DNA from: Ruditapes philippinarum
Lineage: Eukaryota
Direction of reading: 5' to 3'
DNA: 64,000 nt
Assembly: GCF_026571515.1 (NCBI RefSeq)
Contig: NW_026865113.1
Coordinates: 62,001 to 126,000 of the forward strand
Shown here piece by piece: positions 1 through 64,000 of the stretch (positions are counted from its first letter, which is position 1; every line of letters begins with the position of its first letter). The notes beneath the pieces are model-generated. The model worked only from the letters and a program-made list of their open reading frames with translations. It made no database searches and was not told the origin of the DNA. A program made the position numbers and the translations under genes.

Positions 1-971
1 CCGTCGATGTAGAGGGTATCATAGGATATCCATGAAGTCTTGCCTTGTTCCCGGGCTGCTTTCATTCTTGGTAAAAGTCTCTTCCTTTTATCGACTACTT
101 CTTTCGGCAGTTGTTCATTTACGAAGAACGGTGTACCCATAAGCGTTTTCCATTGTTTCCTTACGAATTCTTTCTCTTTGTAAAGAGTAAACTTTGCTAC
201 AATATTGCGATATCCACCATTTCTATTATGTCCCATGCGATGCACTCTTTCAAAAGATAATTTATCCACCTGATCTTGTGCAATTTTCATTTTGTCAACG
301 AGAAATGATCTCAACTTTACCTCCGTGTCCTCGTTTTTCTCCTCAGGGGCCTCTGGGATATTGGTAAAGACGAGGTTATTTCGCATTGATTGAGCCTGTA
401 AGTAGGTCACTTCGTTATGTAGGTCATCTTTCTGTTTTTCTAGTGATGATAGTTTGCTTGTAGTTTGTGAAAGCACGAAGTCAATAGATTCCGTTTTATC
501 TTCCACAATGGTGATTCTTTCATTCATAGTTGTGCTCATGTCATGTAGTTTGACCCATATTTTTTTTAGTTCTTGATCAAAATTATCAACTTTTCTTTCA
601 AGATTTTCAAGACATTGAAGTTTTGAATCCACATTTGTAATTTTAGTGTCAAGTTTCTTTAAATAGGATAAAATATCATCATTGTTAGTTTCCATCTTTG
701 ACTTTGGCCTACAATTTTCAGAGTTTAACGGTTTATTTTCCGTAATTGGACATTTTGTGTGATATAGTGTGGGGTCAAATACACTGTCTTCAAGATTATC
801 TTTTTCATATAAAGTACTATTGGCTTGATTTAAAACTTCACTCAGTAATAATTGACTAGAATTTGAACCAGAATTTGACCTGTACCTTCCCGCCTTTAAT
901 GTGTGTCCATTGTTATCTCCTTCACTGCTATTTTTCCTTTTTTCAGTCTTATTCCTTTTTTTATTCCCCAT
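1..971 (-). CDS. LINE retrotransposon ORF1p (coiled coil + L1-ORF1/Tnp_22-like RRM); runs off the window start
   Basis: ATG at 971, open frame to base 1 (no stop, so absent from the ORF track). MGNKKGIRLKKRK..., coiled-coil LKKLDTKITNVDSKLQCLENLERKVDNFDQELKK, then QSMRNNLVFTNIPE, FERVHRMG, RNIVAKF, VNEQLPKEVVDKRKRL, WISYDTLYIDG, the typical LINE ORF1 RRM/CTD motifs. Confidence 0.9.
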   Translation of the reverse strand, partial: MGNKKRNKTEKRKNSSEGDNNGHTLKAGRYRSNSGSNSSQLLLSEVLNQANSTLYEKDNLEDSVFDPTLYHTKCPITENKPLNSENCRPKSKMETNNDDILSYLKKLDTKITNVDSKLQCLENLERKVDNFDQELKKIWVKLHDMSTTMNERITIVEDKTESIDFVLSQTTSKLSSLEKQKDDLHNEVTYLQAQSMRNNLVFTNIPEAPEEKNEDTEVKLRSFLVDKMKIAQDQVDKLSFERVHRMGHNRNGGYRNIVAKFTLYKEKEFVRKQWKTLMGTPFFVNEQLPKEVVDKRKRLLPRMKAAREQGKTSWISYDTLYID

Positions 972-1116
972 GAAATTTTATCACAAGTTCACAAGTTCAA
1001 CACTTTATAAATTCCAAATCAAATAAGAACTTTATAATAATTTAAATCCAAATAAATCCATTTTTTTCAAACCAGATTTTTTTATCGACTTTCTCACTTG
1101 ATCACGTGACTTCTCT

Positions 1117-1118
<2 letters not shown>

Positions 1119-1151
<33 letters not shown>
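1119..1151. repeat. T33 homopolymer next to the LINE 5' end
   Basis: Directly visible; ~150 bp upstream of the ORF1 ATG on the minus strand. Confidence 0.9.
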
Positions 1152-1156
<5 letters not shown>

Positions 1157-4100
1157 GACATGAAAAATATGCATGTAATATTACTATATTATAATATTAG
1201 TCCCTTTTGTTACTATTTGTATATTTGTTGCAATTATAACAGACTAATGATATTTCTATCATCTTCTAGCTGTTAATGACTACAGTAGTGCACAGTACAG
1301 TCATGTCACATAACATTTACAAGTCTTGTTTGTATTCAATATAATTACTTTCCTTACCAGGTAGGCATCAGTGAAAGCATTTTTATATTAAAAAATTTTC
1401 CCCTCTTTTTAATTATGGACAGTGCATAAGATAAGTATAATTATGCAAAAAAATGGTTTACAAAACATTCGGAAAAAATCTACAATAGTACTTAATCTGA
1501 ATATAATATGACCTGTGCGTAGGAATAATTTGGTAAGGTATCTGTAATGAGCACATTTTTTTGCGCGGAGCTTCTCACAATTGCTGCATTGCAGCAACAT
1601 TTGTACTTGTATGATATTGACTTATTTGCTTTGATTGGCTAAAGGCAGGCGGTGTACAGGTAGAACTATTCAAATCTTGTCATTTGTATATATCACTGTC
1701 TAGGAGAACGGCGATAATTACGGAATGTAAGTTTATTTTTTGTTTTGCCTTCCCGGCGGCTAAGGTGTAAAATTTGTTCTCGTTCTCATTCATAAATATA
1801 TCATGACATGCTGCGAATCACCGAAGGGGAAATATGACTTTACATAAAAGAAATCGGAAGGAATTTTTAATTCCGAATTTATTTTTAGCTGTAAATCGAA
1901 GGGTTTAATTGATAAAAATCGGGTGCATGGACCAAAAAATAATGATAAACACAAATAGCTCTGTGACTTTGGGCGCGGAGCAATAAATATAGGTGAGAAA
2001 CGTTTCCTCAATCCAAAATGGACCTGATCTATCATATGCACGGTTATTTTCTTTAAATATAAATACCAAGTGCATTGTCCTATGTGTTATGGTTTTCAGC
2101 ACATTGTTTGAATTGTGTGAAAATGGCAAACGCATTTTTAGTATGTCGCACGAGACGATATAATAGACCCTTCTTAATATTACTTCATACATATTCATAG
2201 ATTTCCCAGAACGAGGCTAACAGGGCAAGCTTTTATACCTGTATGTAAACATTTCATAGAAATATGGCTGAAGCGTTTTCCTACAGTGATCGAGATCTTG
2301 ATATTGTACCATTAATTACATTCACTTTTGTTGAAAACTATATTAAATGTAACAAAAAATCTTCTTGAGATAAATCAATCAACAAAGGGTTTAAATACTA
2401 CAGTGAAGGCTATATTCAAGACCTTAGAGGTGAGTTAAAGTATATAATTATGGAAGCCTTGGAGGGTCACTTTTGAGTTTCGACTTATAGATTTATTTTA
2501 CTATTTTCTTATGACTTTTGATTTATGACTTTTGATTTATGACTTTTGATTTATGACTTATGGATTTTGTTATTTCCCACGTGCTTGCCATTAAAATATA
2601 GTAGAATATGACAACGATTCAGACGAGGTAAGTTAATTTACCTAAGTTTCCTGGAGACTTATTTAAAAAACAAAATATGTGGGCTCATATGCAAGAACAG
2701 AATGTTATTCTTATATAAGCCTTTTAAATTGATTAAGAAAAGAAAATACTTTGCTTAAATTGCATTGCATTGGGTATCCATTTTTTATTTTGATTTCCGG
2801 AACAGGGATATATAATCTCAAATTGACATACAGCGAATGAATCAAACGCTTTATTTTTTATATGGGTTCCTGTTTTAAATCCAAACCAGTCTCACATTGT
2901 TGTTTGCTGCAATTACAAGCGGTTTTCACCCGTAGTTCATTCTTCGTCCATCTAATATTGAATATAGACCAAATTATAGACCTTATTTTGACAAAGAAAT
3001 TTGTGGTTAAGAAGTTTCATGAAACATGGTATTTAAAAAACAATAAATCATACAGCTTTGAAACTTCACACACTTGTTTAGAACACGCTCTGAGTTATAA
3101 ATCTCTGAATTGCATTGTTATCAAATTATGCCTCTTTTTCGATTTTGAATTCATGGTTTAGAATTTTCATGAAAAATGGTTTCTCAAACACTATTTTAGC
3201 GATTCCTTTGAAACTTAGAACACATATTATGTGTTGATATCTAAGATCAATGACCAAGTTTCGTATGAGTGGCGCACAATTTGACATATTTATGCCCATT
3301 TTTAAAGCTAAAATGTTTTGTCAGATGGTTTATGAAATATGGTCCTATAAACCAGTTATGATATAATATTAAAACTTTATTCACTTGTTCAGTATCAATA
3401 ACTTAGGTCACATACCAAGTACATTGTATATAAACTTTTGTATACAGTTATGTATTAAGGGATTTTTTGTATTTCATTTTGTATATATATGTATTTCATT
3501 TCAATTGAGATAACACATACTTTTAATATTTTCAGTTTAAATTCTAGTTAAGCTACCTGTAGGAATTAAGGACGTGCTGTCGAATGGTTTCAACTGCAGT
3601 TGCAAGAGCATCAGCAATACATATTTGTCAAGTTTTCGGAGCCAGTTTAGAAGACTAAGAGGTTTCATGGCAAAACAGCGTTCGTTCCGAGTGGAAAGTA
3701 GTACAGTTTAGCAAATGCAAAATGTCCAAACACTAGTGATTTGGTTTTCTTCGTTATTGTCTATAGAAATATTCAGACATTTTGGAATACGAGCGTTACC
3801 TTTTCACACTTGTTTCAGACGCTCGATAATTTTCAAGTTTTAACCCCACCACTTATTGTGGACGCTTTATTGGAAACACGCAATGTCACGTTCCGCTAAT
3901 TTAATTTATACTGTACATATCTCCAATATGGTACAAAACTTGTATCGATATACAGGTCATGGTGAGACAGAGAAAAGTGTGAAAAATCATGAATTCATAA
4001 TTCTGGCTTTCATAATTTTCAGTATTTGCCCATTGCAAATTTTAAAACTTAAAAGAAAGGTATCAAAATCAAACTTTGCATGTTCATATAGCTTGGCGAG

Positions 4101-5688
4101 GCAGAAAGAAACATACTTCTTGCCATCATAGCTACATTTTAGAAAGGCCCCTTTTGTTGTTGATTTTTTTCTTCTTGTTTTTCATACTTAGATTTTGTTA
4201 AACTCATAATTATCTTAAAAACTGTTGGAGGCATCAACTTTACTGGCAGATATATCTCGGCGAGACAGAGTGCATTGTGTTGTTAACAAAACTTTTGATT
4301 ATAATATTTAATCGTTCTTCTAAGTTAAACATTCCCTTTTTCGACATGCTGTGTGTGGGGGTTGTGTTAATTACGAAAGACTATGATATTTCCATTACAT
4401 ATAAAGTCGGTTATTCTTCGAAAAAAAAAACGAACTTGTGGACGTTATTTGATATATACATTATAGTACAATGTATACAGTTTCTTAAAGTTAAATAGGA
4501 ATTTTTTAGCAGGAGACTGTGTTTGTTTTTTTTTTTCTTTTGAACATTTAGAAATGAAGAAATAACGCTTTGACAATAATTTTTAAAATATTGACTTCAA
4601 TAATAATACACTCTAGCGGCGCTAGTTTACCTAAATTATATTATGTTTTTAAAAGCTTCGTTAGATAACTCATGATTTTCTTAGTTTTTTATCAGTAACG
4701 TATTAACGATGTGTTGTTTTGTAGAAAAATTGCATGTATATATGTCTCCTGTGACGTAAATACTTGATGTTTTTGTTGATGGCAGTGTTTATTTTTAGCT
4801 GTTCCTTAGTGTTAGCTTATAAGTAAGGCATGTGTGCTATTTTAGAAAAAAATGCTTACCTCTGTATTTCTTATCTCTGTTTTTAAATTTAAATATAATG
4901 AAGCTCAAATTCAGTTTGTTTTGCCTATCTAATATATTTTGTTTTCTTATATGACAACAATTTTGTTAAACAAATAAAGCACGGTTGTAGAATAAAAAAT
5001 GTTTGTTGTTATCTGTTTAAACGCATTTATTCCAAACAATTATTGATAGCTCTGCCAACCTGTCACGGTCAAGACCGTGAGGTAAAAACCTTTGGTAGAG
5101 TGGTCTCTCGGTAGAGGTATATTTAGGTAGTCTGTTGAGGGAGTTGGGTTTACTTCTATAGTGATTGCTATTCTATTTCTACTTTGCTCATTTCAACCTC
5201 TTACTTATAATTTTAATGGAACACTATCTCTACATAGATAAATAAATTGTCAACAAATGAGGAAAATGTGTTTTTATCATTCAGGACCAGATTTACAATG
5301 ATAATGTAAATAAGTACAAGTTTGAAGTAGAAATCATCAAGAGTTTTCAAGTCATATTTGTGTCAAAACTGTTTTCTAAATTTAATTTTATACCTATAAA
5401 TTTTCTTCCAACGGATAGAAAATTCCGTATTATGTTAGTGACAAATACGGAACCATATATGGAAATGCCGGATTATTTTTGACATTGGTTCCGATCTTAG
5501 CTGTGTCTTACGTAGCATTAGGAAACGGGAACCAAAATTATAAGAGGCGTCGCCGGTTTTGCATAAATTACGTATTCATCCGTCAGTCATAAATTTATTT
5601 TTTATTTTCTGAAATTTCTTATAGAAGTGTAGTTTAATGAAAATTATTTTTACTAATAACGAAAAGGTATATAATAAAAGTAAAATTA

Positions 5689-5834
5689 TGTTGTAGTAGC
5701 TTTCTGAGGCAATGCATTTTTCTACTTGCAACATTGGAAAAATTGATATCTCACTCGACCTTCTGTCTCGCGAGATATCAATTTTCCACCGCTGCTTGTA
5801 GCAAAATACAAAGCCTTAAAAAGCTACTACTACA
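5689..5834. mobile_element. Palindromic (fold-back) MITE-like element inside the IS3EU
   Basis: Arms TGTTGTAGTAGCTTT..GAGGC / GCCT..AAAGCTACTACTACA and AAAATTGATATCTC / GAGATATCAATTTT around a short loop. Confidence 0.65.
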
Positions 5835-6676
5835 AAATATTCCGTACATATATCTCCTTTATTTTAATGTATTATAATGCGTAACGCTTGTACCCTCTTA
5901 AATAGTCAACACGGAAAAATAGCGTACCAGTCAACCGTGACTAAAATCAACAAGGAATTAAATAATCTATTTAAAGATGTAAAATGTTAATAAAAATTTG
6001 TAATAAAGCTACACATCCAGAAAATAGCTAAGAACTGTTTAATCTGAATAAAAAAATTCGTTATTTACCAAGAATAGTTTATTTACTTCAATACTTAATG
6101 CTGCAGACGGCACTTATAAATGAATGTTCCGAATTAAAACTTATATACATATGATTTCACATTAACAATTGATGTTGATAATTCACGTAAAAACGATCAA
6201 CTATGATAAAAACATATGAATGCAATAATTCTAATGCAAAAATGAGGCTGGTGGCTAAATGTACTTGTAAACATCATATGACTTCAACACCACTCTCGGC
6301 TGATGTGCTCCCTTGCGTTTGGTGATTGTATCACAAATTTGCTTATTTTACATTAATCTAAAATCAAGTAAAATTAATGTTTATACCAAGGCAAAGAGTA
6401 ACAGCAAATGGCAAAAGTTATAAGTCAAAAGATAAAAGTCATAAGTAAAAAGTGATAAATTATAAGTGAAAAGTCATAAGGCAAAACCTAAAAAAAAACA
6501 CGAGAAAATAAGTCAGCATTTATTACAAAGATCAATTACTATTTTTGAAATAACAATCATATATATTCATTTTAGATACCATAATACATCCTATAAAGTA
6601 TGGTTGCTATTTGTTGCGAATGAATAAGACGTTTGAATCTAATTACACATACTTGAAATTTCACGTATAACTTATA

Positions 6677-6796
6677 TGTCACGGTACGAATCTATTCAGT
6701 AGATGATGTGCAATCTCGGTCGGGACAGAGCTAGCCCTGTAAGGGGTTCCGGGTTCGAATCCCGGTATGGCTGCATATCTTTCTCCCCCTGTGACA
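6677..6796 (+). mobile_element. Short tRNA-like LTR remnant (TRIM-type)
   Basis: TGTCAC...GTGACA inverted termini (TG..CA), internal B-box GGGTTCGAATCCC, followed by TTTGGC (PBS-like TGG). Confidence 0.55.
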
Positions 6797-6806
6797 TTTG
6801 GCACAT

Positions 6807-6863
6807 TGGAAAGTGTCCCTGCCAGTCACGCGGGAGACCGGGGTTCTATTCCTAGTCGGACAG
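6807..6863 (+). pseudogene. tRNA-Asp(GTC)-derived fragment (5' truncated, degenerate)
   Basis: TGGAAAGTGTCCCTGCCAGTCACGCGGGAGACCGGGGTTCTATTCCTAGTCGGACAG matches the 3' two-thirds of eukaryotic tRNA-Asp. Anticodon GTC at 6825-6827; B-box mutated; 5' acceptor/D arm missing. Confidence 0.75.
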
Positions 6864-8139
6864 CCGTTTTGTAACCAGGGCTTGATAGAAGAGATACAAC
6901 CAGAAGTCGATTCATATAGTGCAGTTAATCTCGTAATACTTATGCCAAAAACAAAAAAGAAACACTGCAAGTATTTTACGTAAAAAGTTACAAAATTGCA
7001 CATACATATATTGTGATGCAAAAACTTTACAAATTAATATTTACAGGCTGCTGAGTAAGGACCATTAACTTGTACAATAAATGTGTTTAGATTTGATTTT
7101 TTAAATAACTTTAGGAAGATTCCCACTACACGTACGCTTTTCGTACAAAAATACATGCAAATACTGTTTAAGAAATGACCCGTTAAGGTATGACCATCCT
7201 AATGCATTACGTACCTCCAATTCAAGAGTATTTACATTAGTTGCATGAAATCAGAGGGTTGTGGGTTCAAATCCTATAGGAGCCAACTTTTTTTCCTTCA
7301 TTTTTTCTTTTGACAGTATTTTTGTATTTTTCTAGCTATATTAAGATGGAAAAATATGCTCGTTTTCTATTATCATATTTTTTTACAGATATTAATTGCC
7401 TAATTAATGCTAAAAAAATCTAAGAGCAAATTACAATTATAACATTTTCAATGCTTTATATATTACAAACTAGCCGATAAAAGCCGTCCATATTTCACAT
7501 AATGAATCAATATACTTCTAGAAAGATTTTAGCAAACTTTGATACAAGCCCTTTGACTAAATGTAATTTTAGTGATTTTTTAAATTTTGAATGATATGAT
7601 AAAAATGTTCAAATTGTGGGGTAGAGAAACATTTCCATGCATATTTCTATCGTGTCGAGAATAGTCATGCATTTAACATGCATAGTTTATTACTAGAATG
7701 TTATTATTTGCATCTAAACAAACAACACTTGCAAAACATGTTTAAATGAGATTACACGGATATTTTTTTAGACTTTCAATACATGTATTTCATTTTAAAA
7801 GCCTTTTTAATGTATATGTTCTGACTCATAGTAATGCCAACAACTCCAAATCCGTACGGTAAATTTTGCTTAAATTTTGCATACAGGCGTCCTTTAGGTA
7901 TACCATTACACAAAGTTGTCAATTTTACAATGCCTTATAGTGCAAATTAGAGTGGTTATAACTTAAACGATAATTTACAAATATATTGTAATTTGCTCAA
8001 TATTTACAAACCAATATCTTAAAACAACCATATAATGAAGTGAAATCGTAGACTATCGTCTTTATGATTTTAAAACATCATTTTTTTGAAACTTAGTATT
8101 AGTCGTTTCAAAGCGTATTTATATTAAATCTATTCTCAA

Positions 8140-10018
8140 AATTAAATCTTTCAAATCGGTACACAGTTGTAGTGCTGAATCAGCGTCTAATGGCATCTGT
8201 AGATATGGCTTCAGAAGGGGTGCTTATTCTATGAATTCCTCACATTGTCTTCTTTGGCGTGAAAACATGTTCTTTGCAAATATATACGTCTCTCAAGTTA
8301 ACTGCATTGCCGAAGTCGTGAGTTTCATACAGACCAGGTACTAAAAACAGTGTATCAGGTTTACCACAAATAACAGAAGAACTTTTTTGTTGCCTTATTT
8401 CATGTGCAATCCGGTCTAACTCGGTTTGTATGAGGTCCATGAAGCAAAATTTTAAGTTCTCACATTGTATCGGATACAGATAATTAAATACACAAGTATC
8501 GCGTAAGTCTTTGGAAAAAAAAATCCACCAATTGATTCCATTTTTTCTCGTAATGTACACCTCCACTTCTCAATGCGTTGGTTAGATGTGCTTTTTCCAG
8601 CTACAAGGCTTCGAGTACCAACTATCGGATCTGTAGAATCGTGTCTGAAGTATTGTTACAATAGTAAAGCAATGCAGTTTTCCGTACCAACATCACAACC
8701 TAGTAATTTGGGTGAGGGGGACTTGATAATGTTCATTAAAGGTGTCTAAAAGTATCTTGCAATAAGGTGTGGGTCGTTATTTGAGTCCAAAACCTCTAAC
8801 CATGTTATTTTTCTACTATACCCATTCACAGCACCATGGATATAAAATCCTTATGGTTTAAGTTTGTCTTAACCGTCCATATGTCATGGCGTAGTATACG
8901 CGTCGGCATAAGCGATGAGCTTTCCGCATCTCAATACCATCCGGATCAAGCGCTCTCATTATTTCCATGACGTCGTCTCCCTTGACGTACATGTGGTAAT
9001 CCTGCATTAACCTACGCCATATTGTACGGTATTCTATGCGTTGTCCATTTGTTTGTATTTCTCTGTTTATAACACCAGACACAGTCTCAAAAGGAGTATA
9101 TATTCCATTACGCCGTTTAAAATTAAGCGTTTTAAAAAAAGTCTATTCACTGTACTAAATGACGTCGTAATGCCATGCTGTACCAGAAAGTACTCTATTA
9201 TCAGCAGAGTTTTGTTTGTTATAGATGTTGAGGGTAGGTATCTTGGCACGGTAGCTTTGGTAATGCTGAACAGTATAATGATGAAGACACAGATCAACAT
9301 CAAGGTTTTCATCCTCGTTACCTTTTGTCCAGTAGTTGTGTCTGAAATAAGAGTTTATCTTTTATCTAAATCTTTATACATTCATATTATATAAAATGGG
9401 TAAATCTCTTAGCTCCGTTTTTAAAGATAGATAGGTGCGAAAAAAATATTTTAAATGCTAGTAGGATATTTTGTTCTAACTGGTTCTATATCTACGTTTA
9501 TTCTTAAGTGTTCTTTTCTCAATTGTTAAAATATACAACAAAATTAGACATTGATGCTAAATGCAAATGGTGCTCGATAACAATTTTAAGTTAACTTTGT
9601 ACTTGTGTGTATGAACATAGCACTTGCCGTTCTTTACTGATTCCGTGTTAGCTCAATAAAATGCTGAATTGCGATACATGTTTAATACTGTGCACCATGC
9701 CATTTTAAGACGTAAAACTTGTATTCCCCTTCTACTTGTAAAACAGTTATTTGTTTGTTACTCATGGACAGATTTTGTGATGAGGACAAAAAATGTATAA
9801 GCACTAATATAATGAACATATTTAGAACATAGAAGATTGTACAAAACACACAGTCACACTTGTGGAATTAAAGTCTGTGATATGTTACCACTATGGGATT
9901 ATATCAAATAATATTAAATTCCCTCCTTAACACATCCTCTCCTCCATTACAAATCTGAATGAAATTATTTAAAACGTTTATAAAACATACCTGAAACCAA
10001 AGTTGCTGCTTTCAGCAT
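8140..10018 (-). pseudogene. Decayed IS3EU (integrase-core DDE) transposase
   Basis: Fragments across frames: IEYF..LVQHGITTSFSTVNR; YRTIWRRL..RALDPDGIEMRKAHRLCRRVYYA; HMDG*DKLKP*GFYIHGAVNGYSRKITWL..SNNDP; CDVGTEN; GKSTSNQRIE; ENLKFCFMDLIQTELD. Multiple stops and frameshifts. Possible first exon 10018-9991 splices in frame to 9341. Confidence 0.85.
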
Positions 10019-11918
10019 TTAGAGCACGTGTAAAATGGGTTAGCCAAAAGTCATAAGACGTAAGTCACAAATCAAAAGTCAAAAGTCGAAAGTCAAAAGT
10101 AAAATATCCGTAAGTCGAAACTCAAAAGTGACCCTCCAAGGCTTCCATATATAATATTTCCAAGCTATTTCTCATATTCCTAGTTATTATAAATTTGCAA
10201 CTTATACAAATATTACATGTGTTATCAGTTTTTTATTGCTAACCCAAATTGTTGGTCAAGTGTATAAGCAATTAACTGATAATAGATGTAAACAAAAGGA
10301 TGCTGAATTCCTGTACCATACTTCCCCTAAATGTGTTGTTTAAATTTTATAAAATATGTTAATTCACATTGTATTACAGTGTCAAAAATTATTGATGGCT
10401 GTCAAGTAACTGGTAAATGTTACAGATCGCAAAGAAAGAATGAGCAGCCTCATCAAGTAAAGGTAATATTTTATTTAAAAATATCACATCCCCTGTCTTA
10501 AACATATCAAGGAAATGTCAGTACTATCACATGGTGGTGTTTTAAGCAATATAATAACAAATTTATTTTGTAAAGAAAGAAATACAAAATGCTATATAAT
10601 GGCAGTATCAAATATTCAAAACATACATAATCATATTTATGTAATAAATGTATTTATACCTTGTATGTAACCAGTGATAATCATTTTATTGCAGATATCA
10701 TTCAAATCTAAAGGAGAAGATGAAGTGTCATTTGCTCATTGCACTTGTCCAGTGGGCTTGACTGGATTATGTGGCCATGTTGTTGGAACCCTGTACCAGC
10801 TGGCAAATTACAAATCATTAGGGTATAACGCACTTCCAGAAGATGTTGCCAGGACAAGCCAGCCCCAGACATTCCATGTACCCAGAGGAATGAAAATTCA
10901 AGGCAAGGCTGTACAGGACCTTGAAGTAAGAGGTTATTCGGGAAAGGCAGCAGCAAGTAGTAGCACTTCTTCAAACATTCCAAGAAATATTCAATCAACT
11001 TTATACAATCCAATCCGGGGACAAAATATTAACTGGAATGAACATGTTGAGATATTCTCTGCCGCTGTACCAAATATGCTGATGTTACCAGCTATGCAAG
11101 CAAAAGATTTTGAAATGGTAGATACCAAATTTGGAAAGGGTCTGTTTTAAGCTACCAACAAAAACTGGATTCTGGATATATTATTAATGTATATGACGGA
11201 GTTGAATTTCCACAACTGTCAGCATCAAGTTTTATGTGTAATTCATACAATGTTGTTCTAGACGAAAAAAAATCAACAAGCCTCGAAAACTTGAAACTTA
11301 CCATGAACGAGTCTGCAAGATTTGAAAAACAAACTCGATTACAAAGTCAAACTCCGATGTGGTTTAAGATCAGAAAAAACAGATTGACTGCCTCCAAAAT
11401 TGGAGAAATTTACAAACGGAAAAAGGAGCCGTCAAGCTTGGTACAGCGGTTGAAATCGACCCGACGTGTGACAACAGAAGCCATGAGAAAAGGGTTAGCT
11501 TCTGAGCCAGCAGCGGCTAATGCATATTCTGTACAAAAATCAAATGTAAACATCTACCCATGTGGAGTTGTTGTTAATGTTTGGGCACCTTGGTTAGCTG
11601 CAAGCCCTGATCGCAAGGTTTACAATACTGCAATGACACCACCCTTTGGTCTTCTTGAAATAAAGTGCCCACAGGTTTCTAGTGTTTTGGAGGCATCTTA
11701 TTTGCAAAAAGATGCAACAGGGGCATTAAGATTAAATAAGAATCATATATATTACTACCAAATTCTTGCACAGCTGGCGGTGACAGGATTACAATGGTGT
11801 GATTTGTTTGTCTGGTGTACAAATGACAGTCATTGTGAAACAATATATTTTAACACTGACTTGTGGAACAATGTAAAAGACAAAGTAGATGATTTCTTTT
11901 TCAACCATTTTATTTAAA

Positions 11919-13838
11919 TTATGACGCCCATGACTTAACAAGTGGTCCTTTAAAATTTGCTGTCAGGCATGCCACTGTCCATAATTGATTTATAGAGCCA
12001 ATCAATGACAGAGGTATAGGTGTGTCAAATAAATGGTTTTCTTTAATTCTTCTGTTCATACGTTCAATATGTATTCTCAGTCCAGCAATTTGTTCGGTGT
12101 TTTCTACTTCACTCACAGAAAATTGTCTTTTGTTGCTTAAAAAATCAGGAATATTTAATGTGGCTCCTTTTTCCTGCAGTACCTTTTTTAAAGTAAAACC
12201 TTTATCAGCCATAATATCATCTCCAGGCTCAATAAGTTCCAACAGACCTGACAATTTCGTAATTTCTACATCAGACATTGACCCTGTAAATAGTGTGGAC
12301 ACAAATGTTACCGAACCATGTGGGGCAATGCCTAACAAACATTTAACTGTTGTTGTCCCTTTATAATTTGAAAACGCTTGAGAGTTAAGCACAAGTGAAG
12401 AAGGTGTTTGTGTTCTCAGTTCAGTACAATCAATTACTACACGCGTTCGAGGATACAGTGCTTTGAATTCTTCTGGCATTAATGTTTGGATTGTATTTCT
12501 GGAAAGCCAAATTGGAATATCTGCTAGTATAAAATATAGAAAGTTTGCCCATGTTATAATTTTTCTACTAACTGTAGGTACTGAACAATTGAATCTAACA
12601 CTTAAGTCTTTTTCTAACAAACCAGCATGAAGGCGACAGAAAAACATAAACATTTCATCAACTAATTGCATCCCTCTCTTTCGACCAGCCAAGCTGATAG
12701 TTTCACTTGCTTCATAGTAAGCACTCTTCATATTTTTTGCTGATGGTTGTATTACATTGAAAAATGTTATGAAAGATAAATATGTTGGAAATCCTGTATA
12801 AAAAGATATACAACTGTCATCATTTGAAAATCTGTTTGTACCAAAACGTTCCACATCAAATTGATATTTTAACTGTTTGTTTTCTTCTTTAATTTTCTGT
12901 AATTCTTCTTTCAACTTTGTTATAATTTCTTTTTCATCTGTTATGTTAAGAGGTGTTGCAATTAAAGGCTGTTCTAATTCCATTTGTCCATCTGCGGCCA
13001 TGGTATGACTGCCATCTATGGTAGGACTGAAACATACATATATATATACGTTTTATTCAGATTTGGAAGCACGAATTGTAGCATTTCTGGTATATGTTTT
13101 TATATATATTTTTTTCAATATCATATAATCTGTCAAATGTGTTTCTTTACAATGACTGAAATTAAATAAATGTGAAAAATATACAATAAAGAAGTTTGAC
13201 AATCTTGTTTTATACCTTTCATCTGACAAAATCTTCCTCTTCAATGTTCGTCTTGCTGGTCTGTTACTACTCCAGTCAAATACTGAGGGTACAGCTGTTT
13301 TCTTTAGACATTTTCGAACTGGTGTCCATGATCGATAATCTTCTCGTGTGAAATGTTTCGAACAAACAACTGTTGTCCTATTGATCTGAAATAGTACATA
13401 AAATGACTTTTAGTTCTGTTTAGTATAAATACGGTATTGATAAAGATTCTGGAGCAACAAAAAAAATGTCTTAAATGATATACATAATTATATACCTGTG
13501 ATTTTTCTATAAATTATTAGAACAAAAGTAATTTTTTTATTTGTCAAAAACAAAATGAATCATTTAAAACACTATGAAATCCGTATATTTAAGGAGAGTA
13601 TTAAAAAAAAACTATAGTAGCTTTGTGTAAAAAAAAAGTGGAAATTTACCTTGAAATATTCTCCTTCATCTCGTCTAATTTTCACAATCCATTCTTTTTT
13701 TAAACTCACATCTTTAGGTATTTTATGAAAATGAATTGTATTATCATATCTAGAATCTGAATAACATAGTGGAACACAACAATGAAAATGTGATTTTCCC
13801 TGTAAGTTTAACACGCTTGGGCTTATCAGGTCAGCCAT
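11919..13838 (-). CDS. ISL2EU transposase: THAP + HTH_Tnp_4 + DDE_Tnp_4 (488 aa, apparently intact)
   Basis: Exons 13838-13650, 13385-13216, 13026-11919 give 1467 nt in frame. THAP: CCVPLC...W...VCSKHF...LKKTAVPSVF. Catalytic motifs VIDCTE, DIMADKGF, RIHIERMN; FYTGF motif; LSVRFNCSVPTVSR HTH. Confidence 0.92.
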
Positions 13839-14234
13839 TTTTTGTTTACATTCATGCCCTGTTAGCCTCTCTCTGGTGATGGAATGTAAAGTATGCATAT
13901 AATTTGAGAAAGGCCTATTTTGTACCTAAATGAATGAAATCTTTCTTCCTTCACTAAAAACACACAACCAAGCATAATATTGACATATTTTATCGTAGAA
14001 GTCCATATAAAATCTTGCAGAAGGACCTGTCTTTGCAGATGTATAGTTAATAAAAACGAGCAATTTCTGGATAGTAAGTCACGCGAAAACAAAATCGTAA
14101 GTTTCACGCATGGTTTCTTATATTTAAATATTAAAAGAAAATAAACGTGTATTTATAAAGTCTTAAAAGACCTTGTTTTAATTCATGATCAAATTGTTTA
14201 CTTTTGTTCGAAATAACGAATGCTTAATCAGTTC

Positions 14235-14381
14235 NNNNNNNNNNNNNNNNNNNNNNNNNNNNNNNNNNNNNNNNNNNNNNNNNNNNNNNNNNNNNNNNNN
14301 NNNNNNNNNNNNNNNNNNNNNNNNNNNNNNNNNNNNNNNNNNNNNNNNNNNNNNNNNNNNNNNNNNNNNNNNNNNNNNNNN
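14235..14381. other. Assembly gap (147 N)
   Basis: Run of N. Confidence 1.
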
Positions 14382-17300
14382 TTTCTTAGTTCTATACAAT
14401 TAGATTTTGTTTTCTTGTCCACTTTATCAGAAGTAAAAGCAATTAAACAGAAAAGTGTGTAGTTAACGAAATTAAAAAATGACTTGGGTAGATGGAAGTA
14501 TATCTAAAATTGTTTACTTGACGAACGACAATGAAGGCATATTAGGTTTTATTTCTTTGTCTTAAGAATAACGAGGTTGACGGGTTGTAATTCAGTTTTA
14601 AATTCCTTAAATATACTTAACATATTTCATATTGTTTTCAGGATGGACTGCCACAATATTTGCACAACTTCTTGAAAAGGGTAAAATATCCGTCAGAGCT
14701 GGAATAAAAGATAACTTTTAGCGAAACCACGCTGATAATGTCCCCTGCAAGTGCTAAAGGAAACTGTTTTATAGCAAAGCAAACATAAACCGCCACAGAT
14801 ATTTAAAACAATTTATTTGTTTGGTAACGAAGACATGTATTTTTAAGAATAAATGGTGTATAACAGAAGTTGTCGTCAACAATAAAGTAAAAGTATTTCT
14901 TAAAAAAACATAAAAATTGTTTCGACAAAATGGTCCTGCTACATTAACATGTGACACCTGTTACATTAGCATTTGAAGAATAAAACAATTTAAAATATAC
15001 GCGGATATATCCAGAGGGGAGAAAAACTGAAGGAAACTCTGCGAAGTTCGTCTCCCTTTTGTGCATAACCACGTTATCTTCAAATAGTTCTTTTGGTGAA
15101 TGTTCATATGTTGCAGGTTACATTTGTTTTTGCTGCCGATCCCCATAAATTCCTGGTGAACCTTCAAGACGGCCTCGATAGAGAATCTGCTTTCGCAATT
15201 GCAGACGAACTGCTTTTCTTTCCTGCAACATCACAAAATATCTTAATACTCTATACAGATCTATACACTTATTTGAGAATCATTTTAAGGAATTAGCTGT
15301 ATTTGGCTGCTTTTGTTAAAAGACAAAACAAAAAAAAAGTCTTTTCTGTTCTGTCATATTGTCGAATTTTTTACACTTTTCAACGCTTTGCACGTGTCGT
15401 AAAAACAATTTTATTTTTTGGAATTTAAAACTCAATTACAACGCCATCAACTTCGTTATTTTAATAAGAAACAGAAATAGAACACAAAATGCCTTCATTG
15501 ACTTATATTTGTCAAGTAAACAGTTTTCGGTACTTCCAGCCACCAAAGTCATGTTCGTTAACTTCTGATCGTCCCATTTCATGTATTTTGTCGTCGTGAG
15601 CAATACTTCCGAAGAGGAGAACCTTTTTCCGATTTTTACACACCTTTCTGTTATATTGTTATATCTTATTGTAAATATAAAAGCATGGACTAAGATTAAT
15701 TGATTGTAGAGTAAACTTAACATAGAAATGAAGGAGATAAATTCAAGTCAAGGAATGTACAGTTCATGTTTCGCGGCCGTCCTAAAACATGTACCGATAA
15801 TCAAATATGCTGTAAAAATAACTGATTAAGCATGGTCGTTTTCATGGTCAGGTTATTTCTTCTTTTTTTCAATGCACCATCACAATGCAACTGTATGTAC
15901 TCTGACAGGTAGTTTGACTTAATTTATTTTATATTCAAAATGCCTTCAGAAGACTACTTTTTAGTTAGTTATCTCCCCACCACTTTTTACCAAACAAATG
16001 ATTAGCAGATAATTATACCCTTTATTGTAATTGTAATTGTGATTGGTACACAAAGGAAACATCATGAAACATAGGTCAAATACAAAATTGGGTTTGTTTC
16101 AGGCCACATATTCCGAGCGAGTAAGTTCATTTATTATTCTACAATGTATTTTTTTCTTTGTATTTCGAGAGCGTTTTTGTTTTTCAAATTCTACAAAAAA
16201 ATGACAATCAAAAACCCATCAGTATCTTTGATTCTTTTTATTCTCGCTAAACTACTTGCCTTTTCAAGAAACTGGCTTTTTAAGTTTTCTTATATATTTA
16301 CAAAATATGGTATAAGTGCGTCATTCTTTTCTCAAAGGATTATTTTCTCTATTGTGTGATTTATTATTTTAATGTTTATGTTGATGAAAGGTTTGTCGAA
16401 TAAAATATTTTTTTATTTTTTGTAATTTAATTTTCTGTAAGCCTGTTCCTTTCTGGAGTGTTTGCATATTTGCTTCAGCAATGTATCTTTGTTCTGTTTA
16501 GAAATAGCAATAAGAATTAGAATATGATTTATTTTGCCCTGTCTGTTCTTATTTATGCCTGTGTTAATTGTTCCTAACAATTTATTTAGCAACTGACACG
16601 GAAGAATAAAGAGATTGCAGCAATCAGAAATATAACATTTATTTATATACTTTGTTAAGTTTTTTACGATGTGCGTTTGATACCGGGTAGACTTTTAAAG
16701 TTTACAAGAAAGAACTGAATATCAATAGGATTTTCCTTGATCAATTTAAAAATACAAACTAAAATCAGGAATCTCATTTTCCATTCTAAAATTAGTGTGA
16801 TGATGATATAAAGAATCTTTCTGAAACGTATACACGTCCAAATTATAAAATAATCTAAAGGAGTATCGGAAACAAACTTTGTAATTGAACTTCTAGGATA
16901 TTTGAAATTTGTAAACTTCCTCTCAATAAACATTTGACACTGCTTTTAAAAATTTTTCATTTGTTCCCTACTAAAAAGCTTATCCAACAAAAGAAATTAC
17001 AAACTTATAAAGGACATTTTGTAGTTTGTCCATAATGGTGAGACTACCAATAACGTTCAAGAGACCGAAACACGTGTGCATACATAAAGACACCGAATAA
17101 AAAAGTTCCGAACTGTTCTGGTACACTCAGAAGATTATGTTCAGTGTTCATAATATATATTATGATAATTGATGTAATCCATTAATATAAGTTTCAATAT
17201 TTTGATATATTTTTGCATTTTTAATAAAGCATTTATTTATGTGTACAATTAACGTTAGTCTAAGATACACTGACGTTAACACAACAGTTCCATTTAGAAA

Positions 17301-17543
17301 CTAACATTTTTTTGCAGTGTTAAAATGCTATAAAAAAAACTCCGACATAATCTATTCATGATAAATCATATTGACCTCGTCGTTAAAGATACTTCTTGTT
17401 TAATATATGCACAGTTGTATGAGTGCATCAATTAGAAACACATGCGCACTATTAAAACGGACTATGACTGCAATAAAAGTTGTGTTGTTATTTTGAATTT
17501 TCGAAATCAAATTTAGATTTGTCAATAAAAAGTTAAAAGAGTC

Positions 17544-18568
17544 ATGATTAACAGGTATCTAAAATATTTTTTCTTATTCTAACACATGAGCATAACAATA
17601 TTCTTTCTGATATTTTTAAACTAACTTGTTGAATTAATATCTTATAAAATCAACAATTATCAATTCATGAAATTCATGTAAAAAGCATTGATCATTTTTA
17701 CTTTTCTTAAACAAAATAAAATATGTTTTAAATAATATGTGTGGAGGGTACTGGCATGCGAGCAGTTCCCGTACAAAAATCACAGTTACTTAAACATTAC
17801 TTTTTATTACGCTCACTCACCAAAATTTGAATGTTACACATCAATATTCAGCTCGTCACACAAATCATGGAAATTCCATCATGTTCTAAACATAGTATAA
17901 CCCTTACTTGTGAGGCCTCATATGGGGTACCGAAATTATCCATTATTTTGTATGAAGAGAAGTAGTTCCCGTACATAAAATCTAACCCATTATAATTATA
18001 CAATTTTATTATATCGGGCCTATTTTTCATTTACAATTGTTGAACAGACTATTATCTAATTAAAAGATAAATAGATGTAATTCAGGAAATAGAGCGTAAA
18101 CTAAACGCGGGTATCAATTACCCGGTACCGTTACCCCAACGCATTCACATGCAATAGCATGCTTGTATGCATGATATTTTACGCATCAAAGCCATAAAAT
18201 TATTATATATAGTAATATTGGTCAACATTCTGATAATTAAACAAGTTTACATCGCATTGCCTACTTATTTGTAAACAGGTGGTATAAGTGGAAAACCCTT
18301 TAACAAGCCTCACGTGTAAGTATTTTTGCGCATGCGCGCAAGGACGGAATCCCCCAAAGAAAACAAGGTCACGTTTTGACGACGCACAGGTGAAAGTGAT
18401 TTAAAATGAGACTTTATATACGTACTGCCGAACTAACACTTAGATTTTGTCTCGTTTATGTATCTGCTTGATTTGAAATTAATTTTTGAAGAATGCAAGT
18501 AAAAATCAAGCGTTTAAATGAAAAATACGGGTACTGCTTCTGTACGGGAACTGCTCGCATGCCAGTAC

Positions 18569-18600
<32 letters not shown>

Positions 18601-21600
18601 CGCAGGGTAGATAAAGAGCTAATGTACATATTCTCACTAATTGTGGTTTTCCTAGAAGTTGGTGGTGTATATGCCTTTGGAGCTGCCTTTGACGCTCTTC
18701 TAGAAAAATATCAAAAAGATCGATCAACTACTGCTACAGTACAATCACTCTTGTTAGGAGTTACTTTAAGCTTTGGTAATACTATCATAATCCTGAAACA
18801 AATGTTCACTTTTTTAACAACTTTGTCTTAATAGAACGTCTGAAGAATGTAACAAAAAAATGTTTCAGACTTTAAAGAATATGATTTTGGTGTTCTGTAT
18901 CTGTATGTGCTATAAGGGAAACAAGAAATTAATAGTTAAGTGTTTAAATGCCTTGTTGTCAACTATGTTTGGTTTACCTCGTAACATAACGACTTTTTGT
19001 GTATGTTTATAAATAGCTCGATCAAACCATGTCTTTTACTTGTATTTATCTCGAGGGATTTCCCTTTTCCAATATTTATTTTAACGGAATATGTTTTGTC
19101 TTGTAACGAAATTGTTTATATCCCTTCTTTCACTAGTCATTTCTCCCAACATATATTTATAAATGTCACAGTCGTAAAGCATAGATAACATTAAAAATAA
19201 CGAATACTTTCTTAAATATAAACGCGTTTGGCATTCAAAAAATATTTCAAATCAGTTTCATGCTTTCGATATTGTAGTTAATAACTCGAGTAGAGTTCAG
19301 CTTACTTAAACTGACATGGTTTATCTGTGAATCATTAATGATACCCAGAATAATTACTAAAACAATTCAATTTATAATGGTCAATTTAAAAATCAGTGTA
19401 TCTTTAATTTGTATTGGGCTCAATTACCTGTTTTCAGGTGTTATAAGTGGCACTCTAATAAGTCGATTAGGACTACCATTGGTACTTTTGGTATCGTGTA
19501 TTCTGGTTCCAGCCGGATACTGCTCTTCTTTCTTTGCCACCAGAATAGAGCATCTCTATGTCAGTATCGGCATTGTATCAGGTAGGCTCACAAAATTTAT
19601 AGAAATCAATACTTCAAAATCGAAATTTTAACATGTGAAAAATATACGGGCGCATAAATATTGTTCTGTACATAAATCGTGCCTGAAATAATTCACGGAA
19701 GGGCATCTGAGGTCCAAACAAACAAATAATGCATACATAAACAGTATTAATATCAAGCTAGGAAACTTAGAACATTATTGGTTAACCTGGTGTCTGATCA
19801 TCCATACCATATTAACACATTTTATATTTCTTTTAATTGTTCATAGCATCTATTTGTGTTGTTTATTTCTGCTAATCAAGAACAATAATACAAAGCTTGT
19901 GTGCTGCGAAAATTGAAGTGATTTTTAGTGCAAATTCGAAATAATATCTCACTATATAGGATGATCATATGATTTTGAATTCTTCATAAGCTTTAAAAAA
20001 TATATTATTTATTGTTTAAATAAGCAAAATGTAGAATGCGTAACAGAAACTATATGCAAAGCCAGTGCCTATATTTTACTATGATTCGAAATTGTTAAGT
20101 AACAAAGTTTCTGGTAAATAAATCGTAAGATAAGGCAGATTGATGTAGCTTGCAAATTTAACACTAGTATCTCCGTTTCGTTAATTATCTTATTTAATGT
20201 TGTTGTTTTTATATTTATAATTGCCACATTGAGTCTCATTTGCTTTACTTATTTGTTTTAGGAATAGGAGTTTCGTTGGCATACACCAGTACATCTATTG
20301 TAAATTGTAGGCTATTCACAGGCCAGAAGAGAGATTTGTATTTATCCATATATACATCAATCATTCCATTCGCAGGATTTGTTTACCCATACATTTTGGA
20401 GTGGTTAATCGAATCTTACGCTTTAAATGGAACGTTCCTTCTTCTTGGTGCTATTTACAGTAACAAGATTCCATTCTTGATTATGTGTTTTAGAAATCGA
20501 AAATATCTAGCAGCAGATGAAGTACCGGAGAATAATGATATTGCTGGTAATGAAACAGACGCCCCTATGAAAAAAGCAAAGAAAGGCGTAATTATAAATG
20601 CTGTTCAAAATTTTAAAAAAATGATGAATATCACATTTTCCTTAATACTCTTAGCAACAGCAGTTTCAACAGCCGGTACAAGTGGATTCATGGGTCTAGC
20701 ACTCGATATCAGCTTATGGAAAGGTTTTACTAAAACCCAGGGGCTTCTTACTTTTGTGATTTATAACATCGGAAATACTTTATCTAGACTTGTTCCGGGT
20801 TTTCTGAAACAAATACAAGGAGTTGATTTCTTGATGTTTTCATTTATCTCAGCATTAGCCGGTTGTATTGGACAGTTAACTTTCTTTTTCGGTAGCAGCT
20901 ACAGCGCTTATTTGATAGGGTTCTGTCTAACCGGTCTGTGTTTTGGCGGAATCGTTTCATCAACTGCATTGGTATTGGTTGAAATAGTAATACCTGAGAG
21001 ACTTCCTATAGCAATGGGAATAACTTCAACAACGTGTGGTATTTTATCCGTGTCAACTGGGCCGTTCTTTGGTGAGTTGAAATATGAAAAACACATTAAA
21101 AACTACTGAAATATCTTGTGCTACGGCTTTGTATTTTAAGATGAGCTCTATATATATATATATTGATATTTAAAGGCAATAAGATGGTTCTATTGTTTTA
21201 TTTCGTAGTTCTTGCGTTCTTTCTTCTAATGTTTTATTTTATAATAAAAAAGAAATGAAAAATGGAGCACAAGCACAAATAAATCAAAACTTGTTTTAAA
21301 ATTACTATTTGAACATCGAGTTTTAAGCAAAGGATAATAAGCATGATTTGTGGAATAAATATCAGTTTATTCATCGATTAATAATTCTGAACTGTCTTGG
21401 AGTCGACATGAATTGTAATGTTCACTCTCTGTCTCATTCATGCGAAGGCAGGTATCACACAGTAATCAAATGGTGTTGACAACATAGCTCCAGATTAATA
21501 CCAATTTTAATAAAAATTTGAAATGTATTTAAGTATAAAACATTGTGAAATGAACTAAGAAAGTAATTTACACATTGCAAACGTCACAATCTACGTAAAT

Positions 21601-22151
21601 TACCAAAATGAAGTAATTATATGCAAAAATAACCCTTATGCATGATTCGCCGATAGAAAAAATGTGACAAATATCGCAAAATCAGTCATTATTCTCATAT
21701 AACATGTGTATTGTTGCTTGAATCGTTTAACTTTAATTAAATCTTTTCCGCGCAGTCTGATCAGGAACTATGCTGTTCGCTTACCAACCCTGAAAAGTAG
21801 ACAAACTGATAGCTAACTGCATGGATCCTGATCAGACTGCGCGGATGCGCAGGCTGGTCTGAATCCATGCTGGTCGCAAACAAGTAACCCATTATGTTGG
21901 TTTTGTCATGACACGGTCAAATTTTTTATTTCTTATCATCGACTACATACTTTTTTGTTTACATTGCAGGATGGCTCAGAGACATTCTAGGAAGCTACAA
22001 TTTAGTTATTATTATTATCGCAACTCTACAGGCTATCACAGCAATACTATTGTGTATTGTATTAATATATAGGCGTATTGATACAAATAAAAAGAAGAAA
22101 ATCCAACAAGAAAGACGGAATACGGTTTCATGTACAGTGTCGGAACTTTAG
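17544..22151 (+). CDS. MFS transporter, monocarboxylate transporter (SLC16/MCT)-like, copy A (438 aa)
   Basis: Exons 17544-17554, 18606-18775, 19438-19581, 20262-21071, 21970-22151 give 1317 nt in frame. Multi-TM pattern, GTLISRLG loop, YALNGTFLLLGAI, GWLRDILGSY. The micro exon 1 (MINR) is inferred from the parallel with copy B. Confidence 0.88.
17746..18570. mobile_element. Non-autonomous DNA transposon (Spy-like termini) in intron 1 of MCT copy A
   Basis: Perfect 28-bp inverted repeat GTACTGGCATGCGAGCAGTTCCCGTACA (17748-17775 / 18541-18568). No TSD seen; right end abuts a T-run. Its length explains the intron-1 size difference between the paralogs (1051 vs 268 bp). Confidence 0.75.
21749..21920. 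mobile_element. Partial copy of the Sola-type MITE at 22230
   Basis: Shares GCGGATGCGCAGGCTGGTCTGAATCCATGCTGGTCGCAAAC...ATGTTGGTTTTGTCATGAC with 22230-22456. Confidence 0.8.
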
Positions 22152-22229
22152 AAAATGATATGGTCTGGTTCTTTTTGACAAAAGACTAGTTTTAGTCCTG
22201 TCATAGATGAAACAAACAAAAACTTATTT

Positions 22230-22456
22230 GAGCGGCGTCATGACAAAACCAACATAGTGCGTTTACTACCAGCATGGATCCAGACCAGCCTGCGCAGTCT
22301 AATCAGGATCCATGTTGTTCGCTTTCAGTTTCTCTACTAGTAATAGGGTTTGTAGGCGAACAACATGTATCATGGTCAGACTCCGCGGATGCGCAGGCTG
22401 GTCTGAATCCATGCTGGTCGCAAACGCACTATGTTGGTTTTGTCATGACGCGGCTC
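22230..22456. mobile_element. Palindromic MITE, Sola-type (GAG..CTC termini, 4-bp TSD)
   Basis: Long TIR GAGCGGCGTCATGACAAAACCAACATAGTGCGTTT / AAACGCACTATGTTGGTTTTGTCATGACGCGGCTC; ATTT TSD at 22226-22229 and 22457-22460. Confidence 0.8.
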
Positions 22457-22859
22457 ATTTGATATAGCCACGTTGTATGCCTCTACGTGTGATATTCCAT
22501 ACAATTCCTTATCTGATTTATAATCCGATCAAACCGCAAACACACACACAATTTATTGTTGCGAATGGTTTATATATTGTACATGTAGCTTTTTCTGATG
22601 GTACGAGGACACGCACATAATACTACATTATAAGATTTCTAATATTACTTAAAAGGATTTTTGAAAACAAATCATCGCCTTTATCTTGATTGTTTCTTTG
22701 TTGTCCCTCCGAGGTTATAAGGAAATCTTTTAGAAGAACACTTGGGCAGTTTAACTGACTAGTAATACGTTTGTTTTTTAAGGTGTTAAAAACAAATACA
22801 GACTAACTGACTGGTTTGTTCAGTCATGAACTGTATCATTGTCTGCTTGTCCATGTTAA

Positions 22860-23125
22860 TGTTCATGTACTTATAAAGTGTTTAAAAACTGTTTTGAATT
22901 TCAATACTATTTAGATAACATTCCACTTAAACTGCCTATTCCATTGACTAAATTAAGGCTATCTTAAGATAAATTATTAATTGAAACATGTCGCTATGGT
23001 AATAGTAGAACTGAACGAAACCAAATATATTGTATGATTTGTAACAGTGGTGACCTTAAAGATTATTATCATTTTATTTGTATCTGTTCTGCATATAATC
23101 AAATCAAAACCGAATACCTTAATAA
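22860..23125 (+). mobile_element. LINE ORF2 C-terminal remnant (CCHC knuckle; RTEX-like)
   Basis: YKVFKNCFEFQYYLDNI...LTKLRLS*DKLLIETCRY..RTERNQIYCMICNSGDLKDYYHFICICSAY, a typical LINE ORF2 end, with a stop codon. Confidence 0.75.
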
Positions 23126-25219
23126 TATTGACCCATTACTTAAAATCTCTTCTCGCCTTTTCATCCGCCCCCTTTTGAGTCCTCAAATGGTAAAAATGCC
23201 CTATTTAGACCCCAAACACTTGTTTTTCTTTGAGAAATGGTGTTAAGAAAAGTGATCACTTTTTTCGGCGTCATCTCCTATCAAATAGATACACCAAGGT
23301 GGTGCCAGATGGGGGATGTGCCCCCTTCATTTTTGGTTGTTGGAAGCGGTCGGCAGACCCCCACATCTCAAAGACAAACATGGACTTTTGAGAAGCTAAA
23401 CATGACTTCACCTCAACTTTAAGGTAACCTAACCAACGCTGAAAAGCCTTTGACTCTATCTCAATTCATTGAGAAGTTGCATCACTTTGAAATCAGTTTG
23501 AATGAAACAATCAACGCAAAATAGTGATTTTTGGCAATTTTGAGATGCCCCCTCGTTGACATGGTAACAAGAAAGTTAAGATTGAGTATGCGGTTACAAA
23601 GGCTATCGTCCAGTCAAAATTTTTGCCAAGTTTGAACAGTATTGAAGCCTTTTTTATAGTTTCATAGCAATTTAAACTTGTAACAGGAGGCTTTTCAATG
23701 AAAACAGCCATTTTCCAAATCATGCTCATGAAGTAATGGGTTAACACATCGGTTTCTAAAGACAAAGTTTTATTAAATTCATAGAAAATATACAATCTGT
23801 CAACTATTCTGCATTAATCAAACTATGCAAATTTATACGAGAATCATTTATAATAATACAAAACATTGTAAACAACTATACTTAGTCATATTTAAGGATG
23901 TTTCCTGTAGCCATTTACACGTGTACTTATTTATATACTAACTATCACGTTACATTTGGTCTTGCCATTTTAATATATCTGGTGTTACTGTATTGTGAAA
24001 ATGTCTGAGTTAGATAATTATCATATGTTCATGCGTTCACATAATTTTGTTAAACAAATTCTTCCATATATTTAATGTAAAAGTAAATAATCAACACATG
24101 CCTGTATAAAAAGTATTGCGAGCGTGCTTTAACTGCGTCCTCTAGCTTCTGCAAATGGTATGCACATTAAATTAGCGCTACACTTGCATAAATGTATACG
24201 TCTTAATCGGTAATATCTGCTTTTTTTTGTAATCAGAAATCATGTTTTTTGCTTCGTAAATGTATTCCTCTGCGTGCGTACGCAAGAATATTGCTTCCAT
24301 AAAAATCAAATATTTTGAAAATTAAATTGAAAAATTTCTCAAAGATGCGTAAAAGTTAAAAATATAACTCCTTGAAAATATCTCTGCTTCTAACATTTTT
24401 AGATTATTTTCTTTGTGTAATTTTCTTTATGTTTCGTATTCTGTGATTATATATTTATCAAAATAGTAATGTATATATTTTATGTGTGAGTTTTATGTAA
24501 ACTGTATGCATTGACAATATTTAGTATCTGTAAATGGTCAAAAGGTATTTGAAAAGCCAATTTACTAATAAATGAAATGAAATGAAAATGTTATGTTTGA
24601 TCCTAAATACTATTAGCGTAGTTGTTTACTGCATTACAGAAAGTTGTCTTTATGGGCACATTTTAGTTAAATAGTTCATACATTGATATATATATTTGGT
24701 GTTTGGTTATACTATCAATGTAGTTATCTATCGAATTACAGACATTACATAATGGAACAATTCATTTTAAAATCTATTCCATGTATACTAAAGTGTAGAA
24801 AAAAGTTGCTTTTAGTTAACTAAAATCGGGCTAATCACAGCACAAAAATACGATTTTTAATTAATTATGATTATTTTTTCTTAATTATACAGCTGATGTA
24901 TGTAAGAATTTCAAAATTTATGTTTTCAGGCTTTTGGACCTCAGTGGAGTCCCTTCATTATCCCGATGAAAAAAACACATTAACAGAATGCATAAACAAG
25001 TTCATAGCTGTGCCTTTGTGGTTGACTTAAGATAACAATTAAATCATAAAAATGAACATAAGATATATACGATATATGCAAATTCAATATATGCATTTTC
25101 GATTGACTCTTTTGAATATCATCTATCATAAAACATTATGTTGTCCTCAACAACTGAAATCATTTATGTATTAAATATAACAAGTAAAACAATGATTACC
25201 CATAGCTTTCTACAAATAG

Positions 25220-25370
25220 TGTCAACATGACCTTGTTATTCTCTGCCTGATGATTGTTGTTTTTGAAATCGGCATACTATTTGAATTCGGTGATTTCTAC
25301 GTCACAGTTTTAGATTGTGCTAAAACTGCAGCTGTCCAATCACTTGTTATTGGAATTATTTTGGGTCCAG
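25220..25370 (+). pseudogene. Orphan degenerate MCT exon-2 homologue
   Basis: DLVILCLMIVVFEIGILFEFGDFYVTVLDCAKTAAVQSLVIGIILGPG aligns with exon 2 of both MCT copies (..STTATVQSLLLGVTLSFG) with an internal deletion; AG before it and GT at the same phase after it. Confidence 0.6.
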
Positions 25371-27803
25371 GTCCTCGTGTTCAAAAACTGTCTTTTTTAT
25401 GTTATGTATAAAATTATTTAAATAAAAAATTATTGAAAGTGAAAATAATACTGTATGGCCCTATTTTGATAAATTTTAGTGTCAACTCACCCGACCACCT
25501 CTGAACACAAACTTCTGAAAGATAAAAATGGTACAAAATGTAATAACAATTGAAAGTCATTATTATTGTAATATACATTTTGATGATATTTATTTTTTAA
25601 TCTACTTTTTATATTTTTCAAACTTTTTCTTAAATCTAACAAATATAAAACAAAGTTGAACAAACCATTTTAGATGTTTCATAAGAGGCAATATTTAACT
25701 TACATTTTGATGCCAATATAAATTAAATATTTCTTTACATTATTTATGAAAAAAATATTAGTATTGAAAAGTAAGCATGTATATAGAATTTCACTAAAGT
25801 AATATTTGACTTTAATCTTACAAAATGAAGCAAGGCAGTCAACAATACATTACAGTAAACATGTAACATGTTAAGCTCTACGATGTCATGTCCCATATTT
25901 TTTCAATTATCCAAATAGCATCTCTATTGCCATTCCACCGTCAATATAAGGAAAGCTCATAAGTGAAAAAGTTGCCAAAATAGATCATTTACTATCAAGA
26001 TTCAAAGAGTTTCAATATATATCACTCTGATATGACGCTGGAAAACTTAAACATCGACAGGTTTACAAATTTGACAAAAACAAAATGAATGGAAAGCACT
26101 CCAAAAAACATGTCCTTTTTTCAAACACTGGTTATAATTTTATAATTTAGAATGATGTTATACTAATAAAAAATTGTGGTACATGCACTTGACTTACCTC
26201 CGATCTGATTTCTTAAGTTTATAGGGATTTTTACAACCAGTATCCAACATAACCATATGGGGAATTTATCGTGCAACACCTGCAATGTGTACATTGCTAC
26301 CAATTACGAAATACCAAGAATTGCACTGAGTTGACTTTGTGTATATACATTGCTGCCACACAGATATGCTTTAAATGAATGATCATACAAGTAACACATA
26401 TTTATACATATAAAGGTATAATTAGAGTGTATACCTAACAATGAAACTTCAAACTTTTATTATCAACTGAATACTTTTGACAAGTTCAATATCGTACAGG
26501 ACTTGTTAAGCTATATCAAACAATGAAAACAAAATCAGCATCATTTGATCCTGATCTATTGTTAGTGAACCCTGAACCTGAACAGCGAAATACACCCAAC
26601 CAACCGAGTTCTGAGATCGTCAGCTGTAAGTTATATACAGTGCCACTGGCAAGAATACGTGCTGACGAATTTATTTGAACAAATTATGTAATATAAAGCA
26701 ACATGTAGATCAAAAGTAGTTTGGTAATTTCTTTGTTTGCTGTATATACAGTAATAGTGTATATATTCAGATTTGTTGATAGGAACATATCAGCGGATGA
26801 TTCAAACTTCAATTGTTTTACCATTCCGATACTATCGATCGTGGATGATAGCTTGTACTTTTCAGTACTATCTATGAACAAGCTCAATCAAACCGAGCAA
26901 ACCCAGACTTTCTTTAAACCCAGCCGCAACATTTTTCAATTGTGCTGTTTTGATAATATGACAAATCCATGTTTCTTTACCTATATTTTCATGCCAATTA
27001 CTGTATTAAACAGAGTAGTTTACTATTAACAATTTATTACTTTTGAAACACTTTGGTGCAAACATTTAAAATAGGGTGTAAATTTTAGTTATGTTTAAAC
27101 GATTATTCTTTTCAGTACTTCCTAGGAAAAGGGATCAAAATGTCAAATACGTGTTTAGAATGGGAGAAATAGGGTAGCATTTTTTATACTTATTTCAAAC
27201 ATATTCAGTAGAAACGATCGATCATATAGCATGCTATTATTTGTTTATTAACAATAATAACTAGAAACAAAATTTTTTCATAAAGGGTTAATATTTCCCG
27301 ATCATTTTAAAATATCCTAAATTTTTTGAAAAAAAATTCCCCTTTTTTAAAATTTTTATAATTTTTTATTTTGTTTTTGTTCAGAAAAGTTTCCATAAAT
27401 CCAGTAAATAAGGGTTGCCTGTTCCATGGTATTGAGGTTTTCTTCTTTAATTTTGTAACAGCTTAAAAAAATACTGGGCACAAAAAAAATATTCATTATA
27501 TGTTAAAAATGAATTAAAATGAAACCCATATTTTTTCACAAATTTGGGTTTTTTATTTTTAAACTTTTTTACCAAACGATTGGGCCCAATTTTTTTTCAT
27601 AAAAAGGGATGTCCCTTTTGGGAACACAAAAAAAAATTTTTAAAGTAAGAAAACCCCCAAAAGTTTTGGGAAAAAACCAAAAATTTTTTGTAAGTTAAAA
27701 TAGATCATAATGTATAATATAAAATGAGTTTTGATTTAAAAATGGCCTACTTTAGGCCGTTCTAACGTTTTTAATTATTTTTGCTTATCACATGCTAGTT
27801 ATA

Positions 27804-29221
27804 TACTGAACAAATAAAGAAACTTCCCCTGTGTTTACAATGGAGATAAAGTGTTATTTAAAAAAAGGCAAAATGTCGAATGAGCTTATTCGGGGGTACA
27901 ATTATGTGTCCGATAAAACAAATTTTAAACTCGATTTTAACTCAATGGCAGGTTTTGAAACCAGTTGTATAATTTTTTATGTAAAGAAGAAGAAGTTGAT
28001 TTTTTTTTTAAGTTTTCTTAATTTTTTTGATATGCCTAGAATTCCACAAAAATTTACGCGAACGTGCTACTGGCATGCTCAATTCTGGAAAAACGATGAA
28101 TGCCGTCGCTTTAATTATACTGGGTGTTCTACTCTTCTATTTAATACCCTTAAAACCCAAAGTTTTTCCCAAACAAAAAGGACGTAAAAATATCGACGGG
28201 GCCCTAGTGGGGCCTTTCCCCGCGGCCCCGACGGGGGTGCGTAAGAACAAACCCCCCTTTCCCCCAATTTGGGTTCCAAACTGCACAGCTAAGACTGCTA
28301 ACACCCCCACTTAAAGATATCAAAAAATATATCTGCGCCAAAACAAATGCCCCCGAGGGTGGGGAACATGGACGTTTGACTCCCCTTGGTTTTGTGTTTT
28401 AGGGAGAGGGCGGCCCCCCGGTTAATTGTTTAGCACTAACAAAGAAAGCTGGCCCTTTGAACCCAAAAATTTGGGAAAAGCGTTTTTTTTTTTCCCGGTT
28501 TGTCCCGGTTTTTCCCTTCTTTGAAACTGATAGCAGGGTTTGAGTTACACCGTGAGAGTAATGAACGTACTTGAAGGGGGTCGTTTTGGGGGTAGGGATT
28601 CTGTCTTGGTCTTGGTAGGTATCGCACATGGCTTTCGCAGTACTCCTGTCGTTGTCGAGGGAGATTTGAATGCCCAACGTTACCGAGATGAAATTCTTGC
28701 GAGGCATATCATCCTACTTTTTCAAATAATGCCAATATTAATCTTTTAAACATGATGATGCCACAAACCATACAGCTGGGGACACTGTGAATTACCTCAG
28801 GGCGAATAACATTACATTTATTGACTGGACTGCCAAAATCCCTGATCTCATTCCCATTGAACACCTTTGGGAGAATTCAGACCAGCGTGTTAGACATCGC
28901 CCTATTCCACCGTCCAACGTCATTCAGCTAGGGCAAGCCTTAATTCAGGAATAGAACAACATTTCATTTCACAAGCCGAAATCAATACGCTAATCCAGTC
29001 TATGCGCCAACAATACCAGACAGTCCTTCAAGCTGAAGGTGGTCATACACAATATTAATTTGTCATTTTGTTTTAACTACTATTTCACTACTTTTGGATA
29101 AACCCTCACAAAAATCGCATTAAAGTAGTCTTTCCATACATATAAATATATTTCAATCCTGAATTTCATATTTGTGTATATCTGCACTTAAATACAGGGG
29201 AAGTTTCTATTTTGTTCATTA
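27804..29221 (+). mobile_element. Tc1-like transposon with disrupted transposase (28032-29058)
   Basis: TIR TACTGAACAAA..AGAAACTTCCCCTGT at both ends with TA flanks. MPRIPQ/NLRERATGML; EGDLNAQRYRDEIL; HDDATNHTA; WTAKIPDLIPIEHLW; GGHTQY*. Many indels, partly from noisy sequence. Confidence 0.88.
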
Positions 29222-30000
29222 TAGCTTAAAACATATATTTATATTAGCGACACGTACTTAGCGACACGTACGTATCACGTGTATTAATGTCAATTTAACT
29301 GGCATATTTCTTTGCGTGTATTAGGTTATTATATAAAATGATTTTTATTTTAAAATTTAATTTCCTTTACATTTGAACTCGAATCGTGCGTTATTCTATA
29401 TACAACAGTGCATTCATAATTGAATATATATATATATATTCTTAACATGATAAAAAATATCGTTACAAAATCATATGAATTATACAGATCCAGGTGCTAG
29501 GTGACCGGTGAAAAATGATTAATGCTACATGGACATAGATTGATACGTGGTTGAGATGATTCCTGTCAGTCCCGAAGTCGCCGGTTTAAGATGACCTTGC
29601 TTCTTCAAGTAATATTATTATTTTGTTAGTGGAAGATATGAAAGGATGCTAAATCAATCAATCAGCATATACATCGTTGATCTCCTCCTCATTACTATGC
29701 AATGGTCAAAGTTACCCGTGTGCATTAATTACTGTATGTTATTAATAGTAAAAATTTAGAAACACGAACTTTGATTAAGATTTACTTTAATTAAGTCCCA
29801 AATCAAAAAGGTCTAATGATATATAGTACATGTTGTAACCACAATAAATCGACAAACAGTGGTCGGTAATAATACATTGTGATGTGATTTAAAAAGGATT
29901 AGCAATATGATGACTTAACTGCTCAAACAACGATTTAAAAAGGATAAACAAAATGATGAATTTGATTTGATACTTAAATAACAAGTGAAAAGATACAGCC

Positions 30001-33000
30001 ATGATTGAAAGGTACAAACAGTAATTCTATGCTGAAATATAAGAATAATGGCTTAGATTGAAATTTTAAATCTTATTTGTTGATTTCACCTTCTTCGAAA
30101 ATCTTTAATTAAACAGTTTGTTATTACAAAACGTACATCAATATACATGTTTTAAGCAAGGAAAGCTGTATCAAATGCTTGATAAATTCACATAATAGTA
30201 TTATAAATCGATTGAAATCATAAAATTTTCCAATATAGATTAAAGATAATAATTCAACAACATGTTTTTATCTCATCAGGACGAATAAAGAGCTTATATA
30301 CCTATTCTCATTGATTGTGGTTCTTCTAGAGTTTGGTGGTGTATTTGCGTTTGGAGCTGCCTTTGTCGCTCTTCTAGAAAAATATCAAAGAGATCGATCA
30401 ACTACTGCTACAGTGCAATCAATCATGATTGGAGTTACTTTAAGCTTTGGTACTTATACTTTCTTTGCTATCACTGACATTCACAAATATCACAAATATA
30501 CATAACTGTTATTCTGGGATGATATGTTAAGACATTTTAAGCAAATATCTTGAAACGGAAAAATGTCTAAGTCTTGAAACGGGTCGATTTCCGTTGTTTT
30601 TTGTAACTTAACTTCTTTCCTTAGCATATTGCAGGTCACCCATATTGCAGGACGAGATGATGCGTCACACAACGCGAAATGTTGTGCACCGTACCTCACA
30701 AGATTTTCTTTACGTAATGTTCATGGGGAATAAATTTGATAAACAATTCAAATGATATTATTCAAACTGGCTTATTTATGTGGATAGTTTATCGAAGTCT
30801 TCCTTTTTGTTTCCGTTACATTTATAAAATAAATGCAATTTAAGTTAGTTTTAGTATAACCACCGTCACATACAAAATTTTTACTACACATGTCATATGA
30901 ATTAATTTTATGTTCGATTGCAAGTTAAGTGCTTAATCTCTATGCGTGTATTAGATACTTTTTTGAAATATTTATTATTTTGAAAAATAACCATATTGAT
31001 TTATTACAAACATAAATTAATCAGACAAAATACTTCGCAAGTTTAAGAGATATATTGGATTCAATTTCCTGTTTTCAGGTGTTGTAAGTGGCACTCTAAT
31101 AAGTCGATTAGGACTACCATTGGTACTTTTGGTATCGTGTATTCTGGTTCCAGCCGGATATTGCTCTTCTTTCTTTGCCACCAGAATAGAGCATCTCTAT
31201 GTCAGTATCGGCATTGTATCAGGTAGGTAAACAAACGTTTAATTTTGTTTACAAACAGAACAAAGAGATCAAAATATGATGTATGTCCGGTTTTCTTTTA
31301 TATAATTACAAGTAAACTTGTGTTTATTTAATCAAGTGAAGTAATAGTATGCTAAATGACATGGCCACAGTCATGTGTATGATCATCAGATTTGTCATAA
31401 ACATTAACAGTTTTGCAAAGGAGGTTTAAATATTTTAATTGGTATATAACTACCATCGCATTTTGTTCTTTAAGAACAAATATTTTGTAGATCACTTGTT
31501 ATGATACAATTGGAAATACATGGAGTAGATAACTAGTAAGAACTAAAGCATTTGTTTAAATTAATACCCTCAAAATTCTCAAATGGGTTACCGGTAGAAT
31601 CAAAGCATTGAAGGCACTGAATTTGTTTAGGTCATAAATAGCTTAAGGTTTTCAGAGTACCTGTTTATACTGTAACATGTCATGAACGCTGAAGACAGAC
31701 CTGTATGGAAAGCCCACCAATCGTGCTAGGAATCTGACACGCTCGTATACATTCATCAAGCATGCTATGTTGTAAAGTGAAGAATATCCCATGAAAACCA
31801 TGTTAGTCGGTTGATAATAAGTCAAATATCAAGATATAGAAACTTATTAATAGTTTCCGATAGGTAAAAAACATTCAGGACTTGGTAATCATCTTGATAA
31901 AATGTTTCACCAGGTGATTACGAGATTTAACCGCCGACCAATAATGATTACATCATACTGATTATTCAATATAGACTGCAGTTCTTATCCGATCTATAAT
32001 GCTTAAGCATAAGAAGAAAGATCAACAATGCAAGGACGACGTTCGCTAAACGCTGAGCCGACACACCACAAACACACTGGTACGGCAAACAGAAGGCACC
32101 GAACCAAACACCAGATTTGTTACAATTAACAATTTAATAAGAAAAATTATCTAAAAAAAATGAAATGGGGTGATAGGGAATTAAAGGGACAAGAATGGGG
32201 TGTAAGGAAAGGGGGTATGGAACCGAAGTATTTATGATTTACGATTCGTTTCTACTTAACAGATTACATTATCTTCCATTTCAGGAATAGGCGTTTCGTT
32301 GGGATACATCAGTTCTGTTGTTGTAGTTGGCAGAATGTTCAAAGGAAAGAAAAGAGTTTTGTATTTATCAATACAGACTGCAATCAGTTCATTATCAGGA
32401 CTTATTTACCCATACATTTTGGAGTGGTTAATTGGATCTTATGGTCTAAATGGAACGTTCCTACTTCTTGGTGCGATTTACAGTAACAAGATTCCGTTCT
32501 TAATTCTGTGTATAACAAATCGAAAATCACTTACCACCGATGTAGCCTCAAAGAATGACGTAAATACAATCTGTGAAAAAGAAAACCCCATCAACAAAGC
32601 AAAGAAAAACGCCATTCTAGACAGCATTCAAAATTTCAAACAAATGATGAACATTACATTTTCTTTAATTCTTTTAGCATCAGGAGTTTCAGTGGCTGGT
32701 ATAAATGGATTTATAGGTCTTGTACTTGATATAACCTTATGGAAAGGTTTCACAAATTCTCAGGCACTTTTCACATTCGTAATCTTCAACATCGCAAATA
32801 CTTTATCAAGACTTGTTCCAGGCTTTCTGAAACAAATAAAAGGATTTGATTCCTTCATATATCCAATAATTTCAACACTATTTGGTTTTATTGGACAGTT
32901 ATTATTCTTTTTCGGTAACAGTTACTCAGTTTTTATGACAGGGGTATGTCTTACCGGTCTGTGTATTGGCGGAATAATTTCATCTCAATTATTAGTATTG

Positions 33001-34662
33001 GTGGAAATAGTAAGACCTGAGAATATTCCTGTAGCCTCGGGACTACTTTTAACGGTGACCGGCATTATATCTGTGTCTACAGGACCAGTCTTTGGTAAGT
33101 CAAAACTCCTGTATGTAATATAAATTGTCTTTAACTGCCGCTATAAATAATACCAATATATTTTAAGGAACTCCACTGAGGTCTAAAAGCTTCAAAACGA
33201 TTTTTTTTATTTCTTACATAGATCGGCTGAATAAAGATATGCAAAATATAAGAAAGAAATATTCTCAGAAATAAATTTAAAATTGTATTTTTGTGCTACT
33301 CTTATCCCGATTTGAGTGAAAAGCGCTTGTAATGCATTTTGAAAATTGTATTTTTGTGCTACTCTTATCCCGATTTCAGTGAAAAGCGTTTTAACGCCTT
33401 TTTAACTTGGGTCATTTTTCACAATTACAATAATCATTCTGAAAAAAAAAACGGAGTGAGCGAATGATCTGAGATTTTGCACACTTGTTATTGGGTTAGA
33501 TCTACATCAAATAGAATAAATACGTAGATTGATAACAATACGATCATACTGAGCAATCCTACAAATCAATGTTTGATATTTTTTATTACAAATTAAGAAA
33601 GATATGGCACACAAGTTATTCAAGATTAGTTGCAGGTTTATGTTTTAAATATTAATGCCTATGTTTAAGATTAGGACATTTTAACATCGTTCATCGTAAT
33701 AGCAATATATGTTCACAACTTTTTATATAGATTTAAGGATTTAAAGATGTAATTGTAAATTAAGAATCATTTGCTTTGCTTTTTGACATTTCTATAAGAT
33801 GCTCGCTAAGGATGTAAGAAATCTAGGGTTCGAATCCGGTTTCTAGCAAATGAAAATAGTTTAGTGTCTTTTCAGTGATATGAACATTATTTTCAATAAG
33901 CAAGATATGTAACGAACAAGTGTGGCTGTGTTTTTTAGTAGAAAAAAGGTGTCCATAACTGTTATTTGGACGCAACCAAGAAAAATTTCATATGCATCAA
34001 ATTTAAACTGTTGTTGCCAAAAATCTAATGTTTTGTATTTTAACCATTTGTTTAAATATTTTAAATTGAATTTAAGTTTTACTAGATGCCCTGCACGGTA
34101 AACATTGTTTAAAGCAATGATAGTCATTTTGCTTATTGTGTAAGTCTAAAATAAAAATAAAGATGTAAAAAATTTCTCCAAAACTTATTTCATATTCATT
34201 TGAAAAGATTTCCTCTAAATATGCAACGTTGGCAAAACTGAAAAGTAGAGTTATTGGACACACAAAAAATAGATGGCGAAATTTAAAAGTTGTCTTGTAC
34301 TATCTTGAATGAAAAGCTGATGTCTATGTTTGCCTTTTAGAATCAATTACCCAAACTATTCTCGCTGTTATTATACTGATGTGAGCGATAATTCAAAAAT
34401 GTGATTTAAAATTGTATATATCTACTTTGATAATATATTATATTACCGACATTAATCTTTTTCTATTTGCATTTCAGGAAAGCTCAGGGATATTTTTGGC
34501 AGCTACGGTATAGTAGTTCTAACTATTGCTTGTCTACAAGTTATAGCAACAGTACTATTCTGTATTGCTTTAATATACAGGCGTATAGATACCAATAAAA
34601 AGAAGAAAATACAACAAAAAAGAAGAAACACGGTTTTCGCTATTACAGTATCGGAACTATGA
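30001..34662 (+). CDS. MFS transporter, SLC16/MCT-like, copy B (439 aa)
   Basis: Exons 30001-30011, 30280-30449, 31079-31222, 32285-33094, 34478-34662 give 1320 nt in frame; exons 1-4 have the same lengths (11/170/144/810) as in copy A. Confidence 0.9.
33279..33390. repeat. 63-bp period tandem duplication
   Basis: AAAATTGTATTTTTGTGCTACTCTTATCCCGATTT(G/C)AGTGAAAAGCG twice. Confidence 0.8.
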
Positions 34663-34826
34663 AAAGAATTTTCAATTCAAGTTGCTTGAGAATTTTTTTC
34701 AAAAGCCAAACGAGTTAGTGCTAAAGCAATTCACCAAACAATGAAGTTTACGTTGTTTTTAAGTGTTTAGGGATATGATGTGCCAGCCACGTGGTACATC
34801 TACAAAGGTTGATCAGACAATAAGCA

Positions 34827-35410
34827 TGAGGGTGGGTCAATATATAATGGAATATGAAGAAGATTTTCTAATGAAGATTTTGATTCTTGTGTTTTTGTAC
34901 TCTTAGTAAACTATGCTATGCTTTAAAGCATTTGCTTTCAAATGATATCAACATCATGTGTGTAGTAAACCGATTAAGAATTTTATCCACATTTAATTAA
35001 AATACTTTACACGAGTAACTGCATGTAAAATATGCCTGTTAAACAACCAGTTAAAAGTGTTGTGATTGATTATGATTGACTAAGATGTCAGATTTTTACT
35101 TACCCAGATTGCCCACATCGCAGGGATACTAAAAGAGTAAACTCTACGATTTTGTAGAATCACTTGCAAGTTAAGCGAATAACTGCCAGATGGATATCCC
35201 ATTTTCTAGCATCTAACAAGGAGGAGCGAATAAATGCCCTCGAAAATTCTAGGAAATGATTCCTTAATATGACAGTGCCCGTTTACCTTATATTGCGACT
35301 GGTGATGAAAGCTGGTTTTAGTATTTTACACCAGTTCGCAAGTGTAATAATAAAAATGGGCCGTCGACTATGCATTGCAAAGCGATTGACAAGTACGCTA
35401 TATTTTTCAA
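34827..35410 (+). mobile_element. Mariner-like transposon 5' remnant
   Basis: (C/T)GAGGGTGGGTCAATA terminus; decayed KRITARWI.. and IATGDESWF (first catalytic D motif). Confidence 0.7.
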
Positions 35411-36820
35411 AACCCCTGTAACCGTTTTCAAAATTCCTGTTTCTTGGTCATTCTGTTACATCCAAGTACATGTATTTCATCATTGTAAAGGTTTTTCTAT
35501 ACTTTATTTCGGGACTTTGTAATGCTTTTAAGTCCCTGATCACACATATATTTTAAGTTCTTATTTGTAATTAAAAATGTTAAGATAATTGCAGGTTTTA
35601 TGTCATTACTATGTATTTGGTGTCTAAAGACGTAACGAAATGTTCGCAATACACTAAATTATCGTTATCAGCTAATATGTGTGCGTGCAAATGTCAAAGT
35701 TCAAGATTAATTATGCATATACTTGATCGGATGATATTTTAACTTTTGGTGCATGTGTGTACATAATTTTATCTTTGATAGCTGCACGTATTTGTCAATG
35801 TCCTCCATGATGACGAGCCTTGAGGAATTCATTTTTCAGCTAATTGTTCAATCTCCATGTTCCAGATATTGTCTACTGTACAGTGTATGTCATTTCCACG
35901 TTTGTGTACTTAAAGATGAATTATTCAGAAACAAAAAACAAGAATTTTTAAAAGAGCGTTTTAAACAAAGTGATAACGATTTATGCTGAACGCAAGTGAG
36001 TCCGGTCGCAGCTATCGAAGGTTGCACTCGGTTATGAACGACTTAGTTTTGTCAAGTGAGAAACCATTTCGGTTATAAAGCTTTAAAAAATGGAGGAATA
36101 GGGTATCTTGTTTTAAGAGTTTTTTTTATTTCACGTTTTATTTTATTATTTTTTTTATTATTATTACTATTTTCTTTAAACTTTCTGGTATGTAATAAAG
36201 TTCGCATATGCATCAGAAAAAATCCCACCTTCACTAAATTGAGCTCGCGATGACGAGCTTACAAAGCATTGAGGCAAAGAATTGATTCACTGACACATTT
36301 GTCAGAGGTTGAATTACTGAAGTATATATCCTCGTAAATCTTTATACATGATGTTTACCACGATGAATGTACATGTATGATTCTATAACGGATGGTCTGT
36401 AAACGGTAGACTGTTATTTTTTTTTATCTTTAAAAAAAATACACAATGTACTTAAGACTTCCAACAACAGATTGCGCATGTGCGAAACAAATGCTCAACA
36501 TACTAAAACTTGCAGTTTATGGTGCTAGAATTGTTGAGTGATCGTGCATGTGTTTGTTTATTTTAGACGTTTGACAGATGACTGAGATTTCACCGTGTAA
36601 CTGAATGTGTGCCGTATTGGTATCTCTTGCTTAAAAAAGAAATGAAAACACTTTTATCCAGTTTTATATATTCTATTTCTGTCTTTTAGATGACATTGAT
36701 GAAACAAAGAATACAAATTTAGAAAGGAAATTTCATACATAAACATTGCTTTAGACACTAATGACAAAATAAATGCACAATGGATAATATATGACAAGAT
36801 ATAGTGAATTAAATGAAGAA

Positions 36821-36906
36821 TGTCTTTATATGAGACTATTCAAAATACGAGAAGCTTGATTTGTCTTTATATGAGACTACTCCAAACACGAGAGGCTTGA
36901 TTTGTC
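36821..36906. repeat. 41-bp tandem duplication overlapping the last exon of the unknown gene
   Basis: TGTCTTTATATGAGACTA(T/C)TC(A/C)AAA(T/C)ACGAGA(A/G)GCTTGATT twice. Confidence 0.8.
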
Positions 36907-39900
36907 CTGAAATTAGAATGGAAATTAGGCACATAAAATATCATACAATGTAAATGTCGATAAACTGATGGAAAACAAAAATCGTAATCGTAGTAATGGT
37001 TTTATTTTGTAGGGCTACAAAATCAGATAGCACTACTTGTCATAAGGTTGTCTGGGTCGAACATTTACATGTTTTATATATGGGCATATTACTAATAGGT
37101 ATAATTCTTGCTTAAATGAGTCCATATTTTAAAAGATCGAAACATTTTACGAACAATTTACGTCTAAATACGACTTCTAAATACAAATGTACATTAACAT
37201 GATAGGTTGCCTTGCCTCTGTTAACCTCAGTTATCGCATTATGCGCATATTGGAAATAGTATTAAAGAAAACTTATTTAAAGTGCTACAGTCAAAGTTAT
37301 ATTACACACCTGTAAGCCTAGTCTGTTCGCGGCCTCTTCAAGCAGTGTCCACTGTTCTTGTGCTACAAATATAAAATATATACATGCATGTTTTGTTTTG
37401 TGAATACTTTATAAAACGTAAACAAAAGAGGACTTCAGAAGTGTACTTCCTTAAGTTAATTGATAAGGTGCCCCAAGTGGTCTTTTTTAAATAAACAAAA
37501 CGTATGTTTAAATAAGAATATTAAGGTTTCTATAGAAATTTTTTATGTAGAATGTAAAAAGATCTCTTAATATGAAAAAATACCGATTACATAAAGATTT
37601 CCATAGAATTTAGCCGAGAAATAATTTTCGCATTTTCCCTGATTCCCATTAAACATATCACAAGTTTGATACTGCTTCACATAATGTTTCCACATGTTTC
37701 GAAATTAGTATAATTTTATAGTCTAAAATGTATACAGACTTTACTGAAAAGTCTTGTTTTATATTGTACTAGTTTTGTAATTTAAGGAACAAAAAAAACT
37801 TACGCAACACGTTTTCTACTATTGAACTAAATTCAGAAATATCCGCCGTGGAAAGGAAATATTCGTATTTAGAATACTGTTCCACACTTTTTGCAATGAC
37901 GAATTTGATCCCCTGACAAACTGTTTCCAGTGCTTCGTTATTTCTGAACTCCGGCTGGTGCCCAGGGATAGCCATGTTGATATAATTGGACAGGAAACCA
38001 ATCACCTTCAAACAAATATGCTCCGTTTCCATTGTAGTAAACCTAGGATGAAATAAAGTCGTTTGATTAGTTTAATTATAATAGCAAAACATCTCTTTAG
38101 CTAATGCTTCTGCTAAAACAAAAACAACAACAACAAAAACAACAAAAAAACCACGAAAGTACGGATTTTTTTTTATTTCTCAAAAGCTTTTTATTTTTGA
38201 TGTTTGAATACTTTTATCATTGGCCAATTTCCTGGATTTCCTTTTTGAGCAATTAGTGTAGTACAGTTAGTGAATTAAGATTTTTTATCAATGATCCTGT
38301 AACACTTTTTTTATGGTTTTATATCATTAATATAATTCTCAAATGAAGAGTTATCAAATATTGTAAGTTCCAAAAAGCATTATTTGTTAAGATATTACCG
38401 AATTTACATTTCATGTTAATAAATAAAGGTAATTAGAAATTTGTTTTCCATAAAGTCCAAGTCAAATTTTTCAATAAGAAATGAACGCATATATTTTAAT
38501 GATTACATATACATGTATATAATGTGGATAAATATTTGCAGTAGATACTTTATATATTCTCCGATGTTTGAAAATTGTTTTAGAAGCATAATTATATTTC
38601 ACTTAAATGTGGTTACAACCTAAATTACAACATACAGGATCTTTAAATGTATGGCATTTTTATTTTGCTCCTTTTATGACAAATAATTTCAGATTCAGCG
38701 CGATAAGCATGTAACATGCTAGAAATCTATCAGTTTATTTAAAATGTTATCAATCTCATGTTTGCCCTGTTATAAGGACAATGGTGCAATTAGCTGAATA
38801 GTCCGTTATAAAATCTTATATGTTGACGGGAATAAGGTAAATAAGTTATTTGGAAGACATAATTATACTTACACATCTTTGAATCGTTGAATCTCTCTAA
38901 TATGACCTTTGACAACTTCACATGTTGATGGACATTTTATTCCCGCAAAAGCAGACTCTAGCCCCATTTTCAACTGGTCCGAATTATCTATTCCATTTAA
39001 AACGTGTTGAAAATAGTTCTGAAGTTCCTGAGAGATTTGATGTGAACCATACCCAAGATCTGTTAATAAAAATGTTTTCCTTAATTATACAAATATGTAT
39101 ATAATTATGTATTTATGATCGGAATTAATCGTGTATACGAGTAATGAAGTAGCATCTTAAGACGTACATGCATAAGGGCTTTATTTCTAGATTACAACTT
39201 GCTCCCGTTCTACATAAATTTAACATTAAACATTAAACATATTGCCAGTTGTTTCCTGAACAGCATTTTATGATTAAAATATGTCAAAAGTGTTCATTTA
39301 CCTTTATAACCAAACTGTAACAAAAAGTCCAAAGTGTCCCTGAATATGGTTTCATGTATTTCCAGGGCACCTTTCATAGCAATGTCGTCTGCAAACGGCT
39401 CCAATGCTGTATCAACCATCGGTGCCATTTTCTTGAGAAATATATAAAGTGCTTCGTCATCGTCAGAAATGAAGTGTTGTTTCTTTGCCAACAATAGTTC
39501 TGAAATAATACAATGTAAATGTCAGTGTAACAGTATCCTAACTCCCTTATCATTCTAATCAGGTTTCGAGACAAAACGGTGCAAGACTGTATTAACATTT
39601 CATAAGACCGTATATATTCAGTCAATTTTGTTCGTCCCTTATGAACATAAAACGTTTAAAGAACTCCATCCGAGGTCTGGCCAAATGTGAAAAGGGTACA
39701 TTTTCATAAACCGATATTTTTATTACTTACGTGTTAAAGGCATTGAAACAAAGTCAGTAATGAATTAATATGTGTTCTATCACTTGACAATACGTTTGAA
39801 ACTCAGTGGAGTTCCTTTAATATCTTATATGTATTGATTACATTAAAACAAATATTGATAGTACAAATAAAATGAGATGGATACATACTAGTTAATCCCA

Positions 39901-40629
39901 TTTCAAGGATACTGGCTGGACACTTCATTCTAACAGCCAACATTGGTTTAATAATCATTCTTGTAGCCAAAATTGCAATACCGTCCGTATCTTTTATCCG
40001 TCCCAGGAGACCGAATACATCTCCAATATCCTTCATGTCACATTCTGGTATCTCAAAATAATCTGAAATTAAATCATTTCATTTTAATATGTTTACTGGT
40101 GCTGTATGGCACTTATTCATAGATAAGTAATCATATCAACTCATGGTTAAAAACTGAAAAACTTTTGTTATACCGGGTATTTAATAGGAATCTAAGTTAA
40201 TTAAGCCGAACAAATGATACTAGTTTCAGTAATATTACTTGCATGTATTGTTTCATCTAAAAAATACGTTAAATGTTCTCTTAGATTTGATAATAAGTAT
40301 GCTGTGAAAATTCTACCAAGACAAGTGAGTATCAAAATACAAGTACATTTCTAAAACATACCCACAATGTCATCAACTGATATCTGAAGCCCCATTCCAG
40401 ATTCGCAATGATTACGAATCATGTCTGTAAGAAAATGGCTTCCGGGGAACAAGAACGCCTCATCGTACCCATATATTTCCTTTTCCGGTACAGATGTCGT
40501 GGTTTCAACATATGTATCAGGTGTGGTACGTTGTTGAGTTGTTTCCTGTCTTTTGGCTTCCGGCGGAATTCCGTGTCTTTTAGATTCTGCCGCCTCCTGC
40601 GTCCTCAAGTAGTCCATCAATTTGCGCAT
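36877..40629 (-). CDS. Uncharacterised, probably alpha-helical protein (~382 aa, 7 coding exons; may extend 5')
   Basis: Exons 40629-40362, 40062-39889, 39499-39302, 39059-38873, 38042-37804, 37362-37310, 36906-36877. All GT-AG, phases match, 1149 nt with no internal stop. No domain recognised. Confidence 0.78.
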
Positions 40630-42112
40630 ATTCAAATGATTTCCTTTAAAAATAAGGAAACACGATAAACAATTTAATGAAATTTCAAAAATTCTAAGCA
40701 TTCATTTTTTTATATTAGGTATCAAAATGTGCGTTGCCAAATGCATCTGCGGACCGTTTAACAACGCGCTACGTTTTGCTCTTTTTTTTAACTTGGATCA
40801 CAATTTTCAGAGAAAATGTGCACCGATATCTGTATTTGTATATAAATTATACATGTGCATTATTTGGACACATGAACTGTATATATCGCGCAATGCATGT
40901 GTAAATAATTATATTCTGTAAAAAAAGAGAAAGTAAATGTTCGATAAAACGAACTCCGTCTAAAATTCCGTCATTCAAAATCACTTGATGAACGACCAAA
41001 CTTGCTGCTCTCAAAGCATTGATGTGCATTTTTCCCTACATGATTTACTATACATTTATAAACAGCAGTGATAACTTTTTTCTCTTATTAGACATACATG
41101 TACAATTATCACCAAATAAGTTCAAGTATAATAACGTACCTCTACACATTGCGACTACAATCAACATAATTAATAAAGTCCTCATGTTTGTCGTGTATGC
41201 TCTTTACTCCAAATGTAAGAACCGCTTACAAAGTCAGTATAAATTTGTTAAATTTCAGGTTTTATATATATAGCAAATGAAAATGAGGCCCTAAAAGAAA
41301 TTAAGGTATTTGACATAAGGCACTGCTGGATTTTCTATTAGACTTGTACTGCTTTGAATCAGTCACAATTTATCAGGAAAGTTAAGTCATAACAAAATAC
41401 TAGTACATGTACTAAAATAAAGTAGAGAGTCGGGTCATGTTCCGTAGATATGCAGACTGGTCTAGCTCTATATTTCTAACATAGAAAGTCTTTTACATGT
41501 GCCACAAACGCCTATTGTCCTAAGGTATATTGACAAAAAGGTTGTCTGCCAAAGCCAATATTCGAATATCTAAGTGATATTCAAGATTTATTAAGTAAGC
41601 CATAAACATAATTGGGCATACTGATCGCCATAAACAACGTGGTCTATACAAAAAGAAAGTAAGAATGTAAATTAAATGACGAGAATATCTGTTGGTCATA
41701 TCTAGTTCTTTAGTTCGGACCCTGGAAATGATTTGCGTAATAATTCACTTCATGTATGTTCACATATTAATGGTAACTTGAGAGAGAGAAAAGAACATGT
41801 CAGTTTCGGTATAGAATATAGAAACACTGGTAAGCGCCAGTAGAGGTCTAAAATAAAGCTGCAATTTTCCAAATACGGGCCTCCCAAGTTACATGTCTAC
41901 TTCTCACTCGATTACTCGTGCAGTTCTAGGAAAATTGTAAGCTCTAACTTTCCGTAAATACGATACATGAATTAAAGGTTGTCGTCCGTTTTAAAACAGA
42001 TCGGATGTTGAGAAAATTACAATGTAGATCAAAAATTTTCAAGATCAGTTATTTTCTATATGTGCACATATGAGATGATTTAAGGTCCTATTTAAATTCA
42101 TGGTAAATTGTC

Positions 42113-42320
42113 GGTTTTTTTACGTCGCGCCAACACAGTAGAGGTCATTATGTTGAATTTCCAGACCTCAGGTGCCCCTGTGTGCGTTCTTTCTGGCACA
42201 AACTGGCACCTGAGTAGAACCTAGAACCACCGACGTTCTGTAAGCTATATAGCTGGATAGTTTTCTCACATGAAGACGTTTGCGCGACTCGAACCTACAA
42301 CTCGGCCACGAACGCCGCTA
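42113..42320 (-). mobile_element. tRNA-derived SINE fragment (related pieces at ~44770-44950 and ~52140-52220)
   Basis: Minus-strand B-box GGTTCGAGTCGC. Shared body words CGCCAACACA..GGTCAT, AGCTTTACTGGTG, TATTTCAGGCA and GTAGAAC..CCGA among the three loci. Confidence 0.65.
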
Positions 42321-45304
42321 GGTAAATTGTCTAATTATGGAAGTTCATCAGCACTTTTTATTTTGACCCACATTGAGAATGGGGAGGCTATATATCCTAG
42401 ACAAGACCGTTTGGTCTAAACAAGAAGTATATTTAAAGTTCATTACGTTTTCCTTAGTTTATTAAAAAACAAATTTAACTTCCGAAATATACAGCAGAGT
42501 CTAATCGAAGGGTTTGCCAACTGGACTGTTTATCAAAGTTCCTATTCATATAGAAATCGTGGAAATGTGGAGTATCCAAGGGTTTGCCAATTGGGATGTA
42601 CATGTATATCAAAGTTACCATTCATATGAAAATGTGGAGTATCACGTTCTTTGAATGAGTCACATAGGAGGAAATCGAGAAGGGCTTCTTATTTGTAAGG
42701 ACACCAAATATTGTCCTAGCTAAACATTTGCTTTGAAGAATATGAAGTAAAATTTATAGGCTTATCACCCATTATAAAGTACACAAAATCAAAAATAAGG
42801 CACACACCTTTAAAGTATATAGATTGAAATTTCATCGACACGAAAAACCCGTGCAAACTTCTGATCTTAAATACAATAATTTTATTACGAGAAAAGCATT
42901 GATGCAAAGCATCAAAGGGCGTCCAAGCAAGAAATGCAGCAAGTGAAGATGAACTAGTAGACATATGATGACAAGATATTCTTATAATCTTTTCAATGGT
43001 TTTTACCAAAATTGTATATCACTTATGAATGAGCGGACGAAAGACATTGTTCATTATGAACTTTGATTGGCATGCTAGAGATTAGAATATTACTTGTTAT
43101 TTCTTTATGACCGTGGTTATTAATAGCAACGGATTTTGTGTGTTTGCGTTTGTTTACCCTCGCCACTGGAAAGAGACCATATGGGCGAGCAACGGATATA
43201 CATGTAAATAATCATTTACAATCCATATGTGTAACGCATGATCAACACCACACTTGTGTAATTGTCCCTTATTATGTTATCGCTATTAGCGAAGACCCCC
43301 TCTAAAAGTATCTATTCACACTTAGTAAAAATATGACACTGGTTATATTACCATGTTGATCATGTTAAGCATAATTGTTTATTATACAATAAATGTAATA
43401 TATATTAATTTTGATAAAAAATTACAGATTTTATGAATATTGTTTTCTTTTCTTTTTTGTGTTGTAAGCGCTTTTTTATGTTTACTTACTTTTTTTAATT
43501 TAAATTGTAAAATAATTTTTAAGAATTCAATTGTCATATTGACCGACGATTATAAGTCAAAATTTAACTGGAAAAAGTCAGTAAATAATGGTTAATCTTT
43601 CAATATATAATATTGTTTATTCTTATATTCTTAAACCATGTACATTTGTTTTTTTCTTTATCATTTTTTAATTATCAACCAATTGAATAATTCATAAAAT
43701 CTAATTTGTAACTTTGAATAATTCCTCGGCATCTTTACTAACCACGAATAACAAATTAAATAAAATGTTTCAAAGTTGATAGTGTCGTATTATTACCATA
43801 AAAATGTACCCTTTTCTCAATTATTGTACATATTTATTGTTTTTATCTCATATAGATAAAATGAAACATGTATTGTTGTTGTTCTTGTTGTTTTTGTTTT
43901 TTTCGAATTGTATGTTTATGTATAATAAAAATCATTAAATTTGATCTGTGTTCATGAATTATTGTAACCAAATTAACTGACAAACATTCATTTTGGAAAA
44001 GAGCTTATTTATCTGTAAAATATTTGTTTTGTTCTGTAACTATATCAAACATCTACTCCAAAACCGGGAGAGACCGGACAATAAACGGTCACTAGTAAAT
44101 CCCGGTCAAAATAGACCGGGAGAGACCGGGAATTACCGATAGGAGCACATATCCCTCTATAAATAGATTTTCGGAATATTTAGGTCATCAACTCATCATT
44201 CTATTTACAGCTTTCGGATAAATGTACAACAATAACATTCCATAATAACCCACTGTGTAAATAAAAAAACCCGAAGAGCGCGATTTATTGACGGAAAAGG
44301 TTATTTCATTTGAAAATTTTTGCAAGTTCGCTATTCATTGTACCACGGATTAATTAATAATCAAGCACCTTCATACCGTTCGGAATGATCGGCTTTTATT
44401 ATGACCGACTTAAAGGCTCGAGAAGTTGCTGTCGCCCTTTCACAAAATCTGATTTCATTCCATAAAGGGGCGCCGCGCTTCAGCGCGGACGCCAATAATT
44501 AACCTAATACATATATATGAAACTTGTAAAATCTTATATGAAACAAAGTTGGACAAGGTTCTACAGAAAACCTTAGTGTAAATAAAGTTTTTACATATTT
44601 TTAGCTTTTCCAGTTACGTATATTCTTATAAACTTTAACTCGTGGTGATTATTTTTCACCATTTTTTGTGGAACGAATTGTCTTGATGAGCTTGCTCTAA
44701 TGCTTGCTTATTGCTTATTTACGGATCCGTCTTTGTGCTAAATAGAATTTGATTGAAGACACACAGACAGTTAAAGTCATATGCCGACAGTCAAGCTTTA
44801 CTGGTGGGGGAACTCTCCAGCTAGTTGTCCCCCTCTCTATTATTTCAGGCATAAGTGAGGGCCGTCGTAGAACGACCGATATTCTGTAATTTCTTGCTCA
44901 TGAAGAAGAAATTTTTAATGTAAATGGCAGGATTCAAACTCACTGTGGCGAAAGATAGAAGTATATTATGTAATTCAGTCGTAAAACCTTGTTTAGACCA
45001 TTTTATTCTTAAAAAGGTTCATTGGGAAAAATAGTGTTTAAAATGTCTGCTGTTTGTGTTGTTTTTTTGTTGTTTTTTTTGTTTTTTTTGTTCTTTTTTT
45101 TTCGGGGGGGGGGGGGGGCTTAAATTCACGGCGACATATATTAGTATCGTCATGTGGCATCTCTCTAGCTACTAGTACTATAATGTTAACGTTTTGATAA
45201 AACTCAGATACCCATAGGCTCTTGTTACTGGGTCGGGTGGGGGCTGTGTTCATTGAACGCCACCTTTCCTTGTTGATCTTGTTTATCATATTTTTTTCTT
45301 CATT

Positions 45305-45544
45305 CAGAAACCACGGAAAGAAATATAAGACCAGGGCGGCTTTGATATCTGCTGTTACACAGTACCTAAAACATAGGTCTACGTCATGGTTCACAGCGGG
45401 AATACAAAATCTCCCACGAAGATGGCAAAAGTGCGTAGGCGTAGGTGGAGAATATTTTGAAAAAGAGTAGAAAGATTTTTTTTAAAATGTTGAATGGTTT
45501 TCGAGAACGAGTCAAAAGTCCGGATATTTTCTGACTTCCCCTCG
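45305..45544 (+). mobile_element. Mariner-like transposon 3' remnant
   Basis: WFTAGIQNLPRRWQKCVGVGGEYFEKE* (mariner C-terminus) followed by a TIR ending ...CCCCTCG|TA. Confidence 0.85.
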
Positions 45545-46260
45545 TAGTGTCAAGCTTTATTTGGCTTCATTAATATTTACTTTATTTCGTCACTATACCT
45601 GTCCATTTTTACGAACGCGGTTCTATGAAGCGCTATGAAAAATAGAAGGCTGATATGAACGGACTTTTGATATATCATCAACTTTTGTTCTTCTATGAAA
45701 ATATACACTAAGAATTTTTTAAGAAATACAGCGTTTTCATTGAATGACAAATAAAGCTTGACACTAATATTATTTATTTCAGTTTCTTTATTTGGTTCTA
45801 CACATCCTCTTATGTCTGGTAAACATAACTTTTCTATTATATAGAAAATCAATTAATCAGAAAAAAAATGCGCCGTACGTCATCACTGATATTTTGTGCG
45901 CCATACGTTATCATTTCCAGAAAATGCCCCGATATTAATATTTTCAGCAGTTATTCTAGACAGAATGGGTATGAATGCTTAGATAACGACATATTAATTT
46001 TTTTTAAAGTCAGTGGTTTCAGTTAATATACATATATGTAAACGAAACAGTGAATTTTAGAGAAGAAGCCGTACGTTACCACGATCAAACCGGTGGAAAA
46101 TTCTCTCGCTTCGAATCCGGTGACGCGCATTTCAGATGAAGTACGGGACGAAACATCGTGAAATAAAATCCTGTGTGCCCGGAAAATTGTGGAGAAGGTT
46201 ATTATATGTACCTTTACATTAGAACATCACGAATTTCAAGGAAAAAAGGGAAAAACCTAC

Positions 46261-46285
46261 TTTTTGGCTGCATCCGCCATCTTGT
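46261..46285 (-). promoter_or_regulatory. YY1-like initiator / possible first coding exon (MADAAK) in a CpG-rich patch
   Basis: AAGATGGCGG followed by donor AA|GTAGGT at 46260; could be exon 1 of the 36877-40629 gene. Confidence 0.35.
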
Positions 46286-46680
46286 TTGTTTGGGTAACGA
46301 ACGGCGTGATTCTCCCCCGTGAGGTAGGCAAGTGACATTTACAAAAATTCTGGTGATATAGAAAATTGAAATAAACTGATTAAATGGGATTTAAGTAGTT
46401 TTTATGAGGTAACGCCGATGTACGTGAATAGTGCTTCGCGGTAACGCCGGAAAAGGTGTTTTTATATGGTACTGTATCGGCGAGTATCAGAATTTTTCAA
46501 ATATATATTTTGTGGGGAAACTTTAATTCATTTTATACAGAATTTATTTTAGTTTGATTGCGTAGAAAAAAGACCAGTCTCGAATTCGTCCCTGAAACCA
46601 CAGAGCTATAAGCTTCCTTATATAAATGTATAAGTCTTTGTTGAAGTTAGTACCAAGCAATGCGTGAAAATTTCATTACG

Positions 46681-46840
46681 TATAGGATATCGACCGAGTA
46701 CGAGGTCTTTTTGTTTAGGAAAGACCTGGTCACGAATTTCATGTGACACCGAGAGCGCGAAGCGCTCGAGGTGTTTCATGAAATTCGTGACCAGGTCTTT
46801 CCTAAACAGAAAGATCGATGTACGAGGCCGATATCCAACT
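46681..46840. mobile_element. Palindromic fold-back MITE-like element
   Basis: Perfect 32-bp arms 46712-46743 / 46777-46808, outer GGATATCG/CGATATCC, central GAGCGC-GAA-GCGCTC hairpin. Confidence 0.8.
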
Positions 46841-47240
46841 TACACACCGTAAAACTTGATTGGCTTGAGCAATAGCTGATATATAATGCACAAATATTAT
46901 TATTAACAAAGCGCATATACAGGTAAGCTTTTATCAACGTTTTGCTTAAATACAATATATATTTTGCATTTAACTTTGCTTTTCCCTTTAAAATAATAAT
47001 CAAAAAAAGCTAAATGTGCAATATGCCAATAAAAAGTGAATAGGTCTGTAATGGAAGGTATGTTAAAGAATGAATAATTATGTTGATATTATTTCGTATC
47101 AGACATCGCGGAATCTAAGACATTTGCCCCGGACAGTTGCCCGCTGCACGTTTGCTGTTGCAACTTGTCACTTGTCAGACAGCATCTCGTGATGCTCATT
47201 TGATTTTCACAAATTTGCGCGAGAGTTTTTGTGAATTTAA

Positions 47241-47567
47241 AGCAGCACGCCTTAAGATTCATGTTAATTTTCATTAAAAATTTGGAAATGTATTTAAAAG
47301 TAAAATATTGTAAGGTGAACAAATAAGTAATTTGCATATTGCAATCGGCACTTACAATCCAAGAAAATAACCATAAAGTCGTCAACATATGCGAATGAAG
47401 CCCTTACTGCGTTAGTAACGCAGTAGAAATATGGTAATAAAATACCGCACATAACATGAAAAATATAGCTTGGACCTCGAATGTTTTTACCTTTCTTAAA
47501 ATCTTAGTACTTTATTCTCAATATTGATTTTCTTGAAATATTTTGGCTCATCTGGAGGCGTGCAGCT
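47241..47567. mobile_element. Kolobok-type MITE (TTAA TSD)
   Basis: TTAA|AGCAGCACGCC...GGCGTGCAGCT|TTAA; related copy at 62837-63163 and fragments near 21490-21700 and 54055-54100. Confidence 0.75.
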
Positions 47568-50065
47568 TTAAGGCAAAGAATTTTGGTAGCAAACAATTCA
47601 ACAATTAAATATTTTAACATTTTTAAAACAGGGAGGGGGGGCAAATGTCCACTCCTTCCAAAGATATGAGGGGGGAAACGACAGCCACTGCAAAAAGGGG
47701 GATACTTCCGAGGGGACAACTGTCCGAAGGGCAATGTTCGGACCACGAAAGGCTTACATATGTATATTGTTGGCAAGTGTGAGATACATGAACCGAAACT
47801 ATATTTTAAATAGCAGATTATCTAGTGTTCTATAATAAAATATGATCGTTCATCATAAAAAATTAATACTAAATCACTTATAACTTTATCAACATTTCTT
47901 TTTCAAGAATTTTTTAATGATATCCGAATAACACATTTCTATCGATATTTGAAATACTGATGGAAGATGTGCCCATCGTAGACCAATCCACTTTAAGTAC
48001 TTAAATTGTATATGCATTGTCACTATGAGCAAGGTTTGGATTCTATCAATACAAAATTCCTTTAACGTTGTTGTGTAGCATTCTTTGAGCCCTGGTTTCG
48101 AAGGTTTTCAGGGGAAATCAGTTTTGATTTTTCTCCGGTTAAATAGAAAAACAGGATAATTAAGCCTAACTCAAAGAGAGGGGGGCAGGGGTTAACGGGG
48201 ATTTAACAATCTGATTGGTCCCGCGGGTGGGGATGCAACCAGGGACTTTTCTGTGGGTAGCTGCGGTTTCTAATGTTAAGCGTATATGAAATGGTGAAAA
48301 ATTGTGAAACGGATATATTTTTCGTATATTTTTTTCGATATGAATTTTTGGTACAATTTTTATGTACTGTGAATTTTCTAGAACGTTAAAATTGTTATGA
48401 ATTAGGTGATTTAAACTCATAATAAGTATGCTGTGATTACTGGTATAGTTTCATATGAATGAACTTGAAGCGTCCATTTTTGTTGTATTGTGAACTTTAT
48501 GACAGAAGAATATTTATATACGCGATTAAATTAATGTTAAATGTGTCTAACTTTGATATGCTATCCATTATTTTTATTCAAAGATTTAATAAAGGGATGC
48601 TGGAATAATTGCTAAGTACATTCAATAAACATTATCTTGTTTCAAAAACGTATCCCGAATTTGTAAGAACAGGAACATGATGACAATGATTTACATTTTA
48701 TTTCATTTTTTAATTTTTGATTGCGTTTCATGTTTTCTTTGTCTGCGCATAGGCAGGTCTATTTTTCACGTGTTTTTCATGACCGAGTCTGTCTGACTAG
48801 AACAGACCTGTGCACTTGCAAAAGATAGACCTCATAACGGACTTTCTTTTGTTTAAACAGGTCTATCCGAAAAATATAGACCTGTCACAAACAATAGAGG
48901 AGGTGTGTAATCAAGGGAACAACGGGGTAGCAACGGGGATACCTTTTAAGATGGTAGTTATGAAAATGGGCTTTGTTAAATTATTAGCTCGACTATACGA
49001 AGTATATGGCGAGCTGTCCTACTCGCCTCGGCGTCGGCGTCGGCATCCAGATTTCAGATTAAAGTTTTGGTGCAGTAAAGTATTTTTCACTATAACTTTG
49101 TCATTTCTTAAGGTATCAACTTCAAACTTCAAATATATGTCATCCTAATCATCAACCACATCTTATATGACAAGGTTCATAACTCTAGCACCAATATTTT
49201 CAGATTTATCTCCCCTTGAATTTAGAATTTTCCTTAAAAAAATACTTTTTTTACTGTTACATCTTTATTTCTTAAGGGATAAACTTCATACTTCAAACAT
49301 ATGTTCCTTATCATCAACCACATCTTATGTGACAAGGTTCATAACTCTAGCACCAACATTTTCATATTTATCTCCCCTTGAACTTAGAATTTTCCTTTAA
49401 AAAGTCTATTTTTTACTGTTACAGGGATCAACTTCATACTTCAAATATATGTACCTTATCATCAACCACATCTTATGTGACAAGGTTCATAACTCTAGCA
49501 CCAATATTTTCAGATTTATCCGCCCTTGAACTTAGAATTTTCCTTAAAAAAATATTATGTTTGCTGTTACTTATTTATTCTAAAGGGATCAACTTCATAC
49601 TTCAAAAATATGTACCTTATAATAAACCACATGTTATGTGACAATATTCATAACTCTAGCACCAATATTGCAAGAATTATCTCCCCATAAACTTAGATTA
49701 TTTTACTTGAAAACTGTTATTTTTTACTATAACTTTTTTAGTTTTAAAGGTATCTACCTCAAACTTCAAATACTTATTGCTTATCATCAATTTCATTTTA
49801 TGTGACAAGGTTCATAACTCTTGAAGCAATATTTATATTTCTTTTACTTTAGGATTTTCTTTAAGAAATATTATAACTTCTTTACTTTCTAAGGAATCTA
49901 CTTCAAACTTCAAATATATATTTATTATCATTACACACATGTTGTGTGACAAGGTTCATAACTCTAGTGTGACTATTTCCAGAATTATTCCCTTTGATCT
50001 TAGAATTTATGTTAACAATGTTATTTTTTTACTATAATTTAATACATAATTATACATAATTGATT

Positions 50066-51399
50066 TTTTGTGCCCCCACTGTAGGGGGCATTTAGATTTA
50101 CCCTTGTCCGTCCGTCCATCCGTCCGTCCGTTCTTCCGTCCGTTCTCTTTTTGTGTCGCACGTAGTTTAAAAAGAAATTGACCTAGAGTCATGAAACCTT
50201 ACAGGAATGTTGATCAGCATGTGAAGTTGTGCACCTGGGTATTTTCATGTGGATACATTTTGCATTTTAGAGTTATTGCCCTTGACTTAGTGAAAAAATT
50301 GCAATTTTTAAATTATGTCGCACGTAACTAAAAAAGTATTTGACCTAGAGTCATGAAACCTCACTGGAATGTTGATCAGTATGTGTAGTTGTGCACCTGG
50401 GTATTTTTGTGTGGATATATTTAGTATTTTTAGAGTTATTGCCCTTGAATTAGTAAAAATTTCCAATTTTCAACTTGTGTCGCACGTAACTAAAAAACAT
50501 CGTCGGATACCCACGGCCGAACCATTAACATTGATCATCGTCGGATACCCACGATTTATAAACATGTTACATAACATGCAATCAATGTTAAATGATAAAT
50601 GTTAATGGTTCGGCCGTGGGTATTCGACGCATGTTATGTAACATGTTTATCAATCGTGGATATCCGACGATGCTAAAAAAGTATTTGACATACAGTCATG
50701 AAAACTTACAAAAATGTTGATCAGCATGTGAAGATGTGCACCTGGGTATTTTCATGTGAATATTTTTAGTATTTTCAGAGTTATTGCCCTTGACTTAGTA
50801 AACATTTGCATTTTTCAACTTGTGTCTCACGTAACTCAAATAATATTTGACCTAGAGTACGTCATGAAACCTTACAGAAATTTTGATCAGCGTGTTTAGT
50901 TGTACACCTGGGTATTTTTGTGTGGATATATTTAGTATTTTTAGAGTTATTGCCCTTGAATTAGTAAAAATTACCAATTTTCAACTTGTGTCGCACGTAA
51001 CTAAAAAAGTATTTGACCTAGAGTCATGAAACCTTACAGGAATGTTGCTCAGCATGTGTAGTTGTGCACCTGGGTATTTTCGTGTGGATAATTTTAATAT
51101 TTTTAGAGTTTTTGCCCTTGACTTAGTAAAAATTTACAATATTCAACTTGTGTTGCACGTAACTCAAAAAGTATTTGACCTGTAGTTTACAAGAATGTTG
51201 GTAAGCATGTGTACTTTTGCAATTTGGGGTTTTCTTGTGGATTTATTCAGTATTTGTAGTATTTGCCCTTTACTTAATAAAAGATTTTTAGTTTTCAACT
51301 TGGACGCATGTAGCCAAAAAAATATTTGACCTACAGACATAAGATTGACAAATCGGTGGAGTGTGGGGGCACCCGTGTCCTATGGACACATTTCTAGTT
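50066..51399 (+). mobile_element. Second HINE nested in the first, ~162-bp tandem units
   Basis: TGCCCCC / GGGGGCA subterminal IR, (GTCC)n microsatellite, 3' hairpin TGTCC-TAT-GGACA then CTAGTT; units GACCTAGAGTCATGAAACC at ~50180, 50342, 50687, 50849, 51016, 51177. Confidence 0.85.
50498..50672. mobile_element. 175-bp MITE with 8-bp TSD (P/hAT-type) nested in the inner HINE
   Basis: TIR CATCGTCGGATA / TATCCGACGATG; TSD CTAAAAAA at 50490-50497 and 50673-50680. Removing 183 bp restores the 162-bp period. Confidence 0.88.
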
Positions 51400-53940
51400 T
51401 CCCATAGTTTTGTCTTCCTTACTGCGTTCAGTATATTATTAGTCGAGCTTCGCTGTCTCCTGTGACAGCTCTTGTAGAATTTTTCATTGTTCTCACTCGT
51501 TATTAATTATTAGACATGAAGAAGTCCACTTTTAGACCTTCATGGCATGGATAGATGAAATCATCCACAAACACATCTCTATATAGTAGCTCTTCCATAT
51601 ACATGTACATTGAGTAAGTAACCAAAATATATTCAATCTATCTTTAGTCTATGTCACCCTTTACCTGGTAAATTATTGAAAATGGTTTTGCTCAGCTGTG
51701 AACTTGGAACAGTTAATTCAAAGTCTGAGAGATTGTTATTAGATATTTAATGTATTTGTACAAATGAGTAACCTGAGTGAGCAAATGGTCACTCGTATGG
51801 ATGTGACCTGGCTCTGTACTCGTGGCCTCTTTCCTGTTAGGTTTGTAAACGTCTATAGTAATGCCTAGCATAAACTCTTACGGTAGATTCATATGTTTTT
51901 CCCATACAAGTTAACATATAATAAGAAACCCTAAGAGTAGCCCAAGGGTTATAATTTATTTAACTTTAGCAGAGGACAATAAGGTTATGCTTTTACAAGT
52001 TTTGGGCATTATAGTTTCTAAGTAAAATATCTTTTGAATACAAGTTACTTCCTTATATTAGAGAAAAAATAAATTAAATAAATAATCCATTTTCACAGAA
52101 GTTCACCAGGCAAATTGCTACAGCCAAATATTTGTTTTGGTTGGGTTTCACATCACGCCAACACAATAAAGGACATATGGAGACTTTCAAGCTTTACTGG
52201 TGCATTATTTCAGGCATAAAATATACAGACACTTCTTCTCTTGATTGTTTTCTATTATTTTTATATTCAATTTATTTGCAAACTAAGTTTATTGTTCTTA
52301 TTTTCTAACAAGATCAGACGTGGGCAGCATGTTCACAAATAATAATTTTATTTCAGGAAACAATTGTCAAATTGTACTAAGTTACAATATGCATGCAATC
52401 AAAATGTTGAAAGTTTGTCAAGATCTGATTATCATATATTTCTTAATAAGTTACGAAGAAAATACATTGACTATAGGTCGCAAAAACTTGATAATATTCG
52501 CCGATAAAAGGCGTTAAACCTGTTTAATAATTCTGTACCATGTAAGAAAAAAATCACATTTTCCGGCGTTACCGCGAAGTACAATTCACGTACATCGGCG
52601 TTACCTCATAATCACATTTTATCAGTTTATTTTCAATTTTCTATATCACAAGAAGTTAGGTTTCTGTCACTTGCCTACCGAAAATCGAAATTGTACGGTA
52701 TAATATGCATTGTTGTATTTATAAGAGCCGACAGAAAGCCAAATCATTTTTACGAATGATCTTGAAAAGTAAACAATTTCGTGAAAATAATCTTGATGAT
52801 GGATAAAGAGTTACGTCTTCGCAGCCGTATGCGGCTTTTGATTTTTTTCAGTTCAGACAAATTAAAAAATATTGACCAGTTTTCTTACCGCATTAGAAAT
52901 CCTGTCAAGTATCCGCCATTTATTGCACAATTCTGCGTTACTTATTGCACGAATCGTGCGTTATTTTCACATTCCGGCGTTACTGGATATACACGGTAAG
53001 GATAGTGTATTGTATTTTAACAGTCTTTAGTAAATCAGATATTTGATTGTATGCAATTTTCTTATCTTGTATTTTACATTGATTGAATTATACATATACA
53101 AATGTATGTTGTAAATTAATTCAAATTATTATTATTTACCGGTTACATTTGATTATCTCATCTGGGCCAGGGGAGGTAACTAGAAATTCATTTTGGGACA
53201 GATGACATTCATTTTTATACATCTTCACAATAATCCCGAGCAATCAAGACTGACAATATAAACAATGTTTAATTAGTTGTAAAAGGCAGAATTGAAAATG
53301 TTGCAAACTAGATTTGATTGAGCGTGTTCAATGATGGTACCTAGTGGTAACTGCAAGCTTCCGTCCATGCCCCCTAGCACCGGCTTAAGCAGAATTCAAC
53401 ATTTAACACCCGTAGATGAACCTATTCCCCTGTCAACGGGAGGAATGCCGCCGATTATTGCAAGAGTTTAGATATTAGAACCCACAATTTTTTAAGCAGT
53501 CTTAACGGGTCTATCCAACATAATAAACACAGTGCCCATACATCCATTATAGAGATGTTAGAATGTTAATCTATACTTACATCTAGTTATCTCGAGAATG
53601 GGGCAAACCTGACTTAAAACCAGTTTAGTGACGATAATAATGTTCAGTTACACTTCCACCTTTATTTTAGCTCTTTTAGCCTATAAAGTGGTCAGTTTTA
53701 AAAGCAGCGGACTTTATCACCACACATAGCTGCTGTACAGCCAATTCTAAATGAATAATATCTGTATTTTTAGTATTCATCTTGTGTTGGACCATGAGCG
53801 TCAGCTTCTGGTGAACCTTTAAATAAGTTGTCATTTGTTATCAAATACATCACACATCACAGTCAACACATTTAATCACCAAGTCCTCATTTTCATGATG
53901 ATATGCATTGCCATCAGGTTCCTTCCCATTTTCTGTACTA

Positions 53941-54040
53941 TAACTAATACATTTATCTGGTCAGTTATAAAACATGGACATCGAGGATACTAACTAATAC
54001 ATTTATCTGGTCAGCTATAAAACATGGACATCGAGGATAC
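53941..54040. repeat. 50-bp tandem duplication
   Basis: TAACTAATACATTTATCTGGTCAG(T/C)TATAAAACATGGACATCGAGGATAC x2. Confidence 0.9.
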
Positions 54041-54114
54041 TTATTACATGTCCTTAAAGATGCATACTTCCAGATAAGCCAAAATATTTCAAGAAAAAAT
54101 TCTACAATATTTTA

Positions 54115-55693
54115 AACAAGAGCTGTCAGTAGGACAGCAACGCTCGACTATTCTTAGTGCTTGATAGTAAAAAAAATGCTTGATACAGTTACCTCCTCCT
54201 GTTTACAGGTTGGGGTCATGATGGTGAACAAGTGTGCAAAGTTTCAAAGCCATATGTCAATGGACTTTGAAAATATTTGAACTATTACAAAAACTTTAAC
54301 GTAAATTCTAAGTCGAAAAAGGGGCTTAATTCTGTCAAAATGCTTGATAGAGTTACCTCCTCCTGTCTACAGGTTGGGGTCATGATGTTGAACAAGTGTG
54401 CAAAGTTTCAAAGCCATATGTCAATGGACTTTGAAAATATTTGAACTATTACAAAAACTTTAACGTAAATTCTAAGTCGAAAAAGGGGCTTAATTCTGTC
54501 AAAATGCTTGATACAGTTACCTCCTCCTGTCTACAGGTTGGGGTCATGATGTTGAACAAGTGTGCAAAGTTTCAAAGCCATATGTCAATGGACTTTGAAA
54601 ATATTTGAACTATTACAAAAACTTTAACGTAAATTCTAAGTCGAAAAAGGGGCATTATCCTGTCAAAATGCTTGATACAGTTACCTCCTCCTGTCTACAG
54701 GTTAGGGTCATGATGGTGAACAAGTGTGCAAAGTTTCAAAGCCATATGTCAATGGACTTTGAAAATATTTGAACTATTACAAAAACTTAAACGTAAATTC
54801 TAAGTCGAAAAAGGGGCATAATTCTGTCAAAATGCTTGATACAGTTACCTCCTCCTGTCTACAGGTTGGGGTCATGATGGTGAACAAGTGTGCAAAGTTT
54901 CAAAGCCATATGTCAATGGACTTTGAAAATATTTGAACTATTACAAAAACTTTAACGTAAATTCTAAGTCGAAAAAGGGGCATAATTCTGTCAAAATGCT
55001 TGATAGGGTTACCTCCTCCTGTTTACAGGTTGGGGTCATGATGGTGAACAAGTGTGCAAAGTTTCAAAGCCATATGTCAATGGACTTTGAAAATATTTGA
55101 ACTATTACAAAAACTTAAACGTAACTTCTAAGTCGCAAAAGGGGCATAATTCTGTCAAAATGCTTGATACAGTTACCTCCTCCTGTCTACAGGTTGGGGT
55201 CATGATGGTGAACAAGTGAGCAAAGTTTCAAAGCCATATGTCAATGGACTTTTTAAATATTTGAGCTATTACAAAACTTTAACGTAAATTCTAAGTCGAA
55301 AAAGGGGCATAATTCTGTCCAAAATGCATTTGATACAGTTACCTCCTCCTGTCTACAGGTTGGGGTCATGATGGTGAACAAGTGTGCAAAGTTTTCAAAG
55401 CCATATGTCAATGGACTTTTGAAAAATATTTGAACTATTACAAAAACTTTAACGTAAATTCTAAGTCGAAAAAGGGGGCATAATTCTGTCAAAAATGCTT
55501 GATACAGTTACCTCCTTCCTGTCTACAGGTTGGGGTCATGATGTGAACAAGTGTTGCAAAGTTTCAAAGCCATATGTCAATGGACTTTGAAAAAATATTT
55601 GAACTATTACAAAAACTTTTAAACATAAGTGGTTACGCCGACGCTCGGGTGACTGCAATAGCTCTACTTATTCTTATCGAATAGTCGAGCTAA
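54115..55693 (-). mobile_element. HINE carrying ~9 near-identical 164-bp satellite-like units (54173-55620)
   Basis: Termini AACAAGAGCTGTC..GACAGC..GCTCGACTA and TAGTCGAGCTAA; the unit word ATGCTTGATA recurs at 54176, 54340, 54504... (164-bp period). Confidence 0.9.
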
Positions 55694-58476
55694 AAAGGTA
55701 AAGGGATTAAAGTACACTAATAACTTACAGGTTATTTGCAACTATTTTGCTTTCGTTTAAGGTCTATTTTTGCACTTTTTTACCTCTTTTTGTAATTTAT
55801 GTGGATCGTTAGCACCATTGGCAATTCTTTGATCACAATATTTTACCTTTAAATCCGTTTTCAAAATTTTTTTTCATGAAATTTAAGCAGGGTCTCGAGT
55901 TTAAAAAATAAAATTTTTTTGCTTTTTTTTTTTAATTTTTGTAAGTTTGTTTCATTTAAGCCTCCCCCCCCCCCCCAAACAGGTATTTTCAGTTCATATA
56001 GGCCCATCTTCCATTCACCAGTACTAGAAACCCTTTCCTTTTTCCCCCCTCCCCCCCCATCTAAAACTACCAAACATCCCCCCCCTCCCGGGTGGTTTTC
56101 GAACCCACGCCCAGAGAGGTAACTTGGATTTAGAATTTCATCGACTCTAACCCCTCGATTTTTTTTTTTATTTTTTTTTCCTCGAAGGGGAAGGTTAGGA
56201 ATGGTGAGTAAAAAGTTCATTAATTTCCCACCCTGACTATTTAATGCCAGTGGGTGGTTGTGGGGGAGTGGGGGATTTACACCCATGGAATAATAGGACA
56301 TTTAGTAAAAAAAACATTTGAATATAATAAAAGATACTAAAGTTTTTATTTTTTTTTTTGATATTGTTATTAATTTCCATTCCAACAGTTTATAAATTTC
56401 ATGATGTTTAAAAGAGATTCTGTTTTGTGTCTATTAATATCAGGTAATAGTATCTTTTAAAATTATTCATTTAACTTATTTTTCTTTATTTAAAAAACTT
56501 AGGAATAGTGTATTTATATAAATGTTAAACAGTATAAAACAATTATATACCAAAATTACTTTGGTGATAAAAACAATAATTGTGTAATACACAAAATGTT
56601 ATATGTGTTTATATCTTTAAAATATTGTCTGACTACTGGTATATTAAGCATTGTTTGTTATTCAAGCAATTTTTAAAAATAAATAAGAAAAGTGTTTGTT
56701 TTATTATTTCAAAAATAGAACAGTAAAAGTTTTTACACACAGGATTCATCAGATTGGTTACTGGCTTGAATTACTATTAAAGTGTGCCTGCCTTGCACTA
56801 CAATGATCCAAACATTTTAACTCTTTACTAGTACTTTCTCAAATATACCAATGCCTATATTGTATTTTTATTCAATTTCGATTTATATTTCATCACAAGC
56901 AATTACTGTTAAAACTCTTATATTCTATATTTTGCAATACTTGTTGATTATTCTTTACCTCCCTAAAAGTTACAAAATACCATGGACGTAATTTCTGTGT
57001 ATAAAACCATATAGATTACATATTCACATTTAAAATTCTTGACTTACAAACTAAAGCTACACACAAACCACACCCATTTTTCATGGTTTATGTCTGCACA
57101 GCTAGACAGGGACCATACAGGACACACACATCAGTCACACATTACACACATGTATTGCACATTCACTCCCTAAGTAAAGCCAATATACACAGAATAATGA
57201 AGATATCAACTCTGAACAAATACAATAAAAATGTTTCACATACATCCTATTGATCCCTTCAACAAGTGGGACAATTATTTAATGGCCTAGCAGTCACTTA
57301 ACTTATTATCTTAATCTAAAAGTAGATCCATACCTAAATATAGCATACTCTCTTAAATCAAAATATACTTCAAGCACTGGGAAACTATATTTCTGTTCAA
57401 ACCACTTAAAGTGATACTTTCAATATTCTGTATACATGAACAAATACAAACAATTCTTTTCCCTGATACAAGTCATTCATACTGTAAAATGTAAAAACGA
57501 CTAACTATAAACAACTTTTATGGTTATCAATATCTTGATTTACAATCCAAAACCAATTGACCTAGTTTCTGGATGACTTATGGTGTCCTTATTTCAACAA
57601 AAACCTAAGAGGTAACATGTTAAATTGACACAACCAAATTTAGAAACATAGCATTATAGTTTAAGATGTTTACACAAGTGTTAAGATTAGAGTTATGACA
57701 TAAAAATCCTTGTAATACAGCAAACTACATATAAATCTATCATTGTTGCACAACAAATTCAGATAAAGAAATGTTTTTTGAGTATTTCAACCAGTCAGTC
57801 ATACCTATGATAAGCAAATGTAACATCAACTGTGCTGGCAACATAAAATGATTACACTCATGAACACAATAAAATTATTATAAAGCAAATAATGACAGAT
57901 CTTAAAAAAAAATAAGATTTCTGAAAATGTGCAATCCAAAAAAGAAGAAAAAGAAATCAACATAAAAATCTAATGGCACCTCATAGATAGTATCATCATA
58001 GTATACTAGGTTGAAAGAAGGTCACTCATTCAAGATGAAATCAGTTATATATCAAACCCTGATCGACTCAATGATAAAAAAGGAATGTACGAGGGATGAA
58101 TACATTTTTGAAAAAGAAAAAAAAACTTATTGCATTTATCAGTGTATTTTTGTGATTCGCACAAGATGCATGCATGAGAACTTTGAGCTTTGAAAACATA
58201 AGCATCACAAATACATGTGTATGACCATTTGTTCAATATTCTATATATAAATCCATTTAGTTATTTCTTTTATTTCTTTAAGTTAAATCTTACTTCTTAC
58301 AATGTCACTATAAATTATATGCAAGTAGACTCATTTGATTTTTTTCCCTTGTTCTAAATTATTAATAATTTTTCTGAAGATCAATTCCAATATGCCAAAC
58401 TACATTGTTGCATAGATCTTAAAACATACATCATCATCATAATGGAAACATACAAAAGTGACAATCATAATCGATG

Positions 58477-61400
58477 TTACAATTTTCTATAGAGGAGTCC
58501 AATAGTTGTAAGTGCCGGTAATAACATGGTTAACATTGGTATATTCACTGATTCAGCTCCGTTACATCCGTCCTGGTTATCACAGTGGCAGTAACGCATC
58601 TTAACTCGGTATGTTCCGGTACGTTCCATGCACTGGCGACCTTCATCTTCTCCTACCTCACCAGACGGTGCACACTGTCTAATGTACCGTACATTCCACT
58701 CATCATTGTAGTACACTATAAAATACACACAAAAAAATGTTTAAAACAAACTCTTTCAATAACTTTGGCAGTTTATCTGCACAAACATTCAATATTTAGA
58801 ACTCTATCAAATCTGCAAATTCATCAATGTATTTCAAAGCGCACCAGTCAAAAAATAAAGGCAGTTGGAGCAGAAGCGTTAAATGAACACTATATCAACT
58901 TATTCTCTGGTCAAGATTGACAGACGGACAGTCTAACTTTTTTTGGTCTTTGATCAATACAAGGCATAATTTTTTCAAAAACTAAAGTGTTCATCTAGTT
59001 TTCAGTAAATTACGCCCTGATAAAACCTAAAACATAAATCATTAATGAATACAGTAATCAGGAAATCTCCATTATAATTTGCATTGCTAATTTATGCATC
59101 ATATAATTAAACCTCACTAATATATGCAAGCTTAATTTTAATTAAAGCTAACGCTACATTTTCATTATATAGCAAGATGGTGTAGATTTTGAGAGCAGTA
59201 ACATTAATACCTTCTTGTACAATCTTTCTACACATAGTTACACCTTCTCCACATTCTTCAAGGTTGTATGTTCGGTTATCAAACCAGTCACCACATGTCT
59301 TCTGGAAGTAAGAATTACAAACGTAGCATTTTCTGGCAACACCTGAAAAACAAGAAAAATTATGTGTAAGTGATGAGTTACGTATTTGTTTAAAATGAAT
59401 ACCATGTTCTAAATGCACCAATTTATAAAAGAAAACAATATGATATATCATCCAGTTTAGGTGGGTTTTTTTCCACATCAAAACTACCTGCATTACAAGA
59501 TAAAATATCATTCTATTATTCCCATTTAATTTAAATGTCAAATTTGGTCATTCAATTTGAAAATAGTCGCAACTTTAATCTTTACTTCACTGAACTGTGT
59601 TCAAACATGTGTATTTATAGACTGACCATATTAGAACAACTTAATCATAAATGATAGTCTGCAAGTGTTTCATCAATTTTATCTTGATTCATATGTTATT
59701 CTCAGTTTTTGAAATAAGAATTAACTAATATAAACTATGCAATTTCGTTGTAAAATGGGAATTTTCCACTACTAGTCTAGCCTTGAAAATCTTGTCAGGC
59801 TAGTGCTTATTTCAACCACTGTTTGACTGTTTGTTACATACCAACATTAGAAATGTCAAAACAATTTTCTATACATAATAAATCCTCTAAAATATCCACT
59901 TAGCAATATGCATAATCAAATGTGTTACATTGAATTATGAATATCATGTACAAATATTTCATATCATACACACAAAAAACAAAACAATTCAAGTACTAGT
60001 ATTTTGTTGTCTTATTTTGTGGCAAATTTATCAATTAACCCTTACCACACCTTTAACACATTAAATGGAGTTGTACATCACACTACTATCTAGACAAACC
60101 ATACATCATTTTAGGTAAAATCTGAAAATATTAGCAACTCAATACCGAACAGTGCAGACAATTATCAGATGGCTCTGATATGCTGGCTGGCTTTATCCTG
60201 CTCTGATATTGAAACAGTGAGTCCATTCAATGATTTGATGTTTAAGGGATTTCAATATCAAAGTATGTACAAAAATTGAGAGCTACCAACAGTAAGGAGT
60301 CTGGACCTTGGTTAGACTGCACAGAGATACAGACTGACCTGGTCTTTACTGGCGACAAAGTTAAATCACTTTTGTTTGTAACAGGCTAACAGTTAAATAT
60401 AATATTAACATTGATAACAGTGTTTATCAACAAATAAACAACACACAATACAAGAATAATGTAAATGATTGCAATAGTATTCATTCCAAGATTGTGCACT
60501 GACTGTGACATACTAGAGTACTTTTTATGAAAATCATCAAAATTAAAATATGGAAGTAAGAATTTCAGTTTAAATTTCCTGTTAAATAAATATTATCTCT
60601 TATGTCATGTTAATAAGACAAATGTAGCAATGTAAGCATACTAAAGAAACTCATTAATTCACAATTCATATGACAGTTTCCTTTCATTTTATGAAATACA
60701 AATGTTAGTGCAGTAGACCACAAAATCCCCCAGGCTATGTCTGTCCTATCACTGTTTCAGTGAATGAAGATATTGTCATAGTAAGGCAATGTCATGACAT
60801 TTTCATGAACATTTATTTTTGTCAGTTGCTTTGTTGCTCTATAAATAATACTTGTCAATAAATTAAGGACAATGTTCAGGTTTTTGCCTTTTTATACTTA
60901 ATGTTTCTTTTCTCCATTGTATTGTAATTCAAGCTTTAAATACTAGATATCAAATTTTAAGGACCTTATTTAACTGCAGTATTTTCAATTATAATGTAAA
61001 CTTTTAAGATTACATTTCAATATTTCAGTACACACACAATTAACAAATATTATAGCAATTCAATTCTCTCTCTCCTCCATTTTCTTGCAACCCCCCATAA
61101 AATAAAGCTCGAAATTTAGATTCTATTACTTCGAAAAATAGTAAAGATATAACTGAATATTTTAATCTTGGCTACAGTAGGTAACAAAGGTGTTTAGAAA
61201 TTATTTGTAGATGACCATTGTTATTCACAAGACTACTGGACCCCTTTGGACATGATAGATATAATTACATAATATTGACAGTTGTTAAAGCCTTTTATGG
61301 TCTATTGCACACTGGATAAAACATGATATTTTTACCCCTCAACAGTAGATAAAGTAGACACTTAAATTTTTAAGTAAAAAATGACAGGAAAATCAGCATT

Positions 61401-62516
61401 TACATCTTATATGTTTTATGTATTTTTTGTTGACGTAAAAACAATTTTTAAAAATCTTTCCTAAGTCAGGGGCCTGTGGTCAATACATTTCTATCCACCT
61501 CATTGTAATTTAGTAAAAAGAACGTTTTGAAGCAGTTTTTGACAACGAAAAGTTTTGGCTATTTGAAAAATATTAAAAAGTTTACCAACTTACAAAAAAA
61601 TCATTACATTCTGTCCTGCTCCTATACTACTAGGTGATCATATGCTTTTTTATTGAAAAACAAAGTTATAAAAATTATGTTTATCAAGTGTCAGGGTTAT
61701 CTATGCGTCCGAGTTATCTCTCCGACCAGTATATAGATTCTATTACTTCGAAAAATCGTAAAGATATAACTATGAATATTTTAATCTTGGCTACAGTAGG
61801 TAACCAAGGTGGTTAGAAATTATTTGTAGATGACCATTGTTATTCACAAGACTACTGGACCCCTTTGGACATGATAGATATAATTACATAATATTGACAG
61901 TTGTTAAAGCCTTTAATGGTCTATTGCACACTGGATGATAGTCTCTTTGTCAAATTTTGACCTCGGATCTATTTGGCCCAAGGCCAATAACATCCTAACC
62001 TGTTCAGGTAAAACGAACACGACGATTCCATTACTGTATTCATATAATATTTAACGGTCGGTCATTAAATCACAAAATCATTTTAAAATTTAAATGAAAC
62101 AGTTAATAATTATGAATTAGATCTAAACTAGATGAACAGGAATGTAACATCGTAGGCACAACTAACAGGATAGTCCAGTTATGTTTGTTGTGTCCGAATT
62201 GGACAACGTTTTTATCAATAGACAACCATCTCGGCATAAAAATACACAAACACAGAATAGAACATGAAATGAAACATTTATCATGTTTACGATATAAAAC
62301 TTTAAACAATTGCAGTCAAACCATTTTTAGTCTGCCGGTTCGCATCGACGATTACATGGCTGCTGCTAATAGTCTTGAAAAACTTCATGATAAGGTTAAT
62401 TAGCGTATATATTTAGAAATAAAATGTTGAAAATGAAAATAAAACATTTTATTACCTTGATCCAACACCATAAAAAGAGCAACAGCTCCGATCAAACATG
62501 CAAAAAGCCACTTCAT
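58477..62516 (-). CDS. Ly6/uPAR three-finger, GPI-anchored protein (crooked/quiver-like), 143 aa
   Basis: Exons 62516-62456, 59342-59211, 58715-58477 give 432 nt in frame. Signal peptide MKWLFACLIGAVALFMVLDQG; KCYVCNS..C..C..MCRKIVQ..IRQC..C..RTGT..YCHC..DGCN; hydrophobic C-terminal GPI signal. Confidence 0.92.
61117..61936. repeat. ~200-bp near-identical direct duplication (61117-61317, 61734-61936)
   Basis: TAGATTCTATTACTTCGAAAAAT...CTATTGCACACTGGAT twice, with a few differences. Confidence 0.9.
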
Positions 62517-62625
62517 TTTCACTGTGTGTAAAAACTCTTTCTGATGGAGGTCACAAACCAATCGTAGAGGACAGTGTAAGCGTCACGCATGCGCAAAATG
62601 GCGAATTGGACAAGCGTGACGTCAA
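62517..62625. promoter_or_regulatory. Compact CpG-rich, probably bidirectional promoter
   Basis: CCAAT (~62559), NRF1-like CGCATGCGC (62586), YY1-like AAAATGGCG (62595) and CRE TGACGTCA (62617), between or overlapping two divergent ATGs. Confidence 0.6.
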
Positions 62626-63422
62626 AGAGGCGCTTAAGGGATGATTTCGAAATGCCGGTAATATTGCGAAATTCTCTATGGCAGTGCATATACTGAGCAC
62701 ATTCTTGAAATATATAGCTAGGGGTCTATAAATTATTTCAACATGTGAAATAAAATGACCTGCTTAAGATCATATACTTGAGCTATTTAGATATTAAAAT
62801 TAGTACAAATGTAATATTTAGGTGAAATTAACTTAAAGCAGCATGCCTCCATGCAGATTCCGATTGCTGATTTTTATGAAAATTTTGAAAATGTAATATT
62901 GAAAAGTAAAATATTGTGAAGTGGACAAAGAAAATAATTTACACATTGCAAATGGCATTTACAGCCCATCTATGCAAAAATGGCGCTCTTACCGCGTAAG
63001 TAACGCAGTAGAAATGTGAAAAAAAATATATTATTGCAATTTTGGTCAAAAATCGCATATAAAATGGAACTTAAATGCTTTTAATTTGAACATGTGTACA
63101 TTTCTTTAAATCTCAGTACATTTTTTTCAAATTTAATTTTCTTAGAATATTTTGGCTGCAGCCTTAATTACAAATACGTATTGGGTCTACTATAGACTAT
63201 ATATATATATATAGTACTGTACTCTGCAAAATTAACCTTAAAATTTAAACATGATTAACATTTTCTCATCTTTCTCCTGTATACAAAGGAGCGAGTGCGA
63301 CTTTATAAACTCTAACGACTAACTAATGTTCTCGATAGATAATTTTTGCTACTTTTAGTTGTTTTTTTTTTCAGCTTTCGCAGATGCCAAGTTTTGAAGA
63401 AGACCTTCAATTGCATTACAAT
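62598..63422 (+). CDS. Probable 5' exons of a divergent gene (MANWTSVTSKRRLRDDFEMP/LSQMPSFEEDLQLHYN...), incomplete
   Basis: Exon 62598-62657 (AAAATGGCG context, GTAATA donor) and exon 63375-63422 (poly-T CAG acceptor, GTTTGT donor) join in phase 0. Product not recognised. Confidence 0.5.
62837..63163. mobile_element. Kolobok-type MITE copy (TTAA flanks)
   Basis: TTAA|AGCAGCATGCC...TGCAGCC|TTAA; body similar to 47241-47567. Confidence 0.7.
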
Positions 63423-64000
63423 GTTTGTTTTCGTTTAAAAGACTAATTCAAAATGTAATTTTTTTAATAATGCATGCCAGATTTAAATCAGCAGGCTCAC
63501 ATTTTTTTAAAAAGAGTCGATCTTTATTCCATACATACAAAAAGTGTCCTTATATAATGTAACCAGATTCATACTTCGGTAATCTAATTTAAAGTATGTT
63601 TTCTTTTTGACATTATATCGGACAGAAAATACATTTTCGAGTTTTTCTATACCATTTGGGATCGTTCTAACCAAAAGCTTATGTGCATTTTTTTTATAGA
63701 TTATTCGGTCACTCTAGTTTCCAAGAATAATCCTTTTTATTGTGCAAATTTATAAGACCTTAAACGGGCTATGACTCGCATATATATAATATCGTTTTTC
63801 ATTTTATTTTCATTATTATCTTCTTCGTTTTTCCCGTTTTCATTTTTCCAGTTTATCCATAATCGATTTTCAGATTTTATGTGTTTTTTTAGGCTATTGC
63901 ATGGCCTCAGCGCCTTAATTACTTGACCTATATGTGTATATAAGTATGACTATTTTAATTAAAAAATTTATTTTGCACGGAAAATTCACAATGTATTATA

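Follow-up and report, generated by a model that had tools for sequence, protein, structure and literature searches.

The ISL2EU transposons of PHIS are a group already described in 2014–2015 (Han et al. 2014, PMC4122938; Han et al. 2015, PMC4482050). An ISL2EU element encodes a THAP-HTH-DDE transposase and a second ORF with a YqaJ domain, makes an AT TSD in an A|AT|T site, and has TIRs of 6–259 bp, "usually" starting GG (PMC4482050). The role of the nuclease is an open question according to Han et al. 2015 (PMC4482050), as the sequence-only reading of the present locus also had it, and our literature search found no biochemical or genetic test of an ISL2EU nuclease. In the available part of PMC2836001, PIF/Harbinger elements (Ping/Pong, Harbinger3_DR) have in common with ISL2EU a related DDE_Tnp_4 transposase and two separate genes. 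There, however, the partner is a Myb-like DNA-binding protein, the transposase has no obvious DNA-binding domain and the TSD is 3 bp, whereas the clam element treated here has a THAP transposase and a nuclease partner. KolobokE, as far as the available portion of PMC9587614 covers it, resembles ISL2EU in being a DDE transposon that carries a PD-(D/E)xK nuclease of the lambda-exonuclease type; it differs in its transposase superfamily, its TTAA target and the nuclease's position downstream of its transposase domain. The real question behind the clam copy is why an exonuclease is found in ISL2EU and in some Kolobok lineages. A nuclease that steered the repair of the donor site would give a transposon-encoded route to copy gain from cut-and-paste.

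The window is a 64-kb stretch of Manila clam (Ruditapes philippinarum) DNA. An ISL2EU (PHIS) DNA transposon, inserted at A|AT|T, occupies 2165–13916, with the following features.

2163–2164, no strand: left AT TSD, preceded by A; placed by the A|AT|T rule (PMC4482050) and by a contig of run X1 that ends at 2163
2165–2272, plus strand: left end, imperfect TIR, with the block CCAGAACGAGGCTAACAGGGCA at 2206–2227, TGTAAACA and the nuclease start ATGGCTGA
2264–2429, plus strand: nuclease exon 1, with a premature TGA at 2366–2368 (codon 35); from tblastn with homologs (47–69% identity) and translation
2443–2448, no strand: left 6-bp TSD, TATAAT, of the nested element
2449–10149, no strand: nested IS3EU/GingerRoot-like DNA transposon, with TA..TA ends and a 6-bp TSD
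8243–9142, minus strand: integrase-type transposase of the nested element, decayed, with stops and frameshifts (Pfam rva_4, E 2.5e-11, stops read as X)
10150–10155, no strand: right 6-bp TSD, TATAAT, of the nested element
10380–10462, plus strand: nuclease exon 2; with an alternative donor its end would be at 10456
10695–11917, plus strand: nuclease exon 3, with a SWIM-type CxC..CxH at ~10725–10799, a frameshift at ~11136, the YqaJ/lambda-exonuclease domain at ~11360–11791 and the stop at 11915–11917
11919–13026, minus strand: transposase exon 3, with HTH_Tnp_4 and DDE_Tnp_4 (DCTE at 319, MADKG at 392, RIHIER at 437) and the stop at 11921–11919
13216–13385, minus strand: transposase exon 2, second half of THAP
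13650–13838, minus strand: transposase exon 1, which codes for the first half of THAP and has its start ATGGCTGA 79 bp inside the right end
13831–13916, minus strand: right end, imperfect TIR, with the block CCAGAGAGAGGCTAACAGGGCA and TGTAAACA
13917–13918, no strand: right AT TSD, then T

The left boundary at 2165 reads A-AT|AGACCCTTCT and the right boundary at 13916 reads GGCCT|AT-T, the flanks being AAT and ATT. The TIR is imperfect and starts AG; its similarity is significant. The outermost 13 bases of the two ends match at 10/13 positions. Local similarity between the ends has a score of 68; random window pairs average 22.5, with a maximum of 51 (0/2974 reach 68). A TA-type TSD, with the element at 2166–13915, fits equally well locally. 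It was set aside on the aligned ends of relatives, on Han's rule and on the empty site of a related family (L053/L054), which is AAT..ATT when filled and AATT when empty; the AT duplication read from the sequence alone is upheld. The ends of related families begin with AG, AC or GG, AG or AC being common among the loci.

The domains, the AT TSD in A|AT|T and the two-gene layout all agree with the earlier assignment to ISL2EU. As far as the available parts of the two papers of Han et al. go (PMC4122938; PMC4482050), the clam element is like described ISL2EU in its THAP-HTH-DDE transposase, YqaJ ORF, TSD, length of ~4 kb and animal host, and the closest known systems include oyster ISL2EU-8/10/11/15_CGi (Table S2, PMC4482050). 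It differs in its AG ends (usually GG), its imperfect TIRs, a 1-bp gap between the stops, a broken nuclease and a nested 7.7-kb element. PIF/Harbinger, with a Myb/SANT second ORF and a 3-bp TWA TSD, was ruled out by the YqaJ domain of the second ORF and the AT TSD; Spy, with a single ORF and an AAA|TTT target without TSD, was ruled out by the two ORFs and the AAT/ATT flanks. The element belongs to an apparently low-copy ISL2EU family of the Manila clam (~4.05 kb without the insert); it is partly decayed and, as a copy, ordinary. Taken together, its identity as ISL2EU, its decay and the need of the family for an active nuclease are held with considerable confidence. Self-BLAST found no second copy within the 64-kb window, ARAGORN found no tRNA, and Rfam gave, over 1700–14230, a single chance-level match.

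The transposase gene lies on the minus strand, where exons 13838–13650, 13385–13216 and 13026–11919 splice to 488 amino acids without a stop. The product is identical to the NCBI Ruditapes philippinarum protein LOC132727870, and its Pfam domains are all above cut-offs (DDE_Tnp_4, E 6.9e-38; THAP, 7.2e-16; HTH_Tnp_4, 5.8e-9), which bears out the claim of an intact THAP-DDE transposase. A related transposase was found in 0/35 candidate stretches of viral contigs. It is very improbable that the host retains this transposase as a domesticated gene, and that it is for this reason intact beside a decayed nuclease. NCBI does annotate it as a gene, and it has 0 stops or frameshifts in 1467 nt, against two lesions in ~1470 nt of nuclease. 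Yet simple arithmetic gives a chance of ~0.25 that both of two lesions fall in one gene, the TIRs and TSD are intact, and the species has near-identical copies, one with another flank.

The nuclease gene is on the plus strand, with its ATG at 2264 (start ATGGCTGA, 100 bp from the left end of the element) and exons 2264–2429, 10380–10462 and 10695–11917. The HMM searches named in the sequence-only reading detect THAP, HTH_Tnp_4, DDE_Tnp_4 and YqaJ (E 1.4e-16); the SWIM match (E 0.097) is below the Pfam cut-off, the CxC..CxH motif nonetheless being present. Two coding lesions are clear: at 2366 a premature TGA, at ~11136 a frameshift. The nuclease of the clam copy has been lost through a nonsense codon and a short deletion. 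Intron 1 carries the 7.7-kb IS3EU-like insertion, whose proposed limits, 2449–10155, are here refined to 2449–10149, since 10150–10155 is the right TSD TATAAT. The insert has arms of 49 bp that are 92% complementary, 14-bp subterminal repeats and further repeats nested within. It follows the IS3EU/GingerRoot rule of TA..TA termini and a 6-bp TSD (PMC10045372), and resembles that group also in an integrase-type core (rva_4), differing in its decayed coding region; the evidence for its clade is a single Pfam match, rva_4 at E 2.5e-11, on a decayed frame.

Public contigs of the species from four runs were compared with the window. In runs X1, X3 and X16 (3/4 runs), contigs join 2440 to 10148, that is, they have an insert-free form with precise 7707-bp empty joins. 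Two contigs (2/4 runs) have 10 extra letters over the frameshift region relative to the window, and contigs from two presumed RNA runs keep the introns. Among these contigs are copies that look intact. The X16 contig carries a different flank left of 2160 and the X1 contig ends at the TSD, at 2163; dispersed copies share the left end of the element. The possibility that no other copies share these ends, named in the sequence-only reading as counting against it, therefore fails for the left end. No empty site for the 2165–13916 insertion is present among the contig matches listed. The "natural nuclease knockout" seen in this copy is real, but it is uninformative: the species has intact-looking copies, other families have nuclease-less derivatives that moved, and any reading of it is confounded by supply in trans. 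The loss is ordinary decay.

Among 86 related loci, 58 show a convergent transposase-nuclease pair, and wherever a nuclease match lies downstream of the transposase the pair is convergent (58/58); 21 of the remaining 28 loci end within 1.5 kb. The YqaJ end is kept in 54/58 convergent pairs. The two genes diverge together over 31 families (Mantel r 0.81, 0/5000 permutations), with the same nearest neighbour for both in 21/31, and with the 58/86 convergent loci this supports a stable two-gene unit. The catalytic residues of the nuclease are near-invariant (E 37/37, D 37/38, E 38/38, K 38/38, Q 38/38), and W, S, E, D, E, K and Q are invariant among 26 aligned nucleases. Together with the co-divergence, this argues that a working nuclease matters.

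Four transposase-only derivatives (L052, L053, L054, L072), >99% identical and with different flanks, have moved. So have two families, L081/L086 and L082/L083, in which ORF2 ends before the YqaJ domain; L082/L083 are 99.9% identical at two sites, with a deleted third copy. It follows that the nuclease is not needed in cis, which, with the conserved active site, narrows the options for its role. Both assemblies that hold transposase-only or YqaJ-less copies also contain YqaJ-coding relatives, and judged from these sequences the nuclease may be supplied to deficient copies in trans. The intronless intact elements L022, L023, L042 and L045, and the YqaJ-less natural variant L082, are better test material than the clam copy.

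A structure was predicted for P0003, a 59%-identical homolog of the clam nuclease. On this homolog, a lambda-exonuclease-like fold with a PD-(D/E)xK active site is found, with Z 17.8 to LHK-Exo (171 aligned at rmsd 2.3) and Z 17.0 to lambda exonuclease (190 aligned at rmsd 2.9). The C-terminal domain of the ISL2EU nuclease is alike in fold and active-site motif to LHK-Exo (PDB 3syy) and lambda exonuclease (3slp, 1avq), which are phage enzymes without a SWIM module, unlike the ISL2EU partner. Residues 14–130 of the model match ZSWIM8 (Z 10.9, rmsd 2.7, 101 aligned), a lead to a ZSWIM8-like N-terminal module that is predicted to fold as a separate domain.

We propose that THAP probably binds the subterminal block of the TIRs, that the DDE domain is likely to perform cut-and-paste, and that the partner is probably a catalytically active 5'→3' double-strand exonuclease, which the family as a whole would need and for which supply in trans would suffice. 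Lambda exonuclease is processive and end-loading. From that biochemistry and the fold, we tentatively favour a nuclease that acts once the element has been excised, by resecting the broken ends of the donor. Repair would then recopy the element from the sister chromatid or homolog, with a net gain of copies; SWIM would be a DNA- or partner-binding part. It is possible, though we lean against it, that the nuclease instead acts on the excised transposon, trimming the non-transferred 5' strand or processing new-insertion gaps as an obligatory subunit of the transposition complex. The strict co-divergence and conserved active site would suit such a subunit, but a processive, end-loading exonuclease would endanger the element's own ends, and YqaJ-less families have moved. 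Within the available parts of the sources, the sister group PIF/Harbinger needs both proteins, which interact (PMC2836001), and various accessory nucleases of Kolobok lineages are proposed to degrade intermediates (PMC9587614), whereas the sister clade Spy has one ORF (PMC4122938).

It is unlikely that what is essential in ORF2 is its N-terminal SWIM module, serving as a scaffold comparable to Harbinger's Myb-like partner, with the nuclease domain a droppable or replaceable accessory. The open 318-aa ORF2 of L082/L083 lacks YqaJ and shows homology to the N-terminal part across 198 columns (probability 99.1), that part is predicted to fold separately, and ORF2s of 354 and 169 aa without a YqaJ call are listed in Table S2 of Han et al. 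2015 (PMC4482050). This reading has to contend with the YqaJ end retained in 54/58 pairs, the near-invariant catalytic residues and the broken ORF2 of the sister family L081/L086; YqaJ-less elements may be mere non-autonomous deletions.

The proposal of donor-end resection can be extended, speculatively and with some doubt, to a symmetric two-gene machine. Each TIR would be both promoter and THAP-binding site, the transposase would co-regulate both genes, and ORF2 would join a ZSWIM-like module to a phage-type resection nuclease by which the donor break is directed to homologous repair, so that a cut-and-paste element would in effect be replicative. The P element provides a binding-site/promoter parallel to this reading of the TIRs; a literature search on that parallel returned nothing relevant. 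A CGAGGY block, a motif picked after inspection of the data, occurs in 15/34 ends against 24/1370 internal 90-mers. In L032 both start codons fall within the TIR; in the clam element they fall within the diverged repeat. We put this arrangement forward for these two alone, automatic calling of nuclease starts having been unreliable in 17 complete elements.

The stops of the nuclease (TAA, 11915–11917) and transposase (TAA, 11921–11919) are 1 bp apart, as first noticed, so that the 3' UTRs overlap the opposite ORF if both genes are transcribed. The reading of this spacing as a built-in feature, with antisense control, is not supported. Across 54 related pairs the distance between the stops runs from −44 to 2204 bp, with a median of 258 bp; it is ≤10 bp in just 2/54 and ≤50 bp in 6/54, and the 1-bp spacing is thus family-specific. 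Selection of a near-zero gap for overlapping 3' ends, the antisense RNA silencing or balancing both genes, is quite improbable. When the gap is 1 bp, any 3' UTR reaches into the opposite ORF, and AATAAA at 11914–11909 (minus) and 12028 (plus) predict an overlap of ~160 nt. By a crude poly(A) model, 26/38 related pairs are predicted to overlap, against 20.6 ± 2.2 with shuffled spacers (2/200 shuffles reach this; the 1–120 nt overlap class was picked after data inspection), a weak excess that becomes marginal with strict AATAAA (27/35 against 23.6; 11/200 shuffles). We read the 1-bp spacing as compaction in the clam copy's family; the 3' overlap would arise incidentally, from a termination zone common to two inward-facing genes.

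The element at 2165–13916 is a new and damaged member of the known ISL2EU group. It is real and occupies the coordinates given in the sequence-only reading, and its ends, target site and gene pair are the features by which ISL2EU is defined in the accessible text of Han 2015 (PMC4482050). The transposase is intact, 488 aa being encoded without a stop by three minus-strand exons; the protein is identical to Ruditapes philippinarum LOC132727870 at NCBI and contains the Pfam domains THAP, HTH_Tnp_4 and DDE_Tnp_4. The nuclease gene, whose exons were mapped with homologs, is interrupted by a TGA at 2366 and changes frame at about 11136. The layout is as follows.

2165: left end, A-AT followed by AGACCCTTCT
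2264–2429, 10380–10462 and 10695–11917, plus strand: nuclease gene exons
2449–10149: nested insert with TA..TA ends and 49-nt arms of 92% complementarity, bordered by a duplicated 6-bp TATAAT
13916: right end, GGCCT followed by AT-T

The likeness of the two ends is well beyond chance: their alignment scores 68, whereas 2974 random pairs from the window average 22.5 and reach 51 at most. The similarity spans the common block GAGGCTAACAGGGCA, then TGTAAACA, and reaches ATGGCTGA, which is the start of both genes and lies 100 bp (nuclease) and 79 bp (transposase) from the respective ends. An assembly gap of 147 N (14235–14381) lies about 320 bp to the right of the element.

The nested insert resembles IS3EU/GingerRoot in its TA..TA ends and 6-bp TSD, the rule for that group in the accessible text of PMC10045372, and a decayed frame within it matches Pfam rva_4 (E 2.5e-11). 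It lies inside nuclease intron 1, an intron of 243 bp if the insert is taken out; therefore, the insert itself is no proven knockout. The natural nuclease knockout proposed earlier comes down to the TGA and the frame change, and adds little. Within the nested element are two tRNA-like fragments (6700–6870, with T-loop-like GGTTCGAATCCC and GGTTCTATTCC), in which neither ARAGORN nor Rfam called a tRNA; a 160-bp palindromic repeat (5682–5841), with read depth far above its surroundings, which is probably a further small element; and a third, interior array of the 14-bp subterminal repeat, in right-end orientation (6399–6500).

Contigs from four public runs of four studies were aligned to window positions 1700–14230. 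The exact insert-free form, with 2440 joined to 10148, occurs in records of X1, X3 and X16. Over the frameshift region, X15 and X16 have records with 10 letters more than the window, in agreement with the frame change at about 11136 and also with the gap in the homolog alignments. In one X1 record this region aligns to the window gap-free, so the assembly is not alone in having the deletion, unless it was built from X1. An X16 record with 97 different letters left of 2160 is another insertion site, and one X1 record ends at 2163. The summed depth of two DNA runs, which is no copy number, is 3–167 over the element body and 330–5750 over the insert, which suggests that the host element family is rare and the insert abundant.

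A search with the transposase alignment gave related loci, of which the best 80 of at least 479 from metagenomes and six from genome contigs were compared; viral contigs gave no related locus. In 58 of the 86, a nuclease gene follows downstream of the transposase, on the other strand. Among the other 28, 21 end within 1.5 kb and seven are longer and lack a nuclease gene; at one locus, L066, a nuclease match lies upstream on the transposase strand. In 54 pairs the sequence extends to the nuclease C-terminus; their two stops are separated by a median of 258 bp (range −44 to 2204), and by 10 bp or less in two pairs. Therefore, the tail-to-tail pairing is general, whereas the 1-bp spacing of the two stops, confirmed in the window, is not.

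Thirty-eight loci with long domain matches were used for residue comparison, 20 of the 58 being short or truncated. The nuclease residues are kept almost throughout (E 37/37, D 37/38, E 38/38, K 38/38, Q 38/38). With the loci grouped into 31 families, transposase identity correlates with nuclease identity (Mantel r 0.81, 0/5000 permutations), and the nearest neighbour is the same in 21. Shared ancestry alone yields such a correlation; it therefore shows the genes travelling together and does not imply binding of the proteins.

The ends of relatives are informative as well. The empty site of L053, found in L054, is AATT and the filled site AAT..ATT, with one extra base on the right; Figure S1 of Han 2015 (PMC4482050), as far as accessible, has the same pattern. 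The L053 copy entered a repeat with an AT duplication, and the repeat's empty form is near 4011 of L054. In the 17 elements with both ends, CGAGGY, a motif picked after inspection in families some of which are related, occurs within 90 nt in 15 of 34 ends versus 24 of 1370 internal windows. The two ends of L032 agree through ATGGCGG.

Some derivatives count against a strict need for the nuclease in cis. Those at L052, L053, L054 and L072 are transposase-only, more than 99% identical and at different sites; L052:4545–7815 and L053:4596–6927 are each bounded by two inverted copies of the left end. The 3.2-kb elements of L082 and L083 are 99.9% identical, and their 318-aa ORF2 matches the nuclease N-terminal part and contains no YqaJ domain; a third copy is internally deleted. 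YqaJ-coding relatives are present in both assemblies too, so the nuclease may be supplied in trans.

Structure was predicted for the homolog P0003, which shares 59% identity over the C-terminal part; the model (pLDDT 72.8) consists of two folded parts and a low-confidence linker. The C-terminal part superposes on LHK-Exo (Z 17.8, rmsd 2.3, 171 aligned) and lambda exonuclease (Z 17.0, rmsd 2.9, 190 aligned), and residues 14–130 on ZSWIM8 (Z 10.9, rmsd 2.7, 101 aligned); the predicted fold is a likeness of shape, no demonstration of function. In the more distant YqaJ proteins P0019–P0024, the chain also includes PF20700, a second case of the nuclease being joined to another kind of domain.

Anatomy, target site, gene linkage, conserved active site and the decay of the window copy are established for the element. 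Linkage and active site partly support the proposed two-component system, which is plausible. DDE transposases work by cut-and-paste, the THAP domain binds DNA, and lambda-type exonucleases resect 5′ strands. The nuclease might resect donor ends, which would favour homologous repair and copy gain; we hold this tentatively, at somewhat under even chances. That it processes the element ends as a core subunit is rather unlikely, and slightly less likely still is that a SWIM scaffold is the main part and the nuclease its accessory. Han 2015 (PMC4482050), in its accessible text, calls the role of the extra ORFs unknown. In the literature searched, we found no functional test of the ISL2EU nuclease and no report of the group from Ruditapes; neither the orientation of the genes nor a TIR-promoter symmetry is mentioned there. 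Any of these may be described in figures, Repbase or subscription journals.

The suggested antisense control adds little. A crude poly(A) model predicts overlaps in 26 of 38 pairs versus 20.6 ± 2.2 with shuffled spacers, a small excess that lends it weak support; with strict AATAAA, the counts are 27 of 35 versus 23.6. The model covers pairs with a signal and a gap of at least 20 bp, leaving aside 10 near-duplicate or unusable loci and four YqaJ-less loci.

Several loci have unexpected labels or contents. L081, L082, L083 and L086 (G001) are ISL2EU elements on megabase contigs of a “Nitrospirales bacterium” MAG, where the surrounding coding sequence is sparse and animal-like; these contigs are probably host sequence that was placed in a bacterial bin. 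In two families there, ORF2 stops short of the YqaJ domain. An “Aquifex sp.” MAG has short contigs with ISL2EU-like transposases, L084, which has a convergent nuclease, and L085; these are likely mis-binned eukaryotic DNA. The 527-aa SWIM-YqaJ open frame at L087:844–2424 has a PHD-like finger at its C-terminus (Pfam PHD-1st_NSD, E 0.008, a sub-threshold match), and the 3.5 kb fetched contain no transposase match. Elsewhere in the window, the paralogous major-facilitator transporter exons at 20198–21109 and 32260–33123 (Pfam MFS_1, E 4e-16 and 1e-14) belong to host genes, and a Quiver/Ly-6 family gene exon lies at 59107–59547 on the minus strand (Pfam QVR, E 7.5e-8).
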